Shown in pieces: positions 1 to 64,000 of a stretch of DNA of 64,000 bases; positions within the stretch are counted from its first letter, which is position 1; each line of letters opens with the position of its first letter. The translations under genes were made by a program, and so were the position numbers. Under the pieces are notes generated by a model. That model was not told the origin of the DNA, made no database searches, and saw nothing but the letters and a program-made list of their open reading frames with translations. Location: positions 66,229 to 130,228 of the forward strand of contig DATJZY010000025.1 in NCBI GenBank assembly GCA_035577985.1, in the 5' to 3' direction. The stretch is from Candidatus Eiseniibacteriota bacterium. Its GTDB lineage: Bacteria > Desulfobacterota > Binatia > DP-6.

Positions 1-1
1 A

Positions 2-176
2 CCGTTCGTCCGGCGCATCGTCGGCGCCGGGGCGGCGCCGACGAACGATACGATCCATCCGTCGGTGGTCGAGCGGATGCTGCACGATCGGGAGTATCAG
101 CCCCAGAACGTACCATCGCTTGCGCCGGGTGACTCGCCGGAGATGCCCGGCCTGGAGCCTCTGCCGGTTCAGTAGA
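2..176 (+). CDS. 3' end of an upstream CDS running off the window (product unknown)
   Basis: Open frame from position 2 to TAG at 174-176 (...IHPSVVERMLHDREYQPQNVPSLAPGDSPEMPGLEPLPVQ*); third codon positions mostly G/C, consistent with host coding bias. Confidence 0.35.
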
Positions 177-240
177 CCACGGGGGGGCCCACTTCCGATT
201 TTTCCAAGACGGCGGCCCGGCACGGTGCTACAGGGACGGC

Positions 241-1245
241 ATGTCGCAGGGCGACGTGCCGAGCCCGCAGCTCATCAACCAGTACCTCTCCGGCCATTGG
301 GCGTCGATCGCGCTCGCCGCCGCCGTCGAGTACTCCGTGTTCACGCGCATCGAGCGCGGCGAGGATACGTGCGCCGCGCTCGCGCGCGCGGCCGGCATCT
401 CGACGCGCGGCGCGCAGGGACTGCTGGACGGCCTCGTCGGTCTCGGCCTCCTCACGACGGCCGGCGGCCGGTATGCCACGACGCGCGAGTCGAGCTTCTA
501 TCTCGTCGAGGGGAAGCCCGCGTATCTCGGCGCGTGGGCGACGCGCCTGCTCGGCCCCGATGGCGAGCTCGCCCTGTGGACGGCGCTGCCCGACATCGTG
601 AAGCGGGGCCGGCGCGCCGAGCCGCTCGTGCTCGCCGAAGCGCCCTTCTGGGACAAGCTCGTCGTGGCGCTGATCCCCGCGGCGTGGCCCGTGGCGCAGC
701 ACGTGGGCGCGCGTCTCGGCTTCGCGTCGCTCGGACCCGTACGGATGCTCGACGTGGGCGGTGGCGCGGGCGTCTACTCGGCGGCGCTGCTGACGGCGAA
801 CCCGCAGGCGCGATCGACGCAGGTCGACTGGGCGAACGTGAACCGCATCGCGCGCGACTACGTCGGCAAGATGGGCGTGGGTGAGCGGTTCGAGACCCGC
901 GACGGCGACCTCCACGAGGTGGACTTCGGCGCCGGCATCTACGACCTCGCGATCTACTCGCACATCGCCCACGGCTTGAGCCCCGAGCAGAACGCCGCCG
1001 CGTTCCGCCGCCTGCGGCGCGCGCTCGCACCCGGCGGTACGCTCATCGTCGTCGATTTCGTCGTGAACGAGGATCGCAGCGGGCCGCCCTTCGCGCTCCT
1101 CTTCCATCTCCAGATGCTGATCGGCACGCCCGAGGGCGCCACCTGGCGCGAGTCGGACTACCGGCGCTGGCTCGGCGACGCGGGCTTCACGCGCATCGAC
1201 GTCGAGCCCACGCCGACCGGCCCCACGGCGATCTTCGCCCGCTGA
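241..1245 (+). CDS. Class I SAM-dependent O-methyltransferase (dimerisation domain + MTase; CrtF/DnrK-like family 2)
   Basis: 334 aa; SAM motif I LDVGGGAGVYS; acidic motif II VVDFVV; overall architecture of plant/bacterial small-molecule OMTs. Confidence 0.8.
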   Translation: MSQGDVPSPQLINQYLSGHWASIALAAAVEYSVFTRIERGEDTCAALARAAGISTRGAQGLLDGLVGLGLLTTAGGRYATTRESSFYLVEGKPAYLGAWATRLLGPDGELALWTALPDIVKRGRRAEPLVLAEAPFWDKLVVALIPAAWPVAQHVGARLGFASLGPVRMLDVGGGAGVYSAALLTANPQARSTQVDWANVNRIARDYVGKMGVGERFETRDGDLHEVDFGAGIYDLAIYSHIAHGLSPEQNAAAFRRLRRALAPGGTLIVVDFVVNEDRSGPPFALLFHLQMLIGTPEGATWRESDYRRWLGDAGFTRIDVEPTPTGPTAIFAR

Positions 1246-1256
1246 ACGGAGGATCC

Positions 1257-2291
1257 ATGTCGCAGCAGAGCGCTCCCGCGATTCCCCTGCCCTTCCAGAT
1301 CTCCCGCATGGTGACGAGCTACTGGGTGCCCCAGGCCCTGCACGTGGCCGCCGAGCTCGGCGTCGCCGACGTGCTCGCCGACGGCCCCAAGCAGAGCGCC
1401 GACGTGGCGCGCGCCGTGGGGGCGAACCCCGGCGCGCTGCACCGGCTCCTGCGCGCCCTCACCGTGCTCGAGGTGTGTACGCAGACCGACGACGGCGCCT
1501 TCGCGCTGACGCCGCTCGGCGCGTGCCTGCGCTCCGACACGCCCGACTCGGTCCGCGCCTGGGTGATGATGGTCGCCGGCGAGCGCGTGTGGGCGTCGTG
1601 GGGACGCCTCGTCGACTGCGTGCGGACCGGCGACTCGGTGCCGAAGCAGAACGGCGTCGGCGCGTTCGACGGCATCGTCGCCGACGGCGAAGCGGGAGCC
1701 GTCTTCAACCAGTCCATGGCGCAGCTGACGCGCCATCTCGCACCGGCCGTCGCCGCCGCATACGACTTCTCCGGGTTCCGCACGATCGTCGACGTCGGCG
1801 GCGGCTACGGTGCGCTGCTGCCGCCGATCCTGAAGGCGAACCCCGAGCTGCGCGGCGCCGTCTTCGACCTGCCGCACTGCCGCGACGGTGCCCTCGCCCT
1901 CTTCCGGAAGACGGGCATCGCCGACCGCTGCGAGTTCGTCGCCGGAAGCTTCTTCGAGGACACGCCCCCACCTGCCGACGCCTACCTCGTGAAGAGCGTG
2001 ATCCACGACTGGGACGACGAGCGCAGCATCGCCCTTCTGCGAACGGTCCGGAAGTCGGCACACGAGCGATCGCGCCTGCTCGTCGTCGAGCCGATCGTCC
2101 CCGAACGGATGGGCTCGACGCCGTTCCACGCCATGCTCGCGTCGAGCGACCTCAACATGATGGTGGTGACCGGCGGGCGCGAGCGCACCGAGACCGAGTT
2201 CCGTCAGGTGATCGAGGGCGCCGGGTTCCACGTCACCCGGGTCGTGCCGACGCAGGCCACGATGAGCGTGATCGAAGCCACCCCCGCATGA
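1257..2291 (+). CDS. Class I SAM-dependent O-methyltransferase, tandem paralog of the preceding gene
   Basis: 344 aa; motif I VDVGGGYGALL; KSVIHDWDD motif; same domain order as 241..1245 and 11 nt downstream of it. Confidence 0.8.
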   Translation: MSQQSAPAIPLPFQISRMVTSYWVPQALHVAAELGVADVLADGPKQSADVARAVGANPGALHRLLRALTVLEVCTQTDDGAFALTPLGACLRSDTPDSVRAWVMMVAGERVWASWGRLVDCVRTGDSVPKQNGVGAFDGIVADGEAGAVFNQSMAQLTRHLAPAVAAAYDFSGFRTIVDVGGGYGALLPPILKANPELRGAVFDLPHCRDGALALFRKTGIADRCEFVAGSFFEDTPPPADAYLVKSVIHDWDDERSIALLRTVRKSAHERSRLLVVEPIVPERMGSTPFHAMLASSDLNMMVVTGGRERTETEFRQVIEGAGFHVTRVVPTQATMSVIEATPA

Positions 2292-2310
2292 CGTGAGAAG
2301 AAAGGACGCC

Positions 2311-2757
2311 ATGACGACCACCCCCCGCGTGACCACGTACCTCTGCTGCAAGGGCGCCGCGCGCGCCATCGACTTCTACAAGCAGGCCTTCGGCGCCACC
2401 GAGACGATGCGCCTCGCCGAGCCCGGAAGCGGCCGGATCGGGCACGCCGAGATCAAGATCGGCGACACGGTGCTGATGCTCGCCGACGAGTTCCCCGACT
2501 TCGGCGCCCTCAGCCCGCAGACGCTGGGTGGCTCGCCGGTGAAGCTGCACCTCCACGTCGGCGACTCGGACGCGGTCGTGAAGCAGGCCGTCGCCGCCGG
2601 CGCGAAGGTGATCCGTCCGGTCGCGGACCAGTTCTACGGTGAGCGGTCGGGCACGATCGAGGATCCGTTCGGGCACCAGTGGATGGTGTCGACCCCCAAG
2701 GAGAACGTGTCGGCCGCCGAGATGCAGCGGCGGTACGACGCGATGGTCAAGGGCTAG
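2311..2757 (+). CDS. VOC (glyoxalase/bleomycin-resistance/PhnB-like) family protein
   Basis: ATG at 2311 preceded by AAGGA; sequence TTYLCCKGAARAIDFYKQAFGA...DPFGHQWMV typical of PhnB-like VOC proteins; ORF track frame 2293..2757. Confidence 0.7.
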   Translation: MTTTPRVTTYLCCKGAARAIDFYKQAFGATETMRLAEPGSGRIGHAEIKIGDTVLMLADEFPDFGALSPQTLGGSPVKLHLHVGDSDAVVKQAVAAGAKVIRPVADQFYGERSGTIEDPFGHQWMVSTPKENVSAAEMQRRYDAMVKG

Positions 2758-2769
2758 GAGGAGCCACCA

Positions 2770-3158
2770 TGGGTGCGAGCGCGTTCGACATCGTCGACAC
2801 CTACGTCCATCTCGCCGACGGGCCGGAGGCCGTGCCCGTCCCCGTGGGCCCCGACTTCTGGGCGACGATCGATCGACGAAGCGACCTGCACCGGGGCCGA
2901 CTCGTCACGGCGTATCGCTTCGAGCCGGGTAAATGGAACCATTGGGAGATGCACCCGGCGGGCGACGAGATCGTGTGTCAGTTCTCGGGCGCGATGGACC
3001 TCGTTCTGGAGATGGGACGGGACGAGCGGACGGTCGAGCTCCGGGGACGATCCGCGTTCATCATCCCGCGCGGCGTCTGGCACTCGGCGATCGTGCACGC
3101 GCCGAGCGAGGCGCTCTTCATCACGCGCGGCGAGGGAACCGAGCACCGCCCCGCGTAG
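2770..3158 (+). CDS. Cupin domain protein
   Basis: GGAG RBS then ATG 2770; motifs HPAGDEIVCQFSG and RGVWHS (cupin metal-binding His motifs); in-frame downstream part of ORF 2679..3158. Confidence 0.65.
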
Positions 3159-3165
3159 GCGTCGA

Positions 3166-5157
3166 TCAACGGGCGCGGCTCGCGGCGTCCTTGAGCAGCT
3201 GGTCGATCGCCGTGGCGCAGTCGGGGCCGATGGAACCCTTGCGACCCGCCTTGCGCGCCGACTTCGCGGCCTTCTTCAGCTTGCCGCGCGACTTCGCGAG
3301 CAGGCGCTTCCGCGCCTTCGCGGCGGCCGCAGCCTGCGCCTTCTCGAGCACGGTCCGCGCGGCGTCGACGCGAGCCCCGATCGCCGCCGGAATGCTGTCG
3401 CTCTTGCACGCCGCCGGCGGGTAGCCGCGCAGCACGCACAGCGCGCCGTCCGCGCCGATCGCCGGGCAGGCGACGGTGAGCGAGGCGGTCGCGGTTGCCG
3501 AGCTCGCACTCCCGTCCGTGGCCGCGAACGTGAACGAGTCGTCGCCGTCGAATCCGGCAGCCGGCGTGTACGCGACGGCTCCCGACGCCTCGTCGATCGA
3601 TTCGAGGGTGCCGTGCATGGGGGCGGCCACGATCGAGCGCGTGATGGGATCCCCGTTGGGGTCGTTGCACGACAACGCGATCATCGTGCGCGTCCCGTTC
3701 GGGACGAGCGAGGATACGTTCGCGCAGATCGGCGCGACCTCCCGGGAGAACGCCGACACCGCACTGCTGCCATCCGCCCGGGTGTAGGCGGTTGCGTTGT
3801 CGGCACTCACGACGAGGGATGACACGGCGATCAGAGCGACCCCGTCGGCGCACTGCCCGCCCGTTCCAGTCTCGCTGACACAGCCGGCGGTACCCGGGAG
3901 TTGCGAGATCTTGCCGTCGGCGGGATCGCGGGAGAATACGGCCACGGCGCTGACTGGATCGATCGAGACGACGTAGACGCTCAGCCCGTCGGGGGAGACC
4001 ACGGCCCAGTTCGCGCGAGCGAGCGCCTTCCCCGTCGCGCATCCCGGCGGCGCCGGCGCTTCGGCGATGCAGCCGGCGGGACCGGCGAGCTGCGTCAGCG
4101 TACCGGCTGCCGGGTCGCGGGCGAAGATCGTGACCGTACCGGAGCCTCCCCCGGAGGCCACGTATGCGTTGGCGCCATCGGGGCTGATCCCGACGTGGGC
4201 TACGAAGGTGAGACCGTTGCCTTCGGAACATGCTCCGCCGCTGCCGCTCGCGCTGACGCAGCCGGCGGTGCCGGGGAGCTGCGTGAGCGCGCCGAGCGGA
4301 GCGTCGCGCGAGAAGATCGCGATCGCGCCGTTGTTGTTCGAGGCGACGTACGCGAACTTGTCGTCGGGGCTGAGCGTGATCTGCCGGGGACCGGCGAGCG
4401 CGACGCCGTCGGCACAGCTCCCCGCCGTGCCGCCGGTGTGGTCGAAGCCATCTTCGCTGACGCAGCCGTCGGTGCCGGAAAGCTGGGTCAGCGCGCCGGT
4501 CGATGCGTCGCGCGAGAACGCGGCGATCGAGTTGCCGAAGGACGAGGCGACGTAGACGTTCGCGCCGTCGGCGCTGACCTGCACCGAACGAACACCGCTG
4601 AGCCCCCTGCCGTCGACGCAGCTTCCCGCTGTGCCTCCGGGGTGATCGAAGCCATCCTCGCTGATGCAGCCGCTGGTCCCGGGAAGCTGTGTCAGCGCGC
4701 CGGTCGACGTGTCGCGCGAGAACGCCGCGACCGAATCGCTGTTCTGGCCAGTGAGGTAGACGTTCCGACCGTCGGCGCTGACCGCCACGCTGGTCGCGCC
4801 CTCCAGGCCTCTGCCGGCCGTGCAGCCAGGCGTCGCCATCGGGTCCTCTGCGACGCAACCGGCGCTACCCGGTAGCTGTGTGAGGACGCCGCTCGCCGGG
4901 TCGCGCGACAGGACGGCCACGCCATGCTGGGATGCGCTGTACACGTTCTTGCCGTCGGGGCTGAGGGCAATCACGCCGTAGCCGTCGGCGGCGAGGGCGT
5001 TGCCGTCGGTGCAGGCGCCGCCCGTGCCATCGTCGGAGATGCAGGCGTCGAGGCCGGAGAGCTGGGTGAGAGCGCCGAGCGGGGGCGGAATCGCCGAGGC
5101 GCGTCCCGCGAGCGCGGTGAGGGCGGCCCAAAGGAGGACGGTGCTTGCGTTCTTCAT
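3166..5157 (-). CDS. Secreted beta-propeller repeat protein (YVTN/lactonase-like repeats) with Lys-rich C-terminal helical tail
   Basis: Start chosen at MKNASTVLLWAALTALAG (signal peptide); at least 7 repeats of VSxDGxNVYVxS...AFSRDxxTGALTQLxGTxGC; C-terminal KARKRLLAKSRGKLKKAAK tail. Confidence 0.7.
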   Translation of the reverse strand: MKNASTVLLWAALTALAGRASAIPPPLGALTQLSGLDACISDDGTGGACTDGNALAADGYGVIALSPDGKNVYSASQHGVAVLSRDPASGVLTQLPGSAGCVAEDPMATPGCTAGRGLEGATSVAVSADGRNVYLTGQNSDSVAAFSRDTSTGALTQLPGTSGCISEDGFDHPGGTAGSCVDGRGLSGVRSVQVSADGANVYVASSFGNSIAAFSRDASTGALTQLSGTDGCVSEDGFDHTGGTAGSCADGVALAGPRQITLSPDDKFAYVASNNNGAIAIFSRDAPLGALTQLPGTAGCVSASGSGGACSEGNGLTFVAHVGISPDGANAYVASGGGSGTVTIFARDPAAGTLTQLAGPAGCIAEAPAPPGCATGKALARANWAVVSPDGLSVYVVSIDPVSAVAVFSRDPADGKISQLPGTAGCVSETGTGGQCADGVALIAVSSLVVSADNATAYTRADGSSAVSAFSREVAPICANVSSLVPNGTRTMIALSCNDPNGDPITRSIVAAPMHGTLESIDEASGAVAYTPAAGFDGDDSFTFAATDGSASSATATASLTVACPAIGADGALCVLRGYPPAACKSDSIPAAIGARVDAARTVLEKAQAAAAAKARKRLLAKSRGKLKKAAKSARKAGRKGSIGPDCATAIDQLLKDAASRAR

Positions 5158-5301
5158 TCGGTCCATCACCCGCGGGCGCGCGATGCTGCCACGGTGCGAT
5201 ATCCGCCACAAGACTCCGTCCACGATCTTTCGCATTCGCACGCGCACGCACCAAATGCCCGGCTGGGATGAGCTTCAACCGCGTGGCAGATTCGCCCGCC
5301 G

Positions 5302-5787
5302 ATGGACGATGCCCAGGTCTGGTACTTCGCCTACGGCAGCAACATGAGCCCGGGCACGTTCCTCGAGCGGCGCGAGATGCGCCCGCTCGAAACGGCGCGT
5401 GCGTTCATCGACGGCTATCGGCTCACCTTCGACATCCCGGTCGGCCCGGGCGAGCGTGCGGTCGCGAACCTCGCCGCGCACGGCGCCGCGCGCACGCACG
5501 GCGTGGCGTATCTGCTCACCGTCCGGGACGCGGAGCGCCTCGATGCGACCGAAGGTGTCCCGCGCCTCTACTACCGGGAGTCCGTGGAGGTGCGGCTCGA
5601 CGCGCGCGTCGTTCCGGGCTTCACGTATCGCTCGACGATCGCCGTCGCCGGCCGCAAGCCGTCGGCGCGCTATCTGGACCTCCTCCTCGACGGCGCGCGG
5701 CGGTACGACCTGCCGGTCGACTACATCCGCCATCTCGAGTCGCTCGAGCTCGCGTTCGACGAGCGGATCGGCGCGGTGCGGACCTAG
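5302..5787 (+). CDS. Gamma-glutamylcyclotransferase (AIG2-like/GGCT) family protein
   Basis: N-terminal YFAYGSNM signature of the GGCT-like fold; 161 aa. Confidence 0.7.
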   Translation: MDDAQVWYFAYGSNMSPGTFLERREMRPLETARAFIDGYRLTFDIPVGPGERAVANLAAHGAARTHGVAYLLTVRDAERLDATEGVPRLYYRESVEVRLDARVVPGFTYRSTIAVAGRKPSARYLDLLLDGARRYDLPVDYIRHLESLELAFDERIGAVRT

Positions 5788-5831
5788 GCGAGGTTCGCGG
5801 ACTCGCGAGCCGCCTGCTATGGGCGGCGCCC

Positions 5832-6962
5832 ATGCGGCCCGGTACGCGACCGCCCTGGGCGGAGCTCGCGCTCGCCGTGTGCTCGCTGGCGGTCGGGCTC
5901 GCCATCGCCGAGGTCGCGATCCGCATGCGGCTCTCGCCGCACGCCCGCGCGGCGCTGCCGCACGTCGGCCTGGGCGACCAGGATCAGAACCGCCTGCGCT
6001 GGTTCGAGCGCCGGGCGAGCCGGCATGGAAGGGATCGCGGCGACGAGCTCGGCTTCGATCGCCCCGACGCGGACCTCGGTTGGTCGCCGATTCCGGACCT
6101 CGCGCGGCGCCGCGTGCGGGCGGGCGCCTTCGACGTCACGATCCACACGAACGCCGACGGGCTCCGTGGCGAGGCGACCGTGCCGCGCGAGCGCCCGCCG
6201 GGCCGCGCGCGCATCGCCGTCTTCGGGTGCTCGCAGACGTTCGGCGCCGAGGTCGAGGACGGTCAGACCTACAGCGCGCGCCTGCAGGACCTCCTCGCCG
6301 ATGCCGACGTCCTCAACTTCGGCGTCCACGGCTACGGTACCGATCAGATGCTCCTGCGCTACGAGCGCGACGGCGTCCCGTTCGACCCCGACGTCGTCGT
6401 CGTGGGCTTCGCGTACTACCACATCCAGCGAAACCTCGACGACTTCCGCTTCTTCGCGAAGCCCCGCTTCGTGATCGACGGCGGCGAGCTGCGCCTCACG
6501 GGCGTCCCGGTTCCGACCCCCGACGTCTACGCGGCGTCGGTGGCGCCTCCGCAGCCCTGGAGGCTGCTCGATCGGAGCGTCCTGCTGCGATGGACCTGGC
6601 AGATCCTGCTGCAGCTCGAGGCCCTTCGCCTCTATGCCCCGACCGGGCCTGCGTGGACGACGACGCGCGCGCTCCTGCGTCGCTTCGCCGCCGAGGCGCA
6701 GGCGAACGGCGCGCGGTTCGTGCTGCTCAACATCGAGGACGACTCGGCGCAACTCGAGCCCGTGCTGGCCGGCGTGGCGCGCGAGGACGGCGGCGTGTTC
6801 GTCAACGCGGGGCGGACGCTGGGGGATCTCCGGGGCCAGGGCAAGCGCTTCCGCGTCCCCGGCGACCCGCACTGGGGCCCCGAAGGCCACGCGATCATCG
6901 CGAGCGATCTCGCGCGGGCGATCTGCGCGAACGCGCTGGTGCCGCCGGCGTCGTGCCGCTGA
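5832..6962 (+). CDS. SGNH/GDSL-like hydrolase family membrane-anchored protein
   Basis: ATG 5832 (MRPGTRPPW) with N-terminal TM helix; block IAVFGCSQTFG and later HWGPEGH resemble SGNH blocks I and V; track ORF 5145..6962 extended upstream through the GGCT gene. Confidence 0.5.
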   Translation: MRPGTRPPWAELALAVCSLAVGLAIAEVAIRMRLSPHARAALPHVGLGDQDQNRLRWFERRASRHGRDRGDELGFDRPDADLGWSPIPDLARRRVRAGAFDVTIHTNADGLRGEATVPRERPPGRARIAVFGCSQTFGAEVEDGQTYSARLQDLLADADVLNFGVHGYGTDQMLLRYERDGVPFDPDVVVVGFAYYHIQRNLDDFRFFAKPRFVIDGGELRLTGVPVPTPDVYAASVAPPQPWRLLDRSVLLRWTWQILLQLEALRLYAPTGPAWTTTRALLRRFAAEAQANGARFVLLNIEDDSAQLEPVLAGVAREDGGVFVNAGRTLGDLRGQGKRFRVPGDPHWGPEGHAIIASDLARAICANALVPPASCR

Positions 6963-6964
6963 GC

Positions 6965-7309
6965 TCAGCCGCGTACGGGAAAGAGCTTCCCGAAGCGCAT
7001 CATGAACATCGCGTCGCCGCTCACCTGATACTCCCCGTTCATGAACGCGTCGCGGCCGCTCTTCTCACCCCGCGCGATGGCGAGCCAGAGATCGGAGTCC
7101 ATCGTGAGCGTGACGGTCGGCTCCACCGTGCGCCCCGGCGTCACGCGGCAGGTCTGGTCGTGGATCATCGCGGTCCACTGCCCGGGCTCCGATCCGGTGA
7201 GGTCGAAGAGCACGATCGCCTCCACGCCCTCCGCGGCGCTCGGATCGAACACCTGCGGCAGACCCTGGACGGCTGCAACGGCCGTCGTCGGCTGGAAGGT
7301 ACTCGCCAT
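6965..7309 (-). CDS. SCP2 sterol-binding domain protein
   Basis: 114 aa starting MASTFQPT; ...WLAIARGEKSGRDAFMNGEYQVSGDAMFMMRFGKLF is a typical SCP-2 C-terminal block. Confidence 0.65.
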   Translation of the reverse strand: MASTFQPTTAVAAVQGLPQVFDPSAAEGVEAIVLFDLTGSEPGQWTAMIHDQTCRVTPGRTVEPTVTLTMDSDLWLAIARGEKSGRDAFMNGEYQVSGDAMFMMRFGKLFPVRG

Positions 7310-7415
7310 CACCCCCTCCTCCGCGTAACCGATTCGTACCGTGCGCGTCGCCTGACCGCAAACGGGGTCGCTCGCCGCTGCGGTGCGCGCGTGCTTTAAT
7401 GCCCGCGTGGATCGG

Positions 7416-7699
7416 ATGCGGGCCGATCGCTCGCTCACCGAGCGGATCCTCTCCGTGCTTCGACCGTATGCGTCGAATTGGAGCGGCACGCTCGGGCGCG
7501 GCGACCTCGTGATTCCGCAGCGCGACATCCCGCGCGTCGTGCACGAGATCCTGGACGCGATGCACGAGGAGGGCGGTTGGGAGGAGGCCGGCGACCGCGA
7601 GCTGTTCGACGTGCTCATGCAGGCGCGGCGCACGGCTTCGGTCCAGGACCAGGCCGAGCTCCTGCGGCGGCACTTCTCGATCCTGAAGCGCCCGGCCTC

Positions 7700-7703
<4 letters not shown>
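7416..7703 (+). CDS. Hypothetical small protein
   Basis: GC3-biased frame (MRADRSLTERILSVLRPY...); alternative start 7383; no recognisable domain. Confidence 0.4.
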
Positions 7704-9265
<1,562 letters not shown>

Positions 9266-9276
9266 ACCGCGCCCGG

Positions 9277-9296
9277 GGTGCAACGGCGCTTGCACC
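9277..9296. promoter_or_regulatory. Perfect 7-bp inverted repeat GGTGCAA-N6-TTGCACC in the 59-bp divergent intergenic region
   Basis: Read directly: GGTGCAAcggcgcTTGCACC; lies 12 nt upstream of the EBP start and 29 nt upstream of the thiolase start. Confidence 0.4.
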
Positions 9297-9324
9297 GCCG
9301 TGGGGCCTTTCGTAGACCCACCGC

Positions 9325-10500
9325 ATGTCCGCCCATCCGCTGCGTGGCAGCGCCGCGATCGCCGGCCTCGGCATCACGCCACAGGGCAAGGTGTACGGAC
9401 AGGGCGCGGTCGGCTTCGCGGTCGACGCCGTGCGCACGGCGCTCGACGACGCCGGTCTCCAGCGCTCGGATCTGGACGGCCTCCTCCTCAACCCGGGGCT
9501 CACCTGGGGTGACATGGGCATGGGCTCCTTCCAGCTCCAGCAGGCGATGGGGCTCCACAACCTGCGCCTCTCCGCGACGATGAACCTCGGCGGCGCCACC
9601 GCCGCCGCCATGATCCAGCACGCGGCCCAGGCGATCGCGGCGGGCCTGTGCACGACGGTCGTGTGCGTCTTTTCGGATGCGCCGCTGAAGCCGCCGGCGC
9701 CGAAGGGGGAAAAACAGTCGACGGGCGCGGCGTATGCGTTCGCGCGCGGGTGGGAGGCCGCCTACGGCTTCTTCGGCGTGAACGCGATGTACGCGCTCGT
9801 CGCCAAACGGCACATGCACCTCTACGGCACGACCCAGGATCACCTCGGCATGGTCGCCGTCGCGCAGCGCAAGTGGGCGAATCGCAATCCCGCGGCACAG
9901 CTCCACGATCAACCGCTGTCGCTCGAGGACTACCGGCGGTCGCGATGGGTCGTCGAGCCGTTCCACCTCTTCGACTGCTGCCTGGTGTCGAACGGCGGCC
10001 TCGCGGTGATCGTGACGAGCGCCGAGCGGGCGCGCAACGCGAAGAAACCACCCGTCTACGTCTGGGGCATGGGCCAGGGGCACCTCGGCGGCGACGCGGC
10101 CGACACGCTCGCGTCGGGCGCCGTCATCGCGAAGGAACCGGCATTCTCCATGGCGGGCATCACGCTCGCCGACGTCGACGTCGTGGAGCTCTACGACTGC
10201 TACACGTTCACCGTGCTCGTCACGCTCGAGGACTACGGCTTCTGCAAGAAGGGCGAGGGGGGACCATTCGTCGCCGAGCACGTGACCGGCCCCGGCGGCA
10301 AGCTCGCGCTCAACACCGGCGGAGGGCAGCTCTCGAGCTTCTACATGTGGGGCATGACGCCGATCTCCGAGGCGGTGATCCAGCTCCGCGGTGAGGGCGG
10401 CGACCGCCAGGTGCCGAAGCACGACGTGGCGCTCGTGTCCGGCAACGGGGGCGTGCTCTCGACCCACTCGACGCTCGTCCTCTCGAGGCTGCCCGCGTGA
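9325..10500 (+). CDS. Thiolase-like protein (SCP-x/nonspecific lipid-transfer-protein type thiolase)
   Basis: 391 aa; thiolase fold blocks (AIAGLGITPQGK, NLGGATAAAMIQHA, CYTFTVLVTLEDYGFC, SGNGGVLSTHSTLVL); paired with a DUF35 gene as in Ltp2/ChsH-type systems. Confidence 0.75.
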   Translation: MSAHPLRGSAAIAGLGITPQGKVYGQGAVGFAVDAVRTALDDAGLQRSDLDGLLLNPGLTWGDMGMGSFQLQQAMGLHNLRLSATMNLGGATAAAMIQHAAQAIAAGLCTTVVCVFSDAPLKPPAPKGEKQSTGAAYAFARGWEAAYGFFGVNAMYALVAKRHMHLYGTTQDHLGMVAVAQRKWANRNPAAQLHDQPLSLEDYRRSRWVVEPFHLFDCCLVSNGGLAVIVTSAERARNAKKPPVYVWGMGQGHLGGDAADTLASGAVIAKEPAFSMAGITLADVDVVELYDCYTFTVLVTLEDYGFCKKGEGGPFVAEHVTGPGGKLALNTGGGQLSSFYMWGMTPISEAVIQLRGEGGDRQVPKHDVALVSGNGGVLSTHSTLVLSRLPA

Positions 10501-10928
10501 CCACCCCCTCCGCCAGCCCTCCTGCGAAGCCCCTGCCGCAGATCTCGCCCGAGATGGCGCCCTTCTTCGCCGCCGCGCGTCGCCACGAGCTGGTCGTCCA
10601 GCGCTGTGGCACGTGCCACACGATGCGATTTCCGGCACGGGCCGTGTGCAGCCGGTGCCTCGGGCGCGAGAGCGAATGGGTTCCCGTATCGGGGCGTGGC
10701 GAGGTCTTCAGCGTGGCCGTCATGCACCAGGCGAATCACCCGGGCTTCGCCGCGGAGGTCCCGTACGCCGTGGTCGTCGTCGCGCTCGAGGAGGGCGTCC
10801 GCATGCTGTCGAACGTGGTCGACTGCCCCGTCCGGGAGGTCCGGATCGGCCTCCCGGTCGAGGTCACGTTCGACGACGTGACCCCCGAGGTGACCCTGCC
10901 GAAGTTCCGCCCCCGGCGGGGTGCCTGA
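10497..10928 (+). CDS. DUF35 Zn-ribbon/OB-fold protein (thiolase partner)
   Basis: CGTCHTMRFPARAVCSRC zinc ribbon followed by OB-fold region; GTGA overlap with the thiolase stop. Confidence 0.75.
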   Translation: MTTPSASPPAKPLPQISPEMAPFFAAARRHELVVQRCGTCHTMRFPARAVCSRCLGRESEWVPVSGRGEVFSVAVMHQANHPGFAAEVPYAVVVVALEEGVRMLSNVVDCPVREVRIGLPVEVTFDDVTPEVTLPKFRPRRGA

Positions 10929-10992
10929 CCCCCCGGGGACACCCCGCCGAGGGCGCTTCTACGGGACGACGCAGGAGTGCTAGTACCTGCGC

Positions 10993-12510
10993 ATGTCCGA
11001 GGAGTCAGAGCTTCAAGTCAGACGGGAGCGTGACCTCTATCTTCGACTCTTGCGGCTGGGCGACGCACAGGAGCTCGAGCCCTTTCTTCGCGAGGCCCTC
11101 GCGCTCATCGTCGAGGTGACCGGCGCACGCCTCGGCTACCTGCAGGTCGACGACGTCGACCATGATCCCGCGGGCGAGGGGTGGTGGATGCAGCACGGTT
11201 TCTCGGAGGGGGAGCTCGCCCAGGTGCGAGCCAGCATCTCGCAGGGGATCGTGGCGCAGGCGCTCGAGACCGGCGAGACGATCATGACGGCGTCGGCCCT
11301 CCTCGACCCGCGCTTCCGCGAGCGCGGGAGCGTCCGCGCCAGCCGCATCGAGTCGGTGCTGTGCGCGCCGATCGGCCGTGATCCGCGCCTGGGTGTGCTC
11401 TACCTGCAGGGCCGCACCGAGCCCGGGACCTTCACGGAGGAGGATCGATCGAACGCCGAGGTGTTCGCGCGCCACCTGGCGCCGCTGGCGGACCGACTGC
11501 TCACGCAGGAGCGGCGGCGGATCGACACCGACGCCACGCGCGCGGCTCGCCTGCGCCTGCGCGCCGACGGCGTGATCGGGCGCAGCGCCGCGCTCGCCAG
11601 GGTCCTCCAGCAGGTGGCCCTCGTGGCGCCGCTCGAGCTGTCCATCCTGCTCACGGGCGAGACCGGAACCGGCAAGAGCCAGCTCGCGCGCGTGATCCAC
11701 GACAACAGCCTGCGGGCGTCGGGTCCGTTCATCGAGCTCAACTGCGCCGCGCTCCCGGACAACCTGATCGAGAGCGAGCTGTTCGGGGCCATGCCCGGCG
11801 CCCACTCGACGGCGACCAAGCGGATCGAGGGCAAGCTCGCCGCCGCCACGCAGGGGACGCTCCTGCTCGACGAGGTCGGCGACCTCTCGCTGCCGGCGCA
11901 GGCGAAGCTCCTGCAGCTCCTGCAATCGGGGGAATACTTTCCGCTGGGGGCCGCGCGGTCCATCCGCGCCGACGTCCGCATCATCGCCGCGACCAACACG
12001 GATCTCGCCGCCGCGATGGCCGAGCACCGCTTCCGCGAGGATCTCTTCTACCGGCTGCACGTGCTGCCGATCCACGTGCCGAGCCTCGCCGAGCGGCGGG
12101 ACGACATCGGCGCGCTCGCCCAGTACTTCTGCGCCCAGGCGAGCGAGCGGCATCGGCTGCCGCACGTCGGCATCTCGCCGTACGCCCAGCGGGCGCTCGA
12201 GGCCGCGGAGTGGCCCGGCAACGTGCGCCAGCTCGCGCACAGCGTCGAAGCCGCCACCATCCGCGCCGCGGCGACCGGCGCGCGCTGGGTCGAGCGCGGC
12301 CACTTCTTCCCCGAGACGGGATCGAACGGGACCGAGCACAACGGACAGCTGACGTTCCAGGAGGCGACGCGGCGCTTCCACGTGAAGCTGCTCCGCGACA
12401 CGCTGGACGAATCTGGATGGAGCGTGATCGAGGCCGCCCGCCGTCTCGACCTCGCGCGCTCGCACGTCTACAACCTGATCCGCGCCCTCGGCATCGAGCG
12501 CCCGAAGTAG
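10993..12510 (+). CDS. Sigma-54-dependent transcriptional activator with N-terminal GAF domain (second copy)
   Basis: Walker A GETGTGKSQ, ESELFG, C-terminal HTH; 505 aa. Confidence 0.9.
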   Translation: MSEESELQVRRERDLYLRLLRLGDAQELEPFLREALALIVEVTGARLGYLQVDDVDHDPAGEGWWMQHGFSEGELAQVRASISQGIVAQALETGETIMTASALLDPRFRERGSVRASRIESVLCAPIGRDPRLGVLYLQGRTEPGTFTEEDRSNAEVFARHLAPLADRLLTQERRRIDTDATRAARLRLRADGVIGRSAALARVLQQVALVAPLELSILLTGETGTGKSQLARVIHDNSLRASGPFIELNCAALPDNLIESELFGAMPGAHSTATKRIEGKLAAATQGTLLLDEVGDLSLPAQAKLLQLLQSGEYFPLGAARSIRADVRIIAATNTDLAAAMAEHRFREDLFYRLHVLPIHVPSLAERRDDIGALAQYFCAQASERHRLPHVGISPYAQRALEAAEWPGNVRQLAHSVEAATIRAAATGARWVERGHFFPETGSNGTEHNGQLTFQEATRRFHVKLLRDTLDESGWSVIEAARRLDLARSHVYNLIRALGIERPK

Positions 12511-12584
12511 CTTCCGCGTCCACGATCGTGGACACGGCGTCAACACCGCGCGACGCCGCGGCGGCGGTTCCGTGCGCAATCCCG

Positions 12585-12600
12585 TGGCACCCGTCTTGCT
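12585..12600 (+). promoter_or_regulatory. Sigma-54 (-24/-12) promoter, consensus-perfect
   Basis: TGGCAC-ccgtc-TTGCT at 12585-12600 matches TGGCAC-N5-TTGCW exactly; about 75 nt downstream of the EBP stop, same strand. Confidence 0.6.
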
Positions 12601-12613
12601 CCGGAAAGACGGC

Positions 12614-12856
12614 ATGACGGGTAGCTGGTTGCAGACGGTACGCGGGAACGTGCGCTTCCTGCACAGGCGCGTCCCGCGACGGCGTCGGGCCTATGGCACC
12701 TGTGCCGCCTGCGGCGTGGCGCTCGAAGGGGCCGCCGATGGGTGGGAAGCGGCCGAGACACAGCTCCGCCGGCACGAGCTGGCGTGCCCACGCGACCGGC
12801 ACCCGGCGCCCAGACGCTCGGCAGCACCGAGGCTGGGCGCGGTCTCATCGACCTGA
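12614..12856 (+). CDS. Candidate small (80 aa) Cys-containing protein immediately downstream of the sigma-54 promoter (speculative)
   Basis: ATG 12614 sits 2-4 nt after the predicted +1; CxxC (GTCAACG) and C...H; moderate GC3 bias; Arg-rich, so it could be a spurious ORF. Confidence 0.2.
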   Translation: MTGSWLQTVRGNVRFLHRRVPRRRRAYGTCAACGVALEGAADGWEAAETQLRRHELACPRDRHPAPRRSAAPRLGAVSST

Positions 12857-12895
12857 CCTTCCTGGCGCAGATCTCCCTCCGCGCCGGGTGACGGG

Positions 12896-12926
12896 CTCCG
12901 CGGGGCCGCCTGTCGGCCCCGCGGAG
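12896..12926 (+). terminator. Perfect 12-bp GC stem / 7-nt loop hairpin (candidate terminator or attenuator; no U-tract)
   Basis: CTCCGCGGGGCC gcctgtc GGCCCCGCGGAG read directly from the sequence. Confidence 0.35.
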
Positions 12927-12929
12927 CGC

Positions 12930-12983
12930 GACCGTTCGGGCCCCGGAGTAGCCGGCCTGCAACCCCCGGCCGACCGTTCGGGC
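12930..12983 (+). promoter_or_regulatory. Two identical 12-bp direct repeats GACCGTTCGGGC (AlgR/LytTR-like half sites) upstream of lytS
   Basis: Copies at 12930-12941 and 12972-12983 (42-bp spacing); core CCGTTCG matches the P. aeruginosa AlgR box CCGTTCGTC; lies 74-127 nt upstream of the LytS start. Confidence 0.4.
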
Positions 12984-13056
12984 GAAACTGCTCGCGCGCG
13001 GGCGCCCGGCGCGCAACCGTAGTCGGTGAGGCCCGGCCTGCGGTAGCATCGGCGCC

Positions 13057-14190
13057 ATGGTCTCGGCCGACATCGTCATGAAGCGACCGTTCCTTCGAGA
13101 TCGCATGTTCCAGGTCGTGCTCGCCATGGGCGCGGCCGTGGGCCTCCACCTGGGCCTCCTCCACCTCTTCCTGTGGAAGACGGCGGCCGCCCCGCTCACC
13201 TTCTTCGTGTGCGCGCTCGTCTTCGCGTCCGTCGCCTACGCGCTGCAGCGATGGATCTTCCCGGCGCTCTCACGGCCGTCCTTCGCTGCCCAGGTGACGC
13301 TCGAGGTCGTGGCCGCGACGATCGCCTTCGGCGCGCTGTCGGTGGTGGTCGCATCGACGGTGGCGTACCTCCTGGGCGCGCCGCCGCTCTTCGGCAGCCC
13401 CACCGGAGCGGAGGAGCACATCCTCATCACCCCGGCGATGCGGCAGGCTGGCGTCCGCATGTACGCCCTCATGCCGATCGTGCCCACCGTCATCTCGTCG
13501 GTCATCGGCTATCACCTCGTCTGGCGGCGTATGGAGACGCTGCAGACCCGGGCGCAGGAGCTGACCGAGCTCGCCGCGACCGCACAGCTCGCCGCCCTGC
13601 GGGCGCAGATCAATCCGCACTTCCTGTTCAACAGTCTCAACTCGATCGCGCAGCTGATCCACGTCGACCCCGCCAAGGCCGAGGCGTGCGTCGAGCGGCT
13701 GGCCGAGATCTTCCGCTACCTCCTGCACCGCGCCGAGCAGGAGTTCGTGCCGCTCGCGGACGAGCTCCAGATGACGACGGCCTACCTCGAGATCGAGCGC
13801 GCGCGGTTCGACGAACGGCTGCGGGTCGAGACGCGCGTCGATCCGCGGAGCCTGCGGCGCCTGATTCCGAACCTGATCCTGCAGCCCCTGGTCGAGAACG
13901 CGGTGAAGCACGGCCTCTCGCGCAAGGTCGGGCCCGGCACGCTGCGCATCGACGCGCTGGTCGAAGACGAGATGCTGACGCTCGTCATCGGCGACGACGG
14001 GCTCGGCATGTCGTCCTCGGTGCTCGATTCGGTGTACGACCGCGGCGTCGGCCTGCGCAACCTGCGCGCCCGCCTCGAGCGCCTCTATGGGCCGTCGCAC
14101 CTGCCCGAGATCACGAGCACGCCCGGCGGCGGCACTCGCGTGTGCTTGCGCCTGCCCACGCGCGACGCCCTGCCACGCCAGGCGGCATGA
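13057..14190 (+). CDS. LytS/YehU-family sensor histidine kinase (5TM + His_kinase + HATPase_c)
   Basis: N-terminal TM helices; INPHFLFNSLNSIAQL (LytS-type H box region); LQPLVENAVKHG and GxGLxN ATPase motifs. Confidence 0.85.
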   Translation: MVSADIVMKRPFLRDRMFQVVLAMGAAVGLHLGLLHLFLWKTAAAPLTFFVCALVFASVAYALQRWIFPALSRPSFAAQVTLEVVAATIAFGALSVVVASTVAYLLGAPPLFGSPTGAEEHILITPAMRQAGVRMYALMPIVPTVISSVIGYHLVWRRMETLQTRAQELTELAATAQLAALRAQINPHFLFNSLNSIAQLIHVDPAKAEACVERLAEIFRYLLHRAEQEFVPLADELQMTTAYLEIERARFDERLRVETRVDPRSLRRLIPNLILQPLVENAVKHGLSRKVGPGTLRIDALVEDEMLTLVIGDDGLGMSSSVLDSVYDRGVGLRNLRARLERLYGPSHLPEITSTPGGGTRVCLRLPTRDALPRQAA

Positions 14191-14948
14191 CATCGATCCG
14201 CACGCTCGTCGTCGACGACGAGAAGCTCGCGCGCGATCGCCTCATCGGGTTTCTCGCCAAGGTCGACGGGGTGGAGGTGATCGGGCAGGCGATCAACGGC
14301 GTCGAGGCCGTCGAACGCATCGAGCAGGACCAGCCGGACCTGGTGTTCCTCGACGTCCAGATGCCCGGCATGGACGGCTTCGACGTGCTGAAGTCGCTCT
14401 CGCGCCCCGCGCCGCAGGTGGTGTTCGCGACGGCCTACGACGAGTACGCGATCCGCGCCTTCGAGGTCCAGGCGGTCGACTACCTCCTGAAGCCGTTCGC
14501 CCGCGCGCGCGTCGAAGAAGCGGTGGGCCGCGTCCGGACGCGCCTCGATCACGGCACGCCCGGGCTCGACGTCGAAGCGGTGCTGAAGCGCCTCGAGGAC
14601 AGCCGCAAGGACCACGTGCGGCAGGTGCCGGTGCACGCGGGTAAGCGCATCCTGCTGCTCCCGGTGGAAGACGTCCTGTGGTTCGGCGTCGAGTATCGCC
14701 TGGTCTACGCGCACACGGCCGAGCGCGCCTACATGACCAACCTCACGCTGCGCGAGCTCGAGGAGCGCCTCGACCCCGACGCGTTCTTCCGGGCCCACAA
14801 GGCGAGCCTCGTGAACATGCGCCAGGTGCGCGAGATCGTCCCCTGGTTCGGTGGTCGCTACAAGCTCGTCATGAAGGACGGCGCGGCAAGCGAGGTCGCC
14901 GTCAGCCGTGCCCAGGCGCGGGAGCTGCGCACGAAGCTGCGCTGGTGA
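14187..14948 (+). CDS. LytTR/AlgR-family response regulator (REC + LytTR DNA-binding domain)
   Basis: LVVDDE...FLDVQMPGMDGF receiver; C-terminal LytTR domain (VPVHAGKRILLLPVEDVLWF...); ATGA overlap with the kinase stop. Confidence 0.85.
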   Translation: MTSIRTLVVDDEKLARDRLIGFLAKVDGVEVIGQAINGVEAVERIEQDQPDLVFLDVQMPGMDGFDVLKSLSRPAPQVVFATAYDEYAIRAFEVQAVDYLLKPFARARVEEAVGRVRTRLDHGTPGLDVEAVLKRLEDSRKDHVRQVPVHAGKRILLLPVEDVLWFGVEYRLVYAHTAERAYMTNLTLRELEERLDPDAFFRAHKASLVNMRQVREIVPWFGGRYKLVMKDGAASEVAVSRAQARELRTKLRW

Positions 14949-14968
14949 TCGATGGCACCGCGGCGAGG

Positions 14969-14997
14969 TTGACAGGTTTCGGCACCGTCCGTAGACC
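14969..14997 (+). promoter_or_regulatory. Candidate sigma-70-type promoter TTGACA-N17-TAGACC upstream of the VWA-exbBD operon (weak -10)
   Basis: TTGACA at 14969-14974, TAGACC at 14992-14997; flanked by GGCACCG direct repeats (14954, 14981). Confidence 0.25.
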
Positions 14998-15014
14998 CCA
15001 TCGGTCCCGCCTCG

Positions 15015-16265
15015 ATGTCGCCCCCCCCTCCTCCGGTCTCGTCCTTCCATCCCCGGGCCGCCCGCAGCGCCGTCGCGCTCCTGGTCTCGATCCTCCTCCA
15101 CGTCGTCTTCGTCGCGCTCGTGATCTTCGACGTGACGGGGCTCGGCGGCGGGTTCGGCATCGGCGTCGGTCCGGGCTTCGGCATCGGCAGCGGCGGCGGT
15201 CCCGGCCTCGGCGAACAGCAGCGGCGCGAGATCTTCTCGCTCGAGGACATCCCGGACCTCGTGCGGCCGCAGGAGCCGAACTCCGAGCAGGAGCTGACCG
15301 CATTGCTGGCGCCGCGCGAAGCCGAGCGCATCCTCGTCCCGCAGCCGGCGAAGCCCAAGACGGCGACGTCGACCAACGCGCCCGTCATCCAGTTCGCCCG
15401 ACCCGTGAAGCCGATCGGCGCCGGCACCGATCTCGGCGCGCGCCTCGCGGCGGCGGGCGCGGGCTCGGGCGGCATCGGCCTCGGCGGCGGAGGCGGTGGT
15501 CTCGGCTGGTCGCTCGGCAGCTCGTTCGGAAAATACGTCGGGGGGCTCCGCAAGGTCGGCCTCGACGTCGCCATCGTCGTCGACTCGACCGGCAGCATGC
15601 AGAACATCATCGACGACCTGAAGCGCCGCCTGCAGGACCTGGTGCGCACCATGCAGCGCCTCGTCCCGACGGCGCGCATCGGCGCCGTCGCCTATCGCGA
15701 CCGCACCGACGACAAGGTCGCGACCGCACCGCGGCAGAGCGAGGATTTCCTCGTGAAGTGGAGCGACCTCACCTACAACGCCTCGAAGGTGCAGTCCTTC
15801 CTCGGCGGCATCGTCGCCGAGGGCGGCGGCGACTGGAAGGAAGCCGTGAAGGAAGGGCTCGAGACGGCGATGAAGCAGCTCAAGTGGCGCCCCGATGCCA
15901 AGAAGGTGATCATCATCGTCGGCAGCTCACCGCCGCACGACGAAGATCTCCCCGCCATCCGGAACCTCATCGCCGACTGGCGCGCGCGCAACGGCTACGT
16001 GAGCACGATCGACGTCAGCTATCCGCTCCACGCCGAGCACGAGCGCAAGCTCAATCGCTGGCTCTACGGCGAGGAGCCGAAGGAGATCTCGCCGCTGCCC
16101 GAGTTCTACAAGGAGCTGCAGCAGAGCTTCCACGAGATCTCGAAGCAGGGCGGCGGCACGGACGTCGCGCTGGGCGAGGACGCGGCGCTGGTGCGCAACG
16201 TGCTCGTGCTGGCATTCGGGTCGCAGTGGGAGAAAGAGGTGGGCCGCGTCGCACGCGGCCGGTAA
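15015..16265 (+). CDS. Membrane-anchored von Willebrand factor A (VWA) domain protein with TonB-like N-terminal architecture
   Basis: Single N-terminal TM helix ([20 protein letters not shown]), Gly-rich then Pro/Lys-rich linker, C-terminal VWA with MIDAS DxSxS (VVDSTGSM). Confidence 0.75.
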
Positions 16266-16290
16266 CGACTATGCTACGAGGAGCACCGTA

Positions 16291-16950
16291 ATGGAGAACG
16301 CCGTCAACCCCGTGGACCTCAGCTTCTGGACCTTGATCCAGCAGGGCGCGATCTCGACCTATCCCCTGCTCATCTGCTCGGTCATCGTGGTGGCCGTCGC
16401 GCTCGAACGCGCCTGGGCGCTGCGCGGCGCGCTCGCCGCGGCGCCCGCGCTCGCGGCGCGCATTGCGCCGACGCTCGCCAACGGCGACGCGAAGAACGCG
16501 ATCGCGACGCTGGCGCAGGCCCCCGCCACCGCTGCGCGACGCGTCTTCGCCGACATCCTGGCCGAGCCGGGGCTCGAACGGACCGAGCTCGAGCGGATCG
16601 CCGACGAACGCCAGTTCGAGGAGGCCCAGGAGGCCGGATCCTATCTCTGGATCCTCGGCACGATCGGATCGTCGGCGCCGTTCATCGGCCTGTTCGGTAC
16701 GGTGATGGGCATCATCCGCTCGTTCCACAGCATGGCGATCGCCGGCACCGGCGGCTTCGGCGTCGTCGCGGGCGGCATCTCCGAGGCGCTGATCGCAACC
16801 GCGCTCGGGCTCGCGGTCGGCATCCTCGCGGTCGTCCTCTACAACTACTTCCAGGCGCGCGTGGAACGCATCGACGCGGCCCTGCAGATCGGCAGCGCTC
16901 GGGTCGTGGAAGCGCTCATGGCCGGACGGAGAGCGCATGGCGTTCGGTAA
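16291..16950 (+). CDS. MotA/TolQ/ExbB-family proton-channel protein
   Basis: 219 aa, three TM helices, conserved TolQ/ExbB C-terminal TM2-TM3 block ([24 protein letters not shown]...[17 protein letters not shown]); GAGGAG RBS. Confidence 0.85.
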
Positions 16951-17341
16951 GGCCCATCGCCGCGGCCAGATCGTCGCCGAGATCAACGTCACGCCGCTGA
17001 CGGACGTATTCCTGGTCCTCCTCATCATCTTCATGATCACCACCTCGGCCATGGTGAAGCCCGCGGCCGACGTGAACCTGCCCGAGACCGCCGAGGACAA
17101 CCAGGAGACCCAGGGCGTCATGGTGACCATGACGCCGAGCAAGCAGATCTACGTCGGCGATCGCTCGGTCGAGGGCGACGACGCGGCGGTCGTGAGCGCG
17201 CTCAAGGACGCGCTCGCGCGCGCCAAGCAGAAGGTCGTGATCCTCGCCGGCGACCGGCAGGTCGTGCTCGGCGAGGTCGTTCGCGTGCTCGGGCTTGCCA
17301 AGGAGGCGGGCGCGTCCGGCTTCGCCCTGGCCTCGGAGTGA
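16937..17341 (+). CDS. ExbD/TolR-family biopolymer transport protein
   Basis: 134 aa; [19 protein letters not shown] signature TM; overlaps the ExbB stop. Confidence 0.85.
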
Positions 17342-19479
17342 TCGCCCGCGCCTTCTGCCTGGCGACCCTGATCGTCCTCGGGGTCGCGGCCGCCCTGCGC
17401 GCCGAGAGCCTCGGCGAGCTCGAGCGCCGGGCGAAGGCGTTCTACGACCTGCTCGAGCGCGGGCAGAAGGAGCAGGCCGCCGCGATCTTCCCCGACCTGG
17501 AGAAGGCCCTCGCCTCGACGCTGGACGACCTGCAGGAGCGGCTCGATCGCATGCGCGACGAGGTGATGGAGCGCGACGGCGACATCGAAGCGCTCTACAA
17601 GGAATCGCGCTGGCGCGACCCGGAGATCGCATCGCTGGTCATCACCTATCATCTGGCGTGGGTCCGCTATCAGGGCGCGCAGCTCACGACCGACCAGCGC
17701 CGCAAGAATCAGCTCCTCGACAAGGCGGTCGAGGGCTTCTCGCAGTTCCTGGTCGTGAACGAGGTTCCCGAGGTGTACGCCGAGAGCCAGTACGGGCGCG
17801 GCCTCGCGTTCCTGGACCTCGGCAACTACGCGCAGGCGCGCGACGACCTCGAGGCCGCCGCGAAGGATCCGCGCACTGCCGCCAAGGCGCGATCGGCGCT
17901 CGCCGAGCTGGCGCGACGGCAGGGCGGCAAGGCGAGCAAGGAGCCGGCTCCCGACGATCCCGAGACGCTCCTCGCGCAGCTCGGCGACGCGCTGCCGAAG
18001 GTGGCGAGCAACGCGGCGCTGGAGAAGGACACGACGGCCCTCGCCCGCGGTCTCGCGGCCCGCGGCGGCGACTGGCCGAAGCGCGTCGACGGCACGATCG
18101 CGACCAAGCTCGGCAACGGCACCCCGAGCGGCGTCACGTCGAGCTACGGCCTTCTCCTCCTGGCCCAGCTCGCGATCGATCGTAATCGCTGCGCAGACGT
18201 CGCGCCGCTCGCCGACGCGGGCGGCGCGGTGAAGGACGCGACGCGCGCGCGCTATCGGCCGGAGCTGCTCTACCTCGACGCCGGCTGCCTCATGAACGCG
18301 GGGAAGACGCGCGAGGCCGCCCAGGCGTTCGAGGAGCTGCTGCGCGACTTCCCGGATGCGGCGCGCGCGCGCGACGCCGCCTACTACCGCTTCCGCGCGC
18401 TCGACGTCGCACGTGCGAGCGACGCGTCGCTCGCAGCCGCGTACGAGGACGCACTCACGACCTTTGCGACGCGCTTCCCGAAGGACGACGCGGTCGGCGA
18501 GGCGCGCTACCAGCTGGGCGAGCTCTTGCGCAGTCGCGGCGACTGTCCGAAGGCCGAGGCGGAGTACGCACACGTCACGGCCGGTCCGTTCGCGACGCGC
18601 GCGCGCCTGGGCGCGCTCGAATGCGCGGTGGGCGCGCTCGTAAAGGCCGGCAAGGACGCCCCGCCGGAGCAGCGCCGCGCGCTCCTCGAACGCCTGCGCG
18701 CCTTCGTGCGCGACGTGCCCGCCAAGGGCGCCGACGAACAGGCCGTCGCGCGCGCGGCCCTCATGGGCGGTCTCGTCGCGGCAGACGCGCGCCCACCCGA
18801 CTCCGCGGCGGTGGTCGAGTTCCTCGACAAGTACGAGACCCGGTTCCCGGCCGCGAAGGAATGGCACGCGACGGCGGTCCAACGGCGCCTCGTCGCGCGC
18901 GTGGCGCTCGGGCAGCTCGACGCCGCGGAGCGTGACCTCGACGCGTACCTCGCCGCCGGTCCCGAGGCCGACCGCCGGCGCGTGCTCGACGACCTCGGGC
19001 GCGCGCTCCAGAAGCAGCTCGACGACCCCGACGAGGCGAAGCGACGCGCGGCGCTCGCGCTCGCACGCAAGGTCTACGGCGCTCTGGTGGCGAGCGGCGG
19101 TGAGACCGCCGACCGCGTGGCGCTCGCCGACCTCGAGCTGCGCGGCGGCAACGCCGCCGACGCGCGGCGGAGCTACGACGAGGTGCTGGCGAAGGATCCG
19201 ACCTCGGCCGAGGCGATGCGCGGCGCCGCGCGGGCGGCGGCGGCGCTCGGCGATCGTGCGGGCGCGCTCGCGCGCTGGAAGCAGGTGGTCGAGACGAGCC
19301 CGACCGGCGGCACCGGCTGGTACGAAGCGCGCATCGCCCAGGTGAAGCTCTTCCTCGACGCCGGCCAGAAGGGCGAAGCGTGCGAGGTCGCGCGCCTGTC
19401 CATCGGCAAGTCGACCACCACGGGCGGCGATCAGCTCGACAAGCAGCTCCGGCAGATCGCGACCGCGTCGTGTCGCTGA
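17338..19479 (+). CDS. Periplasmic tetratricopeptide-repeat (TPR) protein, 713 aa
   Basis: Signal peptide ([22 protein letters not shown]); repeated A/L/Y/R-rich helical TPR-like units; GTG start overlapping the ExbD stop (GTGA). Confidence 0.7.
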   Translation: MIARAFCLATLIVLGVAAALRAESLGELERRAKAFYDLLERGQKEQAAAIFPDLEKALASTLDDLQERLDRMRDEVMERDGDIEALYKESRWRDPEIASLVITYHLAWVRYQGAQLTTDQRRKNQLLDKAVEGFSQFLVVNEVPEVYAESQYGRGLAFLDLGNYAQARDDLEAAAKDPRTAAKARSALAELARRQGGKASKEPAPDDPETLLAQLGDALPKVASNAALEKDTTALARGLAARGGDWPKRVDGTIATKLGNGTPSGVTSSYGLLLLAQLAIDRNRCADVAPLADAGGAVKDATRARYRPELLYLDAGCLMNAGKTREAAQAFEELLRDFPDAARARDAAYYRFRALDVARASDASLAAAYEDALTTFATRFPKDDAVGEARYQLGELLRSRGDCPKAEAEYAHVTAGPFATRARLGALECAVGALVKAGKDAPPEQRRALLERLRAFVRDVPAKGADEQAVARAALMGGLVAADARPPDSAAVVEFLDKYETRFPAAKEWHATAVQRRLVARVALGQLDAAERDLDAYLAAGPEADRRRVLDDLGRALQKQLDDPDEAKRRAALALARKVYGALVASGGETADRVALADLELRGGNAADARRSYDEVLAKDPTSAEAMRGAARAAAALGDRAGALARWKQVVETSPTGGTGWYEARIAQVKLFLDAGQKGEACEVARLSIGKSTTTGGDQLDKQLRQIATASCR

Positions 19480-19491
19480 CGCTTCGGCCGT

Positions 19492-20037
19492 TCAGGTCGC
19501 CGCCGCGCGGCGCGGATCGGGGACCGAGAGCTGCACGACGACGCCGGGCTTCACCTTGAGCGTCCCGAGCAGCGCGCTGTAGGGCTGGATGCCGAAGTCG
19601 GGCTGGTGGAGCTGGACCTCGGCCGTCCAGCGCTCTCCCGACCGCCGCAGCGGTACGGCGACCTCGCGCTCCGCGCCGTGCAGGGTCAGGCGGCCGACGA
19701 CGTCGAAGCCGTCCGCGACCTCGACGACGCGCGTCGAGCGGAAGCGGATCTCCGGGTAGCGGTTGGCGTCCAGCACGTCGCGCCGGGCGTTGTCCTCGAT
19801 CGTGCGGCGGTCGGCGTCGGAGAGGGTGGTCGGCGGCAGCTCGGCCCCGTCGCGCAGCACCTGCCGGACGCGGAGCGAGGCCGCATCGAAGCTCGCGTCG
19901 ACCTCGCGCCGCGCCTCGTCGATCCGCAGGTCGAAGCGGGTCACCTCGAGCGCGAGGTCGTGACCGAAGCCGGAGAGCAGTCCCTCGCGGAACGTGAGGA
20001 CCCGGCAGACGGCGGCCGGCGGACCGAGACGGATCAT
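19492..20037 (-). CDS. YceI-like family protein
   Basis: Domain-sized (about 180 aa) beta-barrel sequence with typical central HGxxR/E motif (LTLHGAEREV); start at MIRLGPP. Confidence 0.55.
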   Translation of the reverse strand: MIRLGPPAAVCRVLTFREGLLSGFGHDLALEVTRFDLRIDEARREVDASFDAASLRVRQVLRDGAELPPTTLSDADRRTIEDNARRDVLDANRYPEIRFRSTRVVEVADGFDVVGRLTLHGAEREVAVPLRRSGERWTAEVQLHQPDFGIQPYSALLGTLKVKPGVVVQLSVPDPRRAAAT

Positions 20038-20053
20038 GCGCGCGTCGTTCGCC

Positions 20054-21025
20054 TCACCATGCGTAGGCTTCGGGCGCCTCGCCACCGGGACCCGGCCAGA
20101 TCTCGTCCAGACGCCGCAGCACGCCCTCGTCGAGAACGATCTCGAGCGCCCGCAGGCTTCCGCTGAGCTGCTCCATGGTGCGGGGCCCGATGATGGGCGC
20201 GGTCACGACGGGGTTGTGGAGCGTCCACGCGAGCGCGACGTCGGCGGGCTCGTGGCCGAGCTGCCGGCAGAGCGTCTCGTAGGCTTCGATCTGCGGACGG
20301 TGCTTCTCGAGCTTCTGCGCGACCAGGTCGCGTGACCGCCGGCCCTTGCCGCGATCGCCGAGGACGCCGCCGAGGGCGCCGCTCGCGAGCGGGCTCCACG
20401 GGATGATCCCGATGCCGTACGCCCGGCAGGCCGGAACCACCTCTAGCTCGATCGTGCGCATGGTGAGGTTGTAGAGGCTCTGCTCGGAGACGAGGCCGAG
20501 AAAATTCCGGCGCGCCGCCGCCTCCGTCGCCTGCGCGATCTGCCAGCCCGCGAAGTTGCTCGATCCCACGTAGAGGACCTTGCCCTGCTGGACGAGCAGC
20601 TCCATCGCCTGCCAGACCTCGTCCCACGGCGTCTCCCGATCGATGTGGTGCATCTGGTAGAGATCGATGTGATCGGTCTTGAGGCGCCGCAGGCTGCCCT
20701 CGCACGCCTCGCGGACGTGGCGCGCGGACAGACGCTGGTCGTTCGGACCGCCGCCCATCTTCCCGTAGACCTTGGTCGCGAGGACGACCTTCTCGCGCCG
20801 CCCTCCGCCCTGCGCGAGCCAGCGGCCGATGATCTGCTCGGTGACGCCTTCGCCGGTCTTCCAGCCATAGACGTTCGCGGTGTCGAAGAAGTTGAGGCCC
20901 AGCTCGAGCGCCTTGTCCATGATCGCATGGCTGTCGGGCTCGGTGGTGTACGGCCCGAAGTTCATGGTGCCGAGGCAGAGACGGCTCACGCGCAGGCCGG
21001 TGCGACCCAGACGAGCGTAGTCCAT
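20054..21025 (-). CDS. Aldo/keto reductase
   Basis: MDYARLGRTGLRVSRLCLGTMNFG N-terminus, catalytic tetrad context (D..Y..K..H), IIPWSPLASG; 323 aa. Confidence 0.9.
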   Translation of the reverse strand: MDYARLGRTGLRVSRLCLGTMNFGPYTTEPDSHAIMDKALELGLNFFDTANVYGWKTGEGVTEQIIGRWLAQGGGRREKVVLATKVYGKMGGGPNDQRLSARHVREACEGSLRRLKTDHIDLYQMHHIDRETPWDEVWQAMELLVQQGKVLYVGSSNFAGWQIAQATEAAARRNFLGLVSEQSLYNLTMRTIELEVVPACRAYGIGIIPWSPLASGALGGVLGDRGKGRRSRDLVAQKLEKHRPQIEAYETLCRQLGHEPADVALAWTLHNPVVTAPIIGPRTMEQLSGSLRALEIVLDEGVLRRLDEIWPGPGGEAPEAYAW

Positions 21026-21068
21026 GGCCTGCGCTTAGCGCACGCGCGCGGCCGACGATACCCCGCCG

Positions 21069-21563
21069 TCAGGCGGCGTCGGCGAGCGCCATGCGCGCGA
21101 TGACGGGGGTCACGACCATCCCCAGCACGGCGGCGAAGAGCGCCTTGAAGGCGATGAAGCCGCCGAACGTCATCGGGCCGACGTCGGCCGCGCCCATCAT
21201 CCAGGTCGCTGGGATCCCGACCACGGCGATGCACGCGATCCCGAGCAGCGTGCCGCGTCCCGCGAGGCTCGCCGGCAGCCGGCGCAGCAGCGACGGACCC
21301 GCCCAGGGGAGCGGCGGCACGCGGCCGCTGCGCACCTGGCTGCGCACGATGCGGCTCGCGATGAGGGTCGTGAAGAACGGCAGGAAGAACGTCGTTCCGA
21401 TCGTGTCGCCGCCGATGCTCTGTTGGCCCCACAGCGGCACCGTCGTCGCACCGCGGAACGTCGCCCAGGCGATCGCGGCATTGAGCAGGAGGTTCACGAC
21501 GCCGGCGCCGATGCCCTGGTCGAGGATCAGGTAGCGCCGGTGGGTGGGAGACATGCGGGGCAT
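21069..21563 (-). CDS. Hypothetical integral membrane protein (about 4 TM)
   Basis: Hydrophobic segments; no recognisable motif. Confidence 0.45.
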   Translation of the reverse strand: MPRMSPTHRRYLILDQGIGAGVVNLLLNAAIAWATFRGATTVPLWGQQSIGGDTIGTTFFLPFFTTLIASRIVRSQVRSGRVPPLPWAGPSLLRRLPASLAGRGTLLGIACIAVVGIPATWMMGAADVGPMTFGGFIAFKALFAAVLGMVVTPVIARMALADAA

Positions 21564-21628
21564 ATGGCGTACCCCCGCCGCCCCTGTCCAGCGCGATCCC
21601 CTCGTGCCTTGACGGACCTCGGCGTCAC

Positions 21629-23119
21629 GTGGACCCTGCGGCGGTGGCGGAGAATGGAGGGGTCACGGCCGTCGTGCTCGGCGGCAGCGTCGCCGGGCTC
21701 GCGACGGCCCGCCTGCTCGCGCGGCATTTCGACCGCGTGATCGTGCTCGAGCGCGACGTCCGTCCCGAGGTCGACGGACCCGAGACGGCCTTCGCATCGT
21801 GGCAGCGTCCTGGCGTTCCGCAGTTCCGCCATTCCCACGCATTCCTCGCCCGGCTGCGGCTCGTGCTCCTGGCGCACATGCCGGACGTGCTCGAGCGCCT
21901 GCGCACCGCGGGCGTGCGCGAGATCCAGCTCGCCGAGACCGTGCCGCCCGGCATGACGTGGGCGCCCGCGCCCGGCGACGACGACGTGGTGCTGCTCGCC
22001 TGTCGCCGTGCGACGTTCGAGTGGGCACTGCGCGAGAGCGTGCGCGCCCTGCCGACCGTCGAGTTGCGCGAGGGCGTCGGCGCGGCGGGTCTCACGGCGA
22101 TCGGCCGCGACGGGAGCCGTCCGCAGGTGAGCGGCGTGCGTCTCGACGACGACGGCGTGCTCCCCGCAGCGCTCGTCGTCGATGCGAGCGGGCGGCGCTC
22201 GCGCGCCGTGCAGTGGCTGGAGGCACTCGGCACGGCGCGGCCACGCGAGAAGTCGAGCGACACCGGCATCCTCTACTACACGCGTTTCTACCGCCTCCTG
22301 CACGGCAAGCCGCCGACCGGCGGCACGGGGCTCGTCGCGGGCGACGTCGGCTGGGTGAAGCTGGCGATCTTCCCCGGCGACCACGGCACGTTCTCGATCA
22401 CCGTCGGTCCGCCGGTCGACGACGCGGCGTTGAAGCGCCTCGGCGATCCGGAGCAGTTCGAGCGCTTCGTGGGCGCCTTCCCCACGATCGCGCCGTGGCG
22501 CGCTCCCGGCACCTCGGAGCCCATCTTCGGCCGCTCGACGCCCGTCCTCGTCATGGGCCAGCTCCGAAATCGCCTCCGCCACTTCGTCGACGACGAGGGG
22601 CCGCTCGCGCCCGGCTTCGTCGCGGTCGGCGACGCGGCCTACCACTCGAATCCGATCTACGGCCGCGGCTGTCCGTCGGCGCTCATGATGGTCGAGCTGC
22701 TCGACGAGGCGATCGGCCGCCATCCCGACGATCCGATCGCGATGGGCCGCCACTACCATGCGGCGTGCGAGACGCACGTGCGGCCGTTCTGGGACGCGGC
22801 GGTCGGATCCGATCGCCGGATGCTCGGCGAGCGCCGCCGCCTCGCGACCAACGGCCGAGCGGCGCTCGTGCAGATGGCCGAAGAGGCGTTCGCCTGGCTC
22901 TTCGACCGCGGCATCGGTCCCGCGACGCGCGTCGATCCGGTCGTCTTCCGCGGGCTCCTGCGCGTCTTCCACATGCTCGACGTGCCCGAGCAGCTCCTGC
23001 TCAACCCCGAGATCGTCCTGCGCTCGCTGCCCGTGCTGGCGCGCGTGCTGCGGGGCGACGTTCCGCCGCAGCAGTTCCCGCCGATCGGGCGCGAGCAGGT
23101 GCTCGCACGGCTCGGGTAG
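21629..23119 (+). CDS. FAD-dependent oxidoreductase/monooxygenase
   Basis: N-terminal dinucleotide-binding motif VVLGGSVAGLATARLL; GD motif region (VAVGDAAYHSNPIYGRG). Confidence 0.7.
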   Translation: MDPAAVAENGGVTAVVLGGSVAGLATARLLARHFDRVIVLERDVRPEVDGPETAFASWQRPGVPQFRHSHAFLARLRLVLLAHMPDVLERLRTAGVREIQLAETVPPGMTWAPAPGDDDVVLLACRRATFEWALRESVRALPTVELREGVGAAGLTAIGRDGSRPQVSGVRLDDDGVLPAALVVDASGRRSRAVQWLEALGTARPREKSSDTGILYYTRFYRLLHGKPPTGGTGLVAGDVGWVKLAIFPGDHGTFSITVGPPVDDAALKRLGDPEQFERFVGAFPTIAPWRAPGTSEPIFGRSTPVLVMGQLRNRLRHFVDDEGPLAPGFVAVGDAAYHSNPIYGRGCPSALMMVELLDEAIGRHPDDPIAMGRHYHAACETHVRPFWDAAVGSDRRMLGERRRLATNGRAALVQMAEEAFAWLFDRGIGPATRVDPVVFRGLLRVFHMLDVPEQLLLNPEIVLRSLPVLARVLRGDVPPQQFPPIGREQVLARLG

Positions 23120-23188
23120 GCACCTGCTCGGGCTCGTTGACGGCCGTTCCCGGCCCGCGCTAGACGCCGCGGCGGGGGCGAGACTGGC

Positions 23189-23743
23189 ATGTCGACGTAT
23201 GGGCCCGTGGCCGCGCTGGCCCTCTCGACCTCCGCGGCCGTCATCCTTGCCACCGGTTGCGACCTTCGAAGCGATCGCATGCGACCGTCCGTCGGCCCCC
23301 CCGCCACGGGCCTCGGCGCGCACGTCGTTCGCACCGTCGAGGTCTCGTCGGCCCTCTCGATGCCGTCGCTGCGCGTGGTCACGCCGGAGATGCTGCGCGA
23401 CGTGCTGCAACGCGCCCTCACCGACGCCGGCGCGTACGGCGCCGGCGGCCGCTACGTGCTGCACACGAAGATCGTGAGGCTCGAGGGCGGCGGATCGGGC
23501 ATCGGCTTCAACCGCTACGCGCTCGTCGCGATCGACAATCGGCTCGTGGACGATCGCGATCCCGCTTGGAACTGGCACGACGAGGCGTCGGCGAGTCCGG
23601 GCATGCTCCCCATTCCCGGGCAGACGTTCGCCGGGATGGATGCGCAGCGCGAGGCGTTCGAGGCGGCGGTGAGCAACGTAGCCGGCCAGACCGCACGCGC
23701 CGTGCGTGACACGCTCGAGCGTCGATCCAAGGAGAGCCCATGA
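23189..23743 (+). CDS. Hypothetical lipoprotein
   Basis: Signal peptide with lipobox ILATGC; ATGA overlap with the following giant gene. Confidence 0.55.
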   Translation: MSTYGPVAALALSTSAAVILATGCDLRSDRMRPSVGPPATGLGAHVVRTVEVSSALSMPSLRVVTPEMLRDVLQRALTDAGAYGAGGRYVLHTKIVRLEGGGSGIGFNRYALVAIDNRLVDDRDPAWNWHDEASASPGMLPIPGQTFAGMDAQREAFEAAVSNVAGQTARAVRDTLERRSKESP

Positions 23744-26700
23744 CGAAACCCCTGTCGATCGCCGCGCTCTGGGTTGCCCTTCTCCTGCCGAGGCCGATCG
23801 TCGCCGCCACCATCACGGTCGCCACGACCGACGACACGAACGCGGTCGCCTGCACGCTGCGCGACGCGATCACGGCCGCCAACACCGACGCCGTGAGCGG
23901 CGCGTGCCCGGCCGGGGCCGGTGACGACACGATCGACCTCAGCGGTCTCGGCGGAACGATCCTGCTCGGAGCCGCGCTCCCCGGGATCACGACGAACATG
24001 ACCCTGCGTGGTCCGGGAGCGCACGTCCTCACCATCAGCGGACAGGACAGCGTGCAGGTCTTCGTCGTGACGGGCCCGACCGTCACGATCTCCGACGTGA
24101 CGATCGCGCACGGCCTCGCTGCCGGCTCTGGTCGGGGCGGCGGTGTCGAGACCCTCGCGGGCTCGGTCGCCCTCACGCTGTCGCGCGTCGTGATCACACT
24201 CTCTCAGGGCTTCAACGGCGGTGGGATCGCGAACGACGGGGGCGGAACCATGACGATCGTCGACAGCGCGATCGTCGGCAACACCACGACCGGCAACGCC
24301 GGCGCGGGCATCTTGAGCGCCCATTCTTCGACGCTCGTCCTCACCAACACGACCGTGGCCGGGAACACCAACACGGGATTGGACCGCGCGGGCGCGGGAC
24401 TCCTGCTCTCTCGTGGCACGGCGACGATCACCAACTGCACCTTCGCCAACAACGTTGGCACGAGCACGGGCGGGTGGGAGATCATGAACCTGGTCCCGAT
24501 GGAGGACCCCGTCGGTACCCTGCATTTGAAGAACACGATCGTCGCCAACCAGTCCGGCCACGGCTGCCTCGGGCCGATCACGTCGGGCGGCCACAACCTC
24601 TCCGACGACACGACCTGCGCGCTCGCGGGCCCCGGCGATCTCCAGGGCGTCGCCGCGGGCCTCAGCGCACTCGGCGACCACGGCGGTCCGACGCCGACTC
24701 TGGCGCTCGTCGCCGGGAGCCCGGCGATCGACGCCGGAGATGCGGCCGCGTGTCCCCCCGCCGACCAGCGCGGGGTCGGCCGGCCGGTCGACGGCGACGC
24801 CAACGGAAGGGCCGGCTGCGACATCGGCGCCTACGAGGTCGGCTGCGGCGACGGGATCCCTCCGAACAGCCGGTGCGCGCCCGACGCGAATCCATGTACC
24901 GACGACGTGTGCGACGCCCTCGGCGCGTGCCAGCATCCGACTGCCGCGACCGGAGCGCCCTGCGACGATGGGGACCACTGCACGCTCGGCGACACCTGCG
25001 CGAGCGGCGTCTGCTCGGCCGGCACGACCCCGGGGTGCCCGGCAGTGGGAAGCCTCACCTACCGCACCTGCATCACCGGCGAGCTCGAGACGGGCCCGGC
25101 GGGAACGAACGCGTGCACGCAGATCGCCGGCGCCACCTCGGTCGCCCAGCACTCGGGTCTCGACAACCTGCGATCGGTGACCGAGAGCGCGGACGGGATC
25201 TCGCTGTACGTCACGTCCGGCAACGACGACGCCGTCGCACGCTTCGACCGGGATCCCACGACCGGAGCGCTCGCGTACCAGGGGTGCATCTCGGGCGCGA
25301 TCGAGACCGGCCCCACGGGCACGAGCGCCTGCGCGCAGATCCCGAGCGCCACCACGGCCGGACAGAGCTCCGGGCTCGATTTGCCGCAGGCGATCGCGCT
25401 CAGCCCGGACGGGAAGTCGCTCTACACCGCGTCCCTCACGGACGACGCGGTCGCCCGTTTCGACCGGGACACCGCGACGGGTGCCCTCACCTACCGCGAC
25501 TGCCTCACCGGGAAGTCCGAGGCGAACGACACCGCCTGTACCAAGATCCCGAGCGCGAGCTCGTCGGGCATCGATTCGGGTCTCGACTCCCTGTCGGCTC
25601 TGGTGGTGAGCACGGACGGAAAGTCGCTCTACACGGTCTCGCGCGACGACGACGCCGTCGCGCGCTTCGATCGCGACACGGCGACCGGCGCCCTCACCTA
25701 CCAGGGCTGCATCACCGGCGAGACCGAGAGCGGGCCCGCCGGCACGGGCGCGTGTGTGCAGATCGGGAGCGCCGCCTCGGGGGGCGCGAACTCCGGGCTC
25801 GATGACCTCTTCTCGCTGGCAGTCAGCGCGGACGGGAAGTCCCTGTACGCCGTCTCCCTATTGGACGATGGGGTCGCTCGCTTCGCCCGCGATCCGGGGG
25901 CGGGCGCCCTCGTCTACCAGGGCTGCATCAGCGGCGAGATCGAGAGCGGCCCCACCGGCACCGGCGCCTGCGCCCAGATCGGCGCCGCGGCGTCGTCGGG
26001 CGTCAACTCCGGGCTCGATGCGCTCTACGCGATCGTCGTCAGCCCCGACGACAAGTCGGTCTACACGGTCTCGCAGGAGGACGACGCCGTCGACCGCTTC
26101 GACCGCGATCCGGGAAACGGCGCGCTCACCTACCAGGGCTGCATCACCGGCGAGACCGAGAGCGGTCCGGCAATCCCGATCCCAGGCACCGGTGCGTGCG
26201 TCGAGATCGCGAGCGCCACCTCGCGCGGAACGAACTCGGGACTCGACAAGCTGCGCTCGATGGCGGCGAGCCCGGACGGGACGTCGCTCTACGTCGCCTC
26301 GCCGCAGGACGACACGATCGCGCACTTCGTGCGTGACCCCATGAGCGGTGCGCTCACCTACGAGAGCTGCATCACGGCGGAGGCAGAGACCGGCCCTACG
26401 GGGACGAACGCCTGTGCCCAGATCCCGAGCGCAACCTCGTTCGGCACGAACTCCGGCGTCGACAATCCGCAGGCATTCCTCGTGAGCCCCGTCGGGCTCC
26501 AGCTCTACACGAGCTCCGGGAACGACGCGGCCGTGGCGCGCTTCGACCGCGAGCCCGAGCCGCCGCCCACGACGACGACCACGACGCTGCCCGGGCAGGC
26601 GATCCGCGGCAAGCTCCTCCTCATCGTCGACGGCACCGACGCCAAGAAGCGCAAGATCGTCTTCAAGGCGAAGGATGCGAGCATCGACACCAGCGCGGGC

Positions 26701-27108
26701 AGCGGCATCGATCCGGTCACGGACGGGGCCGTGTTCCAGGTCTTCAACGATGCGGGCACGGGGGACTCGGCCTGCTTCGATCTTCCCGCGGCCGGATGGA
26801 CGAGGAAGGGCAAGCCGGCCAAGCCGACGTTCCGCTATCGGGACAAGAAGTTCGCGATGGGTCCCTGCAGCCTCACGACCGTCCAGGACGCCAAGTCGCT
26901 CGTGGTCGTGTGTCAGGCGAAGGTGCGGCCGATCGACTACTCGCTCGACCAGCCCGCACAGCAGCGGGTGGGCGTGCGCTTTCGCAGCGGCGGTACCGAG
27001 TACTGCACGGTCTTCGGGGGCAAGGTCCTGAAGGACAAGCAGAAGACAAAGTTCCGGGCGAAGAACGCGCCGGCGGCGTGTCCGGCGGCGCCCGTCGCCT
27101 GTCCCTGA
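23740..27108 (+). CDS. Giant secreted multidomain protein: right-handed beta-helix (ending CDIGAYE) + Myxococcus-type Cys-rich repeat + about 10 beta-propeller repeats + Thr-rich linker + C-terminal domain
   Basis: Signal peptide MTKPLSIAALWVALLLPRPIVA; GGGIANDGGGTMTIVDSAIVGNTTTGNAGAGI beta-helix repeats; PDANPCTDDVCDALGAC; repeats SPDGKSLYxxSxxDDAVARFDRDxxTGALTYQGCITGExESGPxGTGAC. Confidence 0.75.
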   Translation: MTKPLSIAALWVALLLPRPIVAATITVATTDDTNAVACTLRDAITAANTDAVSGACPAGAGDDTIDLSGLGGTILLGAALPGITTNMTLRGPGAHVLTISGQDSVQVFVVTGPTVTISDVTIAHGLAAGSGRGGGVETLAGSVALTLSRVVITLSQGFNGGGIANDGGGTMTIVDSAIVGNTTTGNAGAGILSAHSSTLVLTNTTVAGNTNTGLDRAGAGLLLSRGTATITNCTFANNVGTSTGGWEIMNLVPMEDPVGTLHLKNTIVANQSGHGCLGPITSGGHNLSDDTTCALAGPGDLQGVAAGLSALGDHGGPTPTLALVAGSPAIDAGDAAACPPADQRGVGRPVDGDANGRAGCDIGAYEVGCGDGIPPNSRCAPDANPCTDDVCDALGACQHPTAATGAPCDDGDHCTLGDTCASGVCSAGTTPGCPAVGSLTYRTCITGELETGPAGTNACTQIAGATSVAQHSGLDNLRSVTESADGISLYVTSGNDDAVARFDRDPTTGALAYQGCISGAIETGPTGTSACAQIPSATTAGQSSGLDLPQAIALSPDGKSLYTASLTDDAVARFDRDTATGALTYRDCLTGKSEANDTACTKIPSASSSGIDSGLDSLSALVVSTDGKSLYTVSRDDDAVARFDRDTATGALTYQGCITGETESGPAGTGACVQIGSAASGGANSGLDDLFSLAVSADGKSLYAVSLLDDGVARFARDPGAGALVYQGCISGEIESGPTGTGACAQIGAAASSGVNSGLDALYAIVVSPDDKSVYTVSQEDDAVDRFDRDPGNGALTYQGCITGETESGPAIPIPGTGACVEIASATSRGTNSGLDKLRSMAASPDGTSLYVASPQDDTIAHFVRDPMSGALTYESCITAEAETGPTGTNACAQIPSATSFGTNSGVDNPQAFLVSPVGLQLYTSSGNDAAVARFDREPEPPPTTTTTTLPGQAIRGKLLLIVDGTDAKKRKIVFKAKDASIDTSAGSGIDPVTDGAVFQVFNDAGTGDSACFDLPAAGWTRKGKPAKPTFRYRDKKFAMGPCSLTTVQDAKSLVVVCQAKVRPIDYSLDQPAQQRVGVRFRSGGTEYCTVFGGKVLKDKQKTKFRAKNAPAACPAAPVACP

Positions 27109-27186
27109 GCTGCGCGCAGGGCCTCGCGATCCTCACCGCGCGCCTGCCCTTTCTGCTTGCCCGCGAGGGGGATCCGGATAGGCTGT

Positions 27187-28059
27187 ATGGAGGTGAGACG
27201 TCGCCCCGGAATCGCGCTGTCCCTCATCGCTCTCGCCGCCGTGGCTCTCGGGCCGCGGCGGGCGGCCGCCGCGCCGATCCAGCCGGCGCTGCCGGCCTAC
27301 GCGATTCTCGGGGTCGCGAACGTGATGCTGCGCCCGCAGGTGCGCGTGCAGTCGGGCTCCGTCGCGTCCGCGGGCGGTGAGCTGCGCCTCGCGGCGCACG
27401 TCACCGTTTCCGGCAGCGCCGTCGCCGACGTCGTGCGCATGGGCAACGGCGCGAAGGTCGATCCGATCTTCTGTCGCCTGGTGACGGGCGCCGTGTTCGG
27501 GCGCGGCGTGGTCGGCGGCCCGTCGGTTCAGGGCGCGACCGTACCCGCGTGCCAGCCGCTCGTAGCGCCGGTCGTCGACCCGGCGCTCCTCGCGCCCGTG
27601 GCCGTGACGCCGGGAACGACGGACGTGCGCGTGCCGGCGCGCACCGGCACGGCGCCGTATCCGCCGGGCAGCTACGGGGCGATCGTCGTCGGTCCCGGCT
27701 CGCTCCTGCAGCTCGCGGGTGGCGACTTCCAGGTGAGATCCATCACGATCGCCCCCCGGGGGCGAGTCGTGTGCGCCGACCTGTGCCGCATCGGCGTGCT
27801 CGAGAGCGTCGTCCTGCGGCGGGGCGCGCAGATCGGCGCGGCGGCCCCGATGCGGGCGCACAACGCGCGCATCGACATCGCGGGCGGCTCCGACGTGCCG
27901 GTCTTCGTCGCGGGCGCGCAGAGCACCGTCGCCGCGACCATCTTCGCCCCTGCGGGCGACATCGTGCTCGGACGCGCCGGGTCGTTTCGCGGCGCGTTCG
28001 TCGGTCGTACCGTGAAGGTGAAGCCACGCGCCACCGTGCGCGGCGACAGCGCGCTCTGA
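27187..28059 (+). CDS. Hypothetical secreted protein
   Basis: MEVRRRPGIALSLIALAAVALGPRRAAAAP signal peptide; Ala/Gly/Val-rich beta-type sequence; no assignable family. Confidence 0.5.
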   Translation: MEVRRRPGIALSLIALAAVALGPRRAAAAPIQPALPAYAILGVANVMLRPQVRVQSGSVASAGGELRLAAHVTVSGSAVADVVRMGNGAKVDPIFCRLVTGAVFGRGVVGGPSVQGATVPACQPLVAPVVDPALLAPVAVTPGTTDVRVPARTGTAPYPPGSYGAIVVGPGSLLQLAGGDFQVRSITIAPRGRVVCADLCRIGVLESVVLRRGAQIGAAAPMRAHNARIDIAGGSDVPVFVAGAQSTVAATIFAPAGDIVLGRAGSFRGAFVGRTVKVKPRATVRGDSAL

Positions 28060-28099
28060 TCGCTTGAACCGTCGTTCCGACATGGACTAGGAGCGACCG

Positions 28100-30184
28100 G
28101 TGCGCGTCGGGCTCCGAGCCGTTGCCGCGGCTGCCGCCGGCTACGCGATCGTCGCGTACTGGACGTTCCGGCCGACGCCGTCCGGCCTCGCGCACACGAT
28201 CCCCGCGTTCTCGGGGCTCGCCGGCGATGCGCTGTTCCATACCTGGGGGACGAACCACGTCTCCCGCACGATCCTCGTCGATCCGCTCCACCTCTTCGAA
28301 GCCGGCATCTTCCATCCGGCCAGGCACACGCTCGCCTACGGCGACCACATGATCGGCGAAGGGCTCCTCGGCCTGCCGATCTGGCTCGCGACCGGCAATC
28401 CGCTGCTCGAGTTCAACCTGCTGACGCTCGCCTCCTTCGTGCTCTGCGCGACGACGGCGTTCCGGTATCGTCGCGAGACGGGCGGCGGCCTCGCAGGCGC
28501 CGTCGCGACGGGGCTCGTGTTCTCGTTCACGCCGTTTCGGCTGAACTCGCCGATGTGGCCCCAGGTGCTGCTCACGTTCGCGATGCCGCTCGCGGTCGCC
28601 GCGTGGCTGCGCTGGGTGCAGGGCGGACGCGGGCGCGACCTCGCTGCGTGGGTCGGCTGGTGGGTCGTGCACTCGCTCATGGGCATGTACCTCGCCTTCT
28701 ACTTCGCGGTCGTGATGGGGGTCCTGGCGCTCGCGGCGATCGCGATCGCGCCCGCCGGCGGCCGCGCGCGCATCGCGCGCGGAACGGTGATCGCAGGTCT
28801 CGGAACCGCCGCGCTGCTCGCGCCGACCCTGTGGCCGTACGTCGTCCTGCGGGCAACGCAGAGCCACGTCCGTACGGCAGGTCTCGGGACGCAGTGGACC
28901 TTCCTTCTGCCGGGGCCGGGGACCTTGAGCGGCACGCTCGCCGGCTTCGACGGCCGGATCGGCGACGCGATCGTGTCCTTCGGACCCGGCCTGCTCACGA
29001 GTGCGCTCGTCGCGGCCGGCCTCGTGGTCGCGCGCCGGCGTGCGGCGACGTCCTGGGAGCGGTTCGTCTGGGTCGCGAACGTGCTCGGGCTCGCGATCGC
29101 CCTCGCGATCATGTTCGTGCCGATCGAGCTGCAGCTCCGCCTGCCCGGCTTCGACATGATGCGGATGACGAACCGCGCCTTCCACGTCGGCCTCCTGTTC
29201 GCCGCCTGGTTCGCCGGGGCTGCCGTCGACGCCGTCGTCGCGCTCGGGCCGGCGCGCGTGCCGCGCGTCGCCATCGCGACGATTCTCGTGGCGTTGCTCG
29301 CCCTCGACGCCGGCGCCGCGCCGACCGAGCGCCGGCGCATGCCGGTCGCGTCGGACCTGCCGCCAATCTACGAGGCCGTCCGCGGGCTGCCCGATCGCGT
29401 GCTGTACGAGCGCACCGACGAGATCGAGGGCGCAGCGCGCGCCCTCTACTTCTCCATCTTCCACGGCAAGGCGCTGGTGAACGGGTACAGCGGCTTCACC
29501 AGCCCCGGCCCCACGTTCGCGGTCCAGCGCCTGTTCGAGTTCCCCGCCGAACCCGCGCGCGCGCTCCTCGCGACACTCGGCGTGCACGCCGTCCTCGTCC
29601 GCGACATCTCGCCCGCCGCGCTCGATCGGCGTCTGGCGGCGCTGCCCAGCACGGGTACGCAGATCGTCGCCCGCGACGGTGCCGCCGCGCTCGTGCGTGT
29701 CGACGAGCCGGCGCCGAGCCCGCCGCCGGCGGCCGTCCCGCTCGCGCGCGCGGGACGGGCGCTCAGCGCAAGCGGCAACCGGGAGGCCCTCGCCGCCCTC
29801 GAGGACGACGACCCGCGAACCGTCTGGCAGCTCGCGGTCGAGCGCGGCGCCGTCCCGTCGCTCACGATCGACCTCGGCGTCGCCCGCATGGTGGCCGGCG
29901 TGCGCTGCGTCGGCGGCTCGCTCGACTCCGTCGGCGTCTACCTCGCCGACGTCGAGACGTCGGTCGACGGCACCGAGTGGACGCCGACCGGCGCGCGCTT
30001 CGACCCCGACTCGCTCCCGGCGCTGTTCGCGCATCCGGCGGACGTCCGCTGGTGGGACGCGCGCTTCACGCCCCGTCCCGCCCGCTGGGTGCGGCTGACG
30101 AACGCCCGCCTCGGCAACCGCACCGGCACGTGGGAGCTGGCCGAGGTGGACGTGTTGACGCTCGCGGAGGGATCGTCCCGGTGA
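28100..30184 (+). CDS. Polytopic membrane protein, GT-C-like (YfhO/PMT-like topology) with C-terminal discoidin (F5/8 type C)-like domain
   Basis: More than 10 predicted TM helices in the N-terminal 400 aa with a first-loop acidic motif (AYGDHMIGEG); C-terminal DDDPRTVWQ...WVRL discoidin-like region. Confidence 0.5.
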   Translation: MRVGLRAVAAAAAGYAIVAYWTFRPTPSGLAHTIPAFSGLAGDALFHTWGTNHVSRTILVDPLHLFEAGIFHPARHTLAYGDHMIGEGLLGLPIWLATGNPLLEFNLLTLASFVLCATTAFRYRRETGGGLAGAVATGLVFSFTPFRLNSPMWPQVLLTFAMPLAVAAWLRWVQGGRGRDLAAWVGWWVVHSLMGMYLAFYFAVVMGVLALAAIAIAPAGGRARIARGTVIAGLGTAALLAPTLWPYVVLRATQSHVRTAGLGTQWTFLLPGPGTLSGTLAGFDGRIGDAIVSFGPGLLTSALVAAGLVVARRRAATSWERFVWVANVLGLAIALAIMFVPIELQLRLPGFDMMRMTNRAFHVGLLFAAWFAGAAVDAVVALGPARVPRVAIATILVALLALDAGAAPTERRRMPVASDLPPIYEAVRGLPDRVLYERTDEIEGAARALYFSIFHGKALVNGYSGFTSPGPTFAVQRLFEFPAEPARALLATLGVHAVLVRDISPAALDRRLAALPSTGTQIVARDGAAALVRVDEPAPSPPPAAVPLARAGRALSASGNREALAALEDDDPRTVWQLAVERGAVPSLTIDLGVARMVAGVRCVGGSLDSVGVYLADVETSVDGTEWTPTGARFDPDSLPALFAHPADVRWWDARFTPRPARWVRLTNARLGNRTGTWELAEVDVLTLAEGSSR

Positions 30185-32463
30185 CGAGGGGCGCGACCGC
30201 ACGCGCCGTCGTCGTCGACTGCGCGGCGTACGTCGCGATCTTCGGGGTCCTCGCGGCGCCGTGGCTCGCCCGCGCCGCGACGGCGCTGCCGAGCGACATC
30301 GCGTCGCGCGACGCGTGGTTGATCCTCTGGGTGCTCGACTGGGGCACCCACGCGCTCGCGACGTCGCCCGCCAAGCTCTTCGACCCACCCGTCAACTATC
30401 CGGCCCTGGCGCAGCTCGCCGGCTCCGAGCACTTCCTCGCGTGGCAGATCCTCTTCGCGCCGCTGCGCGTGCTCACGGGTAGCGCCTTCGTCGCGGCGAA
30501 TCTCACCGCGTGGGTGTCGTATCCCCTCGCCGCGCTCGCCATGGAGCGCTGCCTCGTCGGCTTCGGCGTCGCGCGTGCGCCCGCGTTCGCGCTGGGCTTC
30601 GTCTACGGCGTCGGATGGGGCTCCATGGGGACGCTCCACGTACTGCAGTACTCGCACGTGTGCCTGCCGCTCGTCGTCCTGGCGCTCCACGCCCTGCGCC
30701 GGCGCCCCGATCCCCCTCGCACGCTGGCCGTGTTCGGCGCGGTCGGGTTCGCCCTGTTCTCCTCGTACCACATGGCCGTCTACGTGGGGCTCGTCGCGCC
30801 CGTGTGGACCGCCGCCGAGCTCCTCCGACCGGGCCCCGGGCGCTGGCGGTTCGCCGCGCTCGCGGCCGGCGCGGGTCTCGCGGCGCTCGCGCTCCTGTTG
30901 TGGGTGTCGGGCCCCTATCTCACGCGACCCGAGACGGCGGGCGACACGGAGCTGGTGGAGAGCGAGGCGGGCACGGCGCATCTCGCGGGGGCGCCGCCGC
31001 TGCTCGTGCGGGAGTCGTCCTCGGTGCCCGAGCTCGTCGCGAGCATCGCGGGTTGCGTCGCCGGTGCGGGCCATCTCCACCCGTGCATGCGGGCGGTCGG
31101 CGAGGCGCCGTTCGCCTGGCACCTCGCGCTGCCAAACCTCGTCCTGGGCTCGCTCGCGCTGGTCGGGATCGTGAGCGCGTTCGTGGCCCGCCGCCGTCGT
31201 CTCGAGGTCGTGGCGGCGCTCGCCGTCGCGTGCCTCGGTGCGCTCGCCGTCGAACCGCTCGCGGTCCACGTGCTCGGCTTCGACGTTCCGCTGCTCGCCA
31301 CCTGGCTCACGTGGACACCGGCGCGCTTCATCCGCGCGTCGTACCGCGCGCTCGTCATGACGTTCTTCGGCACGTCACTGGTCGCGGGAATCGGGCTCGA
31401 CGCGGCATGGTCGCGGCTCGGCGCGCGGCGCGCCGCCGTACCGGCGCTGATCGTGTGCCTGCTCGTCGCCGTGCGGCTCGCGCCGCTGCCACCCGGCGCC
31501 GCGGCCGAACGCCGGCTCGACGGCGTGACCCGCTGGTCGCGCCTGGCACCGGCGAAGTACCTGACCACGCCCGCGCTCGACCGCGACGCGGACGCGTATC
31601 GCGCGGTCGCGGCGTTCGTCGCGCGCGAAGGGTCCGGGCCTCTTCTCGAATGGCCGAGCGGCATCGGAGATCCGGCAGCCACGGTCGCACAGATGATCCA
31701 TCGCCAACCGAGCATCCGGTTCTTCACGGGCTACGTGCCGCTGCACCTCCTGCTCGTCGAGAGCTTGATCGGGCGCCTCCCGGATACGGACGCGCTCGAC
31801 GACCTGGTCGACATGACCGGGCTGCGGTGGATCCTCGTCCGCCCGCCGTATCAGTGGCGCCAGCCCGCGCGGTACGCCGCCGATCTCGATCGGCTGGTGC
31901 ACAGCCCGCGCGTGCGCCGCTCCCTCCTCATGGACCCGTTCATCCTGGTCGAGCTCGATCCCAGCTCGCGACACCCGGCCTGGTTCCGGGCCGTCGCGAG
32001 CGGCGTGGAGCGCGACCATACGGTCCTCGGTACCCCGGTCGTCATGGTACGAAGCGGTCGCGCGGGGGTCGTCGCCGGGGCGCGCGGCACGGTGTCCGTC
32101 GGGCGGCGGCTCCCGGTCACCGTCGAGGTCACGAACCGCGGCAGTGCCGGGTGGCCGGCGGCGCTGCCGGGGCGACCCGTCGACGGCGTGCTCACCGTGC
32201 GCCTGTTCGCGCGCTGGGTCGGGGCCGACGGTCACAGCGAGGACCTGCCGGCCGAGCGCCTGCGGCGAGACGTGCCCGCGGGCGAGACCCTGCGCCAGAC
32301 AGTGATGCTGCCGGCGCCGCGCGAGCCCGGCAGCTATCGGCTCGAGGTCGGCGTCGAGCAGGTGGGCGGCGCCGACCTGTCGTCGCCGCAGAATCCGATC
32401 AGCATCCCCGTCGAGGTCGAGGCCCGCCGCGACGGCGCTGGTGCGAGCGACGAGCCGGGCTAG
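30181..32463 (+). CDS. Polytopic membrane protein, tandem paralog of 28100..30184 (GT-C-like)
   Basis: GTG 30181 overlapping the upstream TGA (GTGA); similar hydrophobic architecture; part of track ORF 28555..32463, whose 5' portion is an out-of-gene extension. Confidence 0.45.
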   Translation: MTRGATARAVVVDCAAYVAIFGVLAAPWLARAATALPSDIASRDAWLILWVLDWGTHALATSPAKLFDPPVNYPALAQLAGSEHFLAWQILFAPLRVLTGSAFVAANLTAWVSYPLAALAMERCLVGFGVARAPAFALGFVYGVGWGSMGTLHVLQYSHVCLPLVVLALHALRRRPDPPRTLAVFGAVGFALFSSYHMAVYVGLVAPVWTAAELLRPGPGRWRFAALAAGAGLAALALLLWVSGPYLTRPETAGDTELVESEAGTAHLAGAPPLLVRESSSVPELVASIAGCVAGAGHLHPCMRAVGEAPFAWHLALPNLVLGSLALVGIVSAFVARRRRLEVVAALAVACLGALAVEPLAVHVLGFDVPLLATWLTWTPARFIRASYRALVMTFFGTSLVAGIGLDAAWSRLGARRAAVPALIVCLLVAVRLAPLPPGAAAERRLDGVTRWSRLAPAKYLTTPALDRDADAYRAVAAFVAREGSGPLLEWPSGIGDPAATVAQMIHRQPSIRFFTGYVPLHLLLVESLIGRLPDTDALDDLVDMTGLRWILVRPPYQWRQPARYAADLDRLVHSPRVRRSLLMDPFILVELDPSSRHPAWFRAVASGVERDHTVLGTPVVMVRSGRAGVVAGARGTVSVGRRLPVTVEVTNRGSAGWPAALPGRPVDGVLTVRLFARWVGADGHSEDLPAERLRRDVPAGETLRQTVMLPAPREPGSYRLEVGVEQVGGADLSSPQNPISIPVEVEARRDGAGASDEPG

Positions 32464-32701
32464 AGGAGACCGACCCAAGACTCCGTCTTGGGTCGGGGAG
32501 GACGCGAGTGTGGCGTCCGGGCACGCGCGACCGGCATGCCGCGGCCAGCCAAGCTGGCGCGGCAGACGAAATACGCGCGTTGCGGCGCGACGACGGCTTA
32601 CGGTCGATGGGAACGATGCTCTCGCGCGCTGCGAGGGTGCCGCCGCCTTCGCCGGCCGCGGCATGCCGGTCGCCCGTACCACGAGCGCATCATTCTCGCC
32701 C

Positions 32702-33655
32702 CTAGGCCCGCTGGCCGCGGATCTCCCGCCACCCCTCCGCGCGGAACACGCGGGCGCGATATTCCGTCGGTGTCAGCGCCGCCAGCTCGCGGAAGTCGCG
32801 ATGGAGATGCGACTGGTCGTAATAGCCGCACTCCTGCGCGACCTCGGAGAGCTCGACGGTTGCCGGATCGGCGAGGCGTCCGAGCGCGCGCTCGAAGCGC
32901 AGGATCCGCATCATGCCCTTCGGCGAGAGGCCGATCTCGCGGTGGAAGAGGTCACCCAGATAGCGCGACGACACGCCGAGGTCGCGGGCGAGCGACTCGA
33001 CGCGCACCGTGCCGGAGCTGGCGCGCATGCGGTCGACGGCGGCGCGCGTCAGCGGATGGGCCGCGGGTCCGCGCAGGAGGCGCGTCGTGAGCCAACCCTC
33101 GAGGAGATCGAGCGCGACGCCGAGGTCCGGCGCCGCGAGCATGCGCTGGCGCAGCGGCTCGACCCCGGCGGGGGCGCCGAGGACCGACTCCAGGTCCGTC
33201 GTGTCGTTCGCGAGGTCCTGCTGCGGGAGCCCGCCGAAGAGCGCCCAGGCGCCGAGCGGCCGGAGCTGCGCCGCGATCGCGCGCGGGTGGCGGAGCACCG
33301 ATTCCCATCCGACGGGGCGCTCCTGCAGGCCGGAGATCCACGCGGTGCGATACAAGCGGCCGCGCGCTTCGCGATCGTCGAGCAGATGCTGCGGCGTGCC
33401 GAGGTTGAACATGAGCGTCAGCTCGCCGTTCGGCAGCGCGCGATGCAGGGCGTAGGTCTCGTCGGCGTCGCCGCCCCATAGCTTCGCGACGTAACCCGAG
33501 ACCGCCGGCGGCGGGTCGCGGAGCCACAGCTCCCACGCGACTTCGCCCGGCCGCTGGCGCCGCACCCGCGTGCGCGGGTGCGGCGCGAGCAGCTCCGGCA
33601 GCGGATTCCCGGATCGGTCGAGACCGACGTAGTCGCGAAGGGGGCTCGCCCCCAT
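32702..33655 (-). CDS. AraC-family transcriptional regulator
   Basis: C-terminal HTH_18 (LARDLGVSSRYLGDLFHREIGLSPKGMMRILRFERAL...ECGYYDQSHLHRDFRELAALTPTEYR). Confidence 0.85.
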   Translation of the reverse strand: MGASPLRDYVGLDRSGNPLPELLAPHPRTRVRRQRPGEVAWELWLRDPPPAVSGYVAKLWGGDADETYALHRALPNGELTLMFNLGTPQHLLDDREARGRLYRTAWISGLQERPVGWESVLRHPRAIAAQLRPLGAWALFGGLPQQDLANDTTDLESVLGAPAGVEPLRQRMLAAPDLGVALDLLEGWLTTRLLRGPAAHPLTRAAVDRMRASSGTVRVESLARDLGVSSRYLGDLFHREIGLSPKGMMRILRFERALGRLADPATVELSEVAQECGYYDQSHLHRDFRELAALTPTEYRARVFRAEGWREIRGQRA

Positions 33656-33701
33656 GCAGAGCCCATACCACGGACGCGGGCGCGACGTTCAAGAGCGCAG
33701 G

Positions 33702-34421
33702 TCAGCGCTCGGCGGCGTAGGACTTGCTGCGTTCGACCAGGGCGCGAAAGACGCCTACCGACGCGTCGTCGGTCTCCCAGTCGAGCTCGGGGTGCCACTG
33801 CACACCGACCACGAACGCATGCCGTTCGGACTCGACCGCCTCGACGAGCCCGTCCTCGGCCCACGCGACGGCCCGCAGCCCGTCGCCGAGCCGTCCCACC
33901 GCCTGATGGTGCACCGACTGCACCGTCACCATCGGCCGGCCGTACATCGTGGCGAGGCGGCTCTCCGGCGCGATCCGTACGTCGTGCGGGACCGGCTGCA
34001 CGTCGGGCGAGCGGTGCACGACCTTGGAGCCGTAGACGTCGGGGACGTGGGCGATGAGGTCGCCGCCGAGCGCGACGTTCAGGATCTGCATGCCGCGGCA
34101 GACGCAGACGATCGGCAGATCGCGCCGCTCGAGCGCCGAGCGGGCCAGGACGAGCTCGAAGTGGTCGCGCTCGTGGCAGATGCCGTAGTTGGCCTCGTGC
34201 TCGTCGCCGCCGTACTGCTCGGGGTTGATGTCGCCGCCGCCGGGCAGGATCAAGCCGGAGACGACGTCGAGCGCCTCGGAGACCGGGCCCAGGATGGGCG
34301 GCAGCACGACCGGAACGCCGCCCGCCTTGCGAACCGCGTCGACGTACTCGCAGGGGACCGAGAACGAGAGCCGCTGTCCGCCCCGCGCGTAGCTCGAGAT
34401 GCCGATGAGTGGTCGCACCAC
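33702..34421 (-). CDS. Class I glutamine amidotransferase-like, PuuD/peptidase C26 family (gamma-glutamyl-GABA hydrolase-like)
   Basis: IGISSY...; nucleophile elbow VCRGMQ; catalytic His region VQWHPE. Confidence 0.8.
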   Translation of the reverse strand: MVRPLIGISSYARGGQRLSFSVPCEYVDAVRKAGGVPVVLPPILGPVSEALDVVSGLILPGGGDINPEQYGGDEHEANYGICHERDHFELVLARSALERRDLPIVCVCRGMQILNVALGGDLIAHVPDVYGSKVVHRSPDVQPVPHDVRIAPESRLATMYGRPMVTVQSVHHQAVGRLGDGLRAVAWAEDGLVEAVESERHAFVVGVQWHPELDWETDDASVGVFRALVERSKSYAAER

Positions 34422-34446
34422 CCCTAGAGTAACGGCCGACCCTGCG

Positions 34447-35328
34447 ATGTTCCAGCATTGGGGGCCCTATGGTAGTCCCGCGCACATGTTTCCGCGTCAG
34501 GTCCCCTTCATCCCGGTGCGCTCGGCCACCCACGAGCTCACGACCGACGTCGTCTACGCCGAGGTCGCCGGTGTTCCGCTGCGTTACGACCACTACCGGC
34601 CGCTCGGGGTTGCGGGGCCGCGGCCGGTCGTCGTGGTCGTGCACGGCGGGGGATGGACGGGGGGCGACCCGAGTCAGGCCGGCGGCAACGCCCTTCATTT
34701 CGCGCGGCGCGGGATCGCGACCGTGTCGATCTCCTACCGATTGGCCCCGGCGCATCGCTTCCCGGCCCCGCTCGACGACGTCCGGCGCGGGCTGCGCCAC
34801 GTGAGGGCGCACGCGGCGGAGTTCGGCATCGACCCCGACCGGATGGTCCTGCTCGGTCTCTCGGCCGGCGCACACCTGGTGATGATGGCGCACGTCGCGC
34901 GCGAGCTGCGGCCGCTCGATCCGGATCTGCCCGCCGAGCTCGCCAGCGTGCCGGAAGACGTGCGCGGCGTCATCGCGCACTACGGCCCCTACGACCTCGC
35001 GCGCCGCAGGCCGATCGAGGGATGGGATCCGATCGCGGACCTGCTGGGCCCGCGTGTCGCCGATCCCGAATGGGTGCGCCTGGCGTCGCCCGTGCAACAC
35101 GCCGCAGCGGCCAGCGCGCCCGTGTTCCTGGTCCACGGCACCGCCGACACGGTCGTCTCGCATCGCGAATCCGTCCGCATGCACGAGGCGCTCGAGCAGG
35201 CCGGACGGACGAGCGAGCTCCTGATCCTCGAGGACGCACCGCACGCCTTCCAGGTCGACTGGCGCGGCGAAGCGAATCAGCGCGCGAACGCCGCCATGGA
35301 CGCGTTCCTCGACCGGGTGCTCGCCTGA
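34447..35328 (+). CDS. Alpha/beta hydrolase (esterase/lipase, HGGG-type)
   Basis: VVVVHGGGWTGG oxyanion motif; nucleophile GLSAGAHL; catalytic His near HAF; alternative start 34486. Confidence 0.75.
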   Translation: MFQHWGPYGSPAHMFPRQVPFIPVRSATHELTTDVVYAEVAGVPLRYDHYRPLGVAGPRPVVVVVHGGGWTGGDPSQAGGNALHFARRGIATVSISYRLAPAHRFPAPLDDVRRGLRHVRAHAAEFGIDPDRMVLLGLSAGAHLVMMAHVARELRPLDPDLPAELASVPEDVRGVIAHYGPYDLARRRPIEGWDPIADLLGPRVADPEWVRLASPVQHAAAASAPVFLVHGTADTVVSHRESVRMHEALEQAGRTSELLILEDAPHAFQVDWRGEANQRANAAMDAFLDRVLA

Positions 35329-36575
35329 TGGGAGCGGAGGCGGGTCGCTACCGCGAGACGCAGGCGCTGTTCGCGCGCGCCGAGCGCGTCGTGCCGGGCG
35401 GCATCTACGGCCATCAGTCGCCCCTCACGCTCGTTCCCGGCGCCTATCCGTACTTCTTCGCGCGCGGCGCGGGGGCCCGGCTGTGGGACGTCGACGGCAA
35501 CGAGTATCTGGACCTCATGTGCGGCTACGGACCGATCGTGCTCGGGCACAACCACCCCAAGGTGGACGAGGCGGCGAGCCACGAGGCCGCGAACGGCCGT
35601 TGCTACAACGGCCCCGGCCGTCCGTTCGTCGAGCTCGCGGAGCGGCTGGTCGGCCTCACCCCGTGGGCCGCGTGGACGGTGTTCGCGAAGAACGGCTCCG
35701 ACGTGTGCACGTGGGCCACAGAGGTGGCGCGCGAGGCGACCGGCAAGCGCAAGATCCTGGCCGCCAAGGGCGCGTACCACGGCGCGCACGCCTGGTGCAC
35801 GCCGCTGCCCGGCGGCACGACGTCCGAGGACCGCGCGCACGTGGAGTCGTATCGCTACAACGACCTCGCGAGCGTCGACCACGCGCTCGGCGTGGCCGCG
35901 GGCGACGTCGCCGGCATCATCGTGAGCCCGTTTCGTCACGATGCCTTCCACGACCAGGAGATGCCGGCGCCGGGTTTTCTCGCCGGGCTCCGCGACCGGT
36001 GCGACACGCTCGGCGCAGTGCTGATCCTCGACGACGTCCGGGCCGGCTTCCGGCTCTCGCTCGCCGGATCGGGCGCCGCCTTCGGCGTCGAGCCCGACCT
36101 CACGTGCTACTGCAAGGCGCTGGGCAACGGGTATCCCATTTCGGCAGCGCTCGGGCGGGAGCACCTGCGGCAGGCCGCGACGCGCGTCTTCTTCACGGGC
36201 TCGTATTGGACGGGTCCGGTCGAGATGGCGGCCGCCCTCGCCTGCATCGACGAGCTGGAGGCGAGCGACGCCATCGCGCGGATGAAGCGTGCGGGCACGC
36301 GCCTGCGCGACGGCGTGGTGGCACAGGGCAAGGCGTACGGGCTCGAGGTCAACTGGACCGGTCCACCCGCGCTGCCGTTCATGACGTTTCTCGCCGACGA
36401 GGGCGGCTTCGCGCGCAGTCGCCTCTTCGCCGCCGCCTGCGTCGTGCGCGGCGTCTATCTGCACCCGTACCACAACTGGTTCGTCTGCGCCGCGCTCGGC
36501 GACCCGGACGTGGAGCGCATCCTCGACGTGACCGACGCCGCGTTCGCGGAGGTCGCGCGGTCGCCGGAACCCTAG
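35328..36575 (+). CDS. Class-III (PLP fold type I) aminotransferase, glutamate-1-semialdehyde aminomutase-like
   Basis: ATG overlapping the upstream TGA (TGATG); ...GYGPIVLGHNHP..., DDVRAGFR, PLP-lysine context CYCKALGNGYPISAA. Confidence 0.75.
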   Translation: MGAEAGRYRETQALFARAERVVPGGIYGHQSPLTLVPGAYPYFFARGAGARLWDVDGNEYLDLMCGYGPIVLGHNHPKVDEAASHEAANGRCYNGPGRPFVELAERLVGLTPWAAWTVFAKNGSDVCTWATEVAREATGKRKILAAKGAYHGAHAWCTPLPGGTTSEDRAHVESYRYNDLASVDHALGVAAGDVAGIIVSPFRHDAFHDQEMPAPGFLAGLRDRCDTLGAVLILDDVRAGFRLSLAGSGAAFGVEPDLTCYCKALGNGYPISAALGREHLRQAATRVFFTGSYWTGPVEMAAALACIDELEASDAIARMKRAGTRLRDGVVAQGKAYGLEVNWTGPPALPFMTFLADEGGFARSRLFAAACVVRGVYLHPYHNWFVCAALGDPDVERILDVTDAAFAEVARSPEP

Positions 36576-36582
36576 AGACGAC

Positions 36583-38265
36583 ATGTACGAGACGTTCTTC
36601 GGTCTCGGCGACGCGCCGTTCCGGCTGACGCCCGACCCGCGCTACCTCTTCCTGTCGAAGAAGCACGAGGACGCCCTCGCGCACCTTCGCCTCGGCCTCA
36701 CCGAGAGCGGCTTCGTCTGCATCACCGGCGACGTCGGCACCGGGAAGACGACGCTCCTGCGTCACTTCCTCGCGAACCTCGGGCCCGACGTCTCGACCGC
36801 GTACGTCTTCAATCCGTCCCTGTCGGCGCTCGAGCTGCTGCAGACGATCAACGCCGAGTTCGGCCTGCCCGCGTCGAACACGAGCAAGAAGGCCCTCACC
36901 GACCTGCTGAACGCGCATCTGCTCAAGCTGCGCCAGGAAGCCCGGCGCGCCGTCGTCATCATCGACGAGGCCCAGGCCCTCGACATCGACGTGCTGGAGC
37001 AGCTCCGGCTGCTCTCGAATCTCGAGACGCCGACCGAGAAGCTCCTGCGCATCATCCTGGTCGGGCAGCCACAGCTCCGCGGCCTGCTGCAGCATCCCGA
37101 GCTGGTGCAGTTGAACCAGCGCATCACGCTGCGCTGGCACATCGGCCCCCTCTCGGCGGCGGAGACCAGCGCCTACGTGCGCCATCGCCTCTCGGTGGCG
37201 AGCCACGCCAAGGCGCGCGATCTCTTCACCCGCCGCGCGCTGGCACTCGTCCATCGCTACTCGGGCGGCGTGCCGCGTCTCACCAACATGCTCGCGCATC
37301 GCGCACTGCTCGCCGCGTTCGCCGCCGAGCGCCAGCGCGTCACGGCGCGCGACGTGCGCAAGGCGTACCGCGAGGTGTCGACGGTGCCGCTGCCGGGGGC
37401 GCGGCGTCGCTCGTGGCTCGTCCCGGCGATCGTGACCGCGACCGCCGCCGGAGCGCTCATCGCCATCGGCGCCCGCCGGCTCGCGCCGCCGCCCGAGTCG
37501 CCGGCCCCGACCGTGACCGCGCCGAGCACGGGTCCGCTGCTCGCGAACATCACCGCAGACACGCCCCAGCCTGGCGAGAACCTGGCGGCGATGACGACGA
37601 CGTCGACCACGGTGCCGGCGCCCTCGCCCGAGCAGCGGCTCACGGCCATGGACGGCGCCGCGACCCTCCACGGCGCGCTCGGCGCCATCGCGCGCGCCTG
37701 GCAGAAGCCCGGACCGGCCGACGACGACCGGCAGGAAGCCGACCTCGCGCGCTTCGCCGAACGGCGCGGCCTCGAGGACCTGGCGATCACCGGCAACCTC
37801 GCCATGCTGCGCCTCATCGACGTGCCCGCCGTGCTCGAGCTTCGCTTCCCCGGCGCTCCGGACCCGCGCTGGGCGGCGCTGGTCGCGCTCGAGCCCGACC
37901 GTGCCACGCTCGCCGTGGACGGCGAGCCGGTGGTCGTCGAGCCTGCCTTCCTCGAGCGCTACTGGTACGGCCGCGCCCACGTGTTCTCGCCCGACTTCGA
38001 AGGGCTGGGGCCGGGTGCGATCGCGGTCGACGCGCGCGGCGCCCGCGTCATCCGGCTCCAGGCCCTGCTCGGGCGTACCGGCCTCTACGACGGCGGCGAG
38101 ACGGGTTTGTTCGGCCCGACGACGCGCACGGCGGTCACGGCCTTCCAGCGCTCGCGGTACATCGAGCCCGACGGACAGGTCGGGAAGCTGACGCGCATGG
38201 TGCTCTACGCCGCCGTCGGCGGCTACCACCGCCCGACGCTCGTCGGCGGCGGGAGCACTTCGTGA
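36583..38265 (+). CDS. gspA: ExeA/GspA-like AAA ATPase with C-terminal peptidoglycan-binding domain
   Basis: N-terminus FFGLGDAPFRLTPDPRYLFLSKKHEDALAHL, Walker A GDVGTGKTTL, Walker B VVIIDEAQ; C-terminal PG_binding_1-like repeat (LQALLGRTGLYDGGETGLFGPTTRTAVTAFQ). Confidence 0.75.
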   Translation: MYETFFGLGDAPFRLTPDPRYLFLSKKHEDALAHLRLGLTESGFVCITGDVGTGKTTLLRHFLANLGPDVSTAYVFNPSLSALELLQTINAEFGLPASNTSKKALTDLLNAHLLKLRQEARRAVVIIDEAQALDIDVLEQLRLLSNLETPTEKLLRIILVGQPQLRGLLQHPELVQLNQRITLRWHIGPLSAAETSAYVRHRLSVASHAKARDLFTRRALALVHRYSGGVPRLTNMLAHRALLAAFAAERQRVTARDVRKAYREVSTVPLPGARRRSWLVPAIVTATAAGALIAIGARRLAPPPESPAPTVTAPSTGPLLANITADTPQPGENLAAMTTTSTTVPAPSPEQRLTAMDGAATLHGALGAIARAWQKPGPADDDRQEADLARFAERRGLEDLAITGNLAMLRLIDVPAVLELRFPGAPDPRWAALVALEPDRATLAVDGEPVVVEPAFLERYWYGRAHVFSPDFEGLGPGAIAVDARGARVIRLQALLGRTGLYDGGETGLFGPTTRTAVTAFQRSRYIEPDGQVGKLTRMVLYAAVGGYHRPTLVGGGSTS

Positions 38266-39209
38266 GCTCGATCCTCGACGCGCTCGAGAAGCTCGAGGCG
38301 ACGGGCGGGCCGCAGCCGCCCGGTGGCGGCGGAGGCGGCGACCCCGGGCGCCGGCCGCCGTGGCTGATCGCCGTCCTCGTCGTCGCGGCGATCGCTGCAG
38401 GCGCCGGCACGACGATGCTCATCCGCAGCCGGGCGGCGGCACCTCCCCAGCCGGAAGCGGTCGTCGCAGCCGTGGCCTCGACGACGATGCCCGTACCGAC
38501 GACGATGGCGGCGCCGACGACCGTCGCGCCTCCGACGACGATCGCGCCCCCCACGACGGTCGCGGTGCCGACGACGCTCGCGGAGACGACCACGCTCGCG
38601 GTGACGACGACGCTCGCCGTCACGACCACGGTCGCCGCGGCGACGACGACGCTCGTGGCCACCACGACGACCGTCGTCTCGACCACGGAGCCGGCGGCGA
38701 CGACGACCAGCAGCACGTCGCCGGCAGCGCAGGCGCCGCCGCCCACGACGGCCCCGGTCGCCGCGGCGCCTCCCGCGCCCGCGCCAGCTCCTCCCGTGCC
38801 CGCGCCGACCGGCGACGCGCACGACCGTCCGTTTGCCGCAACGCAGGAGGCGGCGCCCGGAGCGACGCCGACGACGACCGTGCCCGCCACCGTCGCGCGT
38901 CCGGCGCCCACCACGCCCACGACGCTCGCGGCGGCGCCCCCGCCTCCCGCACCCGCTCCGCCGCCCGCCGAGCCGCCCCCTCCGGTGCGCACGCGGCCGC
39001 CCACCGGTGCGCCGCGCCTGCGCGTCAGCTTCCTCGTCTACTCGACGACGCCCGCGCGCCGCACCGTCGCGCTCACGATCGGCGACGCGGGGCTGACGAC
39101 GCTGCGCGAGGGCGAGGAGGCCCAGGGCATCCAGGTGATCCGCATCCACCCCGACCGCGTCGAGCTGAAATGGCAGGGGGAGCCGTTCACGCTCGAGATT
39201 CGCGGCTGA
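38262..39209 (+). CDS. gspB: GspB/ExeB-like protein with Thr/Pro/Ala-rich low-complexity periplasmic region
   Basis: GTG overlapping gspA stop (GTGA); N-terminal SSILDALEKLE resembles the GspB N-terminus; single TM; about 200 aa of PTTxAx repeats. Confidence 0.5.
   Translation: MSSILDALEKLEATGGPQPPGGGGGGDPGRRPPWLIAVLVVAAIAAGAGTTMLIRSRAAAPPQPEAVVAAVASTTMPVPTTMAAPTTVAPPTTIAPPTTVAVPTTLAETTTLAVTTTLAVTTTVAAATTTLVATTTTVVSTTEPAATTTSSTSPAAQAPPPTTAPVAAAPPAPAPAPPVPAPTGDAHDRPFAATQEAAPGATPTTTVPATVARPAPTTPTTLAAAPPPPAPAPPPAEPPPPVRTRPPTGAPRLRVSFLVYSTTPARRTVALTIGDAGLTTLREGEEAQGIQVIRIHPDRVELKWQGEPFTLEIRG
38497..38660 (+). repeat. Intragenic tandem 18-bp (6-codon) repeat, about 9 copies, encoding PTT[VIL]A[PV]
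   Basis: CCGACGACGATGGCGGCG / CCGACGACCGTCGCGCCT / CCGACGACGATCGCGCCC ... read directly. Confidence 0.7.
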
Positions 39210-39212
39210 GCG

Positions 39213-39659
39213 CTACTGCTCCGCGTTCCAGTCGAACATCCGCTGCCGTCGCGCCTCGCGGAAGTTCGTGATCTCGAGGCGCACACCGTCGGGGTCGGTG
39301 AAGAAGGTGGCGTAGTAGTCGGCGGCGTACTCAGGATAGTAGCGCGGCGGCGTCGCGCCGACGCCTTCGTTCCCGAGCTCCCGCGCCGCCCGATCGACGG
39401 CGACCTGATCGTGGACGCGGAAGCAGAAGTGGTGCAGCCCCGGCGCGTAGGGATCGTGGTCGGGCGTGCCGGGGCGCGCGGGACGCAGCGAGAAGCCGAA
39501 CTGCCGGTTGTAGTAGTGGACGTGGGGGTCGCCGCCGATGGGCGCGCGCACCTTCCGATAGCCGAGCACGCGCATGACGCGATCGTAGAAGGCCTCGGAG
39601 CGCGCGAGGTCGCGCACCGTGACGTAGACGTGATCGATGCCGATGACCTCGACCGGCAT
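39213..39659 (-). CDS. VOC family protein (glyoxalase/dioxygenase fold)
   Basis: 148 aa; IDHVYVTVRDLARSEAFY...GLHHFCFRV; C-terminal section of the fused track ORF 39213..40451. Confidence 0.6.
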   Translation of the reverse strand: MPVEVIGIDHVYVTVRDLARSEAFYDRVMRVLGYRKVRAPIGGDPHVHYYNRQFGFSLRPARPGTPDHDPYAPGLHHFCFRVHDQVAVDRAARELGNEGVGATPPRYYPEYAADYYATFFTDPDGVRLEITNFREARRQRMFDWNAEQ

Positions 39660-39664
39660 GCGCG

Positions 39665-40435
<771 letters not shown>

Positions 40436-40467
40436 CGGCAGGTGATCGCACCGCGGCGGCTCGTGGG

Positions 40468-41343
40468 TCAAGCCGAGGTTTCGAGGGTACCGGAGCGCCC
40501 CGATGACGCGAACTCCTCGATCGCGCGGGCCACCTCTTCCGGGTACTCCTCGTAGAAGAAGAGCTTCGCGGCCGGCACCGAGCGGAACCCGGCCACGTTC
40601 GGAAACTGCGGGACCATCGCGCGCGCGGGCCCTTCGGGGAACGTCGGGTCGTCCGCGCCCCAGACGAAGAGCACCGGCATCGTGAGGCGGCGATGGAGCT
40701 GCGCGAACTCGTCGAGCCGCGTGAACTTCATCTGCCGCAGGAACGTCATCGTGCCGGCGATCCGCGCGTCGGACGCGACCAGCGGCGCGATGTGCCGCGC
40801 GTGGAAGTCGCCCGCGATGCGCCCGAGGTCGTGGAAGCAGCCGCCGAAGCCGAGCGGCGAGCGCAGGAAGAGCGAGGACTTCATCAGCTGGCGGACGACG
40901 GCGCCGAACCCGGGCACGTGCGCCGTCACCTGGTACATCGGGATCCACGGCGGCCGATGACCGGGGATCTCGGTGTTGGTGAGAACGAGGCGCGACACCC
41001 GCGAGTCGATGAGAGCCAGCTCGCGCGCGATCCAGCCCCCCGTGTCGTTGCCGACGAGCGCGTACGACGGGACGCCCAGCTCCGACAGGACGCGCTGGAA
41101 CGCCCGCGCCTGCCCCGGCGAGCCGTAGTCGTCCTCGGAGGTGCTGCGCGACTCGCCGAGCCCGATGAGGTCGAGCGTGTAGCACGTGAAGCGTGGGCGA
41201 AGGTGCGCGATCACGCCGTCCCAGGTGTGTCCCGAAAGGGGAAACCCGTGCAGGAGGACGATCGCGGGGCCCTGGCCGTCGCGGCGCCACTTCACGGACG
41301 CCTCGCCGGCTCGCACGATGCCTTCGCTCGGTGCGTTCTCCAT
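40468..41343 (-). CDS. Alpha/beta hydrolase (epoxide hydrolase/haloalkane dehalogenase-like fold)
   Basis: LLHGFPLSGHTW (HGxP), nucleophile elbow GNDTGG; start at MENAPSEG (an upstream in-frame ATG also possible). Confidence 0.7.
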   Translation of the reverse strand: MENAPSEGIVRAGEASVKWRRDGQGPAIVLLHGFPLSGHTWDGVIAHLRPRFTCYTLDLIGLGESRSTSEDDYGSPGQARAFQRVLSELGVPSYALVGNDTGGWIARELALIDSRVSRLVLTNTEIPGHRPPWIPMYQVTAHVPGFGAVVRQLMKSSLFLRSPLGFGGCFHDLGRIAGDFHARHIAPLVASDARIAGTMTFLRQMKFTRLDEFAQLHRRLTMPVLFVWGADDPTFPEGPARAMVPQFPNVAGFRSVPAAKLFFYEEYPEEVARAIEEFASSGRSGTLETSA

Positions 41344-41402
41344 CGCCGTGGAGCACATGCCCCCGGCACGACGGTGTCGCAACTGCGGGCGCCGCCGTGC
41401 CG

Positions 41403-41647
41403 TCAGAACGTCACGCGTGCCAGGACTCCGCTGGCGGAGGTGGACGACGGGTCGAACTGCGTACCGACGAGGAACATGTCCGGGCCGATCGCTGACCTGA
41501 CACGTCGCGAGATCCGCGAACGACGTCCCGCCGGACCCGCTGGCCGTCCAGACGGGCGATCCGCGGTGCAGCGATCGATGGCGCGGGCGTCGCCGCGAGG
41601 GAGAGCGCGAGCGCGACGAGGGCTCGGGACGGGGTCCGATGTGGCAT
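41403..41647 (-). pseudogene. Candidate small secreted protein gene with apparent frameshift
   Basis: Strong SD GGGAGGAG then ATG 41647; signal-peptide-like N-terminus (ALVALALSLAATPAPSIAAP) in one frame; GC3-biased C-terminus (...GPDMFLVGTQFDPSSTSASGVLARVTF*) in a second frame ending 41403. Confidence 0.25.
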
Positions 41648-41729
41648 GGGAGGTATCTCCTCCCACGGGGCTACGCGCGAGGCGCGGGGATGGATGACGG
41701 TGCGAGCGGCCTCGTGCTAGACGGCTCCG

Positions 41730-42665
41730 ATGAGCCCTGGCGTCTCCGAGGCATGGCCGGCGCTTCCGCTCGAGGCGTGGAGCGACACCTACGCCACGCT
41801 CCACATGTGGTCGCAGATCGCCGGCAAGGTCCGCCTCGTGCAGAGCCCGTGGCTGAACCACTCCTGGCACGTGACGCTCTACGTGACCGCGCGGGGGCTG
41901 ACCACGTCGCCCATCCCGCACGGCGTACGCGCGTTCCAGATCGACTTCGACTTCATCGACCACCACGTCGCCGTCCGCGTGAGCGACGGCGGGACGGCGC
42001 GGGTGCCGCTCGAGCCGCAGTCGGTGGCGTCGTTCTACCGCCGCCTGATGGACGCGTTGGATGGGCTCGGCCTGCACGTCGACATCCGCACGCGGCCGAA
42101 CGAGGTGCCCGACCCGGTCCCGTTCGATCGCAACGAGGCCCAGCGCGCCTACGATCGGGAGTACGCGAACCGGTTCTGGCACGCGCTCGTCCAGGCCGAT
42201 CGCGTCTTCAAGATCTTCCGCGCGCGCTTCATCGGGAAGTGCAGCCCCGTGCACTTCTTCTGGGGCGCGCCGGATCTGGCGGTCACGCGATTCTCGGGAC
42301 GGCGCGCGCCGGAGCACCCCGGCGGCGTGCCCAATCTACCGGACTGGGTGACGCGCGAAGCGTACTCGCACGAGGTGAGCAGCTGCGGCTTCTGGGCCGG
42401 CGGCGGTGCGGTGCCGCACGCCGCGTTCTACTCCTATGCATACCCGGAGCCGCCGGGATTCGCGCAGGCCAAGGTCCGGCCGGGCGCGGCGTTCTACAGC
42501 ACCGATCTGCGTGAGTTCCTCCTGCCCTACGACGCCGTTCGCGAGGCCGAGGCGCCGGACCAGACGCTGCTCGACTTCCTGCAGTCCACGTACGAGGCCG
42601 CGGCGATCGCAGCCAAGTGGGATCGCGCCGCTCTCGAGCGCGCGGCCGAGCCGCACCGGCCGTGA
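41730..42665 (+). CDS. DUF5996-family conserved hypothetical protein
   Basis: N-terminus WPALPLEAWSDTYATLHMWSQIAGKVRL matches my recollection of DUF5996; 311 aa, GC3-biased. Confidence 0.5.
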   Translation: MSPGVSEAWPALPLEAWSDTYATLHMWSQIAGKVRLVQSPWLNHSWHVTLYVTARGLTTSPIPHGVRAFQIDFDFIDHHVAVRVSDGGTARVPLEPQSVASFYRRLMDALDGLGLHVDIRTRPNEVPDPVPFDRNEAQRAYDREYANRFWHALVQADRVFKIFRARFIGKCSPVHFFWGAPDLAVTRFSGRRAPEHPGGVPNLPDWVTREAYSHEVSSCGFWAGGGAVPHAAFYSYAYPEPPGFAQAKVRPGAAFYSTDLREFLLPYDAVREAEAPDQTLLDFLQSTYEAAAIAAKWDRAALERAAEPHRP

Positions 42666-43291
42666 GCAGATCGTACAACCAGGTTGCCGGCACGAGCCTC
42701 GAGCGCATCGCGGCCCTGAGCGACGGGCTCTTCGCCATCGCCATGACGCTGATCGTGCTCGAGATCCACGTCCCGGTGCGCGAGAGCCTCCACACCGAGG
42801 GTGAGCTCTGGTGGGCGCTGGTCGCGCTCGGCCCGCGCATGGTGACCTATCTCATGAGCTTCCTCACCCTCGGCATCTTCTGGGTCGGGCAGCAGACGCA
42901 ACTGAACCACTTCCGGCACGCGAACCGCCACCTCACCTGGATCCACCTGGCGTTCCTGGCCCTGGTCGCCTTGATGCCCTTTTCGACCGAGCTGCTGGCG
43001 GAGTTCATCACCTTCCGCACGGCGCTCCTGGTCTACTGGCTGAACGTCGTGTTCCTCGGCGTCGTGCTCTACGCGTCGTGGCGGTACGCGCGCGGGGCCG
43101 CGCTCTTGAGGCCGGAGACGACGGACGAGATCTCCGACGCCGTCGTGCGCCGCATCGCCGTCGCCCAGAGCCTCTATGCCGTCGGCGCGGCACTCTGCGT
43201 CCTCGGCACCGGGTGGAGCATCGCGTTCATCGTCCTCGTGCAGCTCAACTACGCGATCGCACCGCGCTTTCTGTCCGACGCCCTCGGTTAG
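42662..43291 (+). CDS. TMEM175/DUF1211-family membrane protein (putative K+ channel homologue)
   Basis: LERIAALSDGLFAIAMTLIVLEI (RxxxFSD-like signature helix) repeated in the second half (TELLAEFITF...); GTG start overlapping the upstream TGA. Confidence 0.6.
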   Translation: MSRSYNQVAGTSLERIAALSDGLFAIAMTLIVLEIHVPVRESLHTEGELWWALVALGPRMVTYLMSFLTLGIFWVGQQTQLNHFRHANRHLTWIHLAFLALVALMPFSTELLAEFITFRTALLVYWLNVVFLGVVLYASWRYARGAALLRPETTDEISDAVVRRIAVAQSLYAVGAALCVLGTGWSIAFIVLVQLNYAIAPRFLSDALG

Positions 43292-43323
43292 TCGACCGAC
43301 CCGAGACGTAGTCCTGGGTCGGC

Positions 43324-44094
43324 CTACTCGACCGGCACGACGAACCCTTCGCTCTCCTCGGTCTCGACGTCCTCGATGGAAACGCGCGCCTCCCGGTACG
43401 TGCCAGGGGGGTAGACGAGGAACCCCACGGCCGACTGCTGGGCGGCGATCGGCTTCGGTCCGAAGAGCTCGGCGCGGAGCTTGCTCCCGGCGGCGTTGCC
43501 CGCGATCGCAGCGTCGAGGGCGCCGCCCGCCAGGGGCTGGCGCGACGTTCCGTCGGCGTCGACCAGCGAGAGGCGTGGCGCATCCAGACGCACCTTGCGG
43601 TCGGTGTTGTTGCGGACGGTCACCCGGACGGGAACGGCTCCGCCGACGGTCGCGACGTCACCCAGGTCGAGCTTCGCCTTGAAGGTGCCGATCTGCTCGA
43701 CGAGCACCTGCAGACCGACGCTCTTCCACGGCGTCTCGACGTCGGGTCGCTGGACGAGCGTCTTGAAGCTGTAGCCGAAGGCCCGGCTGAACTCGAAGTC
43801 GCCGGGAAGGAGGCCTTCCTCGACCGGCTGCAGGTCGGCGCCCTGCGCCGTGCACCGGATCACGACGCGGCCGGACCGTGCCTTGCCGTCGGGACCGACC
43901 TTCGTCCCGGAGACCATACCGGAGCTGTTCGGCGTCGCTTGCACGAGACCGGTCACGGTGTAGCCCATGGCCTCGAAGGTCTTGTTGGCCACGCGGGTCG
44001 CTCGATCGCAGTCGAGACCCGGCCGGTCGATGGCGTACTGCGTCGGCGCCGGGCAGGCGGAGAGCAGAAGCGCGAGCGCCAGGAGACACCGCAT
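43324..44094 (-). CDS. Hypothetical lipoprotein
   Basis: MRCLLALALLLSAC lipobox; beta-rich sequence. Confidence 0.5.
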   Translation of the reverse strand: MRCLLALALLLSACPAPTQYAIDRPGLDCDRATRVANKTFEAMGYTVTGLVQATPNSSGMVSGTKVGPDGKARSGRVVIRCTAQGADLQPVEEGLLPGDFEFSRAFGYSFKTLVQRPDVETPWKSVGLQVLVEQIGTFKAKLDLGDVATVGGAVPVRVTVRNNTDRKVRLDAPRLSLVDADGTSRQPLAGGALDAAIAGNAAGSKLRAELFGPKPIAAQQSAVGFLVYPPGTYREARVSIEDVETEESEGFVVPVE

Positions 44095-44659
44095 GGTCGC
44101 CCTCTGCTACATTGACGGCGTCGTGACCGTCTACACCCTCGGGCACTCGACGCTTTCCATCGAGGCGTTCGTGGCGCTGCTGCACGAGCACCGCATCCGC
44201 GGGCTGGTCGACATCCGCCGCTTTCCCGCCTCGCGCCGGCACCCGCACTTCAGCCGCGAAGCCCTCGAAGCCGCGCTCGGGCGCGAGCGCGTGCGCTACG
44301 ATTGGATCGAAGCGTTGGGTGGGCGGCGGCCGTCGCGCCCCGACTCGCCCCACGTGGCGTGGGAGGTGGAGGCCTTCCGGGGCTACGCCGACCACATGGA
44401 GACGCCGGAGTTCGCGAGCGGCATCGCGACCTTACTGCGGATCGCCGGCGAGCGGCCGACGACCGTGATGTGCGCCGAGGCGGTGCCGTGGCGCTGCCAT
44501 CGCCGGCTCCTGGGCGACGCGCTCGTCGTCCGTGGGGTCGAAGTCGTGAACGTCGGGCCGGGCATGCGCGAGCCGCATCGGCTGACGCCGTTCGCGCGTG
44601 TCGATGGCAAACGGCTCGTCTACGATCGCGGCCGGCAGGGACGCCTTCCGGGAACCTGA
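44093..44659 (+). CDS. DUF488-family protein
   Basis: VTVYTLGHSTLSIEAFVALL...DIRRFPASR...W.EALGGRRP...VMCAE..WRCHR are DUF488 hallmarks; true start may be a downstream GTG. Confidence 0.6.
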   Translation: MVALCYIDGVVTVYTLGHSTLSIEAFVALLHEHRIRGLVDIRRFPASRRHPHFSREALEAALGRERVRYDWIEALGGRRPSRPDSPHVAWEVEAFRGYADHMETPEFASGIATLLRIAGERPTTVMCAEAVPWRCHRRLLGDALVVRGVEVVNVGPGMREPHRLTPFARVDGKRLVYDRGRQGRLPGT

Positions 44660-44700
44660 TCCGCCTGGCTCCGCTCATCCCCTTCGGCCATAATCCGTCG

Positions 44701-45648
44701 ATGCGTCCGCAGGTTCTGGTGGTGAGCCACGGCCCTCATTGCCTCGACGGCGTCACCGCCGCGGCCGCGGTCGCGCGCTACTTCGACGACGCGGCCGAGG
44801 TCACCGCCACCTTCGCGTCGAACAGCGAGATCGATCGCGTGCTCCAGGGGTTGCGTCCGGCGGCGAGCCGCGACACCGAGCTCTGGATCACCGACATCTC
44901 GTGGCGCGAGGCGGCGACGGACGCCCACTTGCGGAGTCTCGTCGCCGACGGCGTCCGCATCTACTGGATCGATCATCACCGCACCGCGCTCGAGCGCGTC
45001 CGCGCGGGCAAGGTCGACGTTCCCTTCGCGGGTACGGTGCTGTCCGAGGACTTCGCGGCGTCGCGCCTCGTCTTCGACTACCTGCAGGCGCGTGCCGCAC
45101 GGGAGGGACGACCGCATGTGCGCCTCGCGTCCTTCCGCCCCACCGTCGCGATGGCCGACGACAACGACCGCTGGTTGCACGAGATTCCCGGATCGCGCGA
45201 GCTCGGATGGGTCGTGCGCGCGCTCGGCCCCGACGCCTATCCGGATTTTCTCACGCTCGATGAGCGAGTTACGTACACGCCGCGCATGGCGGCGGCGCGC
45301 GACCGCGTCGGTGCGGAGATCGCCCGCAGCTTCGAGGTCGCCGAGCGCAGCCGTGTCGAGCGCCGCGTCGGCGACACGACGCTCGTCACTGCAATATGCA
45401 ACGGCCACCCGAGCGAGATCGCCGACGCGTGGGGGAAGAAGCTTTCGCGAGCCGTGTTCGCGCTCTACGACGCGCAGAGCCTCGCGGTGAGTCTTCGCCG
45501 CTCGCCCGACTGCACGGTCGACCTCTCCAAGGTGGCCCAGGCGCTCGGCGGCGGCGGGCACGCGGCCGCCGCAGGCTGCGAGCTCCCCGATCTGCGAACC
45601 GGTTTCGCCGCGCTCGTCGCAGAGGTCGTCTCGAAGGCGCTCAAGTAG
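44701..45648 (+). CDS. DHH/DHHA1-family phosphoesterase (NrnA-like)
   Basis: VVSHGPHCLDGVTAAA (DHH N-terminal motif), IDHH, C-terminal GGGH (DHHA1). Confidence 0.7.
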   Translation: MRPQVLVVSHGPHCLDGVTAAAAVARYFDDAAEVTATFASNSEIDRVLQGLRPAASRDTELWITDISWREAATDAHLRSLVADGVRIYWIDHHRTALERVRAGKVDVPFAGTVLSEDFAASRLVFDYLQARAAREGRPHVRLASFRPTVAMADDNDRWLHEIPGSRELGWVVRALGPDAYPDFLTLDERVTYTPRMAAARDRVGAEIARSFEVAERSRVERRVGDTTLVTAICNGHPSEIADAWGKKLSRAVFALYDAQSLAVSLRRSPDCTVDLSKVAQALGGGGHAAAAGCELPDLRTGFAALVAEVVSKALK

Positions 45649-46123
45649 CGATTCGAACGGCGAAATTCCGCCCTGGGGATCGGGGCAGGAGTCGAGGTGG
45701 AAGCCCGAGAGCGATGCCCCGCAGACCGACTCCCCGCGCGAGGAGCCCCACCCCAAAACTCACCATCTCTCGGGCCTCCACCGCCACGCCTCGCGTTTCC
45801 ACATCCTGTGGAGACGCACCCCAACCCAGCCTCCGCACTCGTCTGCACCGGCCCGGCGTGACCATGAGCTCGCACGCGTACCGCGAACGCTACGACGTTG
45901 GTCGCAGGAACTCGTGCGCGAACGACGACTCGACGGGAACGACGGAGAGGAGCAAACCGTGTGCGGTGAAGCGAGCCGGCTCTTAACGCAAACTCGTCAG
46001 TGCTGTCAAGTAGAAAAGATATCCCACGCGCCAAAAACGCGCGTTTCCGTTGCGGAAAAATTTTTTCGTGACGCGACGAGCACGTGGACTTGTAATCGAC
46101 GTGACTCGATGTAACAAGCGAAC

Positions 46124-47278
46124 ATGTCGGAGCGCGTGCGGGTCGGCGTCCTCTACGGCGGACGCTCCGGCGAGCACGAGGTCTCGCTTCGCTCCGCTGC
46201 GACGGTGATTGCCGCGCTCGACACGTCGCGCTTCGAGATCGTGCCCATCGCGATCGGCAAGGACGGTCGCTGGCGCACGGGCATCGACAGCCTGCGACTT
46301 CTGGACGAAGCGCAGCGCGACTTGCATCCGCTTCCCGAACACGGCGTCGAGGTGACGATCGCACCCGAGCCGACGCGGCGGGCACTCGTGCCGCTCGGTG
46401 GCGGCGGGCCGATCGTGCTCGACGTGATCTTCCCCGTGCTACACGGCACGTACGGCGAGGACGGAACCATCCAGGGCCTCCTCGATCTCGCGGATCTGCC
46501 GTACGTCGGCTCCGGCGTCCTGGCGTCGGCCGTCGGCATGGACAAGCCCCTCATGAAGGCGGTGCTGCGCGACGCCGGGCTGCCGGTGTGCCGTTGGATC
46601 GTGGCGCGACCGCGCGAGGAATCGCCCGACGACATTGCGGCGCGCGTGCACGCCGAGATCGGCTTCCCGTGCTTCGTGAAGCCGGCCAACCTGGGATCGT
46701 CGGTCGGCATCGTGAAGGTGAAGGCGGCGGGCGCACTCGCCGCCGCCGTCGCGGAGGCGGGCTCGTACGACGTCAAGATCATCGTCGAAGCCGGCGTCGA
46801 CGCGCGCGAGCTCGAGTGCGCGGTCATGGGAAACGAGTCACCCGAGGCGTCGGGGATCGGCGAGATCGTACCGTCGCACGAGTTCTACGACTACGCCGAC
46901 AAGTACGTCGACGGCGGCGCGCAGGTGCTGATACCGGCGCCGATCCCCGCCGAGGTCGCGGAGGAGGCGCGCGCGCTCGCGATCCGCACGTTCCGGGCCG
47001 TCGACGCCGCCGGTCTCGGGCGCGTCGACTTCTTCCTCGAACGCCGCACGAACCGCCTCTACGTCAACGAGATCAACACCATGCCGGGGTTCACGCGGAG
47101 CAGCCTCTATCCCCGGCTGTGGGAGGCCGCCGGGCGGCCGATCGGCGCCGTGGTGGAGCGGCTCGTCGACCTCGCCATCGCTCGCCACGCTGCCCGGGCG
47201 TCGCGCCGGCTCTCGTTCGCGCCCCCGACCGGTGCGCCGGCTAACGCCGCGCGACGATCGTCGGGCGGTAGCCTTTGA
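46124..47278 (+). CDS. ddl: D-alanine--D-alanine ligase
   Basis: VGVLYGGRSGEHEVSLRSA, HGTYGEDGTIQGLLDLADLPYVGSGVLASAVGMDK, ATP-grasp NEINTMPGFT. Confidence 0.9.
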   Translation: MSERVRVGVLYGGRSGEHEVSLRSAATVIAALDTSRFEIVPIAIGKDGRWRTGIDSLRLLDEAQRDLHPLPEHGVEVTIAPEPTRRALVPLGGGGPIVLDVIFPVLHGTYGEDGTIQGLLDLADLPYVGSGVLASAVGMDKPLMKAVLRDAGLPVCRWIVARPREESPDDIAARVHAEIGFPCFVKPANLGSSVGIVKVKAAGALAAAVAEAGSYDVKIIVEAGVDARELECAVMGNESPEASGIGEIVPSHEFYDYADKYVDGGAQVLIPAPIPAEVAEEARALAIRTFRAVDAAGLGRVDFFLERRTNRLYVNEINTMPGFTRSSLYPRLWEAAGRPIGAVVERLVDLAIARHAARASRRLSFAPPTGAPANAARRSSGGSL

Positions 47279-48431
47279 CCCGTAGCCCCTTGGCGAGACG
47301 GTCGGCGCTCTCGCGGCGCGGGAAGTCGCCCATCACGAGCGCCTGACCCACGACGCGTCCGCGGAAGCCGCTTCGCGCGAGCCGATTGCGCGTCGTCTCG
47401 GCCTCCCGCCGCGTCTTGTATGGCCCCAGCCGCACGACGTAGCGGGTCGAGCCGAGCTCGGACGACACGTCGGCCGTCGCTTCGGGCGCGCGGGTGCGCG
47501 ATTTCGGGATGCTCGCCACGCGGACGCCGCTCTTGCCGTCGCGAGTGGCGAGATCCTCGTCGCCCTCGGTGGTGACGCCACGGCCTCGCGAGCGGGATGC
47601 CGACGCCATGATCGTCGGCGAGCCCTCCATCGGCTCGCCGAACCCGAACGCGAACAGGCGTCGAGCATCGCCCCAGAGATCGCTCGAGCCGAGGAGGGCG
47701 ATCACGATCTCGCGCCCTCCGGAGGTGGCCGCCCCGACGAAGCAGCGGCCCGCCGCCCGCGTGTAGCCCGTCTTGCCGATGACCGGGTACGTGTAGCCGG
47801 TGAGGAGACGGTTGTGGGAATGGAGCGTCACCGTCTGCACCCGCTTCGACTGGAGCGGCACCTTGATCCGAGGCGTCTCCAGAATCTCACGGAACTCGCG
47901 GACATGGAGCCCGTAGCGGAAGATCTTGGCGAGGTCGCGCGCGGTCGAGACGTGCCCATCGGCGGTCAGGCCGTGAGGATTCACGAAGTGGGAGCCCTGG
48001 GCGCCGATCGCGTGCGCCTTCGCGTTCATGCGGGTCGCGAAGGCCGACTCCGATCCCGCGAGCCCTTCGGCGACGACGGTGGCGGCGTCGTTCGCCGAGT
48101 TCAGCAGGACGGCGTACAGCAGGTCGCCCAGGGCCATGCGATCGCCCGGTCGCAGGCCAATCTTCGAGGGCGCCGTCTCCGACGCATCGACGCTCACCGC
48201 GAAGTAATCGTCGAGCCGTCCACTCTCGAGGGCGATGATCGCGGTCAGGACCTTCGTCGTGCTCGCGGGCGGCAGCGGCCAGTCGGCACCACGCTCCCAC
48301 AGCGTCTCGCCCGACGCGGCGTCGACCACGATCGACGCGCGCGCCGTGACGTTCGGGTCCGCAGCGTGGGCGCGCGGCGCGAACGCCGCGGCCGCGGCGC
48401 CGAGCACCAGCACAGCCACCCTACCCCACAT
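47241..48431 (-). CDS. D-alanyl-D-alanine carboxypeptidase (peptidase S11) with C-terminal SPOR domain
   Basis: Signal peptide; active-site ASTTK (SxxK), SAND (SxN), KTGYT (KTG); C-terminal YVVRLGPYKTRREAE...GYRPTIV SPOR-like domain; 3' end overlaps ddl by 38 nt (convergent). Confidence 0.8.
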   Translation of the reverse strand: MWGRVAVLVLGAAAAAFAPRAHAADPNVTARASIVVDAASGETLWERGADWPLPPASTTKVLTAIIALESGRLDDYFAVSVDASETAPSKIGLRPGDRMALGDLLYAVLLNSANDAATVVAEGLAGSESAFATRMNAKAHAIGAQGSHFVNPHGLTADGHVSTARDLAKIFRYGLHVREFREILETPRIKVPLQSKRVQTVTLHSHNRLLTGYTYPVIGKTGYTRAAGRCFVGAATSGGREIVIALLGSSDLWGDARRLFAFGFGEPMEGSPTIMASASRSRGRGVTTEGDEDLATRDGKSGVRVASIPKSRTRAPEATADVSSELGSTRYVVRLGPYKTRREAETTRNRLARSGFRGRVVGQALVMGDFPRRESADRLAKGLRVKGYRPTIVARR

Positions 48432-48506
48432 CCACCACCTCCGGACCCGGACTCGACCCGTACCCCCAGACACTTAGCGCATTATTGCCTGCGGTGCGAC
48501 GAAGGC

Positions 48507-49094
48507 TCAACCCGTGACGTCGTCCTCCGCGGCCTCGGAGGTGCCGTGATACGAGCCCTCCCGGTGCTCGACCACGACCACGCCGGCGTTGCGGACGACC
48601 CGCCCGGCAGGTGGCCAGGCACCCGTCACGTGCCAGTAGGCGGCCATCATGGCGGCCCCGTGGCTCACGACGACGATCTCGCCCGCCGGGTCTTCCCGGC
48701 TGAGGCGATCGAGCACGGCGCCGACCCGGGCGGCCACCTCGACCAGAGTCTCGCCGCCTTCGGGACGCCACAGCCAGTACCGTGCGGCATCGAAGTCCGG
48801 GCGGGGGGTCGTGTAGGGCAAGCCGGCGAGGCGCCCGTAGTCCCGCTCGCGCAGGTCCTCTTCGACGACCGCGGCGAGCCCGAGTCGAGCGGCGAGGATG
48901 GCCGCGGTCTCGCGGGCGCGGGCGTACGGGCTGGTCACGATCCGCCGTGGCTCGTAGCGGCTGCCGATCCAGCCGGCGGTCGTGCCCGCCTGCTCGCGAC
49001 CCCGCTCGGTGAGGCCGACCGCCGGCGTCGCCGTGAACACGCGATCCCGGTTGCCCTCGCTTTCGGCGTGGCGCACGAGGAGCAGGCGACCCAC
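48507..49094 (-). CDS. Histidine phosphatase (phosphoglycerate mutase-like) family protein
   Basis: LLLVRHAESEGN (RHG-type motif); 195 aa. Confidence 0.8.
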   Translation of the reverse strand: MGRLLLVRHAESEGNRDRVFTATPAVGLTERGREQAGTTAGWIGSRYEPRRIVTSPYARARETAAILAARLGLAAVVEEDLRERDYGRLAGLPYTTPRPDFDAARYWLWRPEGGETLVEVAARVGAVLDRLSREDPAGEIVVVSHGAAMMAAYWHVTGAWPPAGRVVRNAGVVVVEHREGSYHGTSEAAEDDVTG

Positions 49095-49098
49095 GGCC

Positions 49099-50166
49099 CT
49101 AGGCCTCGCGATTCACGCGGTCGATCAGTTGGCGCAGCCGCCCGGGTTGCCCCCACACGAGCGGGAAGACGAGCCGGGGCAGATCGTTCAGCTCGGGCTC
49201 CTGCTCGCGCTCGTCGGCCAGCGCGTGCGTCTGCACGATGTCGCCTCCGTGCGCGAAGAGGTCCTTGAAATCCCGTCCGAGGTCGGCGACCAGCGCCGGC
49301 GCGATCGGGCGCGTGAGGCGCATCACGAACTTCGGCCCGACGTTCCGCGACGAGTGGTAGACGCGGTAGAAACCGGCGATCTCCTCGACCGCCTCCTCGA
49401 CCGACGTCGTCACCTTGAAGAGCGACAAGTCGGACTCGGAGATGAGCTTCTTGCGCAGGAGGTGGTCCTCCACGTAGCGCAGCCATGTCTTCCAGAACGT
49501 GCCGCGCGGGCTGTCGATGAAGACGATCGGCAGCGGCCGGCCCTTGCCGGTCTGGATGAGCGTCAGCACCTCGAATCCCTCGTCCATGGTGCCGAAGCCG
49601 CCGGGAAAGAGCGCGACCGCGTCGGCCTCCTTCACGAACATGAGCTTGCGCGTGAAGAAGTAGCGGAAGGTCACGAGCTTCGGGTCGTTCGAGATGAACT
49701 CGTTGGCGCTCTGCTCGAACGGCAGGCGGATGTTCGCGCCGAAGCTGCGCTCGCGACCGGCACCCTCCTGGCACGCGCGCATGATGCCGTCGCCGCCGCC
49801 CGTGATGACCATGTAGCCGCGGTCGGCGACCTGGTGGGCGAACTCGCGCGCAGTCTTGTAGGCGGGCGCCGTCGCCTCGGTTCGTGCCGAGCCGAAGCAG
49901 CTCACCTTGCGCACGTGGCGATAGGGCCCGAACACCTTGAAGGCGTAGCGCAGCTCGCGCAGCGCGGCGTTCAGGAGCTTCAGATCGCCGGTGCCCGTGC
50001 CGTCGCGCAGGAGCTTCAGCGCCGTTTCGACCATCTCCCGCACGAACGCCTCTTCGCGCGCGAGCGCCTGATCGCCCTGGATGCGCGGCAGCAGCTCACC
50101 CAGCACGTCGCGACGCCGCCGTCCGCGAGGTTTCTGTCGTTCGGTCTTCTCGGAGGGCACCGCCAT
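49099..50166 (-). CDS. LOG-family (TIGR00730; cytokinin riboside 5'-monophosphate phosphoribohydrolase-like / nucleotide nucleosidase) protein, long form
   Basis: ITGGGDGIMRA and PGGFGTMDE Rossmann-like LOG motifs; start ambiguous (50166 or 50190). Confidence 0.75.
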   Translation of the reverse strand: MAVPSEKTERQKPRGRRRRDVLGELLPRIQGDQALAREEAFVREMVETALKLLRDGTGTGDLKLLNAALRELRYAFKVFGPYRHVRKVSCFGSARTEATAPAYKTAREFAHQVADRGYMVITGGGDGIMRACQEGAGRERSFGANIRLPFEQSANEFISNDPKLVTFRYFFTRKLMFVKEADAVALFPGGFGTMDEGFEVLTLIQTGKGRPLPIVFIDSPRGTFWKTWLRYVEDHLLRKKLISESDLSLFKVTTSVEEAVEEIAGFYRVYHSSRNVGPKFVMRLTRPIAPALVADLGRDFKDLFAHGGDIVQTHALADEREQEPELNDLPRLVFPLVWGQPGRLRQLIDRVNREA

Positions 50167-50246
50167 CTTCAGCAATCCACCATCCGGCATTGTGCCGGGA
50201 ATCCCCGCGGGTTGCGAGGCAGCCACGCCGCTTCTATGGTCGACGC

Positions 50247-51365
50247 GTGACGCCGCGCGAGCTGCTTCGATCCATCCGCGACGAGCTGCGGAGCCAATTC
50301 CTCGAGCGCACCGAGCTGATCGACGGCGCGCTGCTCGGGCTCCTGGCCGGACAGCACGTGCTCGTGATCGGACCGCCGGGCACGGCGAAGTCGATGCTCG
50401 CCGACGAGGTGTGCCGGCGCATCACGGGCGCGCGATATTTCCAGTGGCTGCTGACGCGCTTCACGACGCCCGAGGAGCTCTTCGGCGCCGTCAGCCTGAA
50501 GGCGCTCGAGGCCGACGACTACCGGCGCCTCACGACCCACAAGCTGCCCGAGGCGCACGTCGCCTTCCTGGACGAGGTGTTCAAGGCGAGCTCGTCGATC
50601 CTGAACACCATCCTGACGCTCATGAACGAGCGCCGCTTCCACAACGGGCGCGAGGTGACGAGCGTCCCGCTGCTGACGCTGTTCGGCGCCTCCAACGAGC
50701 TGCCCGAGGACGACGAGCTGCTGGCGCTCCAGGACCGCTTCCTGCTTCGCTACGAGGTCCGCTACATCGAAGAGGACTTCCGGTTCCTGAAGCTGCTCCA
50801 GGCGAAGGGCCCCGACACCCGGACGACGATGACGCTCGCCGAGCTCGAGACGGCGCGCGCCGAGGCGGCGGCCCTGCCCGTGCCGGGTCAGGTGCTTCGC
50901 GCCGTGACCGACGTCCGGCGCGAGCTCGGCCGCAAGCAGGTGGTCGCGTCCGATCGGCGTTACGCGCAGGCGATCGGCCTCCTGCGCGCGCACGCCTACC
51001 TCGGTGGCCGCGAGGCCGTCGCCGAGGGCGACGTCGCGGTGCTCGAGCACGTCCTGTGGCGCGATCCCGCCGAGCGCCAGGCGGTGCGCGACACCATCCG
51101 CGAGCAGCTCCACGGCTACGAGGACGAGGCGCAGGTCCTGCTCTTCCAATCGCGCGAGCTGCGCGACTACGCGCTGCGGAGCTGGGAAACGACCGAGCTG
51201 CAGAGCCGTGCCGCCGTCGAGGCGCACACGAAGCTCCGCAGCATCGTCGGCAAGGTCGAGACGATCCTCTCCGACGCACAGTCGACCGGGCGCGCGACCA
51301 GCAAGGTCGAGTCCGTGCGCGACGAGATCCTGCAGATCCAGCGCGACATGCTGACGCGGCTCTGA
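50247..51365 (+). CDS. ravA: MoxR-class AAA+ ATPase, RavA-like
   Basis: GPPGTAKS Walker A; YFQWLLTRFTTPEELFG and LPEAHVAFLDEVFKASSSILNTILTLMNERRF align closely with my recollection of E. coli RavA; start could be TTG 50190 or GTG 50247. Confidence 0.75.
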   Translation: MTPRELLRSIRDELRSQFLERTELIDGALLGLLAGQHVLVIGPPGTAKSMLADEVCRRITGARYFQWLLTRFTTPEELFGAVSLKALEADDYRRLTTHKLPEAHVAFLDEVFKASSSILNTILTLMNERRFHNGREVTSVPLLTLFGASNELPEDDELLALQDRFLLRYEVRYIEEDFRFLKLLQAKGPDTRTTMTLAELETARAEAAALPVPGQVLRAVTDVRRELGRKQVVASDRRYAQAIGLLRAHAYLGGREAVAEGDVAVLEHVLWRDPAERQAVRDTIREQLHGYEDEAQVLLFQSRELRDYALRSWETTELQSRAAVEAHTKLRSIVGKVETILSDAQSTGRATSKVESVRDEILQIQRDMLTRL

Positions 51366-52906
51366 TGGCTCGCGCGCAGGCCCGCCGTGTCCGCAGCGTG
51401 CTCGTGCCCCCCAACGAGCACTGCTGGATCGAGAGCGACGGGTACGACCGGAGCGCGTTCGCCGAGCTGGTCGCCGAGAGCCCGTCGCTGGCGGCGCTGG
51501 TCGAGAGCGGTCGCGTCCTCGTGCCGCACTTCCGCGAGCTGCTGGAGGACGTCTTCTGCCTCCTCTTCAAGCTGAACCCGGTCTGGCGCACGGCCGACGA
51601 AGTGGCGCCGTCGGCCGCGCTCGGCGGCGCCCTGCTCGCGGGGCTCCGGGATCACCCGCTCGTCGAGCACGTGCGCAGCGAGACGCAGCTCGACGAGGCG
51701 CAGGCCGGGCTCGGCACCGTGCTGATCGGCGAGGAGCTGCTGCGGCTCTTGAAGCGCGAGGACATCCTCGCGCGCGGCGACCTGCTGGACCTCTGGGACC
51801 TCGACCGCCAGGAGAACGAGCTGCGACGCCGCGCGGAGGAGCTGGCGGCGATCGAAGAGGCCGGCGACGCGTCCGAGCGCGAGCAAGACGAGACGGCGCG
51901 CGCGGCGGAGGTCGCGGCCGCGATGCTGCGGCAGAAGGCGCATCGCGTCGGCGCTCGCCTCGCCGAGATGCCGGCGCGCGCGAAGAGCGCTCTGCCCGCC
52001 GCGACGGCCGGGCTCCAGCGCCAGCTCGCCGAGAGCCGCGACCACGCGCAGCGCTGGGGCGCGGGCGTCGGCGCCGGCGGCCGCGTCTCCGCCGGACGTC
52101 GCATCGAGCTCGGAAAGCGCCTCGCCACGAACCCGAAGCTGAAGCGCCTGGGCGCGCTCGTCGGGCGGATGCGGCAGCTCGCTCTCGCGCTCCGCTCGCG
52201 CACGACCGAGCGCCCGAGCGACGAGGTGTTCGCCGTCGAGCTCGCCGGGACGATCGAGCGGCTCCTGCCGCCCGAGCTGCTGGCGGTGCGCCATCCCGTC
52301 CTGCGGCGCGACTTCGCGCGCCGGCTCGTCGAGGGGCGGCTCCTCTCCTATCACCTGCGCGGCGTCGACGAGCGCGGTCGCGGCCCCATGATCGTGTGCC
52401 TCGACGGCTCGTCGTCCATGGCCGGCGACAAGGAGGTATGGGGCAAGGCCGTTGCCTTGACGCTGCTCGAGATCGCGCGCCGGCAGCGCCGGCTTTTCCG
52501 CTTCGTCTGCTTCTCGTCGAAGGAGGCGCCGCTCTACACGCTCGACTTGAATCCGCGCGAGCACCACGCCGTGCAGGTCGATCGGACGCTCGACCTGGCC
52601 GAGTACTTCCCCGGCGGCGGCACCGACTTCGAGGCGCCGATCGACGCCGCGCTCGCGACCCTGGCCGAGGCGCGCTATCGCCGCGGCGACGTCGTCCTCA
52701 TCACCGACGGCGAGTGCCGTGTGTCGCCCGAGTGGCTGGCGCGCTTCCGGCGCGAGAAGACGCGCCTCGAGTTCTCGCTGTTCTCGATCCTCATCGACGT
52801 CGGCGGTACGAGCGACGCCGAGACGCTGCGCGAGCTGTCGGATCGCCTGACGAGCGTCTCGCAGCTCACCGACGACGCCGCGCGGGAGCTGTTCCTCCGC
52901 CTGTGA
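51365..52906 (+). CDS. viaA: ViaA-like VWA-domain protein (RavA partner)
   Basis: TGATG overlap with ravA; C-terminal VWA with MIDAS MIVCLDGSSSMAG; long N-terminal helical region as in ViaA. Confidence 0.7.
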   Translation: MARAQARRVRSVLVPPNEHCWIESDGYDRSAFAELVAESPSLAALVESGRVLVPHFRELLEDVFCLLFKLNPVWRTADEVAPSAALGGALLAGLRDHPLVEHVRSETQLDEAQAGLGTVLIGEELLRLLKREDILARGDLLDLWDLDRQENELRRRAEELAAIEEAGDASEREQDETARAAEVAAAMLRQKAHRVGARLAEMPARAKSALPAATAGLQRQLAESRDHAQRWGAGVGAGGRVSAGRRIELGKRLATNPKLKRLGALVGRMRQLALALRSRTTERPSDEVFAVELAGTIERLLPPELLAVRHPVLRRDFARRLVEGRLLSYHLRGVDERGRGPMIVCLDGSSSMAGDKEVWGKAVALTLLEIARRQRRLFRFVCFSSKEAPLYTLDLNPREHHAVQVDRTLDLAEYFPGGGTDFEAPIDAALATLAEARYRRGDVVLITDGECRVSPEWLARFRREKTRLEFSLFSILIDVGGTSDAETLRELSDRLTSVSQLTDDAARELFLRL

Positions 52907-54018
52907 CGGGGCCCCTCGCCGGCATCCGCGTGCTCGACCTCGCCGACCAGACGGGCGCGTTCGCCGGCAAGCTGCTCGCGGGCCTCGGCGCCGACGTCGT
53001 CCTCGCCGAGCCGCCGGGCGGGAGCCCGCTCCGCACGATCCCGCCCTTCTGGCAGGGCGCGCCCGACCCGGAGCGGAGCCTCTTCTTCTGGTTCTACGCC
53101 GCCGGCAAGCGAAGCGTGGTCGCCGATCCCGCGCAGACGGCCGCGCTCGCGGCCGCCGCCGACGTCGTCGTCGAAACGGGCTTCCCGAGCCGTGCCGACG
53201 CGTGGCGTGCCGCGCACCCGCGCCTCGTCGTCGCCTCGATCACGCCGTTCGGGCACGCGGGGCCGTACCGCGAGTGGCGCTCCTCGGACACCGTCGCGCA
53301 GGCGATCGGCGGGCTCGCGCACGTGAACGGCCATCCCGACGGGCCGCCGCTCCGCGCGCTCGGCCTCCAGGCCTATCACCAGGCCGGCGTCTTCGCGGCG
53401 ATCGGCGTCCTGGCGGCGCTCCTCGCGCGCGAGACGTCGGGACGCGGCCAGCTCGTCGACGTGAGCCTCGAGGCCGCGGTCGCGGGATCGCTCGAGCACG
53501 TGCCCGGCTTCTTCCACCAGAGCGGGCTCGTGGCGCGCCGGCAGGGGACGCTGCACTGGACGCGGTTCTTCCGCGTCGGGCGCTGCAAGGACGGCTGGGT
53601 CATGCACTGCACGCTCGGCGACTGGACGTCGCTCTTCGAGTGGATGCGCGCCGACGGCTTCGGCGCCGCGTTCGAGGATCCCGCCTTCGAAGGGACGATG
53701 CACCGCCAGAAGAACGCCGAGGCCCTGTTCGACGAGCTGGATCGCTGGGCCGCCGGCTACACGGTCGCCGAGCTCTACGAGGGTGCGCAGCTCCGGCGGC
53801 TGCCGTACGCCGCCGTGCGGCCGCCCGAGGCGCTGCTCGCCGATCCGCACCTCGCCGAGCGCGGCTTCTTCGTGCCGATCGAGCACCCCGACCTCGGCCT
53901 GACGCTCCCGTATCCCGGCGCGCCCTTCGTCATGAGCGAGACGCCGTGGCGCGTCGCGCGGCCACCGCGCGTGGACGAGCACGGCCCCCAGGTGCACCGC
54001 GACTGGCGCGTCACCTGA
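52903..54018 (+). CDS. Family III CoA-transferase (CaiB/BaiF)
   Basis: GTGA overlap with viaA stop; N-terminus GPLAGIRVLDLADQTGAFAGKLLAGLGADVV typical of CaiB/BaiF. Confidence 0.8.
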   Translation: MTGPLAGIRVLDLADQTGAFAGKLLAGLGADVVLAEPPGGSPLRTIPPFWQGAPDPERSLFFWFYAAGKRSVVADPAQTAALAAAADVVVETGFPSRADAWRAAHPRLVVASITPFGHAGPYREWRSSDTVAQAIGGLAHVNGHPDGPPLRALGLQAYHQAGVFAAIGVLAALLARETSGRGQLVDVSLEAAVAGSLEHVPGFFHQSGLVARRQGTLHWTRFFRVGRCKDGWVMHCTLGDWTSLFEWMRADGFGAAFEDPAFEGTMHRQKNAEALFDELDRWAAGYTVAELYEGAQLRRLPYAAVRPPEALLADPHLAERGFFVPIEHPDLGLTLPYPGAPFVMSETPWRVARPPRVDEHGPQVHRDWRVT

Positions 54019-54916
54019 CCGCGGTCCAGCGAAACGGCGCCAGGAGCTGCCCCGTCCAGGTGGTCGGGAAGCGCGGCATGCCGGCGATGCCGACGGGGCC
54101 CGCGAAACCACGATCACGCGGCCGGAAGAAGGTGCCGAACACGAGATCCCACGTGATCAGGATCGCGCCGTAGTTCGCGTTGCCTTCGCGCGGGTCGGTC
54201 GAGTGATGCCAGCGATGGAGCTCCGGTGTGCTGAAGAGCCAGCTCGCGACGCCCGAGCGGAGGTCGACGTTGCAGTGCTGGAGCTGTCCGTAGCAGGACG
54301 AGAAGATCGAGTAGAGCAGGAAGACGCGCGGCGGGATGCCGAGCAGGAAGAGCGGCAGCGTCTGGCAGGCGACCAGCGCCGCGAGGTCGAGCGGATGGAA
54401 GCGCGTCGCGTTCAGCCAGTACAGACGCGGTGCGCTGTGGTGGACGGCGTGGAGCCGCCATGCCCACGCGCGCTCGTGCGTCACGCGGTGGAACCAGTAG
54501 TGCCCGAACTCCGCGATGAGAACGGCCAGGAAGAGCTGCGCGGCGATCGGCAGCGCGGACGGCCAGAGCCCGGTGCCGAGCCGGTTCGCCAGCCATGGGG
54601 AGCACACGACCGCCAGGCCACCGGCGACGGCCAGGCCGAGCTGGCTCGCCGCCGTCCCCGTGACGACGAGGTGCGTGACGTCGGTGCGCACGTCGCCGTG
54701 GGCGCGGCCCCACTCGGCGCGATGCGGGAATGCGCGCTCGAGCCCGGCGATGAGCGCGTACGTGACGATGAGGAACGCCACGTACACCGCACCGTCGATG
54801 GCCGGTGTGCGGGGCGCGTCAGGCGCGGTCGCCCAGATCGCGATCGCGGCCGTGCCGATCGTGAAAGCGGGGAAGAGCCCCCACGCGACGGCGGCTCGGA
54901 GCGCGCGATCCACCAC
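54011..54916 (-). CDS. Fatty-acid hydroxylase/sterol desaturase superfamily membrane protein
   Basis: Three His boxes HYWFHRVTHE, HAVHHS, HRWHHS within a polytopic region; start inferred as GTG about 54916 (no in-frame ATG); track fuses it with unrelated upstream frame 54011..56815. Confidence 0.65.
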   Translation of the reverse strand: MVDRALRAAVAWGLFPAFTIGTAAIAIWATAPDAPRTPAIDGAVYVAFLIVTYALIAGLERAFPHRAEWGRAHGDVRTDVTHLVVTGTAASQLGLAVAGGLAVVCSPWLANRLGTGLWPSALPIAAQLFLAVLIAEFGHYWFHRVTHERAWAWRLHAVHHSAPRLYWLNATRFHPLDLAALVACQTLPLFLLGIPPRVFLLYSIFSSCYGQLQHCNVDLRSGVASWLFSTPELHRWHHSTDPREGNANYGAILITWDLVFGTFFRPRDRGFAGPVGIAGMPRFPTTWTGQLLAPFRWTAVR

Positions 54917-54921
54917 CGGCG

Positions 54922-56799
54922 TCAGCCGAGGGCGGCGAGCAACTGCTTCAGATCGTCGTAGATGGATCGTGTTTCGCCCAGCAGCGGCATCCGCGTTGCG
55001 TCGGGAATGATCTTCCGGGCGGATCGCGATTTCAAGCGGTGCTGGAGGGTGCTCAGGCGCCTGACCGCCTTCTTCACGACGTTTTTCTGCTTCTTCGCCC
55101 CACCGAGGCCTTCGGCTGCCTGCAGCTTCTCGCGCACCTTCGCCGCGATCATGACGAGACCGTTCTGCAGTCGCCCCAGGTCGCTCGCGGCCTGCAGCCG
55201 CGTCACGAGGGCGTCGAGCCGGCATTCGATCGACTCGAAGGTCGCAACGGCTCGGCAGCCCGGGAGCGTCGTGGTGCTCGTCGTGGTCGACGTCGACGTC
55301 TCGCAGGTCTCCAGTGGATCGGGGGCCCGCTCGTAGGATCCGATGTCGCACCGCTTCCCCACGGGTCGCGTGACTCCACGCTGGTCGACGATCTCGCACG
55401 CGTCGCCACCGCTGCCGACCGGTCCGGGGCTTCCCGCTTCGATCGCCGGGCTGCACGACAGAAGGACGTGCAGCGCCGTCGGACCTCCTTCCACGACGGC
55501 GAGCTCGTCGAGCATCGGATCGACACCCGTGACGTCGCCCGGGCCTGCGAGCCGACTGCAGTCGGCCGAGTTCTCGATGAGCGAGTAGCCGTCCGATACC
55601 AGCGTCTGCGGGTTCCCGACCGATTCCGTGAAGCAGTCGGGTCCGGCGGTGGGGAGCGGCGGGTCTGCGGTCGTGGTGTTGTCCGCAATGATCGTGTTCC
55701 GAACGTGGAAGGTCCCTGAATCGAGGGCGACTCCTCCGCCACGTGCTGCGGGTACGGTCCCGACGAGCGGCAGCGGCGGCGATCTGTCGACGGCATTGCG
55801 TGCGATGGTGACGTTGCTGAGGCTCCACGACCCTCCGCCCTGCGCCGAGATCCCGCCGCCCTCGGCGCGTCCCAACCAGTCGACGAATACGGCGTTCGAG
55901 CTGATCGTGCTGTTGACGATCGTGAAGGTGGCGCCGCCCGCCTCGCCAATGCCGCCTCCGAGGCCGTCGCCGTTCGGGACGGAGATCGTGTTGCCGACGA
56001 TGGTCGAACGCTCGATCGTCCAGGTGGCCATTCCCCGATCCGAGATGCCGGCACCCTCGGCGTTTGCGTCGATCGAACCGGCTGTGTTCCCACCGATCGT
56101 CGACTCGACGATGGTGACGTTCGCGGGAGCGCTCGCCGAAATGCCCCCTCCATAGACCGACCCCGTCGACACCGTCACGGAGTTGACCACGAGCCGACTG
56201 CGCGTGATCGTGACCGTCGCGGCGGCGGACAGCTGGATCGCGCCACCCTCGGCCGCTTGGTTGTTGCTGAAGCTGGAGTCCGTGATCGCTACGCTCGGGC
56301 TCGCTCCCGCTACGAAGAGTCCGCCGCCGAGACACCCGTCGCCGCAGCGGTTGGCGTTGACCTGGCTGCTCACGAGCGCGAGCTTTCCGCCATCGACCCG
56401 GATGCCGCCGCCATGATCGCCAGGCTCCGTCAGGCGACCGCCCATCAGCACGACGTGCTCGAACGTCAGATCGCCCGACGGTGCGACCTCGACGATGCGA
56501 AACGAAGCCACTGCGCCCGGCGCCCGCGCGATGCTGGAATCCGGCCCGCCGCTCACCGATGCCGATCCGACGATCGTGATCTTGCTGGTGACGACCGGCA
56601 GCCCATTTACCCCGTTGTCCGCTGCGGGAAGCGAGTAGACCTCTCCGGGTGCGAGGTTGATCGTGTCGTCCTCCGCGCTCGCGTTGGCCGCAGCGATGGC
56701 GGCGACCAGCGCCGGGACGTCGCCCGCCGGAACGTCGACGACCGCAGCTACGGCGGCGCGCGAGACGATCACGGCGATGAGGGCGACGATCGAGCGCAC
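54922..56799 (-). CDS. Secreted right-handed beta-helix protein ending in CDIGSYE motif, Thr-rich linker and Lys-rich C-terminal helical tail
   Basis: Signal peptide MRSIVALIAVIVSRAAVA; repeated GG..NT/NS..I/V beta-helix rungs; CDIGSYE; TSTSTTTSTTTLPG; KKQKNVVKKAVRRL tail. Confidence 0.75.
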   Translation of the reverse strand: MRSIVALIAVIVSRAAVAAVVDVPAGDVPALVAAIAAANASAEDDTINLAPGEVYSLPAADNGVNGLPVVTSKITIVGSASVSGGPDSSIARAPGAVASFRIVEVAPSGDLTFEHVVLMGGRLTEPGDHGGGIRVDGGKLALVSSQVNANRCGDGCLGGGLFVAGASPSVAITDSSFSNNQAAEGGAIQLSAAATVTITRSRLVVNSVTVSTGSVYGGGISASAPANVTIVESTIGGNTAGSIDANAEGAGISDRGMATWTIERSTIVGNTISVPNGDGLGGGIGEAGGATFTIVNSTISSNAVFVDWLGRAEGGGISAQGGGSWSLSNVTIARNAVDRSPPLPLVGTVPAARGGGVALDSGTFHVRNTIIADNTTTADPPLPTAGPDCFTESVGNPQTLVSDGYSLIENSADCSRLAGPGDVTGVDPMLDELAVVEGGPTALHVLLSCSPAIEAGSPGPVGSGGDACEIVDQRGVTRPVGKRCDIGSYERAPDPLETCETSTSTTTSTTTLPGCRAVATFESIECRLDALVTRLQAASDLGRLQNGLVMIAAKVREKLQAAEGLGGAKKQKNVVKKAVRRLSTLQHRLKSRSARKIIPDATRMPLLGETRSIYDDLKQLLAALG

Positions 56800-56954
56800 G
56801 CTCCTCCCTACTCACGGCTCCCGCCGAGGTGTCAACGCTTTTCTGCTCGACGTGTCACGATCGGCACAGGCCCAGGGCAAAAAGGGATGCACGGCTTGTA
56901 ACGCCTCCCGAGCCACGGGATGGTGCCGAACGCTTCGATGGAGCGTGGGATCGC

Positions 56955-58799
56955 ATGATCAGCCTGGTTCGACCACCGTGCGACGAGGGCGTCGTCCGCG
57001 GCGCACCCGAGACGCCCGGATGTGCCTCGCACGCCAAACGCTGGGTCCTGCTGGCGACCATACTGGGCTCGAGCGTCGCGTTCCTCGAGGCGTCGGTGAT
57101 CAACGTCGCCCTGCCCGCCATCCAGACGGCGCTCGGCGCCTCGATGGCGGGGATGCAGTGGGTCGCCAGCGCGTACACGCTCCTGCTCGCCGCGCTGACC
57201 CTGGCCGGCGGCGCGGCGGGTGACCGCTTCGGCACGCGACGCCTGTTCGCGGCGGGGACGGCCATCCTCGGCCTCGCCTCCGTCGGGTGCGGGCTAGCGA
57301 CGACGTCGTCGCAACTGATTGCGGGCCGTGCGATCCAGGGCTGCGGCGCCGCGCTGCTCGTGCCGAACAGCCTCGCGCTTCTCAGCGCATCGTTTCCGAC
57401 TGCCGAGCGCGGCCGCGTGATCGGCACCTGGTCCGCCTTCACCGCCCTCACGGGCGCCGTGGGCCCGATTCTCGGAGGGTGGCTCGTCGACCTGGTGTCG
57501 TGGCGGGCCGGATTCCTGTCGATCGTGCCGCTCGCGATCGCGACCCTGGTGGTGACACACCTGCGCGTGCCGGACCCGCCGCGGCGACGGGTCGTGCGCG
57601 CGGTCGACTGGTGGGGAGCCGCGCTCGCGACGGCGGGGCTCACGGGCTTCGTCTTCGCGATCATCGCGTCCGGGTCGAGCGGGACGCCGCCGGGGCTGCC
57701 GATCGCCGCCCTCGTCGTCGGGATCGCCGGTGTCGCCGGCTTCGCGGTCCTCGAATCGCGGTCGCAAGCGCCCATGGTCCCGCCGGCGTTGTTTCGTTCG
57801 GGGACGTTTCGCGGCGTGAACCTGCTCACCTTGCTGCTGTACTTCGGGGTGAGCGCGGCCTTCTTCGTGCTCCCCTTCAACCTGATCCAGGTCCAGGGCT
57901 ACTCCGCGACGCTGACGGGCGCGGCCTATCTCCCGTTCGCCCTCCTCGTCGGCGGGCTGTCGCGCTCGGTCGGCACGCTCGGCGATCGACTCGGCGTGAA
58001 GCCGCTCCTCGTCGTGGGGCCCCTCGTCGCCGCCGCCGGCCTCGCCCTGTTCGCGTTGCCGCGCATCGGCGGGTCGTATTGGACGACCTTCTTCCCGCCC
58101 ATGCTGCTGACGGGCATCGGGATGGCGCTCACCGTCGCACCGCTGACCTCGACGGTCATGGGAACGGTCACCCCGAGCGAGGCCGGCGTCGCCTCCGGCG
58201 TCAACAACACGGTCGCGCGTGTGGCGGCGCTGCTCGCCGTCGCGATCGTCGGCACGCTCACCCTGCCGCTGTTCTCCCGGGCCCTCACCCGCCGGCTCGA
58301 GCCGGTCGCCGTGACACCGGCGGTCCGCCAATTGCTCCTCGCCGAGCGTCGCAGCCTGGCCGACATCGCGATCCCCGCGTCGATCGCCGGCAGCGAGCGG
58401 CCGGTGCTCCAGCGCCTCGTCGGCGACGCGTTCGTCGAGAGCTTCCAGTGGGTCGCCATCATCAGCGCGTGCTGCGCGCTCGCAGGTGCGATCGGCGCCG
58501 CTGCGTTGATCCAGGTCGTCGCACCCGCCGGCGCGGACGACGCGACGGCGGCGTGTGGCCACCTGGATCAGATCCGCGAGCTGCCGGTCGGTGAGCTGAG
58601 CTGCCCGGAGTGCCTGGCCCGTGGAGACGCGTGGGTCCACCTCCGGCTCTGCCTCACCTGCGGGCACGTCGGGTGCTGCGACTCGTCGAAGAACCGTCAC
58701 GCGTCGGCGCACTTCTGGGCCACCAGGCACCCGATCGTCCGGTCGCTGGAGCCCGGCGAGGATTGGCGCTGGTGCTACGTCGACGAGATCGTCGTGTAG
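56955..58799 (+). CDS. MFS transporter (14-TM, DHA2/EmrB-like) fused to C-terminal UBP-type zinc-finger (zf-UBP) domain
   Basis: MFS motif A region (GDRFGTRR), 14 hydrophobic segments; C-terminus CPECLARGDAWVHLRLCLTCGHVGCCDSSKNRHASAHF...WRWCYVD matches zf-UBP Cys/His pattern. Confidence 0.75.
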   Translation: MISLVRPPCDEGVVRGAPETPGCASHAKRWVLLATILGSSVAFLEASVINVALPAIQTALGASMAGMQWVASAYTLLLAALTLAGGAAGDRFGTRRLFAAGTAILGLASVGCGLATTSSQLIAGRAIQGCGAALLVPNSLALLSASFPTAERGRVIGTWSAFTALTGAVGPILGGWLVDLVSWRAGFLSIVPLAIATLVVTHLRVPDPPRRRVVRAVDWWGAALATAGLTGFVFAIIASGSSGTPPGLPIAALVVGIAGVAGFAVLESRSQAPMVPPALFRSGTFRGVNLLTLLLYFGVSAAFFVLPFNLIQVQGYSATLTGAAYLPFALLVGGLSRSVGTLGDRLGVKPLLVVGPLVAAAGLALFALPRIGGSYWTTFFPPMLLTGIGMALTVAPLTSTVMGTVTPSEAGVASGVNNTVARVAALLAVAIVGTLTLPLFSRALTRRLEPVAVTPAVRQLLLAERRSLADIAIPASIAGSERPVLQRLVGDAFVESFQWVAIISACCALAGAIGAAALIQVVAPAGADDATAACGHLDQIRELPVGELSCPECLARGDAWVHLRLCLTCGHVGCCDSSKNRHASAHFWATRHPIVRSLEPGEDWRWCYVDEIVV

Positions 58800-58842
58800 C
58801 GGAGCCGGCGGTTGCCGGTGCGGCGGCACCTTCGCGCCCGCC

Positions 58843-60795
58843 CTATTCTGGAAGATCTGCTGCGACGATCGCGTTCCGTACGGGCCCGCCCATGAGCGCG
58901 GCCGAGAAGACCACGGCGCCGCCTGCCGCAGAGACTCGCGGATCGGTCTCGACGTTGCGCGTATCGAAGCGGACCGTCCCGAGGGATGTGGCATCACCCT
59001 CCTGCAGGAGCGGCACCGCCGAGTCGGGATGCGCCTCGAAGAGCGCCATCATGCGGGTGGCGGGGTCTTCGGCGAGAAAGAGCGCCCGGCCATCGGTGAG
59101 TTCGACCGAAGACGGCTCGACGGGAACCAGGCGTCCGTCCGGACCGACAACCGTCGTCGACAAGAGCGTGCTCTGGGCGCGCCGTCTCACGACGAGGTCC
59201 GACGTTGGTCTATTCGCCGCTAGCGCGGCGTAGAGGATCGCCGCGCCGTCTGCCGCGACGTCGCCGAGTTCCTCGAACTTTCCGCGTCGGCCGCACGTCT
59301 CGGTTCCGGCCGTGGCGATCGGCAACAATGCCCTGCCACGAGAGACGAAGATCCCGTCGCAGTCCGCCGACTGATATGTTGCGCGGACGACTACGCGGTG
59401 ACCCGCGATATCGAGACGGACCAGGCCGGGATCTGCAAACCGCTTTCGCGCCGGCAGCTTCAACAGCTGTAGGCCCCCTCGGCGCAGCGCAACGTCTTGG
59501 CCTCGGACGTACGCGACCCCGGCCCGTCCCGCCGCCAGTTGTCCGTCGAAGGGCGCCAATGCCGTCTCGCCGTCGGCCTCGGCCGTCTCGAGGACCTTGA
59601 TCTTCCCGTTGCGCCACTGTCCGATGACGCGCGCATCGGAGTCGGTGAGCGCGACGAAGGCGACGACGCCGTCGCCGGCAGCGTGCCGCTCCACGGTCAC
59701 GACCCGTCCTGCGCTCCCGAGTACATCGCCCGGCGCGAGGAGGGACGTCGTCTCTTCGCCCGTGCGCGCGAGCAGCGCCTGCGTCGCCGTGACCACGTAC
59801 GGCGCCGTGCTCGCGGGGGCGGGCGCTGTCGGGGGGGCTGGTGCCGTCACGATCACGCCGTCCTTGGCCCAAACTTCGGCTCGGGTCCGAAGAGGACGGT
59901 GGCCGCGGAGCTCGACGAAGAGATCGAGCGATCCATCCGGCGCGAAGCCTTTCAACTCGAGGAACCTGTAGATTTGCCGCTCGCCGACCGCCGCGCCGAT
60001 GCTGGCGGCGGTCGAGATCATCCCGGTGACCGGAGACCACACGCCGGCATATGCCGAGGTGCGCCCGGCCAGAAAGCCGACGCCGAAGCTCGCGTCCAAG
60101 GCGAGGCCGAGTCGGCGAAGCCTGGACGACCGTCGTAGATCGTCGCTGAATACCGTCACCGAACCGCGCTCGGGCGACCAGTAGAAGATCCCGCCTTCTC
60201 TGCCTTCGAGCAGCCACGCAATCTCGCCGTCGTCGAGGATGGTCGGTCGCACACGCCGGATGCGCCCCCGGCGTGGGAACGTGCCGATTTGTGTCGACGC
60301 GCCGGTCGCACGCAGCCAGCTGAAGATACCGTGCGCATTCCAGTACACCAGGTCCGCACGTCCGTTGATGCCGAGCGAGACGAGTCCCAACCCGCTCGTC
60401 GCCGGCGACACGACCGCCGGGGTCACGACGTCGCCCTCGACCAGGAAGACGACGTCGGCCCCGTCGACGCTGTTGACGTTGGTGGAGACGGCGAGCACGC
60501 CGAGGGTACCGAGCACTGCCTCCCCGATCGCGTTGAGCGAGCCGTCGAGCGGCGGTGCGAGCGCATCCCCCGTCGCGAGAACCTTGCGTGTGGTGCCGTC
60601 CACCTCACGTGTGAGCGCATACCGCACGGCCCGAAACACGGTGCGCTGCTTCGAGACGGCAACCGGGTCGACGAACTCGGCCGTCGCAAACCCCGCCGGC
60701 GACGTGCCGGATTGCGCCACGATACGCAGCTCTCCCCGAGCACTCGGCGCGGTGATGGCTGCCACCAGGCTCACCGCAACGAGCGCAAGACGCAT
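58843..60795 (-). CDS. Hypothetical secreted protein (650 aa, beta-rich)
   Basis: Signal peptide MRLALVAVSLVAAITAPSARG; no family recognised. Confidence 0.5.
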   Translation of the reverse strand: MRLALVAVSLVAAITAPSARGELRIVAQSGTSPAGFATAEFVDPVAVSKQRTVFRAVRYALTREVDGTTRKVLATGDALAPPLDGSLNAIGEAVLGTLGVLAVSTNVNSVDGADVVFLVEGDVVTPAVVSPATSGLGLVSLGINGRADLVYWNAHGIFSWLRATGASTQIGTFPRRGRIRRVRPTILDDGEIAWLLEGREGGIFYWSPERGSVTVFSDDLRRSSRLRRLGLALDASFGVGFLAGRTSAYAGVWSPVTGMISTAASIGAAVGERQIYRFLELKGFAPDGSLDLFVELRGHRPLRTRAEVWAKDGVIVTAPAPPTAPAPASTAPYVVTATQALLARTGEETTSLLAPGDVLGSAGRVVTVERHAAGDGVVAFVALTDSDARVIGQWRNGKIKVLETAEADGETALAPFDGQLAAGRAGVAYVRGQDVALRRGGLQLLKLPARKRFADPGLVRLDIAGHRVVVRATYQSADCDGIFVSRGRALLPIATAGTETCGRRGKFEELGDVAADGAAILYAALAANRPTSDLVVRRRAQSTLLSTTVVGPDGRLVPVEPSSVELTDGRALFLAEDPATRMMALFEAHPDSAVPLLQEGDATSLGTVRFDTRNVETDPRVSAAGGAVVFSAALMGGPVRNAIVAADLPE

Positions 60796-60896
60796 GGTCG
60801 TAGCTGCCTCATGCATCTCGTTCGAGTCAACCTCGCCAGGTGCCTTCCGACACCCGGGCCTGGAAATCGCGCAGCAGTCGCGGTAGCTGCCGGTCC

Positions 60897-61664
60897 ATGC
60901 GTCGTTTCGACGGCAAGGTCGCGCTCGTGACCGGCGGCGGCGCCGGGATCGGCGAATCCACGGCCCGGCGCCTCGCGTCCGAGGGCGCGCGCGTCCTCGT
61001 CGTCGACGTCGACGGCGCCGAAGCCGAGCGCGTCGCGGGCGAAATCCGCGGCGGCGGTGGCGTAGCGGAGGCCATGGCGGCCGACGTCGCCGATCCGTTG
61101 GTGCCGCGAGCCATGGTTGCGAGCGCCGTGGAGCGCTTCGGTCGCCTCGACGTCCTGCACAACAACGCCGGCCACGGCACGTGGGGCAGGATCGTCGATC
61201 TGCCGGTCGAGCAATGGAACGCGACGCTGGCGCTCGACCTCACCGCGCCGTTCCTCGCGGCGAAGGCGGCGCTCCCGATCATGATCGCGCAGCGCGCCGG
61301 CGTCGTCGTCAACACGGCGTCGATCGCGGGCATGGTCGGCGAGTACGCGCTCGCCGCCTATTGCGCCGCCAAGGCGGGCCTCATCTCGCTCACGCGCTCG
61401 ATCGCGATCGAGCACGGTCGCGACGGCATCCGGGCGGTGTGCGTGTGCCCGGGTCCGATCCTGACCAAGGGCATGTCGCGCATGCCGGCCGCCCGCCTCG
61501 CCATGCTCGAGCGCGCGCAGCCGCAGGGCCGTCTCGGGACACCGGAGGAGGTCGCGAGCCTCGTCGCCTTCCTCGCCTCGGACGAGGCGTCGTTCGTCAC
61601 CGGCTCGGCCTACGTCGTCGACGGCGGCGTCACCTCGGATCGCGGGCTGCGTCTCCTCGACTGA
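60897..61664 (+). CDS. SDR-family oxidoreductase
   Basis: TGGGAGIG, NNAG, YCAAK catalytic motif; start MRRFDGKVALV. Confidence 0.85.
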   Translation: MRRFDGKVALVTGGGAGIGESTARRLASEGARVLVVDVDGAEAERVAGEIRGGGGVAEAMAADVADPLVPRAMVASAVERFGRLDVLHNNAGHGTWGRIVDLPVEQWNATLALDLTAPFLAAKAALPIMIAQRAGVVVNTASIAGMVGEYALAAYCAAKAGLISLTRSIAIEHGRDGIRAVCVCPGPILTKGMSRMPAARLAMLERAQPQGRLGTPEEVASLVAFLASDEASFVTGSAYVVDGGVTSDRGLRLLD

Positions 61665-62335
61665 ATCCGGGTGGCGGCGAGTGCGCAGAGGCGGGCCTCC
61701 TCGGGATCGGTTGCGGCCTCGAGCTCCGCCAGGCGGGCTTCGACGTACGCCCGCAGGTCGTCGTCCTCGTGGTCCGCGGGGTCGATCGGCTCCCCGAAGA
61801 TGAGTCGCATGCGGCAGAACGGCTTCGGAATCTGGAAGCGATCCCACGCGCGGGTGAGGGTCCAGTGCCGCGAGGCCAGCACCATCGTCGGCAGGATCAT
61901 GGCGCCCGTCTGCCGCGCGAGCTCGACCACGCCACGGTGGACGCGGCCACGCGGTCCCTGCGGGCCGTCGACGGCGATCAGCACCGGCACGCACTGCCGC
62001 GCCAGGTCGGACAGCTCCTCGAGCGCGACGCGCCCGCCCTTGTCCTTCCCCGATCGGGAACGGCTCGAGCCGCGCACCGCGATCACGCGTCGCACCGTGA
62101 GCAGCGGGACGAGCGCGTCGCCGTCGCCCGAGCGCGACACCATGGCCGCCATCCGCTCCTCGTCGTTCACGAACAGGGCCGAGATCTGATGGGCGTGCAG
62201 CAGCGCGTAGGCATACGGCTTGCCGGCACGACGCAGGGCGGGACGGGGATCGTTCTCGACGCCGTAGCGGCACGTCCTGCGCCAGACGAGCAGGAGGAGC
62301 GCGCAGATCCACCCCACGAGGCTACGCAGCGACAT
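61610..62335 (-). CDS. Lysophospholipid acyltransferase-like (DUF374/LPLAT superfamily) protein
   Basis: N-terminal TM helix then LLHAHQISALFVNDEE... and VLIAVDGPQGPRG (acyltransferase-like blocks); 3' end overlaps the convergent SDR gene by 55 nt. Confidence 0.5.
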   Translation of the reverse strand: MSLRSLVGWICALLLLVWRRTCRYGVENDPRPALRRAGKPYAYALLHAHQISALFVNDEERMAAMVSRSGDGDALVPLLTVRRVIAVRGSSRSRSGKDKGGRVALEELSDLARQCVPVLIAVDGPQGPRGRVHRGVVELARQTGAMILPTMVLASRHWTLTRAWDRFQIPKPFCRMRLIFGEPIDPADHEDDDLRAYVEARLAELEAATDPEEARLCALAATRIQSRRRSPRSEVTPPSTT

Positions 62336-62440
62336 TGCCGGGCCGCGAGCATAGCTCGCACGCCGCGGCGGGCAATCTGGCACTCGTCCGGGCCGGTCGA
62401 CCCCTCGACCCGGGGCCCGGATTCGTGCAGCTTCCCGGCC

Positions 62441-63325
62441 ATGCGGGCGCGAGCCAACGGGATCGACGTCGAGTACGAGGTGCTCGGGCCGCCCGCGGGG
62501 CGGCCCCTCCTCCTCATCATGGGGCTCGGCACCCAGTTGATCCATTGGGACGACGAGCTGTGCGGCCTGTTCGTCGCGCGCGGCTTCCGCGTGATCCGTT
62601 TCGACAACCGCGACGTGGGACGCTCGACCATCTTCGACGATCGCGGCAGGCCGAACGTGCTCGGCGCGATGGCCGCCGCGGTGCAGGGCCAACCGGTCGA
62701 CGCGCCCTATACGCTCTCGGACATGGCCGCCGACGCGGCGGGGCTGCTCGACGTGCTCGACGTCCGCGCCGCGCACGTCGTCGGCGCGTCGATGGGCGGC
62801 ATGATCGCGCAGACGCTCGCGATCGAGCACCCGACCCGCGTGCTCACGCTCACCTCGATCATGTCGACGACCGGCGCGCGCGATCTTCCACCCGCCGAGG
62901 CGAAGGCGATGGCGGTCATGCTCACGCCGCCGGGGCACGATCGCGAGAGCGCCGTCGCGCGTGCCGTCGAGGTCTTCCGGACGATCGGCAGCCCCGGCTT
63001 CCCGTTCGACGAGGCACGCGTCCGCGATCGGGCGGGGCGCGCCTACGATCGCGGCTTCCATCCGCAGGGCGTCGCGCGGCAACTCGTCGCGATCGTCGCC
63101 TCGGGGAGCCGGCGCGAGCGCCTGCGCGCGCTCCGCGCGCCGGCGCTCGTGATCCACGGCACGAACGATCCCCTGGTTCCACTCGCCGGCGGCGTCGACA
63201 CCGCCGACGCCATCCCGGGGGCGATGCGCCTGTTCATCGAAGGGATGGGCCACGACCTGCCGCGCGCGGTGTGGCCGCAGATCGTCGCCGCCATCACGGC
63301 GCTCGCGGACGAGCACCCCGGCTGA
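62441..63325 (+). CDS. Alpha/beta hydrolase fold protein
   Basis: PLLLIMGLGTQLIHW; nucleophile elbow GASMGG; HGTNDPLVP...GHD catalytic His region. Confidence 0.8.
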   Translation: MRARANGIDVEYEVLGPPAGRPLLLIMGLGTQLIHWDDELCGLFVARGFRVIRFDNRDVGRSTIFDDRGRPNVLGAMAAAVQGQPVDAPYTLSDMAADAAGLLDVLDVRAAHVVGASMGGMIAQTLAIEHPTRVLTLTSIMSTTGARDLPPAEAKAMAVMLTPPGHDRESAVARAVEVFRTIGSPGFPFDEARVRDRAGRAYDRGFHPQGVARQLVAIVASGSRRERLRALRAPALVIHGTNDPLVPLAGGVDTADAIPGAMRLFIEGMGHDLPRAVWPQIVAAITALADEHPG

Positions 63326-63333
63326 GCGCACGC

Positions 63334-64000
63334 GTGGCCTCTCCGCTCGACGGCCTGCGCGTCCTCGACTTCACGTGGGTCGTCGCCGGCCCCGTCACGA
63401 CCCGCATCCTCGCCGACCTCGGCGCCGACGTCGTCAAGATCGAGCGGCGCGACGCGCTCGACTTCGGCGACCGCCGCGGCGGCCTCTCGGGCGCGCTCAT
63501 GCGCGGCAAGCGGAGCGTCGTCCTGAATCTCGCCGACCCGCGCGGCATCGCGATCGCGCGCGCCCTCGCGCTCCAGGCCGACGTCGTCATCGACAACTTC
63601 AGCGCCCGCGTCATGACGAACCTCGGCCTCGACCACCAGACGCTCTCGGCCGAGAAGCCAGGCATCATCTGCGTGCGCATGACGGGCTACGGGCTCAGCG
63701 GGCCCGATCGCGACCACGTGAGCTACGGCCCGACGCTCCAGGCGCTCACCGGCTACACGCTGCTCATGGGCGAGCCGGGAAGGCCGCCCGCCGGCTTCGG
63801 GTACTCGTACTCCGATCTCGCGAGCGGGCACCTCGGGGCGCTCGCCGTGCTGGCGGCGGTCTTCCATCGTCGCCGCACCGGGCGCGGCCAGCTCGTCGAC
63901 CTGGCGCAGCAGGAGAGCGTCGCGAGCCTCGTGGGTCCGCTGCTCCTCGATCGCGCCGCCCACGGCGGTGAGAGCCGCGCGACCGCCAACGCGTCGCAGG
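63334..64000 (+). CDS. Family III CoA-transferase (CaiB/BaiF), 5' portion, runs off window
   Basis: GTG 63334; LDGLRVLDFTWVVAGPVTTRILADLGADVVKIE...MRGKRSVVLNL; open to the window edge; second CaiB-type gene in the window. Confidence 0.75.
   Translation, partial: MASPLDGLRVLDFTWVVAGPVTTRILADLGADVVKIERRDALDFGDRRGGLSGALMRGKRSVVLNLADPRGIAIARALALQADVVIDNFSARVMTNLGLDHQTLSAEKPGIICVRMTGYGLSGPDRDHVSYGPTLQALTGYTLLMGEPGRPPAGFGYSYSDLASGHLGALAVLAAVFHRRRTGRGQLVDLAQQESVASLVGPLLLDRAAHGGESRATANASQ

Follow-up and report, generated by a model that had tools for sequence, protein, structure and literature searches.

Two multidomain proteins with cationic C-terminal tails

The window examined here, a 64,000-nucleotide stretch of DNA, contains two genes for apparently secreted proteins, designated protein A and protein B, whose C-terminal tails had been proposed in an earlier note to represent one conserved module (Table 1). 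The C-terminal sequences quoted there, ending ...KARKRLLAKSRGKLKKAAKSARKAGRKGSIGPDCATAIDQLLKDAASRAR in protein A and ...KKQKNVVKKAVRRLSTLQHRLKSRSARKIIPDATRMPLLGETRSIYDDLKQLLAALG in protein B, are indeed found where that note had placed them, and both tail regions show coding-type GC3 values (0.94 and 0.85, respectively).

Table 1. Coordinates of the two genes and of the features at their 3' ends.
Feature	Position	Strand	Length	Remarks
Protein A gene	3166..5157	-	663 aa	ORF
Type-A tail	3169..3474	-	102 aa	C-terminal part of protein A
Protein B gene	54922..56799	-	625 aa	ORF
Thr/Ser-rich linker ETSTSTTTSTTTL	55264..55302	-		Directly before tail B; read from sequence
Type-B tail	54925..55263	-	113 aa	Last 113 residues of protein B; family HMM 1.6e-35

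Protein A, of which database entry P0153 is the identical 663-aa product, consists of a Sec-type signal peptide (MKNASTVLLWAALTALAGRASA), a lactonase-type beta-propeller (Pfam Lactonase, 7.7e-22), a Big_9 Ig-like domain (residues 475–561; 5.6e-13), and the type-A tail. The tail itself combines four Cys residues (CPAIGADGALC...PPAAC...GPDCATAI) with a Lys/Arg/Ala-rich helical region; Ala makes up 28% of it and Lys and Arg together 22%, its net charge is +15 measured over a 101-aa stretch, and it has no match in Pfam or NCBIfam. Single-sequence AF2 modeling returned a beta-hairpin followed by three helices at low confidence (pLDDT 65); tail A is a four-Cys module shorter than tail B, probably of three helices.

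Protein B has a signal-like N-terminus followed by a beta-helix with Chlam_PMP-like repeats, a choice-of-anchor Q domain (residues 427–491; 60.1 bits against NCBIfam NF041518 choice_anch_Q, for which the cutoff is 25), the Thr/Ser linker, and the tail. Choice-of-anchor domains form a class that NCBIfam names for the varied C-terminal anchors that come after them, and P0274, a relative of tail B, is likewise named choice-of-anchor Q by NCBI. A protein near-identical to protein B (P0003) is encoded on the syntenic contig L004. Tail B carries a net charge of +12 over a measured stretch of 114 aa, an N-terminal Cys pair arranged as C-x10-C-R-L-D-A-L (C...TFESIECRLDAL), and a basic motif of the form LKKA.R....HRL.S...RK.IP (VKKAVRRLSTLQHRLKSRSARKIIP). 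It was modeled by AF2 as a four-helix bundle with high confidence (pLDDT 96.7, pTM 0.88), with helices spanning residues 9–25, 30–52, 56–85, and 88–111. A third C-terminal module, unrelated to these two, is present in the window on the protein encoded at 23740..27108.

The type-B tail is a member of a large, uncatalogued family

A search of 1.84 billion proteins with a three-sequence B profile yielded 792 clusters at E ≤ 1e-3, 366 of them at E ≤ 1e-10. The tail of protein B scores 117 bits (E=1.6e-35) against a 152-sequence family HMM and is a typical member of this large family, for which NCBIfam has no model and which no curated model covers. Scanning genome contigs with a 10-sequence B alignment located six loci, all in MAGs of Candidatus Binatia or 'uncultured delta proteobacterium'; the same type of scan with the three-sequence profile returned no match.

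Throughout the 152 members examined, the type-B domain occurs in single copy and ends 0–56 residues from the C-terminus. Of the 114 members with 40 or more residues upstream of it, 75 have a linker in front of the domain that consists of T/S/P to over 50%. The ectodomains in front of it are varied: in 79 members, 24 Pfam families were counted, among them Beta_helix, Chlam_PMP, PKD, FG-GAP, LDL-receptor repeat class B, Laminin_G_3, and a Lactonase propeller, with beta-helices being the commonest partner (12/79). The tail also occurs in stand-alone forms, in which only a signal peptide and a Thr-rich linker accompany it (e.g., P0002, P0030, and P0040). Together, the stand-alone forms and the diversity of ectodomains argue for an autonomous function of the domain, rather than that of a cargo tag.

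With a length of about 115 residues, the type-B domain has the predicted fold of an up-down four-helix bundle. Its N-terminal Cys pair, located before and in helix 1 within the family motif TF.SI.CRL.AL, is near-invariant, and a second pair, missing in tail B, is present in many members; these conserved pairs are taken as support for an extracytoplasmic location. Positive charge is a further property of the family: the net charge has a mean of +9.5 (sd 3.7), and 99% of members are net positive. Nine alignment columns are occupied by K, R, or H in 80–96% of sequences each, and a basic stripe, whose family motif reads LKKA.R...F.HRLRS..ARK.IP, follows helix 3 and continues over the connecting loop onto helix 4. 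With its boundaries and predicted fold now defined, this C-terminal domain of at least 792 sequence clusters should allow for better MAG annotation.

A probable relative of tail A is attached to another ectodomain

The type-A family is much rarer than the type-B family. When six-frame ORFs from 17 loci were searched for A-type tails, only one was positive, namely L010:13557-13871(-) in a Binatia-like MAG, where the tail follows a Thr-rich linker on a different ectodomain. Judged from alignment scores, it is a probable relative of tail A (29% identity; phmmer E=0.014; BLASTP E=0.001), and the Smith-Waterman score of 88 was reached by none of 2000 global and none of 2000 block shuffles. The alignment matches three Cys residues and places the IP, RLL, KA.R, and CA.AI motifs in collinear order; the fuller pattern examined in this pair (C..C.L, PP.C, IP..I, RLL, KA.R, CA.AI) describes two sequences only, tail A and the relative found at a BLASTP E of 0.001. 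Metagenome contig scans revealed no relatives, whether tail A alone or the A-type pair was used as query, and all of the 120 best homologs of protein A lack such a tail. A word-index protein search with tail A found nothing at E ≤ 1; this silence weighs little, because the same type of search also missed, for tail B, the near-identical protein P0003.

Such scarcity, along with the Ala/Lys-rich composition and the low AF2 confidence, would be expected if tail A were a low-complexity, disordered tail resembling histone H1, with composition accounting for its likeness to both tail B and the L010 protein. We regard this as unlikely, since the L010 comparison exceeds every shuffle of either kind, the three cysteines and four motifs are collinear between the two sequences, and helices are predicted throughout the region.

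One tail or two?

Direct comparison of the two tails gave signals that lie slightly above the expectation from composition. BLASTP aligned tail A with tail B at 16.5 bits (E=0.059 as a single comparison) without reaching the final QLL motif, and the Smith-Waterman score was 56, a value attained by 1 of 2000 global shuffles (mean 31.1, sd 5.6) and by 13 of 2000 shuffles in 12-residue blocks (mean 37.1, sd 5.9). Similarly, hhalign scored tail A against the B family at 21.8 (P=0.0018, probability 15%), which 0/150 global and 4/150 block shuffles reached. With a two-sequence A-type HMM, most sub-threshold matches were B tails, several of them aligned roughly from the start of the tail, and B tails scored higher in the forward than in the reversed direction (3.4 vs 1.6 bits; Wilcoxon p=8.5e-10, computed on sequences that are not independent).

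These signals, and the fact that both tails are C-terminal, cationic, helical, and Cys-containing (with a Thr-rich linker before the L010 tail as well), could be explained if tails A and B were diverged members of one superfamily, tail A having been compacted by shortening of its middle helices. We consider this explanation doubtful. The 152-sequence tail-B HMM gives protein A 3.4 bits (E=3.2), ranking it 14th among six-frame noise; phmmer gives tail A against protein B 5.0 bits (E=3.2); and profile-profile hhalign assigns a probability of only 12%, with 17 columns left after realignment. The register of the cysteines depends on the method, differing between the Smith-Waterman and hhalign alignments, and three helices are predicted in tail A versus four in tail B. 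Moreover, amphipathic helices rich in Ala, Lys, and Arg inflate similarity in any case.

On sequence grounds, the resemblance between A and B is too slight for one conserved module, although the tails may share a very distant common origin. For proteins A and B, the window therefore holds two C-terminal modules, not one shared tail. The proposal of a single conserved tail was not borne out, as profile methods separate the sequences into two families; its corollary, that the tail sits on otherwise different ectodomains, stands for each tail taken separately (type B in hundreds of proteins, type A at least once) and was not supported for a single common tail. The earlier note had also named the outcome that would speak against it, namely that no other proteins carry the tail and that composition alone explains the alignment. 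Other carriers do exist for tail B and, probably, for tail A, and the excess over composition is slight.

Possible roles of the tails

The reading that we favor, at roughly even odds (probability about 0.5), is that the two tails represent separate C-terminal domains, each of them cationic, helical, and Cys-containing, carried by secreted multidomain proteins of a Binatia-type bacterium, and that the type-B domain serves as a tether. According to the proposed mechanism, the protein would be exported via the Sec pathway, after which the bundle would fold and its cysteines would form disulfides outside the cytoplasm. The folded bundle would then act as an autonomous, non-covalent binding module, and not as a cleaved sorting signal, with the flexible linker extending the ectodomain away from it, and would thereby tether the ectodomain to an anionic envelope or matrix polymer; candidate ligands include LPS, acidic exopolysaccharide, anionic lipid, and extracellular DNA. 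Such a tether is the most likely role of the tails in view of their charge, position, and architecture, and polyanion binding, which the earlier note had raised, would be consistent with the positive charge conserved among type-B tails.

Alternatively, the position of the tails might reflect a secretion or sorting pathway dedicated to them. In that case they would be recognition domains and not binding modules, with counterparts in the T9SS C-terminal domain and in PEP-CTERM with its exosortase. This could be suggested by the many secreted cargo proteins, unrelated to one another, that carry such a tail behind a linker at or near their C-terminus, and by the placement of tail B behind a choice-of-anchor Q domain. 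Nevertheless, no PEP-CTERM, T9SS, or LPXTG model in Pfam or NCBIfam matches either whole protein at E ≤ 1, neither tail contains a long hydrophobic, transmembrane-like segment, and tail B is modeled as an all-helical, soluble bundle; on these grounds, identity with any of the three signals was dropped. The view that the tails are unlike known sorting signals is thereby upheld, and the suggested association with a sortase, exosortase, or secretion system found no support: no such gene was seen among about 20 window proteins scanned in a non-exhaustive survey, and no gene recurs beside B-tail genes across seven gene-annotated loci. Cargo-less forms, consisting of a signal peptide, linker, and tail only, also exist, and a conserved 115-residue fold containing disulfides exceeds the needs of known signals of this kind. 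A sorting pathway is accordingly quite unlikely.

The bundle might instead be an oligomerization module or an intramolecular inhibitor, in the manner of plant pectin methylesterase inhibitors (PMEI), which bind beta-helix enzymes. Foldseek does align tail B with PMEI at TM 0.72–0.74 and with other self-associating four-helix bundles, and the beta-helix is its most frequent partner; yet all of the E values exceed 0.1 at identities of 8–17%, and neither the long Thr-rich linker nor the conserved basic surface would be explained. Since the tail is also found on propellers, PKD, lectin-like, and other folds, as well as alone, the PMEI-like intramolecular inhibitor was dropped, and this family of explanations as a whole is very unlikely.

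Large beta-helix and propeller proteins destined for secretion are numerous in Binatia and related uncultured lineages, and tail B offers a handle on how these are retained at the surface or in the matrix. A more ambitious extension is that type-B bundles, perhaps together with type-A tails, constitute a shared non-covalent surface anchor of Binatia-type bacteria, in which a cationic four-helix domain with disulfides would dock dozens of different ectodomains per genome onto a single anionic polymer of the envelope; this we hold to be unlikely.

Comparison with known systems

Among curated families, only FIMAH (Pfam PF22888), an 81-position helical model, gives any signal with type-B tails. 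Matches at E ≤ 0.1 were obtained for 23 of 52 tails (best 6.4e-6), with 1 of 52 at E ≤ 1e-4. The likeness, for which coordinates were reported in one match only (P0016, E=7.4e-4), lies in the last two helices, where the LKKA...HRLRS...IP...DL..L region aligns to profile positions 29–80. Neither tail from the window matches FIMAH (gathering cutoff 24.8 bits), even at E ≤ 0.1 to 10. Relative to FIMAH, the type-B family has two additional helices on the N-terminal side, conserves a pair of Cys residues, is strongly positive in charge, and lies at the C-terminal end of its proteins. A literature search on FIMAH, PF22888, and secreted C-terminal domains of Binatia found nothing relevant.

At the level of structure, tail B shares its topology with generic up-down four-helix bundles in the PDB (Foldseek TM 0.58–0.80), including S23-IVS/Avd-like proteins (2rld, 2gsc, and 4dwl), plant pectin methylesterase inhibitor (1x8z), and the copper storage protein Csp. 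The likeness is one of topology only, with identities of 5–18% and no match at E < 0.001 (all ≥ 0.12), and the best hit in a profile search of the PDB, at E=0.022, was an unrelated protein. Avd, whose bundle is also strongly basic, binds nucleic acid and provides a functional analogy for polyanion binding. The bacterial bundles occur by themselves in the cytosol, and PMEI is secreted by plants; none of them is appended to the C-terminus of a protein that bacteria secrete.

With respect to protein architecture, PEP-CTERM/exosortase, the T9SS C-terminal domain, LPXTG, and GlyGly-CTERM signals likewise occupy the far C-terminus, after a linker and on many ectodomains. The tails described here differ from such C-terminal sorting signals in having neither a transmembrane helix with a basic cluster nor a beta-sandwich, and no gene for a processing enzyme was seen nearby. 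A parallel to the proposed tether is offered by SLH, GW, and LysM, in which an autonomous terminal domain common to many surface proteins binds a polymer of the cell envelope; the logic would be the same, although there is no relationship in fold or sequence. Of these modules, the SLH and GW examples come from monoderm bacteria. Should the shared-anchor idea prove true, the tails would play in diderm cells the part of SLH or GW anchoring, and would represent a principle of sorting not previously described for the phylum.

The tail-bearing proteins of the window

In the window, whose G+C content is 71%, protein A comprises a beta-propeller of the lactonase type (Pfam Lactonase, 7.7e-22), a Big_9 Ig-like domain (residues 475-561) and a final stretch of about 102 residues, tail A, without any family match. 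The same product is present in the database (P0153), and the names given to its homologues include Binatia. Protein B combines a beta-helix ectodomain bearing Chlam_PMP-like repeats with a choice-of-anchor Q domain (residues 427-491; NF041518, 60.1 bits vs a cutoff of 25), a Thr/Ser-rich linker (ETSTSTTTSTTTL) and tail B (113 residues).

On either side of the protein A gene are a cupin/glyoxalase pair and a gamma-glutamylcyclotransferase-like gene, and the protein B gene is flanked by genes for a fatty-acid hydroxylase and an MFS transporter; the latter arrangement also occurs in the syntenic contig L004 (ENA ERZ27256607, contig k141_1162603). This contig represents a closely related genome whose gene order matches that of the window at about 45000..64000 around protein B; in the orthologue that it encodes, P0003, three or more tail residues are not those of protein B.

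Features of the window and of related loci (L numbers, fetched contigs)
Feature	Coordinates	Strand	Remarks
Protein A gene	3166..5157	-	663 aa; Sec-type signal peptide at N-terminus
Tail A	3169..3474	-	
Protein B gene	54922..56799	-	625 aa; signal-like N-terminus
Tail B	54925..55263	-	
Third large secreted protein	23740..27108	+	1122 aa
ExbB/ExbD/TPR gene set	16291..19479	+	envelope-related
ExeA/GspA-like protein	36583..38265	+	AAA_22 + PG_binding_1; ExeA-like ATPase
Gene with probable A-type tail	L010:13554..15737	-	tail at C-terminus; from six-frame ORF scan
B-tail gene	L010:9164-10354	+	
B-tail tandem array	L012:838-5951	-	
B-tail tandem array	L012:7554-10142 (same array)	+	
B-tail tandem pair	L016:8315-9988 and 10001-11860	+	
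C[PL]PASPSGAF[LV] motif	within L007:14854-15189	+	far C-terminus
C[PL]PASPSGAF[LV] motif	within L008:14889-15206	+	far C-terminus

Tail B as a domain family

Tail B represents a genuine domain of wide occurrence. A word-index search returned two relatives (P0001 and P0002), and a three-sequence profile run against 1.84 billion representative proteins yielded 792 clusters at E<=0.001, of which 366 had E<=1e-10 and 13 E<=1e-30. P0001, P0002 and the 150 top-scoring hits made up a set of 152 members for closer study. Each of these has one copy of the domain, ending 0-56 residues before the C-terminus, mostly at most 15, and in 75 of the 114 members that have at least 40 upstream residues Thr, Ser and Pro account for more than 50% of the linker immediately N-terminal to it. 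The N-terminal parts are diverse, with 24 Pfam families represented among 79 longer members, including Beta_helix (12), Chlam_PMP (7), Lactonase propeller (1), PKD, Laminin_G_3, FG-GAP_2, LDL-receptor repeat class B, Vgb_lyase and DUF5122; in several members without cargo, P0002, P0030, P0040, P0064 and P0085 among them, only a Thr-rich linker separates the signal peptide from the tail. Six genome loci with the domain belong to Candidatus Binatia MAGs or to MAGs labelled 'uncultured delta proteobacterium', and one relative, from a Candidatus Eisenbacteria MAG, is annotated as a choice-of-anchor Q protein.

AlphaFold2 modelling of tail B (52-sequence alignment; mean pLDDT 96.7, pTM 0.88) predicts an up-down bundle of four helices (residues 9-25, 30-52, 56-85 and 88-111), the third of them briefly interrupted at residue 79. 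Across the family, conservation analysis shows a near-invariant Cys pair (C-x(10-12)-C-R-L), conserved hydrophobic core positions and nine alignment columns that are each 80-96% K, R or H and lie inside the motifs CRL, K..LKKA.R, HRL, ARK.IP and ..R..; net charge averages +9.5 (sd 3.7) and is positive in 99% of members. Many members carry a second Cys pair, with one Cys in the helix 2-3 loop and the other in a C-terminal '..L.CP.DA' extension, and the window's tail B belongs to a subgroup without it.

In seven gene-annotated loci, no gene recurs beside B-tail genes other than further B-tail genes in tandem. The L012 array is made up of three paralogues, each of about 530 aa, together with one more gene and a gene fragment, and is adjoined by an integrase or transposase gene; in L016, two B-tail genes stand side by side. 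The motif C[PL]PASPSGAF[LV] occurs at the far C-terminus of P0002, P0005, P0023 and P0053 (as the variant CPPDDGSPSGAFL) as well as in L007 and L008; it lies C-terminal to some B tails, also ends small Cys/Lys-rich secreted proteins of Binatia MAGs, and could be a separate terminal signal.

Tail A and its probable relative

No tail like A was found among the 120 best protein A homologues, whose C-termini are other domains, or in a word-index search and two metagenome scans. Word-index negatives with short, compositionally biased queries are unreliable, since the near-identical 625-aa protein was missed with tail B and the tail A query was silent despite the presence of its parent in the database. 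The search was also run on the Binatia-type loci collected for tail B, translated in six frames, where an ORF in L010 (727 aa if read from the first start codon, although the position of a signal-peptide-like stretch points to a start further in) has an ectodomain unlike that of protein A, followed by Thr-rich linkers and a C-terminus that is probably a relative of tail A. Identity between the two tails is 29%, with three Cys and the motifs IP..I, RLL, KA.R and CA.AI in collinear alignment (BLASTP E=0.001), and their Smith-Waterman score of 88 was reached by none of 2000 global and none of 2000 block shuffles. A B-tail gene lies about 3 kb away in L010; the other fetched loci contained no more A-type tails. 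A single-sequence AF2 model of low confidence (pLDDT 65) tentatively places a short beta-hairpin ahead of three helices in tail A.

One module or two?

An earlier note had proposed a single Lys-rich tail common to proteins A and B. The sequence strings it cited are found in both proteins, and both tails are real, modular and of coding-type third-position G+C (0.94 in tail A, 0.85 in tail B), which confirms the observation in part, but their identity as one tail was not borne out, and by profile methods we read them as two families. Direct comparison gave a weak signal, with 16.5 bits in BLASTP (E=0.059, single comparison) and a Smith-Waterman score of 56, reached by 1 of 2000 global shuffles (mean 31.1, sd 5.6) and by 13 of 2000 shuffles inside 12-residue blocks, which preserve regional composition (mean 37.1, sd 5.9). 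The 152-sequence tail-B HMM recovers protein B at E=1.6e-35 and scores protein A at 3.4 bits (E=3.2, rank 14 amid six-frame noise). With hhalign, tail A matched the B alignment at 15% probability (P=0.0018), its score of 21.8 being attained by 0 of 150 global and 4 of 150 block shuffles, and the A-type pair, compared profile to profile, at 12% over 17 columns. Of the two Cys in the N-terminal pair of tail B, Smith-Waterman aligns Cys23 of tail A to the second and hhalign to the first, an inconsistency to be expected of generic likeness among amphipathic Ala/Lys/Arg-rich helices. A small directional signal persists, in that the two-sequence A-type HMM favours forward B tails (mean 3.4 bits) over reversed (1.6) and shuffled ones (0.5), although the Wilcoxon p-value for forward vs reversed is inflated because B tails are mutually related. 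This preference would suit a very distant common origin, which we nonetheless consider rather unlikely given the profile results and the disagreeing Cys registers.

The third large secreted protein combines a beta-helix with a region rich in Cys, propeller blades of the lactonase type, a poly-Thr linker and a C-terminal module unlike tails A and B, which ends ...YCTVFGGKVLKDKQKTKFRAKNAPAACPAAPVACP and by eye looks beta-rich. Neither tail HMM matches this protein; therefore, the genome encodes at least three C-terminal modules behind similar ectodomains.

Proposed role of the tails

We infer an anchoring function, in which each tail would act autonomously outside the cytoplasm as a binding domain and keep its own ectodomain attached to an anionic envelope or matrix polymer. 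The observations themselves comprise Sec-type signal peptides, the cysteine pattern, the predicted B fold, the conserved cationic surface, C-terminal placement after flexible linkers, promiscuous architectures and cargo-less forms. The choice-of-anchor Q domain of protein B fits an anchor at the tail position, as that domain class takes its name from the differing C-terminal anchors behind it. A secretion or sorting tag is less well supported: the association with a sortase or exosortase raised in the earlier note found no counterpart in a scan of about 20 window proteins, which turned up neither a sortase nor an exosortase or rhombosortase; moreover, some members have no cargo, and the predicted fold is that of a soluble bundle. 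The ExeA-like ATPase and the ExbB/ExbD/TPR set are distant from the protein A and B genes and next to no tail-bearing gene. An oligomerisation or inhibitor module, and for tail A merely a low-complexity basic tail, are likewise less well supported.

Comparison with known families

In the PDB, Foldseek matched tail B only to four-helix bundles of a generic kind, and no match reached E<0.001; the bundles are S23-IVS/Avd-like proteins (TM 0.78-0.80), pectin methylesterase inhibitor (TM 0.72-0.74) and Csp. No NCBIfam model matching the family was found, nor any literature on FIMAH (PF22888), the closest curated family. Weak FIMAH matches occur in 23 of 52 B members at E<=0.1 (best 6.4e-6), and the one match with coordinates given (P0016) covers the last two helices, but only one of the 52 reaches E<=1e-4 and the window's tail B has no match. 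The tail B family is uncatalogued, resembling FIMAH yet distinct from it; it is useful in annotation and moderately interesting, although a domain of this kind is not in itself surprising.

Follow-up and report, generated by a model that had tools for sequence, protein, structure and literature searches.

A putative, evolutionarily conserved sigma-54 promoter directly upstream of a gene for a small zinc-finger-like protein beside a LytS/LytTR operon

The closest described systems to the locus reported here are the classical sigma-54 promoters that are accompanied by dyad upstream activator sequences (UAS) and by group III (GAF-containing) enhancer-binding proteins (EBPs), among them NifA, NorR and PexR of Myxococcus xanthus. 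The NifA upstream activator dyad is TGT-N10-ACA. PexR, which is autoinhibited through its GAF domain, binds dyad repeats upstream of sigma-54 promoters (PMC12754779). The present locus lies in a 64 kb stretch of DNA, the whole of which was analysed and is hereafter called the window. It has the same -24 GG/-12 GC consensus spacing, likewise a 16-bp dyad some 60-110 nt upstream, and an adjacent gene for a GAF-AAA+-HTH activator. Several differences are nevertheless apparent. One clear dyad is seen here, as against three each for PexR and NorR; the loop that reads GAFTGA in classical sigma-54 activators is GAHSTA in the neighbouring protein, EBP2; the predicted transcript is essentially without a leader; and, whereas classical sigma-54 targets are enzyme or transporter operons, the gene following the promoter here encodes an orphan small protein.

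The genes further downstream recall a second well-described system, AlgZ/AlgR (FimS/AlgR) of Pseudomonas, with which they share a kinase of the PF06580 His_kinase family and a regulator composed of receiver and LytTR domains. The phylum is a different one, however, as are the downstream genes, which here encode VWA, ExbB, ExbD and TPR proteins. MgrB, SafA, PmrD and Sda are small proteins that connect or modulate two-component systems. The 80-residue protein shares with these a small size, a separate (predicted) regulator and a gene beside a kinase/regulator pair, but bears no sequence or fold relationship to them, and the comparison is offered as a functional analogy only.

The motif TGGCAC-CCGTC-TTGCT (TGGCACCCGTCTTGCT) occupies positions 12585-12600 of the forward strand, its -24 GG at 12586-12587 and its -12 GC at 12598-12599, and agrees exactly, in letters and in spacing, with the consensus TGGCAC-N5-TTGCW. 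An exact RpoN -24/-12 match at this point, rare by chance and placed about 75 nt after the stop of an EBP gene and about 450 nt before the LytS/LytTR operon, was what the sequence-only reading had claimed, and each of these statements was borne out. The pattern TGGCAC-N5-TTGCT has a single match in the window, to be compared with a mean of 0.01 in 100 dinucleotide-preserving shuffles, and the looser YGGYAY-N5-TTGCW also matches only once, where 0.10 would be expected. The motif starts 74 nt past the stop codon of the EBP2 gene (10993-12510) and its end lies 456 nt short of the lytS ATG (13057).

The motif is also found in relatives of the locus. The motif table comprised seven loci (the window, L082, L123, L125, L132, L137 and L138), with YGGCAY-N5-TTGCW located 5' of the small ORF in each, and this form is retained, amid otherwise unalignable DNA, in six of seven diverged related lineages. 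Across five aligned lineages the GG, CA and TTGC columns are invariant, while the flanks average 56% column identity. When the window is compared with L082, only 4 of the 95 positions in the block 12585-12679 differ (P = 7e-4), the neutral rate for this pair, taken from flanking third codon positions, being 15.2%. Judged by this conservation, the motif looks like a genuine sigma-54 promoter maintained in evolution. In L134-L136 the EBP2 gene, the small ORF and lytS are all retained and the -12 element is gone, via an apparent 22-nt deletion, so at least one lineage can dispense with the promoter. The scanned part of the window yielded no rpoN gene; two genes with a Sigma54_activat domain are present.

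Within 12400-12560, the interval in which the sequence-only reading had suggested that activator sites might lie, a candidate was indeed found. This is a perfect 16-bp dyad, GTCCACGATCGTGGAC, at 12518-12533, unique in the window and with its centre some 85 nt ahead of the predicted transcription start. Its form in the window is GTCCA-N6-TGGAC, that of the family GTCCR-N6-TGGAC. No change separates it from its counterpart in L082, although 15% of positions in the DNA around it differ. The family form lies 46, 46, 58, 68 and 88 nt upstream of the -24 GG in five of the seven lineages, the occurrences beyond the window including L123, L132, L137 and L138, and in L137 and L138 it is present though no activator gene lies upstream. 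We propose that the dyad behaves like an enhancer, as a putative UAS. The possibility that it serves as the terminator of the EBP2 gene was considered less likely, since the dyad recurs without an upstream EBP gene and its stem would measure only 5-6 bp. In L125 the arms of the dyad are swapped, a change easier for a hairpin to tolerate than for a binding site. No significant enrichment of the dyad, with up to two mismatches permitted, was seen after other EBP2-family genes (10 of 44 loci, against an expectation of about 13%).

EBP2 is encoded on the forward strand (10993-12510) and matches Pfam Sigma54_activat (PF00158) with E = 1e-59. Its earlier description as a GAF sigma-54 activator stands as regards the GAF-AAA+-HTH domain structure, but not as regards the canonical contact loop: GAHSTA replaces GAFTGA, and with it the Phe and Thr that contact sigma-54 region I, and does so across the EBP2 family. 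The Walker A (GETGTGKS) and Walker B (LLLDEV) sequences are intact. The match of the C-terminal region to HTH_8 is weak (E = 1.3e-3), and its recognition helix, RSHVYNLIRA, is nearly invariant family-wide. The family numbers at least 2682 homologues at E below 1e-100; in the best 120 of these and in 44 genome loci the motif was read, GAHSTA being exact in 37 of the 44 loci. The EBP2 gene lies directly 5' of the small ORF in five of the seven lineages: in the window, L082, L123, L125 and L132 the promoter and small ORF both follow it, and in L134 the small ORF follows with the promoter absent. An exact sigma-54 motif is positioned 106-127 nt after the stop codon in 5 of 44 other EBP2-family loci, around 30-fold more than the roughly 0.15 expected, and in four of these five similar dyads precede the motif. 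Homologues in species genomes are relatives at 45-64% only, with no shared synteny; CGG-type sigma-54 promoters accompany them.

The departure from GAFTGA gives rise to the alternative that survives best. The Phe of the loop contacts sigma-54 region I (PMC3467059; PMC2941729) and in PspF, according to Zhang 2009 as cited in PMC2941729, only Tyr can substitute for it and still activate; EBP2, with GAHSTA, may for this reason not be an activator. The promoter would then be real and activated by a canonical GAFTGA protein, either one encoded elsewhere or EBP1 (7700-9295, reverse strand; GAF-AAA+-HTH_8, Sigma54_activat E = 5e-69, canonical ELFGHRRGAFTGA motif), whose gene is 3.2 kb upstream. EBP2 itself would be a dyad-binding repressor or anti-activator, or else would act with sigma-70 in the manner that PMC6158489 describes for VpsR, an EBP relative without sigma-54-contact residues. 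We regard this alternative as somewhat unlikely: the window, L082 and L132 are the only loci that have EBP1 close to the module, and the HTHs of EBP1 and EBP2 are unrelated; the excess of sigma-54 motifs after GAHSTA genes counts against it; and neither the strict conservation of the loop nor the intact Walker motifs speak for it.

EBP2 appears the most likely candidate activator, an assignment based on the invariance of its HTH throughout a family in which such dyads are shared, and the strict conservation of GAHSTA suggests a functional contact rather than decay. To our knowledge, every sigma-54 activator studied needs Phe or Tyr at the position of GAFTGA that is here held by His, and a literature search for the GAHSTA motif found nothing related. 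A family that has GAHSTA yet tracks sigma-54 promoters bears on what the contact loop requires. A broader proposal, made tentatively and with considerable doubt, is that the GAHSTA-bearing GAF EBPs form a large, unremarked clade of genuine sigma-54 activators with His for Phe or Tyr. Their typical target would consist of a dyad, a sigma-54 promoter and a leaderless gene, the gene at this locus representing a new small zinc-finger family that couples the sigma-54 signal to a LytS/LytTR pair in control of a VWA-ExbBD-TPR envelope machine.

Promoter geometry predicts a transcription start at 12610-12614 of the forward strand, 11-15 nt after the -12 C at 12599 and hence at, or 1-4 nt before, the ATG at 12614. 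Counted from the -12 C, the A of the ATG lies 15, 15, 14, 15, 15 and 14 nt away in the window, L082, L125, L132, L137 and L138, respectively; the exception is L123, where the ATG comes merely 10 nt past the -12 C. The spacing of 14-15 nt therefore holds in five of the six promoter-bearing lineages, and it is conserved although the sequence of the 12-13 nt preceding the ATG is not. With the start codon so placed, the leader would be of 0-4 nt and the mRNA effectively leaderless, a term defined by at most 5 nt between transcription start and start codon (Beck & Moll 2018, as cited in PMC12754779).

Other attributes of leaderless mRNAs are in evidence. The start codon of the small ORF is ATG in all lineages and falls inside the expected (predicted) start window; no Shine-Dalgarno sequence is conserved, and GGAGG is absent, ahead of it in the lineages compared; and the neighbouring lytS has the same geometry with its -10-like box. 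Described leaderless mRNAs, however, stem from sigma-70-type promoters, whereas the promoter here is of the sigma-54 type and the start a predicted one. In a limited literature search, no leaderless mRNA explicitly described as sigma-54-driven came to light. Should the predicted start prove correct, the locus would have a sigma-54 promoter making a leaderless mRNA under a spacing constraint kept across lineages, and would lend itself to studies of the interplay between closed-complex, ATP-dependent initiation and leaderless translation.

The reading we prefer, and consider reasonably probable, is of a working sigma-54 promoter within a conserved unit of four parts: the dyad, the -24/-12 element, an ATG at 14-15 nt and an 80-residue basic protein. 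Sigma-54 RNA polymerase would sit in a closed complex on the promoter at 12585-12600, to be remodelled by a dyad-bound enhancer-binding ATPase, EBP2 being the likeliest, upon relief of its GAF domain. The direct product would be the small zinc-finger-like protein. Because its gene is fixed immediately before lytS, we propose that the protein may modulate LytS/LytTR as a small regulator of the connector type, and LytS/LytTR would in turn control the VWA-ExbB-ExbD-TPR genes. As lytS would also be driven from a promoter of its own, equipped with an AlgR-like operator, the sigma-54 input would constitute an added layer and not the sole drive. In this scheme we infer the transcription start, the rpoN dependence, the acting activator, the zinc binding, the target of the small protein and its translation.

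The downstream LytS/LytTR and VWA/ExbBD genes of the sequence-only reading were recovered by Pfam, a TPR gene being added. All lie on the forward strand: a lytS-type sensor kinase at 13057-14190 (His_kinase PF06580, E = 3.6e-27; HATPase_c), a response regulator with a LytTR DNA-binding domain at 14187-14948 (gene call; Response_reg and LytTR matches) and, over 15015-19479, VWA (15015-16265), ExbB (16291-16950), ExbD (16937-17341) and TPR (17338-19479). Every relative keeps these last four co-linear with lytS and lytTR. The pair is AlgZR-like in having a PF06580 kinase, a receiver-LytTR regulator and predicted direct-repeat boxes. The AlgR-like repeats mentioned in the sequence-only reading are real and consist of two copies of GACCGTTCGGGC on the forward strand, a distal one at 12930-12941 that is partly conserved in relatives, and a proximal one at 12972-12983 with the invariant core GACCGTTCG. 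By sequence alone these boxes (CCGTTCGGG) match seven of the nine positions of the AlgR core, CCGTTCGTC (PMC4064291). Almost every relative examined, those lacking the small ORF included, carries GACCGTTCG near -84 relative to the lytS ATG; the exceptions are L100, where it is at -44, and L137, which has GACCATTCG. The proximal box is probably the LytTR operator of a lytS promoter. A putative promoter of the sigma-70 type, recognised from conserved columns with no strong consensus match, was assigned to 13020-13049 (forward strand), with a -35-like TAGTCG at 13020-13025 and a -10-like TAGCAT at 13044-13049, ending 7 nt before the ATG. The box and the -10-like element persist in around 25 relatives that have neither the sigma-54 promoter nor the small ORF, and from this pattern lytS would appear to have its own promoter.

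Wherever downstream sequence existed (six of the seven lineages), the small ORF was directly upstream of lytS, on the same strand and 120-220 nt away. Many LytS operons of this type lack the module of EBP2, promoter and small ORF, and LytS relatives at 61-67% identity show the order thiolase-DUF35-lytS, without EBP2 or small ORF. An origin of the module as an inserted cassette was considered and dropped, as the small ORF is present in L125, L132, L134, L137 and L138, whose LytS lineages are in part closer and in part more distant; that certain lineages lost the module is more likely.

Folding reveals two hairpins between the small ORF and lytS, both on the forward strand. The first, at 12861-12888, follows the stop codon and has the loop CUCCCUCC, a sequence also present in L082 and L123. 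The second, at 12892-12930, is the GC hairpin claimed earlier to lie before lytS and is confirmed as a strong structure with a 14-bp core stem (12895-12908 paired with 12914-12927) and no U-tract; the folded stretch of 104 nt has an energy of -65.8 kcal/mol (z = -3.2). Covariation in comparison with L082 consists of one compensatory replacement of C:G by A:U and one C-to-U change giving a wobble pair. Hairpins of varying strength occupy this place in L125, L134, L137 and L138, and L132 has a weak one only. The GC hairpin is possibly a terminator or attenuator of the small-ORF transcript. A scan of 12300-13200 gave neither a canonical terminator nor a consensus sigma-70 promoter. Some read-through into lytS is possible, because the hairpin is without a U-tract and is weak in L132.

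Read-through is central to a further alternative, in which the job of the promoter would be to transcribe lytS-lytTR-VWA-exbBD-TPR through a leader of 450 nt, the small ORF being a first cistron or incidental. The adjacency of small ORF and lytS described above accords with such a direct cascade, as do the missing U-tract, the scan without a canonical terminator and the weak hairpin of L132. We nonetheless find it rather unlikely, given that lytS keeps its invariant GACCGTTCG box and, 6-7 nt before the ATG, its -10-like element even in relatives devoid of sigma-54 promoter and small ORF, that in the window the 14-bp GC stem with its compensatory change intervenes, and that conservation of the small ORF at the protein level shows it not to be incidental.

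The small ORF, the direct target in our preferred reading, runs from 12614 to 12856 on the forward strand and encodes 80 residues beginning MTGSWLQTVRGNVRFLHRRVPRRRRAYGTCAACGVALEGAADGWEAAETQLRRHELACPRDRH. Homologues occupy the same position in L082, L123, L125, L132, L134, L137 and L138. A single-sequence search with the ORF gave no homologues, and tblastn against the loci gave compositional noise only; the family emerged only once synteny had supplied seed sequences for a profile, searches with which returned 16 cluster representatives of 58-103 residues, 13 of them with E below 1e-10. The protein is soluble, basic and rich in Cys and His, with the motif C30-x2-C33-x20-H54-x3-C58. Residues G28, C30, C33, G34 and H54 are invariant in the family, and W44, A47 and C58 show conservation of 90% or more. 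In the AF2 model, which is of moderate confidence (mean pLDDT 69; 71-85 in the core), a beta-hairpin and a helix bear the four ligands. Four conserved Cys/His ligands on a knuckle and a helix are what is expected of a zinc finger, and both the conservation and the model suggest a zinc-finger-like protein with a zinc-knuckle-plus-helix core that would bind zinc. Fold searches with the model produced nothing significant, and the protein could be placed in no family of Pfam or NCBIfam and had no relative in the PDB, the best matches being sub-threshold (DUF7837, E = 0.0065; rubre_like_arch, E = 0.0018; a consensus C2H2 finger, E = 0.0013).

The sequence-only reading had allowed that the promoter might instead serve either a small RNA or a leaderless small protein at 12614-12856, and the results favour the second of these, the invariant Cys and His residues of the family being accompanied by the fixed ATG spacing of 14-15 nt. 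A non-coding RNA of about 280-320 nt, ending at the hairpin at 12892-12930, would account for the hairpin itself, for the first 66 nt of the predicted transcript, which are identical to those of L082 even at synonymous sites, and for the atypical codon composition of the ORF (GC3 0.80 as against 0.92 in neighbouring genes). It is very improbable, however: across lineages the nucleotides diverge, while frame, start and length are preserved along with particular Cys, His, Trp and Gly residues, and an Rfam scan at gathering thresholds came back empty. Between the window and L082 the ORF keeps its start and stop, with 5, 5 and 14 substitutions at first, second and third codon positions, respectively. 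On comparative sequence evidence, the small ORF is a real protein gene of a previously unannotated family; the RNA may have a dual function. The family has been overlooked by gene callers, which skipped the ORF on the near-identical contig L081, and is undescribed in databases. Judging by its position, the family may have a defined regulatory role between the sigma-54 input and the LytTR two-component system.

That the motif at 12585-12600 is a mere chance match without function is scarcely credible: one of the 100 window shuffles did yield one TGGCAC-N5-TTGCT match, and the L134-L136 lineage does without the motif, but six lineages retain it, with the conserved ATG at a constant spacing and the dyad also preserved upstream, and the chance density of such a motif is only about 1e-4 per 140 nt. 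The hosts of these loci are uncultured soil bacteria.

The 16-mer TGGCACCCGTCTTGCT, at 12585-12600 on the + strand, is the single match in the window to TGGCAC-N5-TTGCT, for which shuffling gave a chance expectation of 0.01 matches per shuffle on average (1 of 100 shuffles had a match). The looser pattern YGGYAY-N5-TTGCW matched once, at the same site, against 0.10 expected. In the alignment of relatives upstream of the small open reading frame (smORF; 12614-12856, + strand, 80 codons), GG, CA and TTGC of the motif are invariant, the mean column identity there being 56%; the sigma-54 -24/-12 element proposed in the sequence-only reading is thereby upheld. Among the relatives, whose contigs or loci carry L-handles, the motif reads TGGCACCCGTTTTGCT in L082, TGGCATCAGGCTTGCT in L123, CGGCATCGGGCTTGCT in L125, CGGCATCCGGCTTGCA in L132, CGGCACTGGACTTGCA in L137 and TGGCATTCGATTTGCA in L138, and the distance from the -12 C to the A of the ATG is 15 nt in the window, L082, L132 and L137, 14 nt in L125 and L138, and 10 nt in L123. 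Between the window and L082 only 4 of the 95 sites in 12585-12679 differ (P = 7e-4 against a neutral rate of 15.2%, estimated from EBP2 and lytS third codon positions).

The 12-13 bases separating motif and ATG are not conserved among loci and contain no common Shine-Dalgarno sequence. Transcription from sigma-54 promoters usually starts about 12 nt past the GC. Given this and the short spacing between -12 C and start codon, the predicted start site would leave the smORF mRNA a leader of only 0-4 nt. Such a length counts as leaderless by the usual definition, which allows at most 5 nt (Beck & Moll, as cited in PMC12754779). The first 22 codons are identical in L082, synonymous sites included (window 12601-12679), where about three synonymous changes would be expected, which suggests extra nucleotide-level constraint on this 5' part; it might, for example, serve to initiate leaderless translation or be a DNA site.

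A small RNA had been considered as the product, a reading that did not hold up, since the smORF is conserved as a protein while its nucleotides diverge; the leaderless small protein suggested along with it is favoured, with reading frame, start and Cys, His and Gly residues kept across lineages and the leader predicted. Start and stop are retained in L082, where first, second and third codon positions have taken 5, 5 and 14 of the 24 substitutions (chi-square P = 0.03). Across lineages an N-terminal M-x-x-S-W is retained in several members and GRSLLR in most; G28, C30, C33, G34 and H54 do not vary, W44, A47 and C58 reach 90% conservation or more, and an LRPA-like C-terminal end is frequent. 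Searched with a smORF profile, 1.84 billion cluster representatives yielded 16 proteins of 58-103 amino acids, of which 13 had E < 1e-10. In an AlphaFold2 model built from 18 sequences (core pLDDT 71-85, mean 69), a β-hairpin (25-29, 36-39) carries the CxxC and a helix (44-57) carries the His and Cys. The smORF is missing from the gene calls on L081, a JGI contig so nearly identical to the window that no evolutionary information was gained from it.

Relatives were gathered by a metagenome scan with LytS, by searching for proteins like EBP2 and inspecting their genomic context, and by smORF profile searches from seed sequences followed by further look-ups. A smORF homologue is present in seven lineages and lies directly 5' of a lytS homologue in all six with downstream sequence. 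The window and L082 (LytS identity 96%) share the order EBP1-thiolase-DUF35-EBP2-smORF-lytS operon, which recurs in full, EBP1 included, in L132 (74%). L123, whose contig stops short of lytS, has thiolase-DUF35-EBP2-smORF; L125/L126 (72%) have Ser/Thr kinase-methyltransferase-EBP2-smORF-lytS operon; L134-L136 (72%) have EBP2-smORF-lytS; L138 (45%, N-terminal part only) has DUF35-smORF-lytS; and near the module of L137 (62%) an activator gene is absent. About 25 more LytS relatives (61-67% identity) possess the lytS operon without smORF or sigma-54 motif. Of the seven smORF lineages, six keep the promoter motif. The exception is L134-L136, where the ATG directly follows CGGCATC (...CGGCATC|ATG...; L134 2651-2714, L136 213-276), apparently through a 22-nt deletion that took the -12 element with it. 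The dyad described below has been lost too; EBP2, smORF and lytS are retained, and the lineage would amount to a natural promoter knock-out.

Upstream of the promoter, GTCCACGATCGTGGAC at 12518-12533 forms a perfect palindrome that is unique in the window and identical in L082, where its surroundings differ by 15%. GTCCR-N6-TGGAC also precedes the promoter in L123, L132, L137 and L138, and L125 has a variant with the arms swapped. From the first G of the dyad to the -24 GG the distances are 46, 46, 58, 68 and 88 nt (for the window and these four loci taken together), with steps near whole helical turns that are suggestive, not significant. The dyad might be merely the terminator of EBP2, against which argues its presence in L137 and L138 without any preceding activator gene.

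Candidate activators of the promoter are encoded by two GAF-AAA+-HTH genes, EBP1 (7700-9295, - strand) and EBP2 (10993-12510, + strand). EBP2 is immediately 5' of the smORF in 5 of 7 lineages, and its recognition helix, RSHVYNLIRA, hardly varies within the family (Polyangiaceae, Binatia-labelled MAGs and others). Five of 44 other EBP2-family loci have an exact sigma-54 motif 106-127 nt past the stop codon (L005 7586, L013 6219, L018 2129, L019 7590, L128 4639), against about 0.15 expected. In the first four, preceded by related dyads of GTCCAC/GTTCAC...GGACA type, a HisKA-like gene of about 283 amino acids follows with its ATG 13-22 nt after the -12 C; in L128 an unannotated 229-residue ORF starts 31 nt after it. 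Activator gene, sigma-54 promoter and short-leader target may thus be a general layout. Against EBP2 stands its sigma-54 contact loop: ELFGA(L/M)PGAHSTA, residues about 251-265 (window 11743-11787), has GAHSTA in place of the usual GAFTGA. Among at least 2682 homologues with E below 1e-100 the best 120 share the variant, and 37 of 44 genome loci match it exactly. Contact with sigma-54 region I is made in PspF by the loop's Phe and Thr (PMC3467059), and the Phe is replaceable by Tyr only (Zhang 2009, as cited in PMC2941729); the natural variants listed as tolerated in Desulfovibrio do not include His (PMC4641369), and 'GAHSTA' was absent from relevant papers in the searchable literature. EBP1 has the canonical GAFTGA; its HTH is unrelated to that of EBP2, and it is near the module in three loci only. 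On this balance EBP2 is the probable enhancer-binding protein at the smORF promoter, with about even odds of being its activating ATPase. Large Ser/Thr protein kinases (Pkinase + AAA_16 or TPR) very often adjoin EBP2-family genes (L004, L006, L010, L016, L020, L021, L125, L127 and others), which hints at kinase control of these activators.

We propose that an enhancer-bound GAF-AAA+ protein would open a sigma-54 closed complex at 12585-12600, and that the resulting leaderless mRNA would encode a small, putatively zinc-binding protein. As the smORF occurs solely before this type of lytS, the protein would most likely modulate LytS/LytTR signalling and thereby the VWA-ExbBD-TPR genes. Promoter and putative enhancer dyad would work like those of the classical NifA, NorR or PexR-type enhancer-dependent class (PMC12754779), whose promoter sequence features are present; unlike in the described cases, the predicted leader is virtually absent, the product is an orphan small protein and the adjacent activator family has a GAHSTA loop.

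A cascade running from the sigma-54 promoter straight into lytS, as the sequence-only reading had it, is unproven. GACCGTTCG, about 84 nt ahead of the lytS ATG, is invariant in nearly all relatives, and so are a GCTCGC block, a CAC(C/T)GT(A/G)G block and, 6-7 nt ahead of the start codon, a TAnnnT element; since this is so with or without the smORF, lytS appears to have its own promoter. In the window (12972-13057) this box is accompanied by TAGTCG, similar to a -35 element, and by TAGCAT, similar to a -10 element, whose end is 7 nt from the ATG; this suggests that the lytS mRNA is itself leaderless. The AlgR-like repeats noted earlier were confirmed as two GACCGTTCGGGC boxes, at 12930 and 12972 (AlgR core CCGTTCGTC; PMC4064291), and autoregulation of the promoter by the LytTR protein is probable. 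The predicted GC hairpin, too, was recovered between smORF and boxes (12892-12930): strong in the window, with pairing kept in L082 by a C:G to A:U double change, it is without a U-tract and differs in strength among lineages. Straight after the smORF stop a further hairpin (window 12861-12888; L123 6840-6870) displays a CUCCCUCC loop resembling an anti-Shine-Dalgarno sequence, kept in the window, L082 and L123 and absent in more distant lineages. Where the smORF is lacking (L083, L084, L085, L099, L102), the upstream neighbour of lytS is DUF35, acyltransferase-like, glyoxalase-like or an unannotated ORF and the last ~130 nt ahead of lytS are conserved; this junction is therefore a recombination-prone boundary. 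Relatives support the lytS ATG at 13057 (377 amino acids); the JGI gene call on the near-identical contig starts at the third ATG, 13105 (361 amino acids).

Pfam matches agreed with the gene map proposed earlier: besides EBP1 and EBP2 it comprises, all on the + strand, a thiolase-like gene (9325-10500; Thiolase_C_1), DUF35 (10497-10928; zf-ChsH2, OB_ChsH2_C), lytS (13057-14190; PF06580 kinase), lytTR (14187-14948; Response_reg, LytTR), VWA (15015-16265; VWA), exbB (16291-16950; MotA_ExbB), exbD (16937-17341; ExbD) and TPR (17338-19479; TPR repeats). Window G+C is about 71%, and codon-position G+C (GC3 ~0.92, GC2 ~0.48) sets real genes apart cleanly. Three large ORFs of strong coding signature (21485-23119, 23141-23743 and 28091-30184) have no Pfam match, and between them lies a 1132-residue β-helix/lactonase-repeat protein (23710-27108).

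Follow-up and report, generated by a model that had tools for sequence, protein, structure and literature searches.

In the AlgZ(FimS)/AlgR system of Pseudomonas aeruginosa, a membrane kinase of the PF06580 type precedes a response regulator with receiver (REC) and LytTR domains. AlgR recognises a 9-bp consensus, CCGTTCGTC, known from footprints and ChIP-seq, and single 9-mer sites are known for algC, both at -94 and within the open reading frame (ORF), and for mucR, at -99 to -90; mutation of CC to TA in the AlgR site abolishes binding (PMC4064291; PMC4787818). In the BtsS/BtsR (YehU/YehT) system of Escherichia coli the target of the regulator is the yjiY/btsT promoter, and the YehT/BtsR probe taken from it contains GCCGCTCA, ACCGCTTA and ACCACTCA at intervals of 20-21 bp; LytTR sites generally are repeats of 9-11 nt with spacers of 11-13 nt (PMC4847170). 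AgrA, ComE, PlnC/D and VirR bind direct repeats 5' of the promoter of their own operon, an arrangement for which binding is also predicted here.

The locus analysed here lies in a stretch of 64,000 nucleotides (64 kb; G+C 71.5%), referred to as the window. It encodes a PF06580-type kinase followed by a REC+LytTR regulator, as in AlgZ/AlgR, but in a different phylum, among Binatia-like MAGs. Upstream of the kinase gene are repeated boxes with the core CCGTTCG, a hairpin and a module associated with sigma-54.

Kinase and regulator genes

The operon genes and the gene 3' of them are as follows:

13057..14190, + strand: histidine kinase of 377 aa, with a hydrophobic N-terminal region, His_kinase (PF06580) and HATPase_c
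14187..14948, + strand: response regulator of 253 aa (REC+LytTR), the candidate binder of the boxes
15015-16265: VWA protein

The operon probably continues into the VWA gene and on into ExbB, ExbD and TPR genes. The kinase ORF is backed by GC3 periodicity and its orthologs are 61-74% identical. Its matches to PF06580 (E = 4e-27) and HATPase_c (E = 2e-10) place it in the LytS family of histidine kinases, and these are the only two Pfam families found at E <= 0.01, with neither a 5TM-LYT nor a GAF sensor domain among them. LytS proper (LytS/YehU/YpdA) carries an N-terminal 5TMR-LYT region, usually with a GAF domain, and is about 560-590 aa in length. The name LytS, given to the kinase in the preliminary description, is thus not appropriate for a protein of 377 aa that has neither domain.

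The regulator contains Response_reg (PF00072, E = 9e-25, residues 7-113) and LytTR (PF04397, E = 3e-26, residues 153-251). Its best curated match is BtsR (YehT; NCBIfam NF008677), over the full length, at 192.3 bits against a cut-off of 246, and it scores 163.8 bits against LytR (NF010684), for which the cut-off is 375; with both scores under the cut-offs, the regulator is the equivalog of neither BtsR nor LytR. No AlgR model is among its NCBIfam matches, and a PDB sequence search with the regulator returned receiver-domain matches only, with nothing on DNA recognition. The system would work in the manner of AlgZ/AlgR, BtsS/BtsR and autoregulated LytTR operons at large; it is not an established member of the AlgR, BtsR or LytR orthologous groups. 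The best 120 listed cluster representatives of regulator homologs are 73-96% identical, and the literature search returned nothing relevant on two-component systems of Binatia. On contigs of regulator homologs the gene order kinase-regulator-VWA-ExbB-ExbD-TPR is conserved.

The conserved box and the kinase promoter

The elements upstream of, and just inside, the kinase gene are as follows (positions marked with a sign are relative to the predicted start at ATG 13057):

12929..12941, + strand: distal box CGACCGTTCGGGC, a lineage-specific accessory site, centre at about -123.5, 42 bp 5' of the proximal box
12971..12983, + strand: proximal box CGACCGTTCGGGC, the conserved putative operator, centre at about -81.5
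12987..12994, + strand: conserved block ACTGCTCG, 14 bp 3' of the proximal box, half-site-like, 7/8 to ACCGCTCG
13015..13025, + strand: ACCGT (13015-13019) and an overlapping weak -35-like TAGTCG (13020-13025)
13044..13049, + strand: -10-like hexamer TAGCAT, ending 7 nt 5' of the ATG; the kinase mRNA is predicted to be leaderless
13083..13092, + strand: third copy of the box core, GCGACCGTTC, at about +27 to +36, in codons K-R-P-F of the kinase ORF

Two identical boxes 42 bp apart had been reported as 12-mers; they are confirmed, with CGACCGTTCGGGC, a 13-mer, as the identical unit (42 bp start to start), and their CCGTTCG is the published AlgR core (PMC4064291; PMC4787818). The exact 12-mer has no other occurrence in the 64 kb. 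With up to two mismatches it is not enriched in the window (11 found against 24.5 expected), the 7-mer CCGTTCG is found there 32 times against 24 expected, and exact 13-mer direct repeats within 100 bp number 7 against 1.1 expected. The repeat taken within the window is hence within chance, and its significance derives from conservation across genomes. The three best core matches of the 64 kb all fall within 165 bp at the kinase promoter, and the copy at 13083 is the second-best match to the position weight matrix (PWM) across the whole window. PWM and repeat-pair scans of the 64 kb gave no further convincing sites, near matches of so GC-rich a motif being too common; with no other candidate target in the 64 kb, a regulon cannot be used as support.

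Orthologous loci were drawn from species-representative genomes (six Binatia or "delta proteobacterium" MAGs, 65-68% identity), from metagenomes (L013, 93% DNA-identical to the window, and about 23 loci at 61-74% identity) and from contig look-ups of regulator homologs. About 27 distinct loci, from Binatia/"delta proteobacterium" MAGs and from soil metagenomes, share a single GACCG(T/C)TC box about 84 nt 5' of the kinase start codon. The 8-mer GACCGTTC occurs exactly once, and is invariant, in 24/24 distinct upstream regions from MAGs and metagenomes in which the flanking columns vary, at 83-88 nt from the conserved ATG except in one outlier with a deletion of about 40 bp (L031); it is otherwise rare across the 285 kb of loci. 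The box is also found in L055, L057 and L059, the sole variant being GACCGCTC (T to C) in L054, and the motif extends across orthologs as T-y-C-GACCGTTCG-nn-C-C-G. In the window, the conserved copy is the proximal box (12971).

The 5' neighbours of the box vary among DUF35/thiolase genes, reverse-strand genes, a polyprenyl synthase cluster and a sigma-54 activator, and in the clade of L001, L004 and L005 the stop of a DUF35-like gene lies 14 nt 5' of the box, with a conserved promoter-like block on its 3' side. As the box stays constant in at least four differing upstream contexts, it belongs to the kinase operon, and it is very probably a functional cis-element of the kinase promoter. The high conservation of the regulator fits the invariance of the box. 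The earlier placing of the box in the promoter of the kinase/LytTR-regulator operon holds, the proximal box keeping its distance to the kinase start throughout the orthologs examined. Conservation of the repeats in relatives, on which that reading had been staked, divides: the proximal box is invariant, whereas a distal partner is confined to the window, where the two are identical and 42 bp apart, and to L013, where they are 41 bp apart and no longer identical as 13-mers.

The promoter itself is recognised from the alignment of orthologs. A -10-like hexamer is always present 6-7 nt 5' of the conserved ATG (TACAAT in one clade, and TATACC, TATAGC or TACGGT), and no Shine-Dalgarno sequence precedes the kinase ATG in the aligned orthologs, which together predict a leaderless kinase mRNA, probably starting at ATG 13057. 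The columns A..GT.G.C are conserved at 13015..13025, where a -35-like element of consensus T(A/G)G(T/G)CG is assigned to 13020-13025 by its spacing of 18 bp from the -10; ACCGT at 13015 lies exactly 42 bp past the A of the proximal box at 12973. A scan for consensus sigma-70 promoters gave no match, so the promoter call rests on conservation. A weak -35 element and a site at -81.5 would suit activation.

If the boxes acted instead in RNA, as part of a long 5' leader or a read-through transcript, the start of the distal copy 2 nt past the hairpin and the unusually stable folding of 12611-12945 (z = -5.1) could be accounted for. This reading is very improbable, since the box is conserved at the level of sequence without covariation, its orientation and its distance to the -10 are fixed, and in L001, L004 and L005 it is only 14 nt past the upstream stop and is followed by the conserved promoter-like block.

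The additional copies differ in their distribution. The distal box is confined to the window and L013, where the boxes have different flanks (CGACCGTTCGGAC and TGACCGTTCGGGC) and so do not form identical 13-mers, and the third copy is kept in L013 and absent from the other orthologs examined. A match-score scan of all offsets around the invariant box gave peaks at -21 and +14; at the latter, the CT.G columns of the block at 12987..12994 are invariant in the ortholog alignment. Direct-repeat matches were found at -20 in L057 and L059 (9/10 each), at -21 in L054 (8/10), at -42 or -41 in the window and L013 (10/10), and at -42 in L003 (9/10) and L027 (8/10), where the background frequency of a match of at least 9/10 is 0.14%. 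The middle, 21-bp position of the window matches at 5/10, and the 42 bp of the window are best read as two 21-bp periods with a decayed middle site.

It is unlikely, though to be weighed, that the proximal box alone is functional and that the distal and in-ORF copies are neutral products of duplication or chance, which would leave the 42-bp spacing without meaning. Their restriction to the window and one relative at 93% identity agrees with this explanation, as do the abundance of exact 13-mer repeats within 100 bp in the window, the 41-bp spacing in L013 and the location of the third copy in coding sequence. Both 9-nt cores are, however, unchanged in L013, against 9 differences in the 29 nt that separate them (overall divergence 6.6%), and strong matches arose independently at -42 (L003, L027) and at -20 or -21 (L057, L059, L054) against the low background. 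From base composition, the chance of one more exact 9-10-mer arising inside some 150 bp is moreover estimated at only roughly 0.2-0.3%. Independent lineages thus carry accessory sites in direct orientation, spaced by about 21 bp or multiples of it.

The sigma-54 module and the hairpin

The sigma-54 activator gene and the kinase gene are separated by a gap of 546 bp without strong coding periodicity or a coding GC3 signal. The activator gene, the gap and the hairpin comprise these features:

10993..12510, + strand: sigma-54 enhancer-binding protein (GAF, AAA+, HTH)
12518..12533, no strand assigned: perfect 16-bp palindrome GTCCACGATCGTGGAC, the upstream site at which the adjacent sigma-54 activator probably acts
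12585..12599, + strand: sigma-54 promoter TGGCACccgtcTTGC (-24/-12), predicted start at about 12611
12614..12856, + strand: small ORF of 80 aa, CxxC...HxxxC, zinc-ribbon-like
12892..12930, + strand: GC-rich hairpin with a perfect 14-bp stem and a 5-nt loop, the probable 3' end/terminator of the upstream small-ORF transcript

The palindrome lies eight nt past the activator stop and is conserved in L013, and its equivalent in L055 is GTGGAC-gaat-GTCCAC. The promoter, TGGCAC-N5-TTGC, is the sole exact match in the 64 kb (0.06 expected) and is conserved in L013, with CGGCATcgggcTTGC as the L055 version; it has the -24 GG/-12 GC spacing of sigma-54 promoters, together with the upstream palindrome and a nearby gene for an enhancer-binding protein. 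The predicted start at about 12611 is 3 nt 5' of the ATG of the small ORF. A second TGGCAC, at 12694-12709 (TGGCACctgtgCCGC), was rejected as a sigma-54 promoter, having a weak -12 element and lying inside the small ORF.

Between the window and L013 the small ORF, which the preliminary description lacks, has 14, 5 and 5 substitutions at codon positions 3, 1 and 2, respectively, and no indel. The activator gene also precedes the kinase gene in L055 and L056 and on contigs with P0007 and P0010, and in L055/L056 (regulator 83% identical) the order is activator, GTGGAC-gaat-GTCCAC, CGGCATcgggcTTGC and a 79-aa gene called by JGI, which is 38% identical to the window ORF with C30, C33, H54 and C58 invariant. 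A word-indexed protein search found no homologs of the small ORF, so the case for a real gene is made by synteny and by the ortholog in L055. Two further + strand ORFs, of 109 aa (12693-13022) and 49 aa (12742-12891), were rejected because of a stop or indel in L013 or the lack of a third-position substitution bias; the 109-aa ORF and a long minus-strand ORF (12540-13199) had no Pfam match, and the 49-aa ORF had none in an NCBIfam scan.

The hairpin was described before as a 12-bp stem and is present at that location with a longer one. Its core arms are CTCCGCGGGGCC (12896-12907) and GGCCCCGCGGAG (12915-12926) around the loop GCCTGTC, the perfect stem comprises 14 bp (12895-12908/12914-12927, 5-nt loop), and the arms stretch to 17 nt at 94% complementarity (12892-12930). 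The RNA fold has -38.9 kcal/mol (z = -5.0). Perfect stems of at least 12 bp are present at 4 places in the window, and of 20 first-order Markov simulations 17 had none and three had one.

The hairpin starts 36-38 nt past the stop of the ORF at 12614-12856, as a GC-rich stem-loop directly 3' of the gene. All four substitutions of L013 in the hairpin (4/4) maintain or lengthen the pairing: C12896A and G12926T form a compensatory pair (C-G to A-U), G12894C adds a base pair, and C12907T leaves a U-G wobble in RNA of the + strand and, in that of the minus strand, an A-C mismatch. When the putative 335-nt transcript was folded as a consensus, all changes were compatible, a result of little power from two sequences at 93% identity. 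L057 and L058 have a related 13-bp stem, GTCGCGGGGCCGG-GAAA-CCGGCCCCGCGAC, at the equivalent place, which a MAFFT alignment puts out of register with the window hairpin for L057, and the equivalent stem of L055 is weak (z = -0.7). An Rfam search of 12300-13300 (E <= 10) gave chance matches far below gathering scores and no known RNA family.

Stem-preserving substitutions and the position 3' of a conserved small ORF make the 3' end or terminator of the small transcript the most likely role, and the hairpin is probably the terminator of the small sigma-54-dependent gene. A scan for U-tract terminators found none at the hairpin, where the bases 3' of the stem are ACCGUUCGGGCC, so the call rests on conservation and position. 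Hairpin-only ('I-shaped') terminators have been described in high-GC bacteria, and their efficiency is disputed. The likeness here is of a long GC-rich stem right after a stop codon, without a U-tract, at which termination is predicted.

Both strands of the hairpin fold equally well, and the distal box begins within its 3' base, with an overlap of two bases. Together with the missing U-tract, this equal folding and the adjoining of palindrome and box would agree with a palindromic protein-binding site acting as DNA, or with an element of the minus strand, rather than with an RNA 3' end. Such a role is improbable, as the changes in the stem are compensatory and do not preserve its sequence (the C-G to A-U pair in L013, another stem base in L057), C12907T is tolerated as a wobble on the + strand only, no convergent gene ends at the hairpin, and the hairpin sits 36-38 nt past the stop of a conserved + strand ORF. 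The terminator reading retains the earlier idea that the hairpin insulates the kinase operon and changes the transcript that would be stopped: this is the small sigma-54 ORF, not the activator gene, whose stop is 385 nt away.

Candidate binder of the box and its implications

The box can be compared site by site with those of AlgR and BtsR. Against the AlgR consensus, the window has CCGTTCGGG (7/9) and L002/L033 have CCGTTCGTT (8/9). The CCGTTCG core is identical to that of AlgR sites; the orthologs conserve CGACCGTTCG, which includes the 5' extension CGA, and not the last two bases (3' TC) of the AlgR consensus. Single and in-ORF sites of AlgR resemble the box at -81.5 and the copy at +27, and autoregulation of AlgR via such a site upstream of algZ is not described in PMC4064291 or PMC4787818. 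The ACCG(C/T)TC core and the 20/21/42-bp periodicity of BtsR sites are also found here; the differences are a regulator below the equivalog cut-off, a shorter kinase without 5TM and GAF, and a site in the system's own promoter and not upstream of a transporter gene. Compared with AgrA, ComE and similar regulators, the LytTR repeat rule is nearly followed in L057 and L059 (10-nt repeats, 10-nt spacer), whereas the window departs from the canonical LytTR operator in its 29-nt spacer, most lineages have one strong box, the sites lie at -81.5 rather than abutting the -35, and there are no peptide-signal genes.

The periodicity of about 21 bp and the match of the ACCG(T/C)TC core to AlgR and YehT/BtsR sites make autoregulation by the cognate LytTR regulator the best and simplest reading: a conserved candidate site for the regulator is found in the promoter of the regulator's own operon. 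It is reasonably probable, judging from sequence, that this regulator binds the box and activates. CGACCG(T/C)TCG would then be the operator of the promoter driving the kinase/LytTR-regulator operon, and an activator bound to the invariant box at -81.5 could contact RNA polymerase there. The binder would most likely be the operon's own phosphorylated LytTR regulator, giving positive autoregulation, and in the lineage of the window the second box 42 bp 5' and the third at +27 would probably add cooperative binding or feedback.

The core of the box is 8/10 self-complementary, which could indicate another factor, such as a dimeric helix-turn-helix protein on CGAcCGtTCG, with a coincidental resemblance to AlgR and BtsR sites. 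One strong box in most lineages in place of a LytTR-type pair, the many near matches of a short, GC-rich motif and a regulator that is not the equivalog of any characterised protein would be compatible with this. Binding by another factor is nevertheless unlikely: the two asymmetric positions that break the palindrome never vary toward symmetry, the T to C change of L054 reduces it further, the accessory copies follow the LytTR pattern of direct repetition at about 21-bp multiples, and the box tracks the kinase/regulator operon through its differing upstream contexts. The cognate regulator thus remains the preferred binder.

The hairpin would be a separate element. It would form the 3' end or terminator of the short transcript made from the sigma-54 promoter and block read-through into the kinase promoter. 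The complete arrangement, of operator, autoregulation, accessory boxes and a hairpin terminator of the sigma-54 small gene, is somewhat favoured as a whole. A far more elaborate and quite speculative proposal is a conserved three-layer Binatia cassette, in which the GAF-sensing sigma-54 activator drives a leaderless zinc-ribbon microprotein of 80 aa acting on the kinase or the regulator, the hairpin insulates the microprotein gene from a neighbouring, likewise leaderless and self-activating AlgR/BtsR-like operon controlling a VWA-ExbB-ExbD-TPR envelope module, and the regulator bound to the distal box, where this overlaps the base of the hairpin, modulates termination and so couples the circuits; this would be a distinctly improbable outcome.

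Nothing here is new in concept: two-component operons under their own control are commonplace, as are hairpin terminators. The annotation of the locus is corrected, as the apparently empty gap of 546 bp holds a sigma-54-dependent zinc-ribbon-like gene and two probably leaderless transcripts. For a LytTR system that is widespread and highly conserved in Binatia-like soil bacteria, a group seen chiefly as MAGs, but is itself uncharacterised, the results provide CGACCG(T/C)TCG, with its centre near -81.5, as a putative operator. They suggest that the AlgR/BtsR-type ACCG(T/C)TC core and the 21-bp repeat logic of Proteobacteria extend to a distant phylum, in which one primary site stays in place and accessory sites, spaced by multiples of 21 bp, are gained and lost around it.

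An unannotated sigma-54 unit in the gap upstream of the kinase gene

The seemingly 'empty' gap between the sigma-54 activator gene and the kinase gene holds an unannotated sigma-54 unit (12518-12856), which is kept in the 93%-identical relative locus L013 and in the orthologous loci L055/L056, and comprises three elements:

12518-12533: perfect palindrome GTCCACGATCGTGGAC
12585-12599: exact -24/-12 sigma-54 promoter
12614-12856: 80-codon CxxC...HxxxC ORF

The predicted transcription start lies about 3 nt before the ATG of this small ORF. The predicted transcript (12611-12945) gives an unusually stable RNA fold (-206.9 kcal/mol, z = -5.1), with a consensus structure that fits all differences between the window and L013, a two-sequence comparison of little power. 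The small ORF also includes a second TGGCAC, which is kept in L013:

12694-12709: TGGCACctgtgCCGC, with GG-N10-GC spacing and a poor -12 element

As a promoter this candidate was set aside on account of that -12 element and its location within the ORF; the stretch probably codes for protein (Y-G-T-C).

Other hairpins and repeats

Three further hairpins, each with a perfect 12-13 bp stem, and one cluster of repeats occur in the window:

18-44: hairpin
32470-32496: hairpin
33557-33586: hairpin
38569-38700: cluster of short direct repeats that overlap one another (13-mers of the GACGACGACGCTC type, 36-57 bp spacing)

A minus-strand ORF with high GC3 contains at least one of these hairpins (33557-33586), and the repeat cluster is probably a repetitive coding segment.

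Box copies and the start of the kinase operon

The core of the putative operator box recurs within the kinase ORF:

13083-13092: third exact box-core copy, GCGACCGTTC, in codons K-R-P-F

This copy is common only to the window and L013, and possibilities for its putative role include feedback and a roadblock. The sole natural variant of the otherwise invariant core was found at position 1900 of the orthologous locus L054, where GACCGCTC replaces GACCGTTC, making the L054 core identical to the ACCGCTC core of the YehT/BtsR type.

In the window (13044-13057), and at the equivalent site of about 27 orthologous loci, a conserved -10-like hexamer ends 6-7 nt 5' of the conserved kinase ATG and no Shine-Dalgarno sequence precedes that ATG; the operon looks leaderless. 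Another in-frame ATG, 21-27 nt past the first, is likewise conserved. The orthologous locus L031 lacks about 40 bp (about 2980-3000), where the -10 block and first ATG would lie; it may have suffered a deletion, be a pseudogene or be wrongly assembled.

Gene order downstream of the regulator

The genes 3' of the regulator follow a conserved order, encoding a VWA protein, MotA/ExbB, ExbD and a large TPR protein, in the window (14187-17341 and beyond), in the orthologous loci L055 and L057, and on the contigs carrying the regulator homologs P0007 and P0011. Given this conserved synteny, the box may control a six-gene envelope-related operon.

Follow-up and report, generated by a model that had tools for sequence, protein, structure and literature searches.

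Organization of the locus

The stretch of DNA analysed (the window, 64,000 nucleotides) carries six open reading frames on the + strand between positions 13057 and 19479, and gene prediction carried out independently for the source contig recovered the same set. The placement and domain calls of the initial annotation (histidine kinase, LytTR, VWA, ExbB, ExbD and TPR; Table 1) were confirmed with Pfam, the matches of all six genes exceeding the curated cut-offs. Direct reading showed an ATGA overlap of the kinase and regulator genes (14187–14190), a 14-nt overlap of the ExbB and ExbD genes (ATG at 16937, TAA at 16948–50) and a GTGA overlap of the ExbD and TPR genes (17338–41). The last four genes had been described as translationally coupled, which holds for ExbB, ExbD and TPR (three of the four) but not for the VWA gene: its stop codon (TAA, 16263–65) is separated from the ExbB start at 16291 by 25 nt, which include a GAGGAG ribosome-binding site. 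The kinase start at 13057 is backed by promoter conservation; the gene caller used on the contig put the start 16 codons later. Identical proteins are labelled 'Candidatus Eisenbacteria' at NCBI and the closest relatives 'Candidatus Binatia', neither being labelled Myxococcota, the group in which a survey had been suggested.

Table 1. Genes, candidate genes and predicted regulatory elements in the window.
Feature	Position	Strand	Size	Basis
Membrane histidine kinase, LytS/AlgZ type	13057..14190	+	377 aa	Pfam His_kinase PF06580 3.6e-27, HATPase_c PF02518 1.9e-10
Response regulator, receiver and LytTR	14187..14948	+	253 aa	Pfam LytTR 3.2e-26, Response_reg 9e-25
TonB/TolA-like VWA transducer	15015..16265	+	416 aa	Pfam VWA / VWA_2, 1e-8
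ExbB/TolQ-type motor subunit, presumed part of a pentamer	16291..16950	+	219 aa	Pfam MotA_ExbB 3.5e-30
ExbD/TolR-type motor subunit	16937..17341	+	134 aa	Pfam ExbD 7.8e-23
Periplasmic TPR protein with N-terminal signal peptide, fourth conserved component	17338..19479	+	713 aa	Several Pfam TPR families
Predicted lipoprotein, candidate fifth component (lipobox LLSAC, Pro at +2)	43324..44094	-	256 aa	Family HMM
Upstream CGACCGTTCG box copy, predicted LytTR/AlgR-type binding site	12929..12938	+		Direct reading
Promoter-proximal CGACCGTTCG box, predicted LytTR/AlgR-type site	12971..12980	+		85 nt 5' of kinase ATG
Promoter-like element of the kinase-regulator genes: weak -35 TAGTCG (13020-25), 18-nt spacer, -10 TAGCAT (13044-49)	13020..13049	+		Inferred
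Internal sigma-70-like promoter element before the VWA gene: TTGACA (14969-74), 17 nt, TAGACC (14992-97)	14969..14997	+		Direct reading

The VWA protein and the motor subunits

The layout of the VWA protein is that of TonB and TolA, in agreement with the initial placement of this protein in the position of TonB or TolA. A transmembrane helix (residues 14–41) containing Ser25-x3-His29 is followed by a disordered, Gly-rich linker of ~130 residues (42–170) and a globular head (171–416) with the metal-site motif D190-x-T192-x-S194. The AlphaFold2 model has pLDDT values above 90 for helix and head and below 50 for the linker, and the beta-strand 'motor box' is absent from this monomer model. The best Foldseek matches of the head were integrin beta-I domains (E 2e-10, ~262 aligned columns). 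Neither a TonB_C nor a TolA domain was found in the protein with Pfam (E≤0.1) or by fold search, which agrees with the proposal that the output domain is VWA rather than a TonB C-terminal domain. Metal and ligand binding by the head are putative; in this clade, Ser304 takes the place of the Asp that usually follows strand beta-4 in the metal site.

In 34 diverse VWA homologues (26–65% identity), S25 and H29 were each conserved in 33 and D190 and E276 in all. Only the Ser and His of the SHLS motif are conserved, Leu being present at His+7 in 15 of the 34 and Ser or Thr at His+11 in 8. The Ser-x3-His motif occurred in 46–47 of 48 VWA open reading frames adjacent to ExbB and in none of the 9 VWA matches without ExbB nearby. 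A search of the PDB with a helix profile did not retrieve TonB or TolA, the helix being too short for this search to be informative. The linker, which is strongly conserved within the clade, contains 24% Gly and 9% Pro, in contrast to the Pro-rich linker of TonB.

ExbB and ExbD keep the proton-path residues that, by alignment, match essential residues in E. coli: T137, E165 and T170 of ExbB align with T148, E176 and T181 of E. coli ExbB, and Asp23 in the transmembrane helix of ExbD with E. coli Asp25. In NCBIfam, the motor proteins scored highest against TolQ (98 bits, cut-off 221) and TolR (89 bits, cut-off 127), ahead of ExbB and ExbD, and the ExbB equivalog scores were below the cut-offs as well.

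The TPR protein and a candidate lipoprotein partner

The TPR protein can be aligned over its full length with its counterparts in the other module types (21–57% identity). Of its Cys residues, C682 is almost invariant, and Cys recurs at further positions of the consensus. The likeness to CpoB/YbgF that had been put forward is seen at the level of the repeats, where the YbgF/CpoB repeat model TIGR02795 matches three times, but the score (68 bits) is below the cut-off of 90.

A family HMM of the predicted lipoprotein gave matches (E 1e-64 to 1e-120) immediately downstream of the TPR gene in loci of types A and B. In relatives the lipoprotein gene abuts the TPR gene convergently, and it is adjacent in locus L086 and a second contig; in the window it lies 24 kb from the TPR gene, and most type C and D loci are without it. 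No Pfam family was matched. The AlphaFold2 model (pLDDT 85) consists of an alpha/beta domain like KA1, Flpp3 and BamC-N and a DUF4352-like beta-sandwich; Pfam and fold searches returned no OmpA or peptidoglycan-binding fold. We infer that the lipoprotein belongs with the module. The neighbours in relatives include Ddl and a SPOR-domain D,D-carboxypeptidase.

Conservation of the gene cluster

The arrangement of the six genes was the same in every close relative examined and is far beyond chance. The synteny extends well outside this genome, since the VWA, ExbB, ExbD and TPR genes were found together in at least four permuted orders in ~50 species-level genomes; no further gene was universally conserved around them in the loci compared. 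Type B loci have the order VWA, TolQ-like, ExbD, ExbD, TPR, and ExbB of the window's motor lineage is only 26–29% identical to that of type B over most of the protein; two different motor lineages serve one transducer family. One MAG contains two paralogous modules (L028 and L036). A canonical tonB next to the cluster would have spoken against the initial interpretation; neither such a gene nor a TonB_C domain was found in the checked parts of the 64-kb window. TolB or a Pal/OmpA-like gene was present in none of the loci examined, and the conserved neighbourhood contained no TonB-dependent receptor.

Kinase, regulator and upstream elements

The N-terminal ~160 residues of the kinase are hydrophobic, with about four membrane segments as judged by eye (without a predictor), and precede the His_kinase and HATPase_c domains; Pfam did not report a 5TM-LytS sensor domain. 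The best NCBIfam match of the regulator was BtsR (192 bits, below the cut-off of 246).

The two CGACCGTTCG boxes upstream of the kinase gene are direct copies 42 nt apart, and several orthologous loci also show weaker upstream copies. The sequence CGACCGTT was invariant in 10 of 10 aligned type A upstream regions with diverged flanks, and in 8 loci a distance of 84–88 nt separates the box CGACCGTT(C)G from the start of the kinase gene. The first seven bases of the AlgR consensus CCGTTCGTC (PMC4064291), CCGTTCG, form a core that is also present in the box. The parallel with AlgR and PilY1 that had been drawn gains this core sequence, but remains an analogy. The kinase promoter regions of 10 loci have in common a TAnnnT element, placed 7–10 nt ahead of the likewise conserved ATG, and upstream a T(G/A)G(G/T)C block; the promoter-like element of the window was not flagged by a generic promoter scan. 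The ATG lies 7 nt 3' of the -10 element, and the mRNA of the kinase-regulator genes is therefore probably leaderless.

The regulator and VWA genes are separated by 66 nt, which hold a conserved promoter-like element of their own (TTGACAG, a spacer of ~17–20 nt and TA(G/A)(A/G)nC, conserved in L002, L004, L006, L008, L010 and L011). A site scan found no terminator-like site in between. The LytTR-type box precedes the two-component genes rather than the VWA gene. Only in this clade (type A loci) is the module found with the kinase/regulator pair; the other clades are without the pair, and some Binatia loci have a PadR-family gene instead. The control of the module by the LytS/LytTR pair, as proposed in the initial annotation, is therefore plausible as an indirect effect of read-through in this clade, but the position of the box and the separate promoter-like element of the VWA gene do not point to direct control.

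Proposed mechanism and alternative explanations

What the in silico analysis established is the content of the gene cluster, the residues of the motor, the conservation of the motifs, the predicted fold, the synteny and the correlation of the helix motif with motor adjacency. The four genes stay together and the Ser-x3-His motif is found only in motor-adjacent VWA proteins; the core idea is therefore supported. We consider it probable that the cluster encodes a TonB/TolA-type envelope machine, driven by the proton motive force, in which an integrin-like VWA head replaces the usual C-terminal domain. From the sequences and models we infer docking, force transduction, topology, ligand identity, regulatory logic and physiological role as follows. 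ExbB and ExbD would form the proton channel and motor in the inner membrane, presumably in a 5:2 ratio, and the VWA protein would dock outside the ExbB ring via its N-terminal helix, with Ser25 and His29 acting like His20 of TonB and His22 of TolA. The flexible linker would span the periplasm, and the metal-ion site of the head (D190-x-T192-x-S194, D273/E276) may bind an acidic residue of a partner, which would be pulled or remodelled by motor activity. The TPR protein may take part in the complex as adaptor or target, and among the candidates for an outer-membrane anchor or target the lipoprotein ranks first. In this clade the AlgZ/AlgR-like kinase and LytTR regulator would autoregulate via the CGACCGTTCG box and, through read-through, probably raise module expression above the level given by an internal promoter that looks constitutive. 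Nutrient import seems a less likely role than envelope tethering, adhesion or a motility-like function.

A specific functional version of this explanation, which does not contradict it, is a divergent Tol-Pal-like system that stabilizes or constricts the outer membrane, with the VWA protein substituting for TolA, a CpoB-like TPR protein and a Pal-like lipoprotein. The TolQ and TolR matches, the YbgF-type repeats, the lipoprotein gene adjoining the TPR gene in many loci and the cell-wall genes among the relatives' neighbours (Ddl and the carboxypeptidase) are consistent with such a system. We nevertheless regard it as unlikely, as all NCBIfam scores fall short of the curated cut-offs, TolB and Pal are missing from the loci, the lipoprotein has a different fold and the paralogous modules in one MAG fit specialized better than housekeeping roles.

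Membrane-anchored VWA proteins are also paired with TPR proteins in the Bat 'aerotolerance' operons, and assembly modules are a common role of VWA domains. A Bat-like VWA-TPR complex could accordingly have the VWA protein as its substrate or as a subunit with an accessory, assembly or anchoring function, with ExbB and ExbD serving only as scaffold or ion channel; the strong conservation of the Gly-rich linker is unusual for a simple tether. This seems quite improbable to us, because the locus has no MoxR or DUF58 gene and no match to the BatA N-terminal family, the presence of the Ser-x3-His helix closely follows that of an adjacent motor, and the retained proton-path residues argue for an active motor. 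The exbBD pairs of bacteria are frequently found without an adjacent tonB, and the window gives a view of 64 kb of the genome, so the motor might energize a distant canonical TonB with the VWA and TPR genes as unrelated neighbours. Such incidental adjacency is strongly disfavoured and highly improbable: at least four independent rearrangements have not separated the four genes, three of these genes overlap translationally in the window, the TonB/TolA-type helix is restricted to motor-linked VWA proteins and the checked parts of the window lack TonB_C.

Comparison with known systems

The envelope machine that we favour resembles TonB-ExbB-ExbD in its motor, in which the essential Thr/Glu/Thr and Asp are retained, and in a partner whose N-terminal Ser-x3-His helix is joined by a long linker to a globular head at the C-terminus; it differs in the head, the Gly-rich linker, the absence of a TonB-dependent receptor from the conserved neighbourhood and the sub-threshold equivalog scores. 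The Tol-Pal system (TolQ-TolR-TolA-TolB-Pal-CpoB) is similar in its motor scores, the TolA-like topology of the partner, the downstream TPR protein and the nearby lipoprotein gene of relatives, but the module has no TolA C-terminal domain, TolB or Pal/OmpA-like protein, all matches are below threshold, and its TPR protein is far larger than CpoB (~260 aa). In the Agl-Glt gliding machinery of Myxococcus, TonB-like, TPR and VWA-domain proteins have a functional link to a motor of the TolQR type (PMC9946355, PMC11761067). There, however, CglB is a VWA adhesin and outer-membrane lipoprotein rather than a motor-docked inner-membrane component, and Glt genes are absent here (NCBIfam GltE was marginal, 16.8 bits against a cut-off of 225). 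Integrin beta-I domains have the D-x-T/S-x-S motif and conserved acidic residues in common with the head, at an identity of only 13–19%; the VWA protein is bacterial, single-pass, anchored in the inner membrane and without an alpha-subunit partner.

AlgZ(FimS)/AlgR of Pseudomonas aeruginosa likewise consists of a small membrane PF06580 kinase without a large periplasmic domain and a receiver-LytTR regulator, and the box core is common to both. The best curated matches here, BtsR and LytR, are both below cut-off; the box precedes the two-component genes themselves, and the locus has no pilus or alginate genes.

The closest counterpart is a class of 'vWA force transducers' encoded beside tolQ/tolR and a TPR gene, which was proposed in silico, with unknown function (Mol Biol Evol 2025, msaf138, PMC12204202). 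In the Tichowtungia aerotolerans family described there, the conserved Ser/His of the TonB/TolA motif lies in an inner-membrane helix, and a disordered linker (~100 residues) leads to a C-terminal vWA domain; AF3 models place the conserved His in contact with the motor, and the neighbours of the gene are a tolQ-like gene, one or more tolR-like genes and an uncharacterized TPR gene. This likeness is one of described architecture. The parts list of type B loci is exactly that of the PVC group in the same paper. The window differs in its single ExbD (instead of a heterologous pair), in gene order (VWA-ExbB-ExbD-TPR instead of TPR-tolQ-tolR-tolR-vWA), in its Gly-rich linker, in the kinase and LytTR regulator encoded upstream, of which the paper makes no mention, and in its Binatia-like host, a lineage not listed there. 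Three points were not found in PMC12204202: the two motor lineages, the conserved lipoprotein gene that normally flanks the TPR gene, and the clade-specific kinase/regulator pair with its upstream CGACCGTT(C)G box. The module had initially been called undescribed; the cluster in the window is instead a well-supported new member of this already proposed class and not a new kind.

Gene content and organization of the cluster

Six intact open reading frames were found on the + strand between positions 13057 and 19479. Their third-position G+C is high, as expected for real genes (the G+C content of the window is ~70%), and gene calling carried out independently on the source contig gave the same six genes. 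Together with the Pfam assignments, this confirms the cluster as placed by the initial annotation. The junctions were read directly from the DNA. The kinase and regulator genes share an ATGA overlap, those for ExbB and ExbD have 14 nt in common, and the ExbD and TPR genes are joined by a GTGA overlap. Translational coupling had been proposed for the last four genes; the overlaps bear this out for ExbB, ExbD and TPR but not for the VWA gene, whose stop codon is separated from the ExbB start by 25 nt containing a GAGGAG ribosome-binding site. The suggested link to Myxococcota was not established, as the identical proteins are listed at NCBI under 'Candidatus Eisenbacteria' and their closest relatives under 'Candidatus Binatia' or 'Deltaproteobacteria' MAGs.

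Positions of the genes and DNA elements in window numbering
Feature	Position	Strand	Assignment or remark
Kinase	13057-14190	+	His_kinase + HATPase_c (Pfam)
Regulator	14187-14948	+	Response_reg + LytTR (Pfam)
VWA protein	15015-16265	+	VWA / VWA_2 (Pfam)
ExbB	16291-16950	+	MotA_ExbB (Pfam)
ExbD	16937-17341	+	ExbD (Pfam)
TPR protein	17338-19479	+	several TPR families (Pfam)
Lipoprotein orthologue	43324-44094	-	identical to NCBI 'hypothetical protein'
Inverted repeat	12896-12926		12-bp stem, CTCCGCGGGGCC-gcctgtc-GGCCCCGCGGAG
CGACCGTTCG box, first copy	12929-12938
CGACCGTTCG box, second copy	12971-12980
TAGCAT	13044-13049		TAnnnT element
TTGACA-17 nt-TAGACC	14969-14997		in the 66-nt gap before the VWA gene
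GACCGTTCG copy	2040-2048	-	between O-methyltransferase and glyoxalase genes
ACCGTTCG copy, shorter	1-8	+	window edge
Block between TPR and lipoprotein genes	19480-43323		23.8 kb
Run of large ORFs	21629-32463	+	no or faint family matches
560-aa protein	36583-38265	+	AAA_16/AAA_22 ATPase domains + PG_binding_1
bpMoxR AAA+ ATPase	49941-51365	+	PF20030, 1.3e-58
MFS_1-zf-UBP fusion	56781-58799	+	zf-UBP PF02148, 1.5e-11

The neighbours of the cluster include sigma-54 activators, a thiolase-like gene, YceI and an aldo-keto reductase. Several other genes of the window were recorded in passing. The run of large ORFs encodes proteins of 496, 184, 1122, 694 and 760 aa and a DUF7305 protein; the 1122-aa protein has beta-helix and lactonase-like repeats, and the run could be a surface or secreted-protein cluster. 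A 560-aa protein combines ATPase domains with a peptidoglycan-binding domain. The bpMoxR gene, the hallmark of MoxR-vWA-beta-propeller ternary systems, is unrelated in position to the ExbB/ExbD module and is followed by large + strand ORFs to ~54000. An MFS_1 transporter carries a zf-UBP zinc finger fused to its C-terminal end, which is unusual for a transporter of bacteria.

Architecture of the VWA protein

An AlphaFold2 model of the VWA protein, built with 34 diverse homologues, consists of a confidently predicted transmembrane helix (aa 14-41), a linker of low confidence (aa 42-170, pLDDT <50 over most of its length) and a globular head (aa 171-416, pLDDT >90). The Foldseek matches of the head are integrin beta-subunit I-like domains (E 2e-10, ~262 aligned columns). 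Conservation was counted in 34 full-length homologues that are 26-65% identical to the window protein. E276 is invariant and the metal-site motif D190-x-T192-x-S194 nearly so; in the clade of the window protein Ser304 replaces the usual Asp after strand beta-4. Of the 34 sequences, 33 keep Ser25 and 33 keep His29 in the helix; the pair is the Ser-x3-His of the motor-docking motif of TonB (S16/H20) and TolA (S18/H22). The remaining SHLS positions are partly kept (Leu in 15/34, the second Ser in 8/34). A 35-column helix profile, which is too short for this purpose, gave only chance matches to PDB sequences (E 0.14-0.8), without TonB or TolA chains. The helix is flanked by Arg14 and Arg17 on its N-terminal side and by an Asp on its C-terminal side, from which an N-in topology with a periplasmic head is predicted.

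The linker varies from 85 to 144 aa among the 34 homologues and is Gly-rich in the window protein (24% Gly, 9% Pro). Strongly conserved segments are present within the close clade (110 sequences), among them 13 residues at aa 70-82. The beta-strand 'motor box' that PMC12204202 predicts for the disordered part behind the helix is not seen in the AlphaFold2 monomer model; a short alternating hydrophobic stretch was seen by eye after the helix in most homologues. The segment at aa 70-82 is a candidate counterpart of the strand contributed to ExbD by TonB.

The ExbB/ExbD motor

Gap-free alignments with solved structures place T137, E165 and T170 of ExbB on E. coli T148, E176 and T181, and D23 of ExbD on E. 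coli D25. The proteins thus keep the essential Thr/Glu/Thr and Asp of ExbB/ExbD (TolQ/TolR) motors, and judged by these residues the motor looks active. The Pfam scores exceed the cut-offs for both MotA_ExbB (104.8 bits) and ExbD (81.4 bits). In NCBIfam the best matches are TolQ and TolR, at values well below equivalog level: the ExbB protein scored 98 bits against TolQ (cut-off 221) and 82 against ExbB (cut-off 206), and the ExbD protein 89 bits against TolR (cut-off 127) and 58 against ExbD (cut-off 153). The two proteins therefore belong to a subfamily of their own.

Conservation and gene order in other genomes

The VWA protein has hundreds of metagenome homologues, and 95 were counted at E<=1e-30 among 50%-identity representatives. 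A scan of one genome per species with the narrower VWA alignment as profile yielded 80 loci, which were annotated with the six window proteins and Pfam. The VWA, ExbB, ExbD and TPR genes are kept together in at least four gene orders at ~50 related loci, so that the four-gene set is conserved well beyond this genome. No further gene is conserved across all types. In addition, two alphaproteobacterial loci have an ExbB gene near the VWA gene.

Gene orders of the module at related loci
Type	Gene order	Remark
A	kinase, regulator, VWA, ExbB, ExbD, TPR	Binatia-like genomes; VWA identity 63-69%
B	VWA, TolQ-like, ExbD, ExbD, TPR	VWA identity 35-51%, mostly 41-51%
C	ExbB, ExbD, VWA, TPR
D	VWA, TPR, ExbB, ExbD

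Types A, C and D have an orthologous motor in common (ExbB 43-54% identical over most of the protein, ExbD 39-50%). The VWA proteins of type B are equally similar, whereas their ExbB is much more distant (26-29% identity over most of the protein) and is accompanied by two ExbD genes; a single family of transducers therefore works with motors of two lineages. Two modules, one of type B and one of type C, are present in a single MAG (L028 and L036). The Ser-x3-His helix was found in 46-47 of 48 motor-linked VWA ORFs and in none of nine VWA matches without a nearby ExbB; one further ORF at a contig end was ambiguous. Matches from Planctomycetota and other VWA matches (L057-L084) were considered as family members and rejected, being generic VWA proteins with neither a Ser-x3-His helix nor a motor nearby.

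Two irregularities were noted among the loci. The TPR gene of some type C loci is directly followed by a further ExbB-ExbD pair, which is more distant (L040, 9434-10505; L035, 5112-5570); the flank that remains is short and shows no evident TonB-like ORF. At L003 (ExbB, ExbD) and L013 (VWA, regulator), genes of the module are broken up into several ORFs, which could be due to frameshifts from long-read assembly errors or to real pseudogenisation.

TPR protein and a candidate lipoprotein partner

The TPR protein (713 aa) scored 68 bits against TIGR02795 (cut-off 90), spread over three repeat matches, and 21 bits against CpoB (NF008068, cut-off 383). TPR proteins of the different module types can be aligned end to end at 21-32% identity; they constitute a dedicated family and are not generic neighbours with TPRs.

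Clustering of neighbouring genes revealed a predicted lipoprotein for which there is no Pfam family. Its gene is convergent with and just 3' of the TPR gene at most type A and 6/9 type B loci (family HMM, E 1e-64 to 1e-120), and in two close relatives its stop codon lies 1 nt and 6 nt from the TPR gene. In type C Binatia chromosomes, weak DUF4352-like relatives occur downstream of the TPR gene at a distance of 2.4 kb, and most type C and D loci lack this lipoprotein gene. The protein has a lipobox LLSAC with Pro at +2. Cys29 and Cys81 are invariant, and an acidic C-terminal motif, D-V-E-T-x-E-x-E-G-F, is highly conserved in type A and recognisable in type B. On the basis of synteny, this lipoprotein is a reasonable candidate when an outer-membrane anchor or target is sought for the VWA head.

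In the window the TPR and lipoprotein genes are separated by a 23.8-kb block that is absent in relatives. The block contains YceI, an aldo-keto reductase, an AraC-family regulator, esterases and other genes, and several large proteins with no or faint Pfam matches; beyond it lie the lipoprotein/DUF488/DHHA1/Ddl genes. The two genes abut or nearly so in the related loci L086, L003 and L004 and in a JGI contig.

Regulation

The kinase/regulator pair accompanies the module only at type A loci. In type C loci of Binatia chromosomes (L040-L047, ~3700-4330), a PadR-family gene directly before ExbB and a histidine-phosphatase gene upstream occupy its place. The pair had been annotated as LytS/LytTR: the combination of a His_kinase/HATPase_c protein with a receiver-LytTR regulator holds, but Pfam (E<=0.1) showed no 5TM-LytS/YhcK sensor domain in the kinase. 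Read by eye, the hydrophobic N-terminal ~160 residues of the kinase comprise about four membrane segments, and a large periplasmic domain is absent. In its layout the kinase therefore resembles AlgZ/FimS and is not a LytS orthologue, and this layout suggests an intramembrane or envelope-derived signal. A PDB sequence search with the regulator gave only receiver-domain matches among the matches listed, which are uninformative as to a relationship with AlgR.

The regions upstream of the kinase gene were aligned for 10 type A loci, with kinases 45-67% identical to that of the window. The sequence CGACCGTT is invariant amid diverged flanks, and in 8 loci the distance from the first base of the nine-base site GACCGTTCG to the kinase start is 84-88 nt. 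In the window two direct copies of the CGACCGTTCG box lie 42 nt apart. The AlgR consensus CCGTTCGTC (PMC4064291) begins with CCGTTCG, the seven bases that form the core of the box. By count alone, the window shows no enrichment of the motif (3 sites, against 1.5 expected), the evidence being its conserved position; at such chance-level counts, the GACCGTTCG copy on the - strand and the ACCGTTCG copy at the window edge are probably not regulatory. A perfect inverted repeat without a T-tract is found a few bases upstream of the first box, in the 546-nt intergenic region.

A TAnnnT element is conserved 7-10 nt before the conserved kinase ATG; this spacing suggests a leaderless kinase mRNA and supports the start at 13057. 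The promoter-like TTGACA-17 nt-TAGACC sequence before the VWA gene is conserved in six relatives, and no terminator-like site was detected between the regulator and VWA genes. A generic promoter/terminator scan found nothing, and the promoter assignments rest on cross-locus conservation. Together these elements point to a two-component system that would regulate its own synthesis and add read-through transcription to a basal internal promoter. A LytTR-type box directly before the VWA gene was considered and rejected; the one-mismatch ACCGTCCG present there in the window lacks conservation in relatives. Rfam gave nothing credible for 12300-19700.

Interpretation of the module

To our knowledge, TonB and TolA were long the only known routes by which proton energy of the inner membrane reaches the outer envelope of Gram-negative bacteria. 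The module is probably a machine of this kind, driven by the proton-motive force, with an integrin-like VWA domain as output that works with the dedicated TPR protein; in this clade it sits under the AlgZ/AlgR-like two-component system. A Tol-Pal-like role in the envelope would be a functional specialisation of the same machine. The motor proteins match TolQ and TolR best, but no TolA, TolB or OmpA-family matches are present in the window locus or its relatives, and we regard such a role as rather unlikely. That the VWA protein is Bat-like, or an accessory that transduces no force, seems less probable still: the protein does have a VWA head, but Pfam finds no BatA-type domain in it and, unlike Bat operons, the locus has no MoxR ATPase or DUF58 gene. 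Incidental adjacency of the genes is strongly disfavoured, given the four-gene set at ~50 loci, and can be given hardly any weight.

A more elaborate scheme extends the energy-transducing machine to a third, integrin-like branch of proton-motive-force transducers with a lipoprotein target, a TPR scaffold and AlgZ/AlgR-like control via CGACCGTTCG. The metal-ion site of the VWA head would grip the acidic C-terminal motif of the lipoprotein, whose gene would ancestrally abut the TPR gene, and the TPR protein would serve as a scaffold in the periplasm. The motor would pull on the outer-membrane lipoprotein, creating a catch-bond-like tether, and in this clade the intramembrane-sensing two-component system would use the box to set how much of the machine is made. 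Taken jointly, these elements form a speculative picture to which we assign a low probability.

If true, an integrin-like, metal-dependent adhesion output would mean that this motor family powers more than import and outer-membrane stabilisation. The locus offers concrete handles: the four core genes and the candidate lipoprotein partner, residues S25, H29 and D190 of the VWA protein and D23 of ExbD as sites for point mutations, and a dedicated regulator whose DNA site is precisely predicted. Judging from the hundreds of metagenome homologues, the family is abundant in soil Binatia-like bacteria, and its role may thus bear on envelope biology in a large group of uncultured bacteria.

Comparison with known systems

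The module shares with TonB systems the Ser-x3-His transmembrane helix and the adjacency to exbB-exbD. It differs in the VWA protein, in which Pfam detected at E<=0.1 neither TonB_C, the domain that recognises the TonB boxes of outer-membrane receptors, nor TolA, and whose C-terminal 245 residues adopt the VWA fold; NCBIfam contains no model for this protein. No TonB_C, TolA, TolB, Pal or TonB-dependent receptor was found in the checked parts of the window, nor was an adjacent canonical tonB. The initial annotation had named a TonB_C or TolA domain, a neighbouring tonB and a lack of wider synteny as observations that would speak against its reading, and none of these was seen. PADLOC gave no match to a defence system such as Zorya for the VWA, ExbB, ExbD, TPR and kinase proteins, and only weak receiver-domain matches for the regulator.

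The module had been put forward as undescribed; a class of vWA force transducers has, however, already been proposed in silico (PMC12204202; Mol Biol Evol 2025;42(6):msaf138). In that study the vWA proteins are tethered to the inner membrane and have an SHLS/His helix and a vWA C-terminal domain, and AF3 models of the study's own examples place the conserved His on the motor, at the edge of the pentamer. The authors state that the function is unknown and that deletion phenotypes are unreported for vWA transducers. The window protein likewise has an N-terminal helix with Ser25/His29, a disordered linker (disordered or proline-rich with ~100 residues in the class, Gly-rich here) and a vWA fold where TonB and TolA have their own C-terminal domains, and its gene is syntenic with tolQ-like and tolR-like motor genes and an uncharacterised TPR gene. 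As it agrees with the class in these architectural features, the module is, by architecture and gene content, a member of the proposed class and not an undescribed system. PMC12204202 makes no mention of LytTR, two-component systems or Binatia, and our literature search found no further paper linking ExbB with such VWA proteins. The parts list of the type B loci is exactly that of the vWA transducers in PMC12204202. To these the present analysis adds a regulator with its DNA box, two motor lineages, permuted synteny and a candidate lipoprotein partner, which makes the question of the role of these machines more directly testable.
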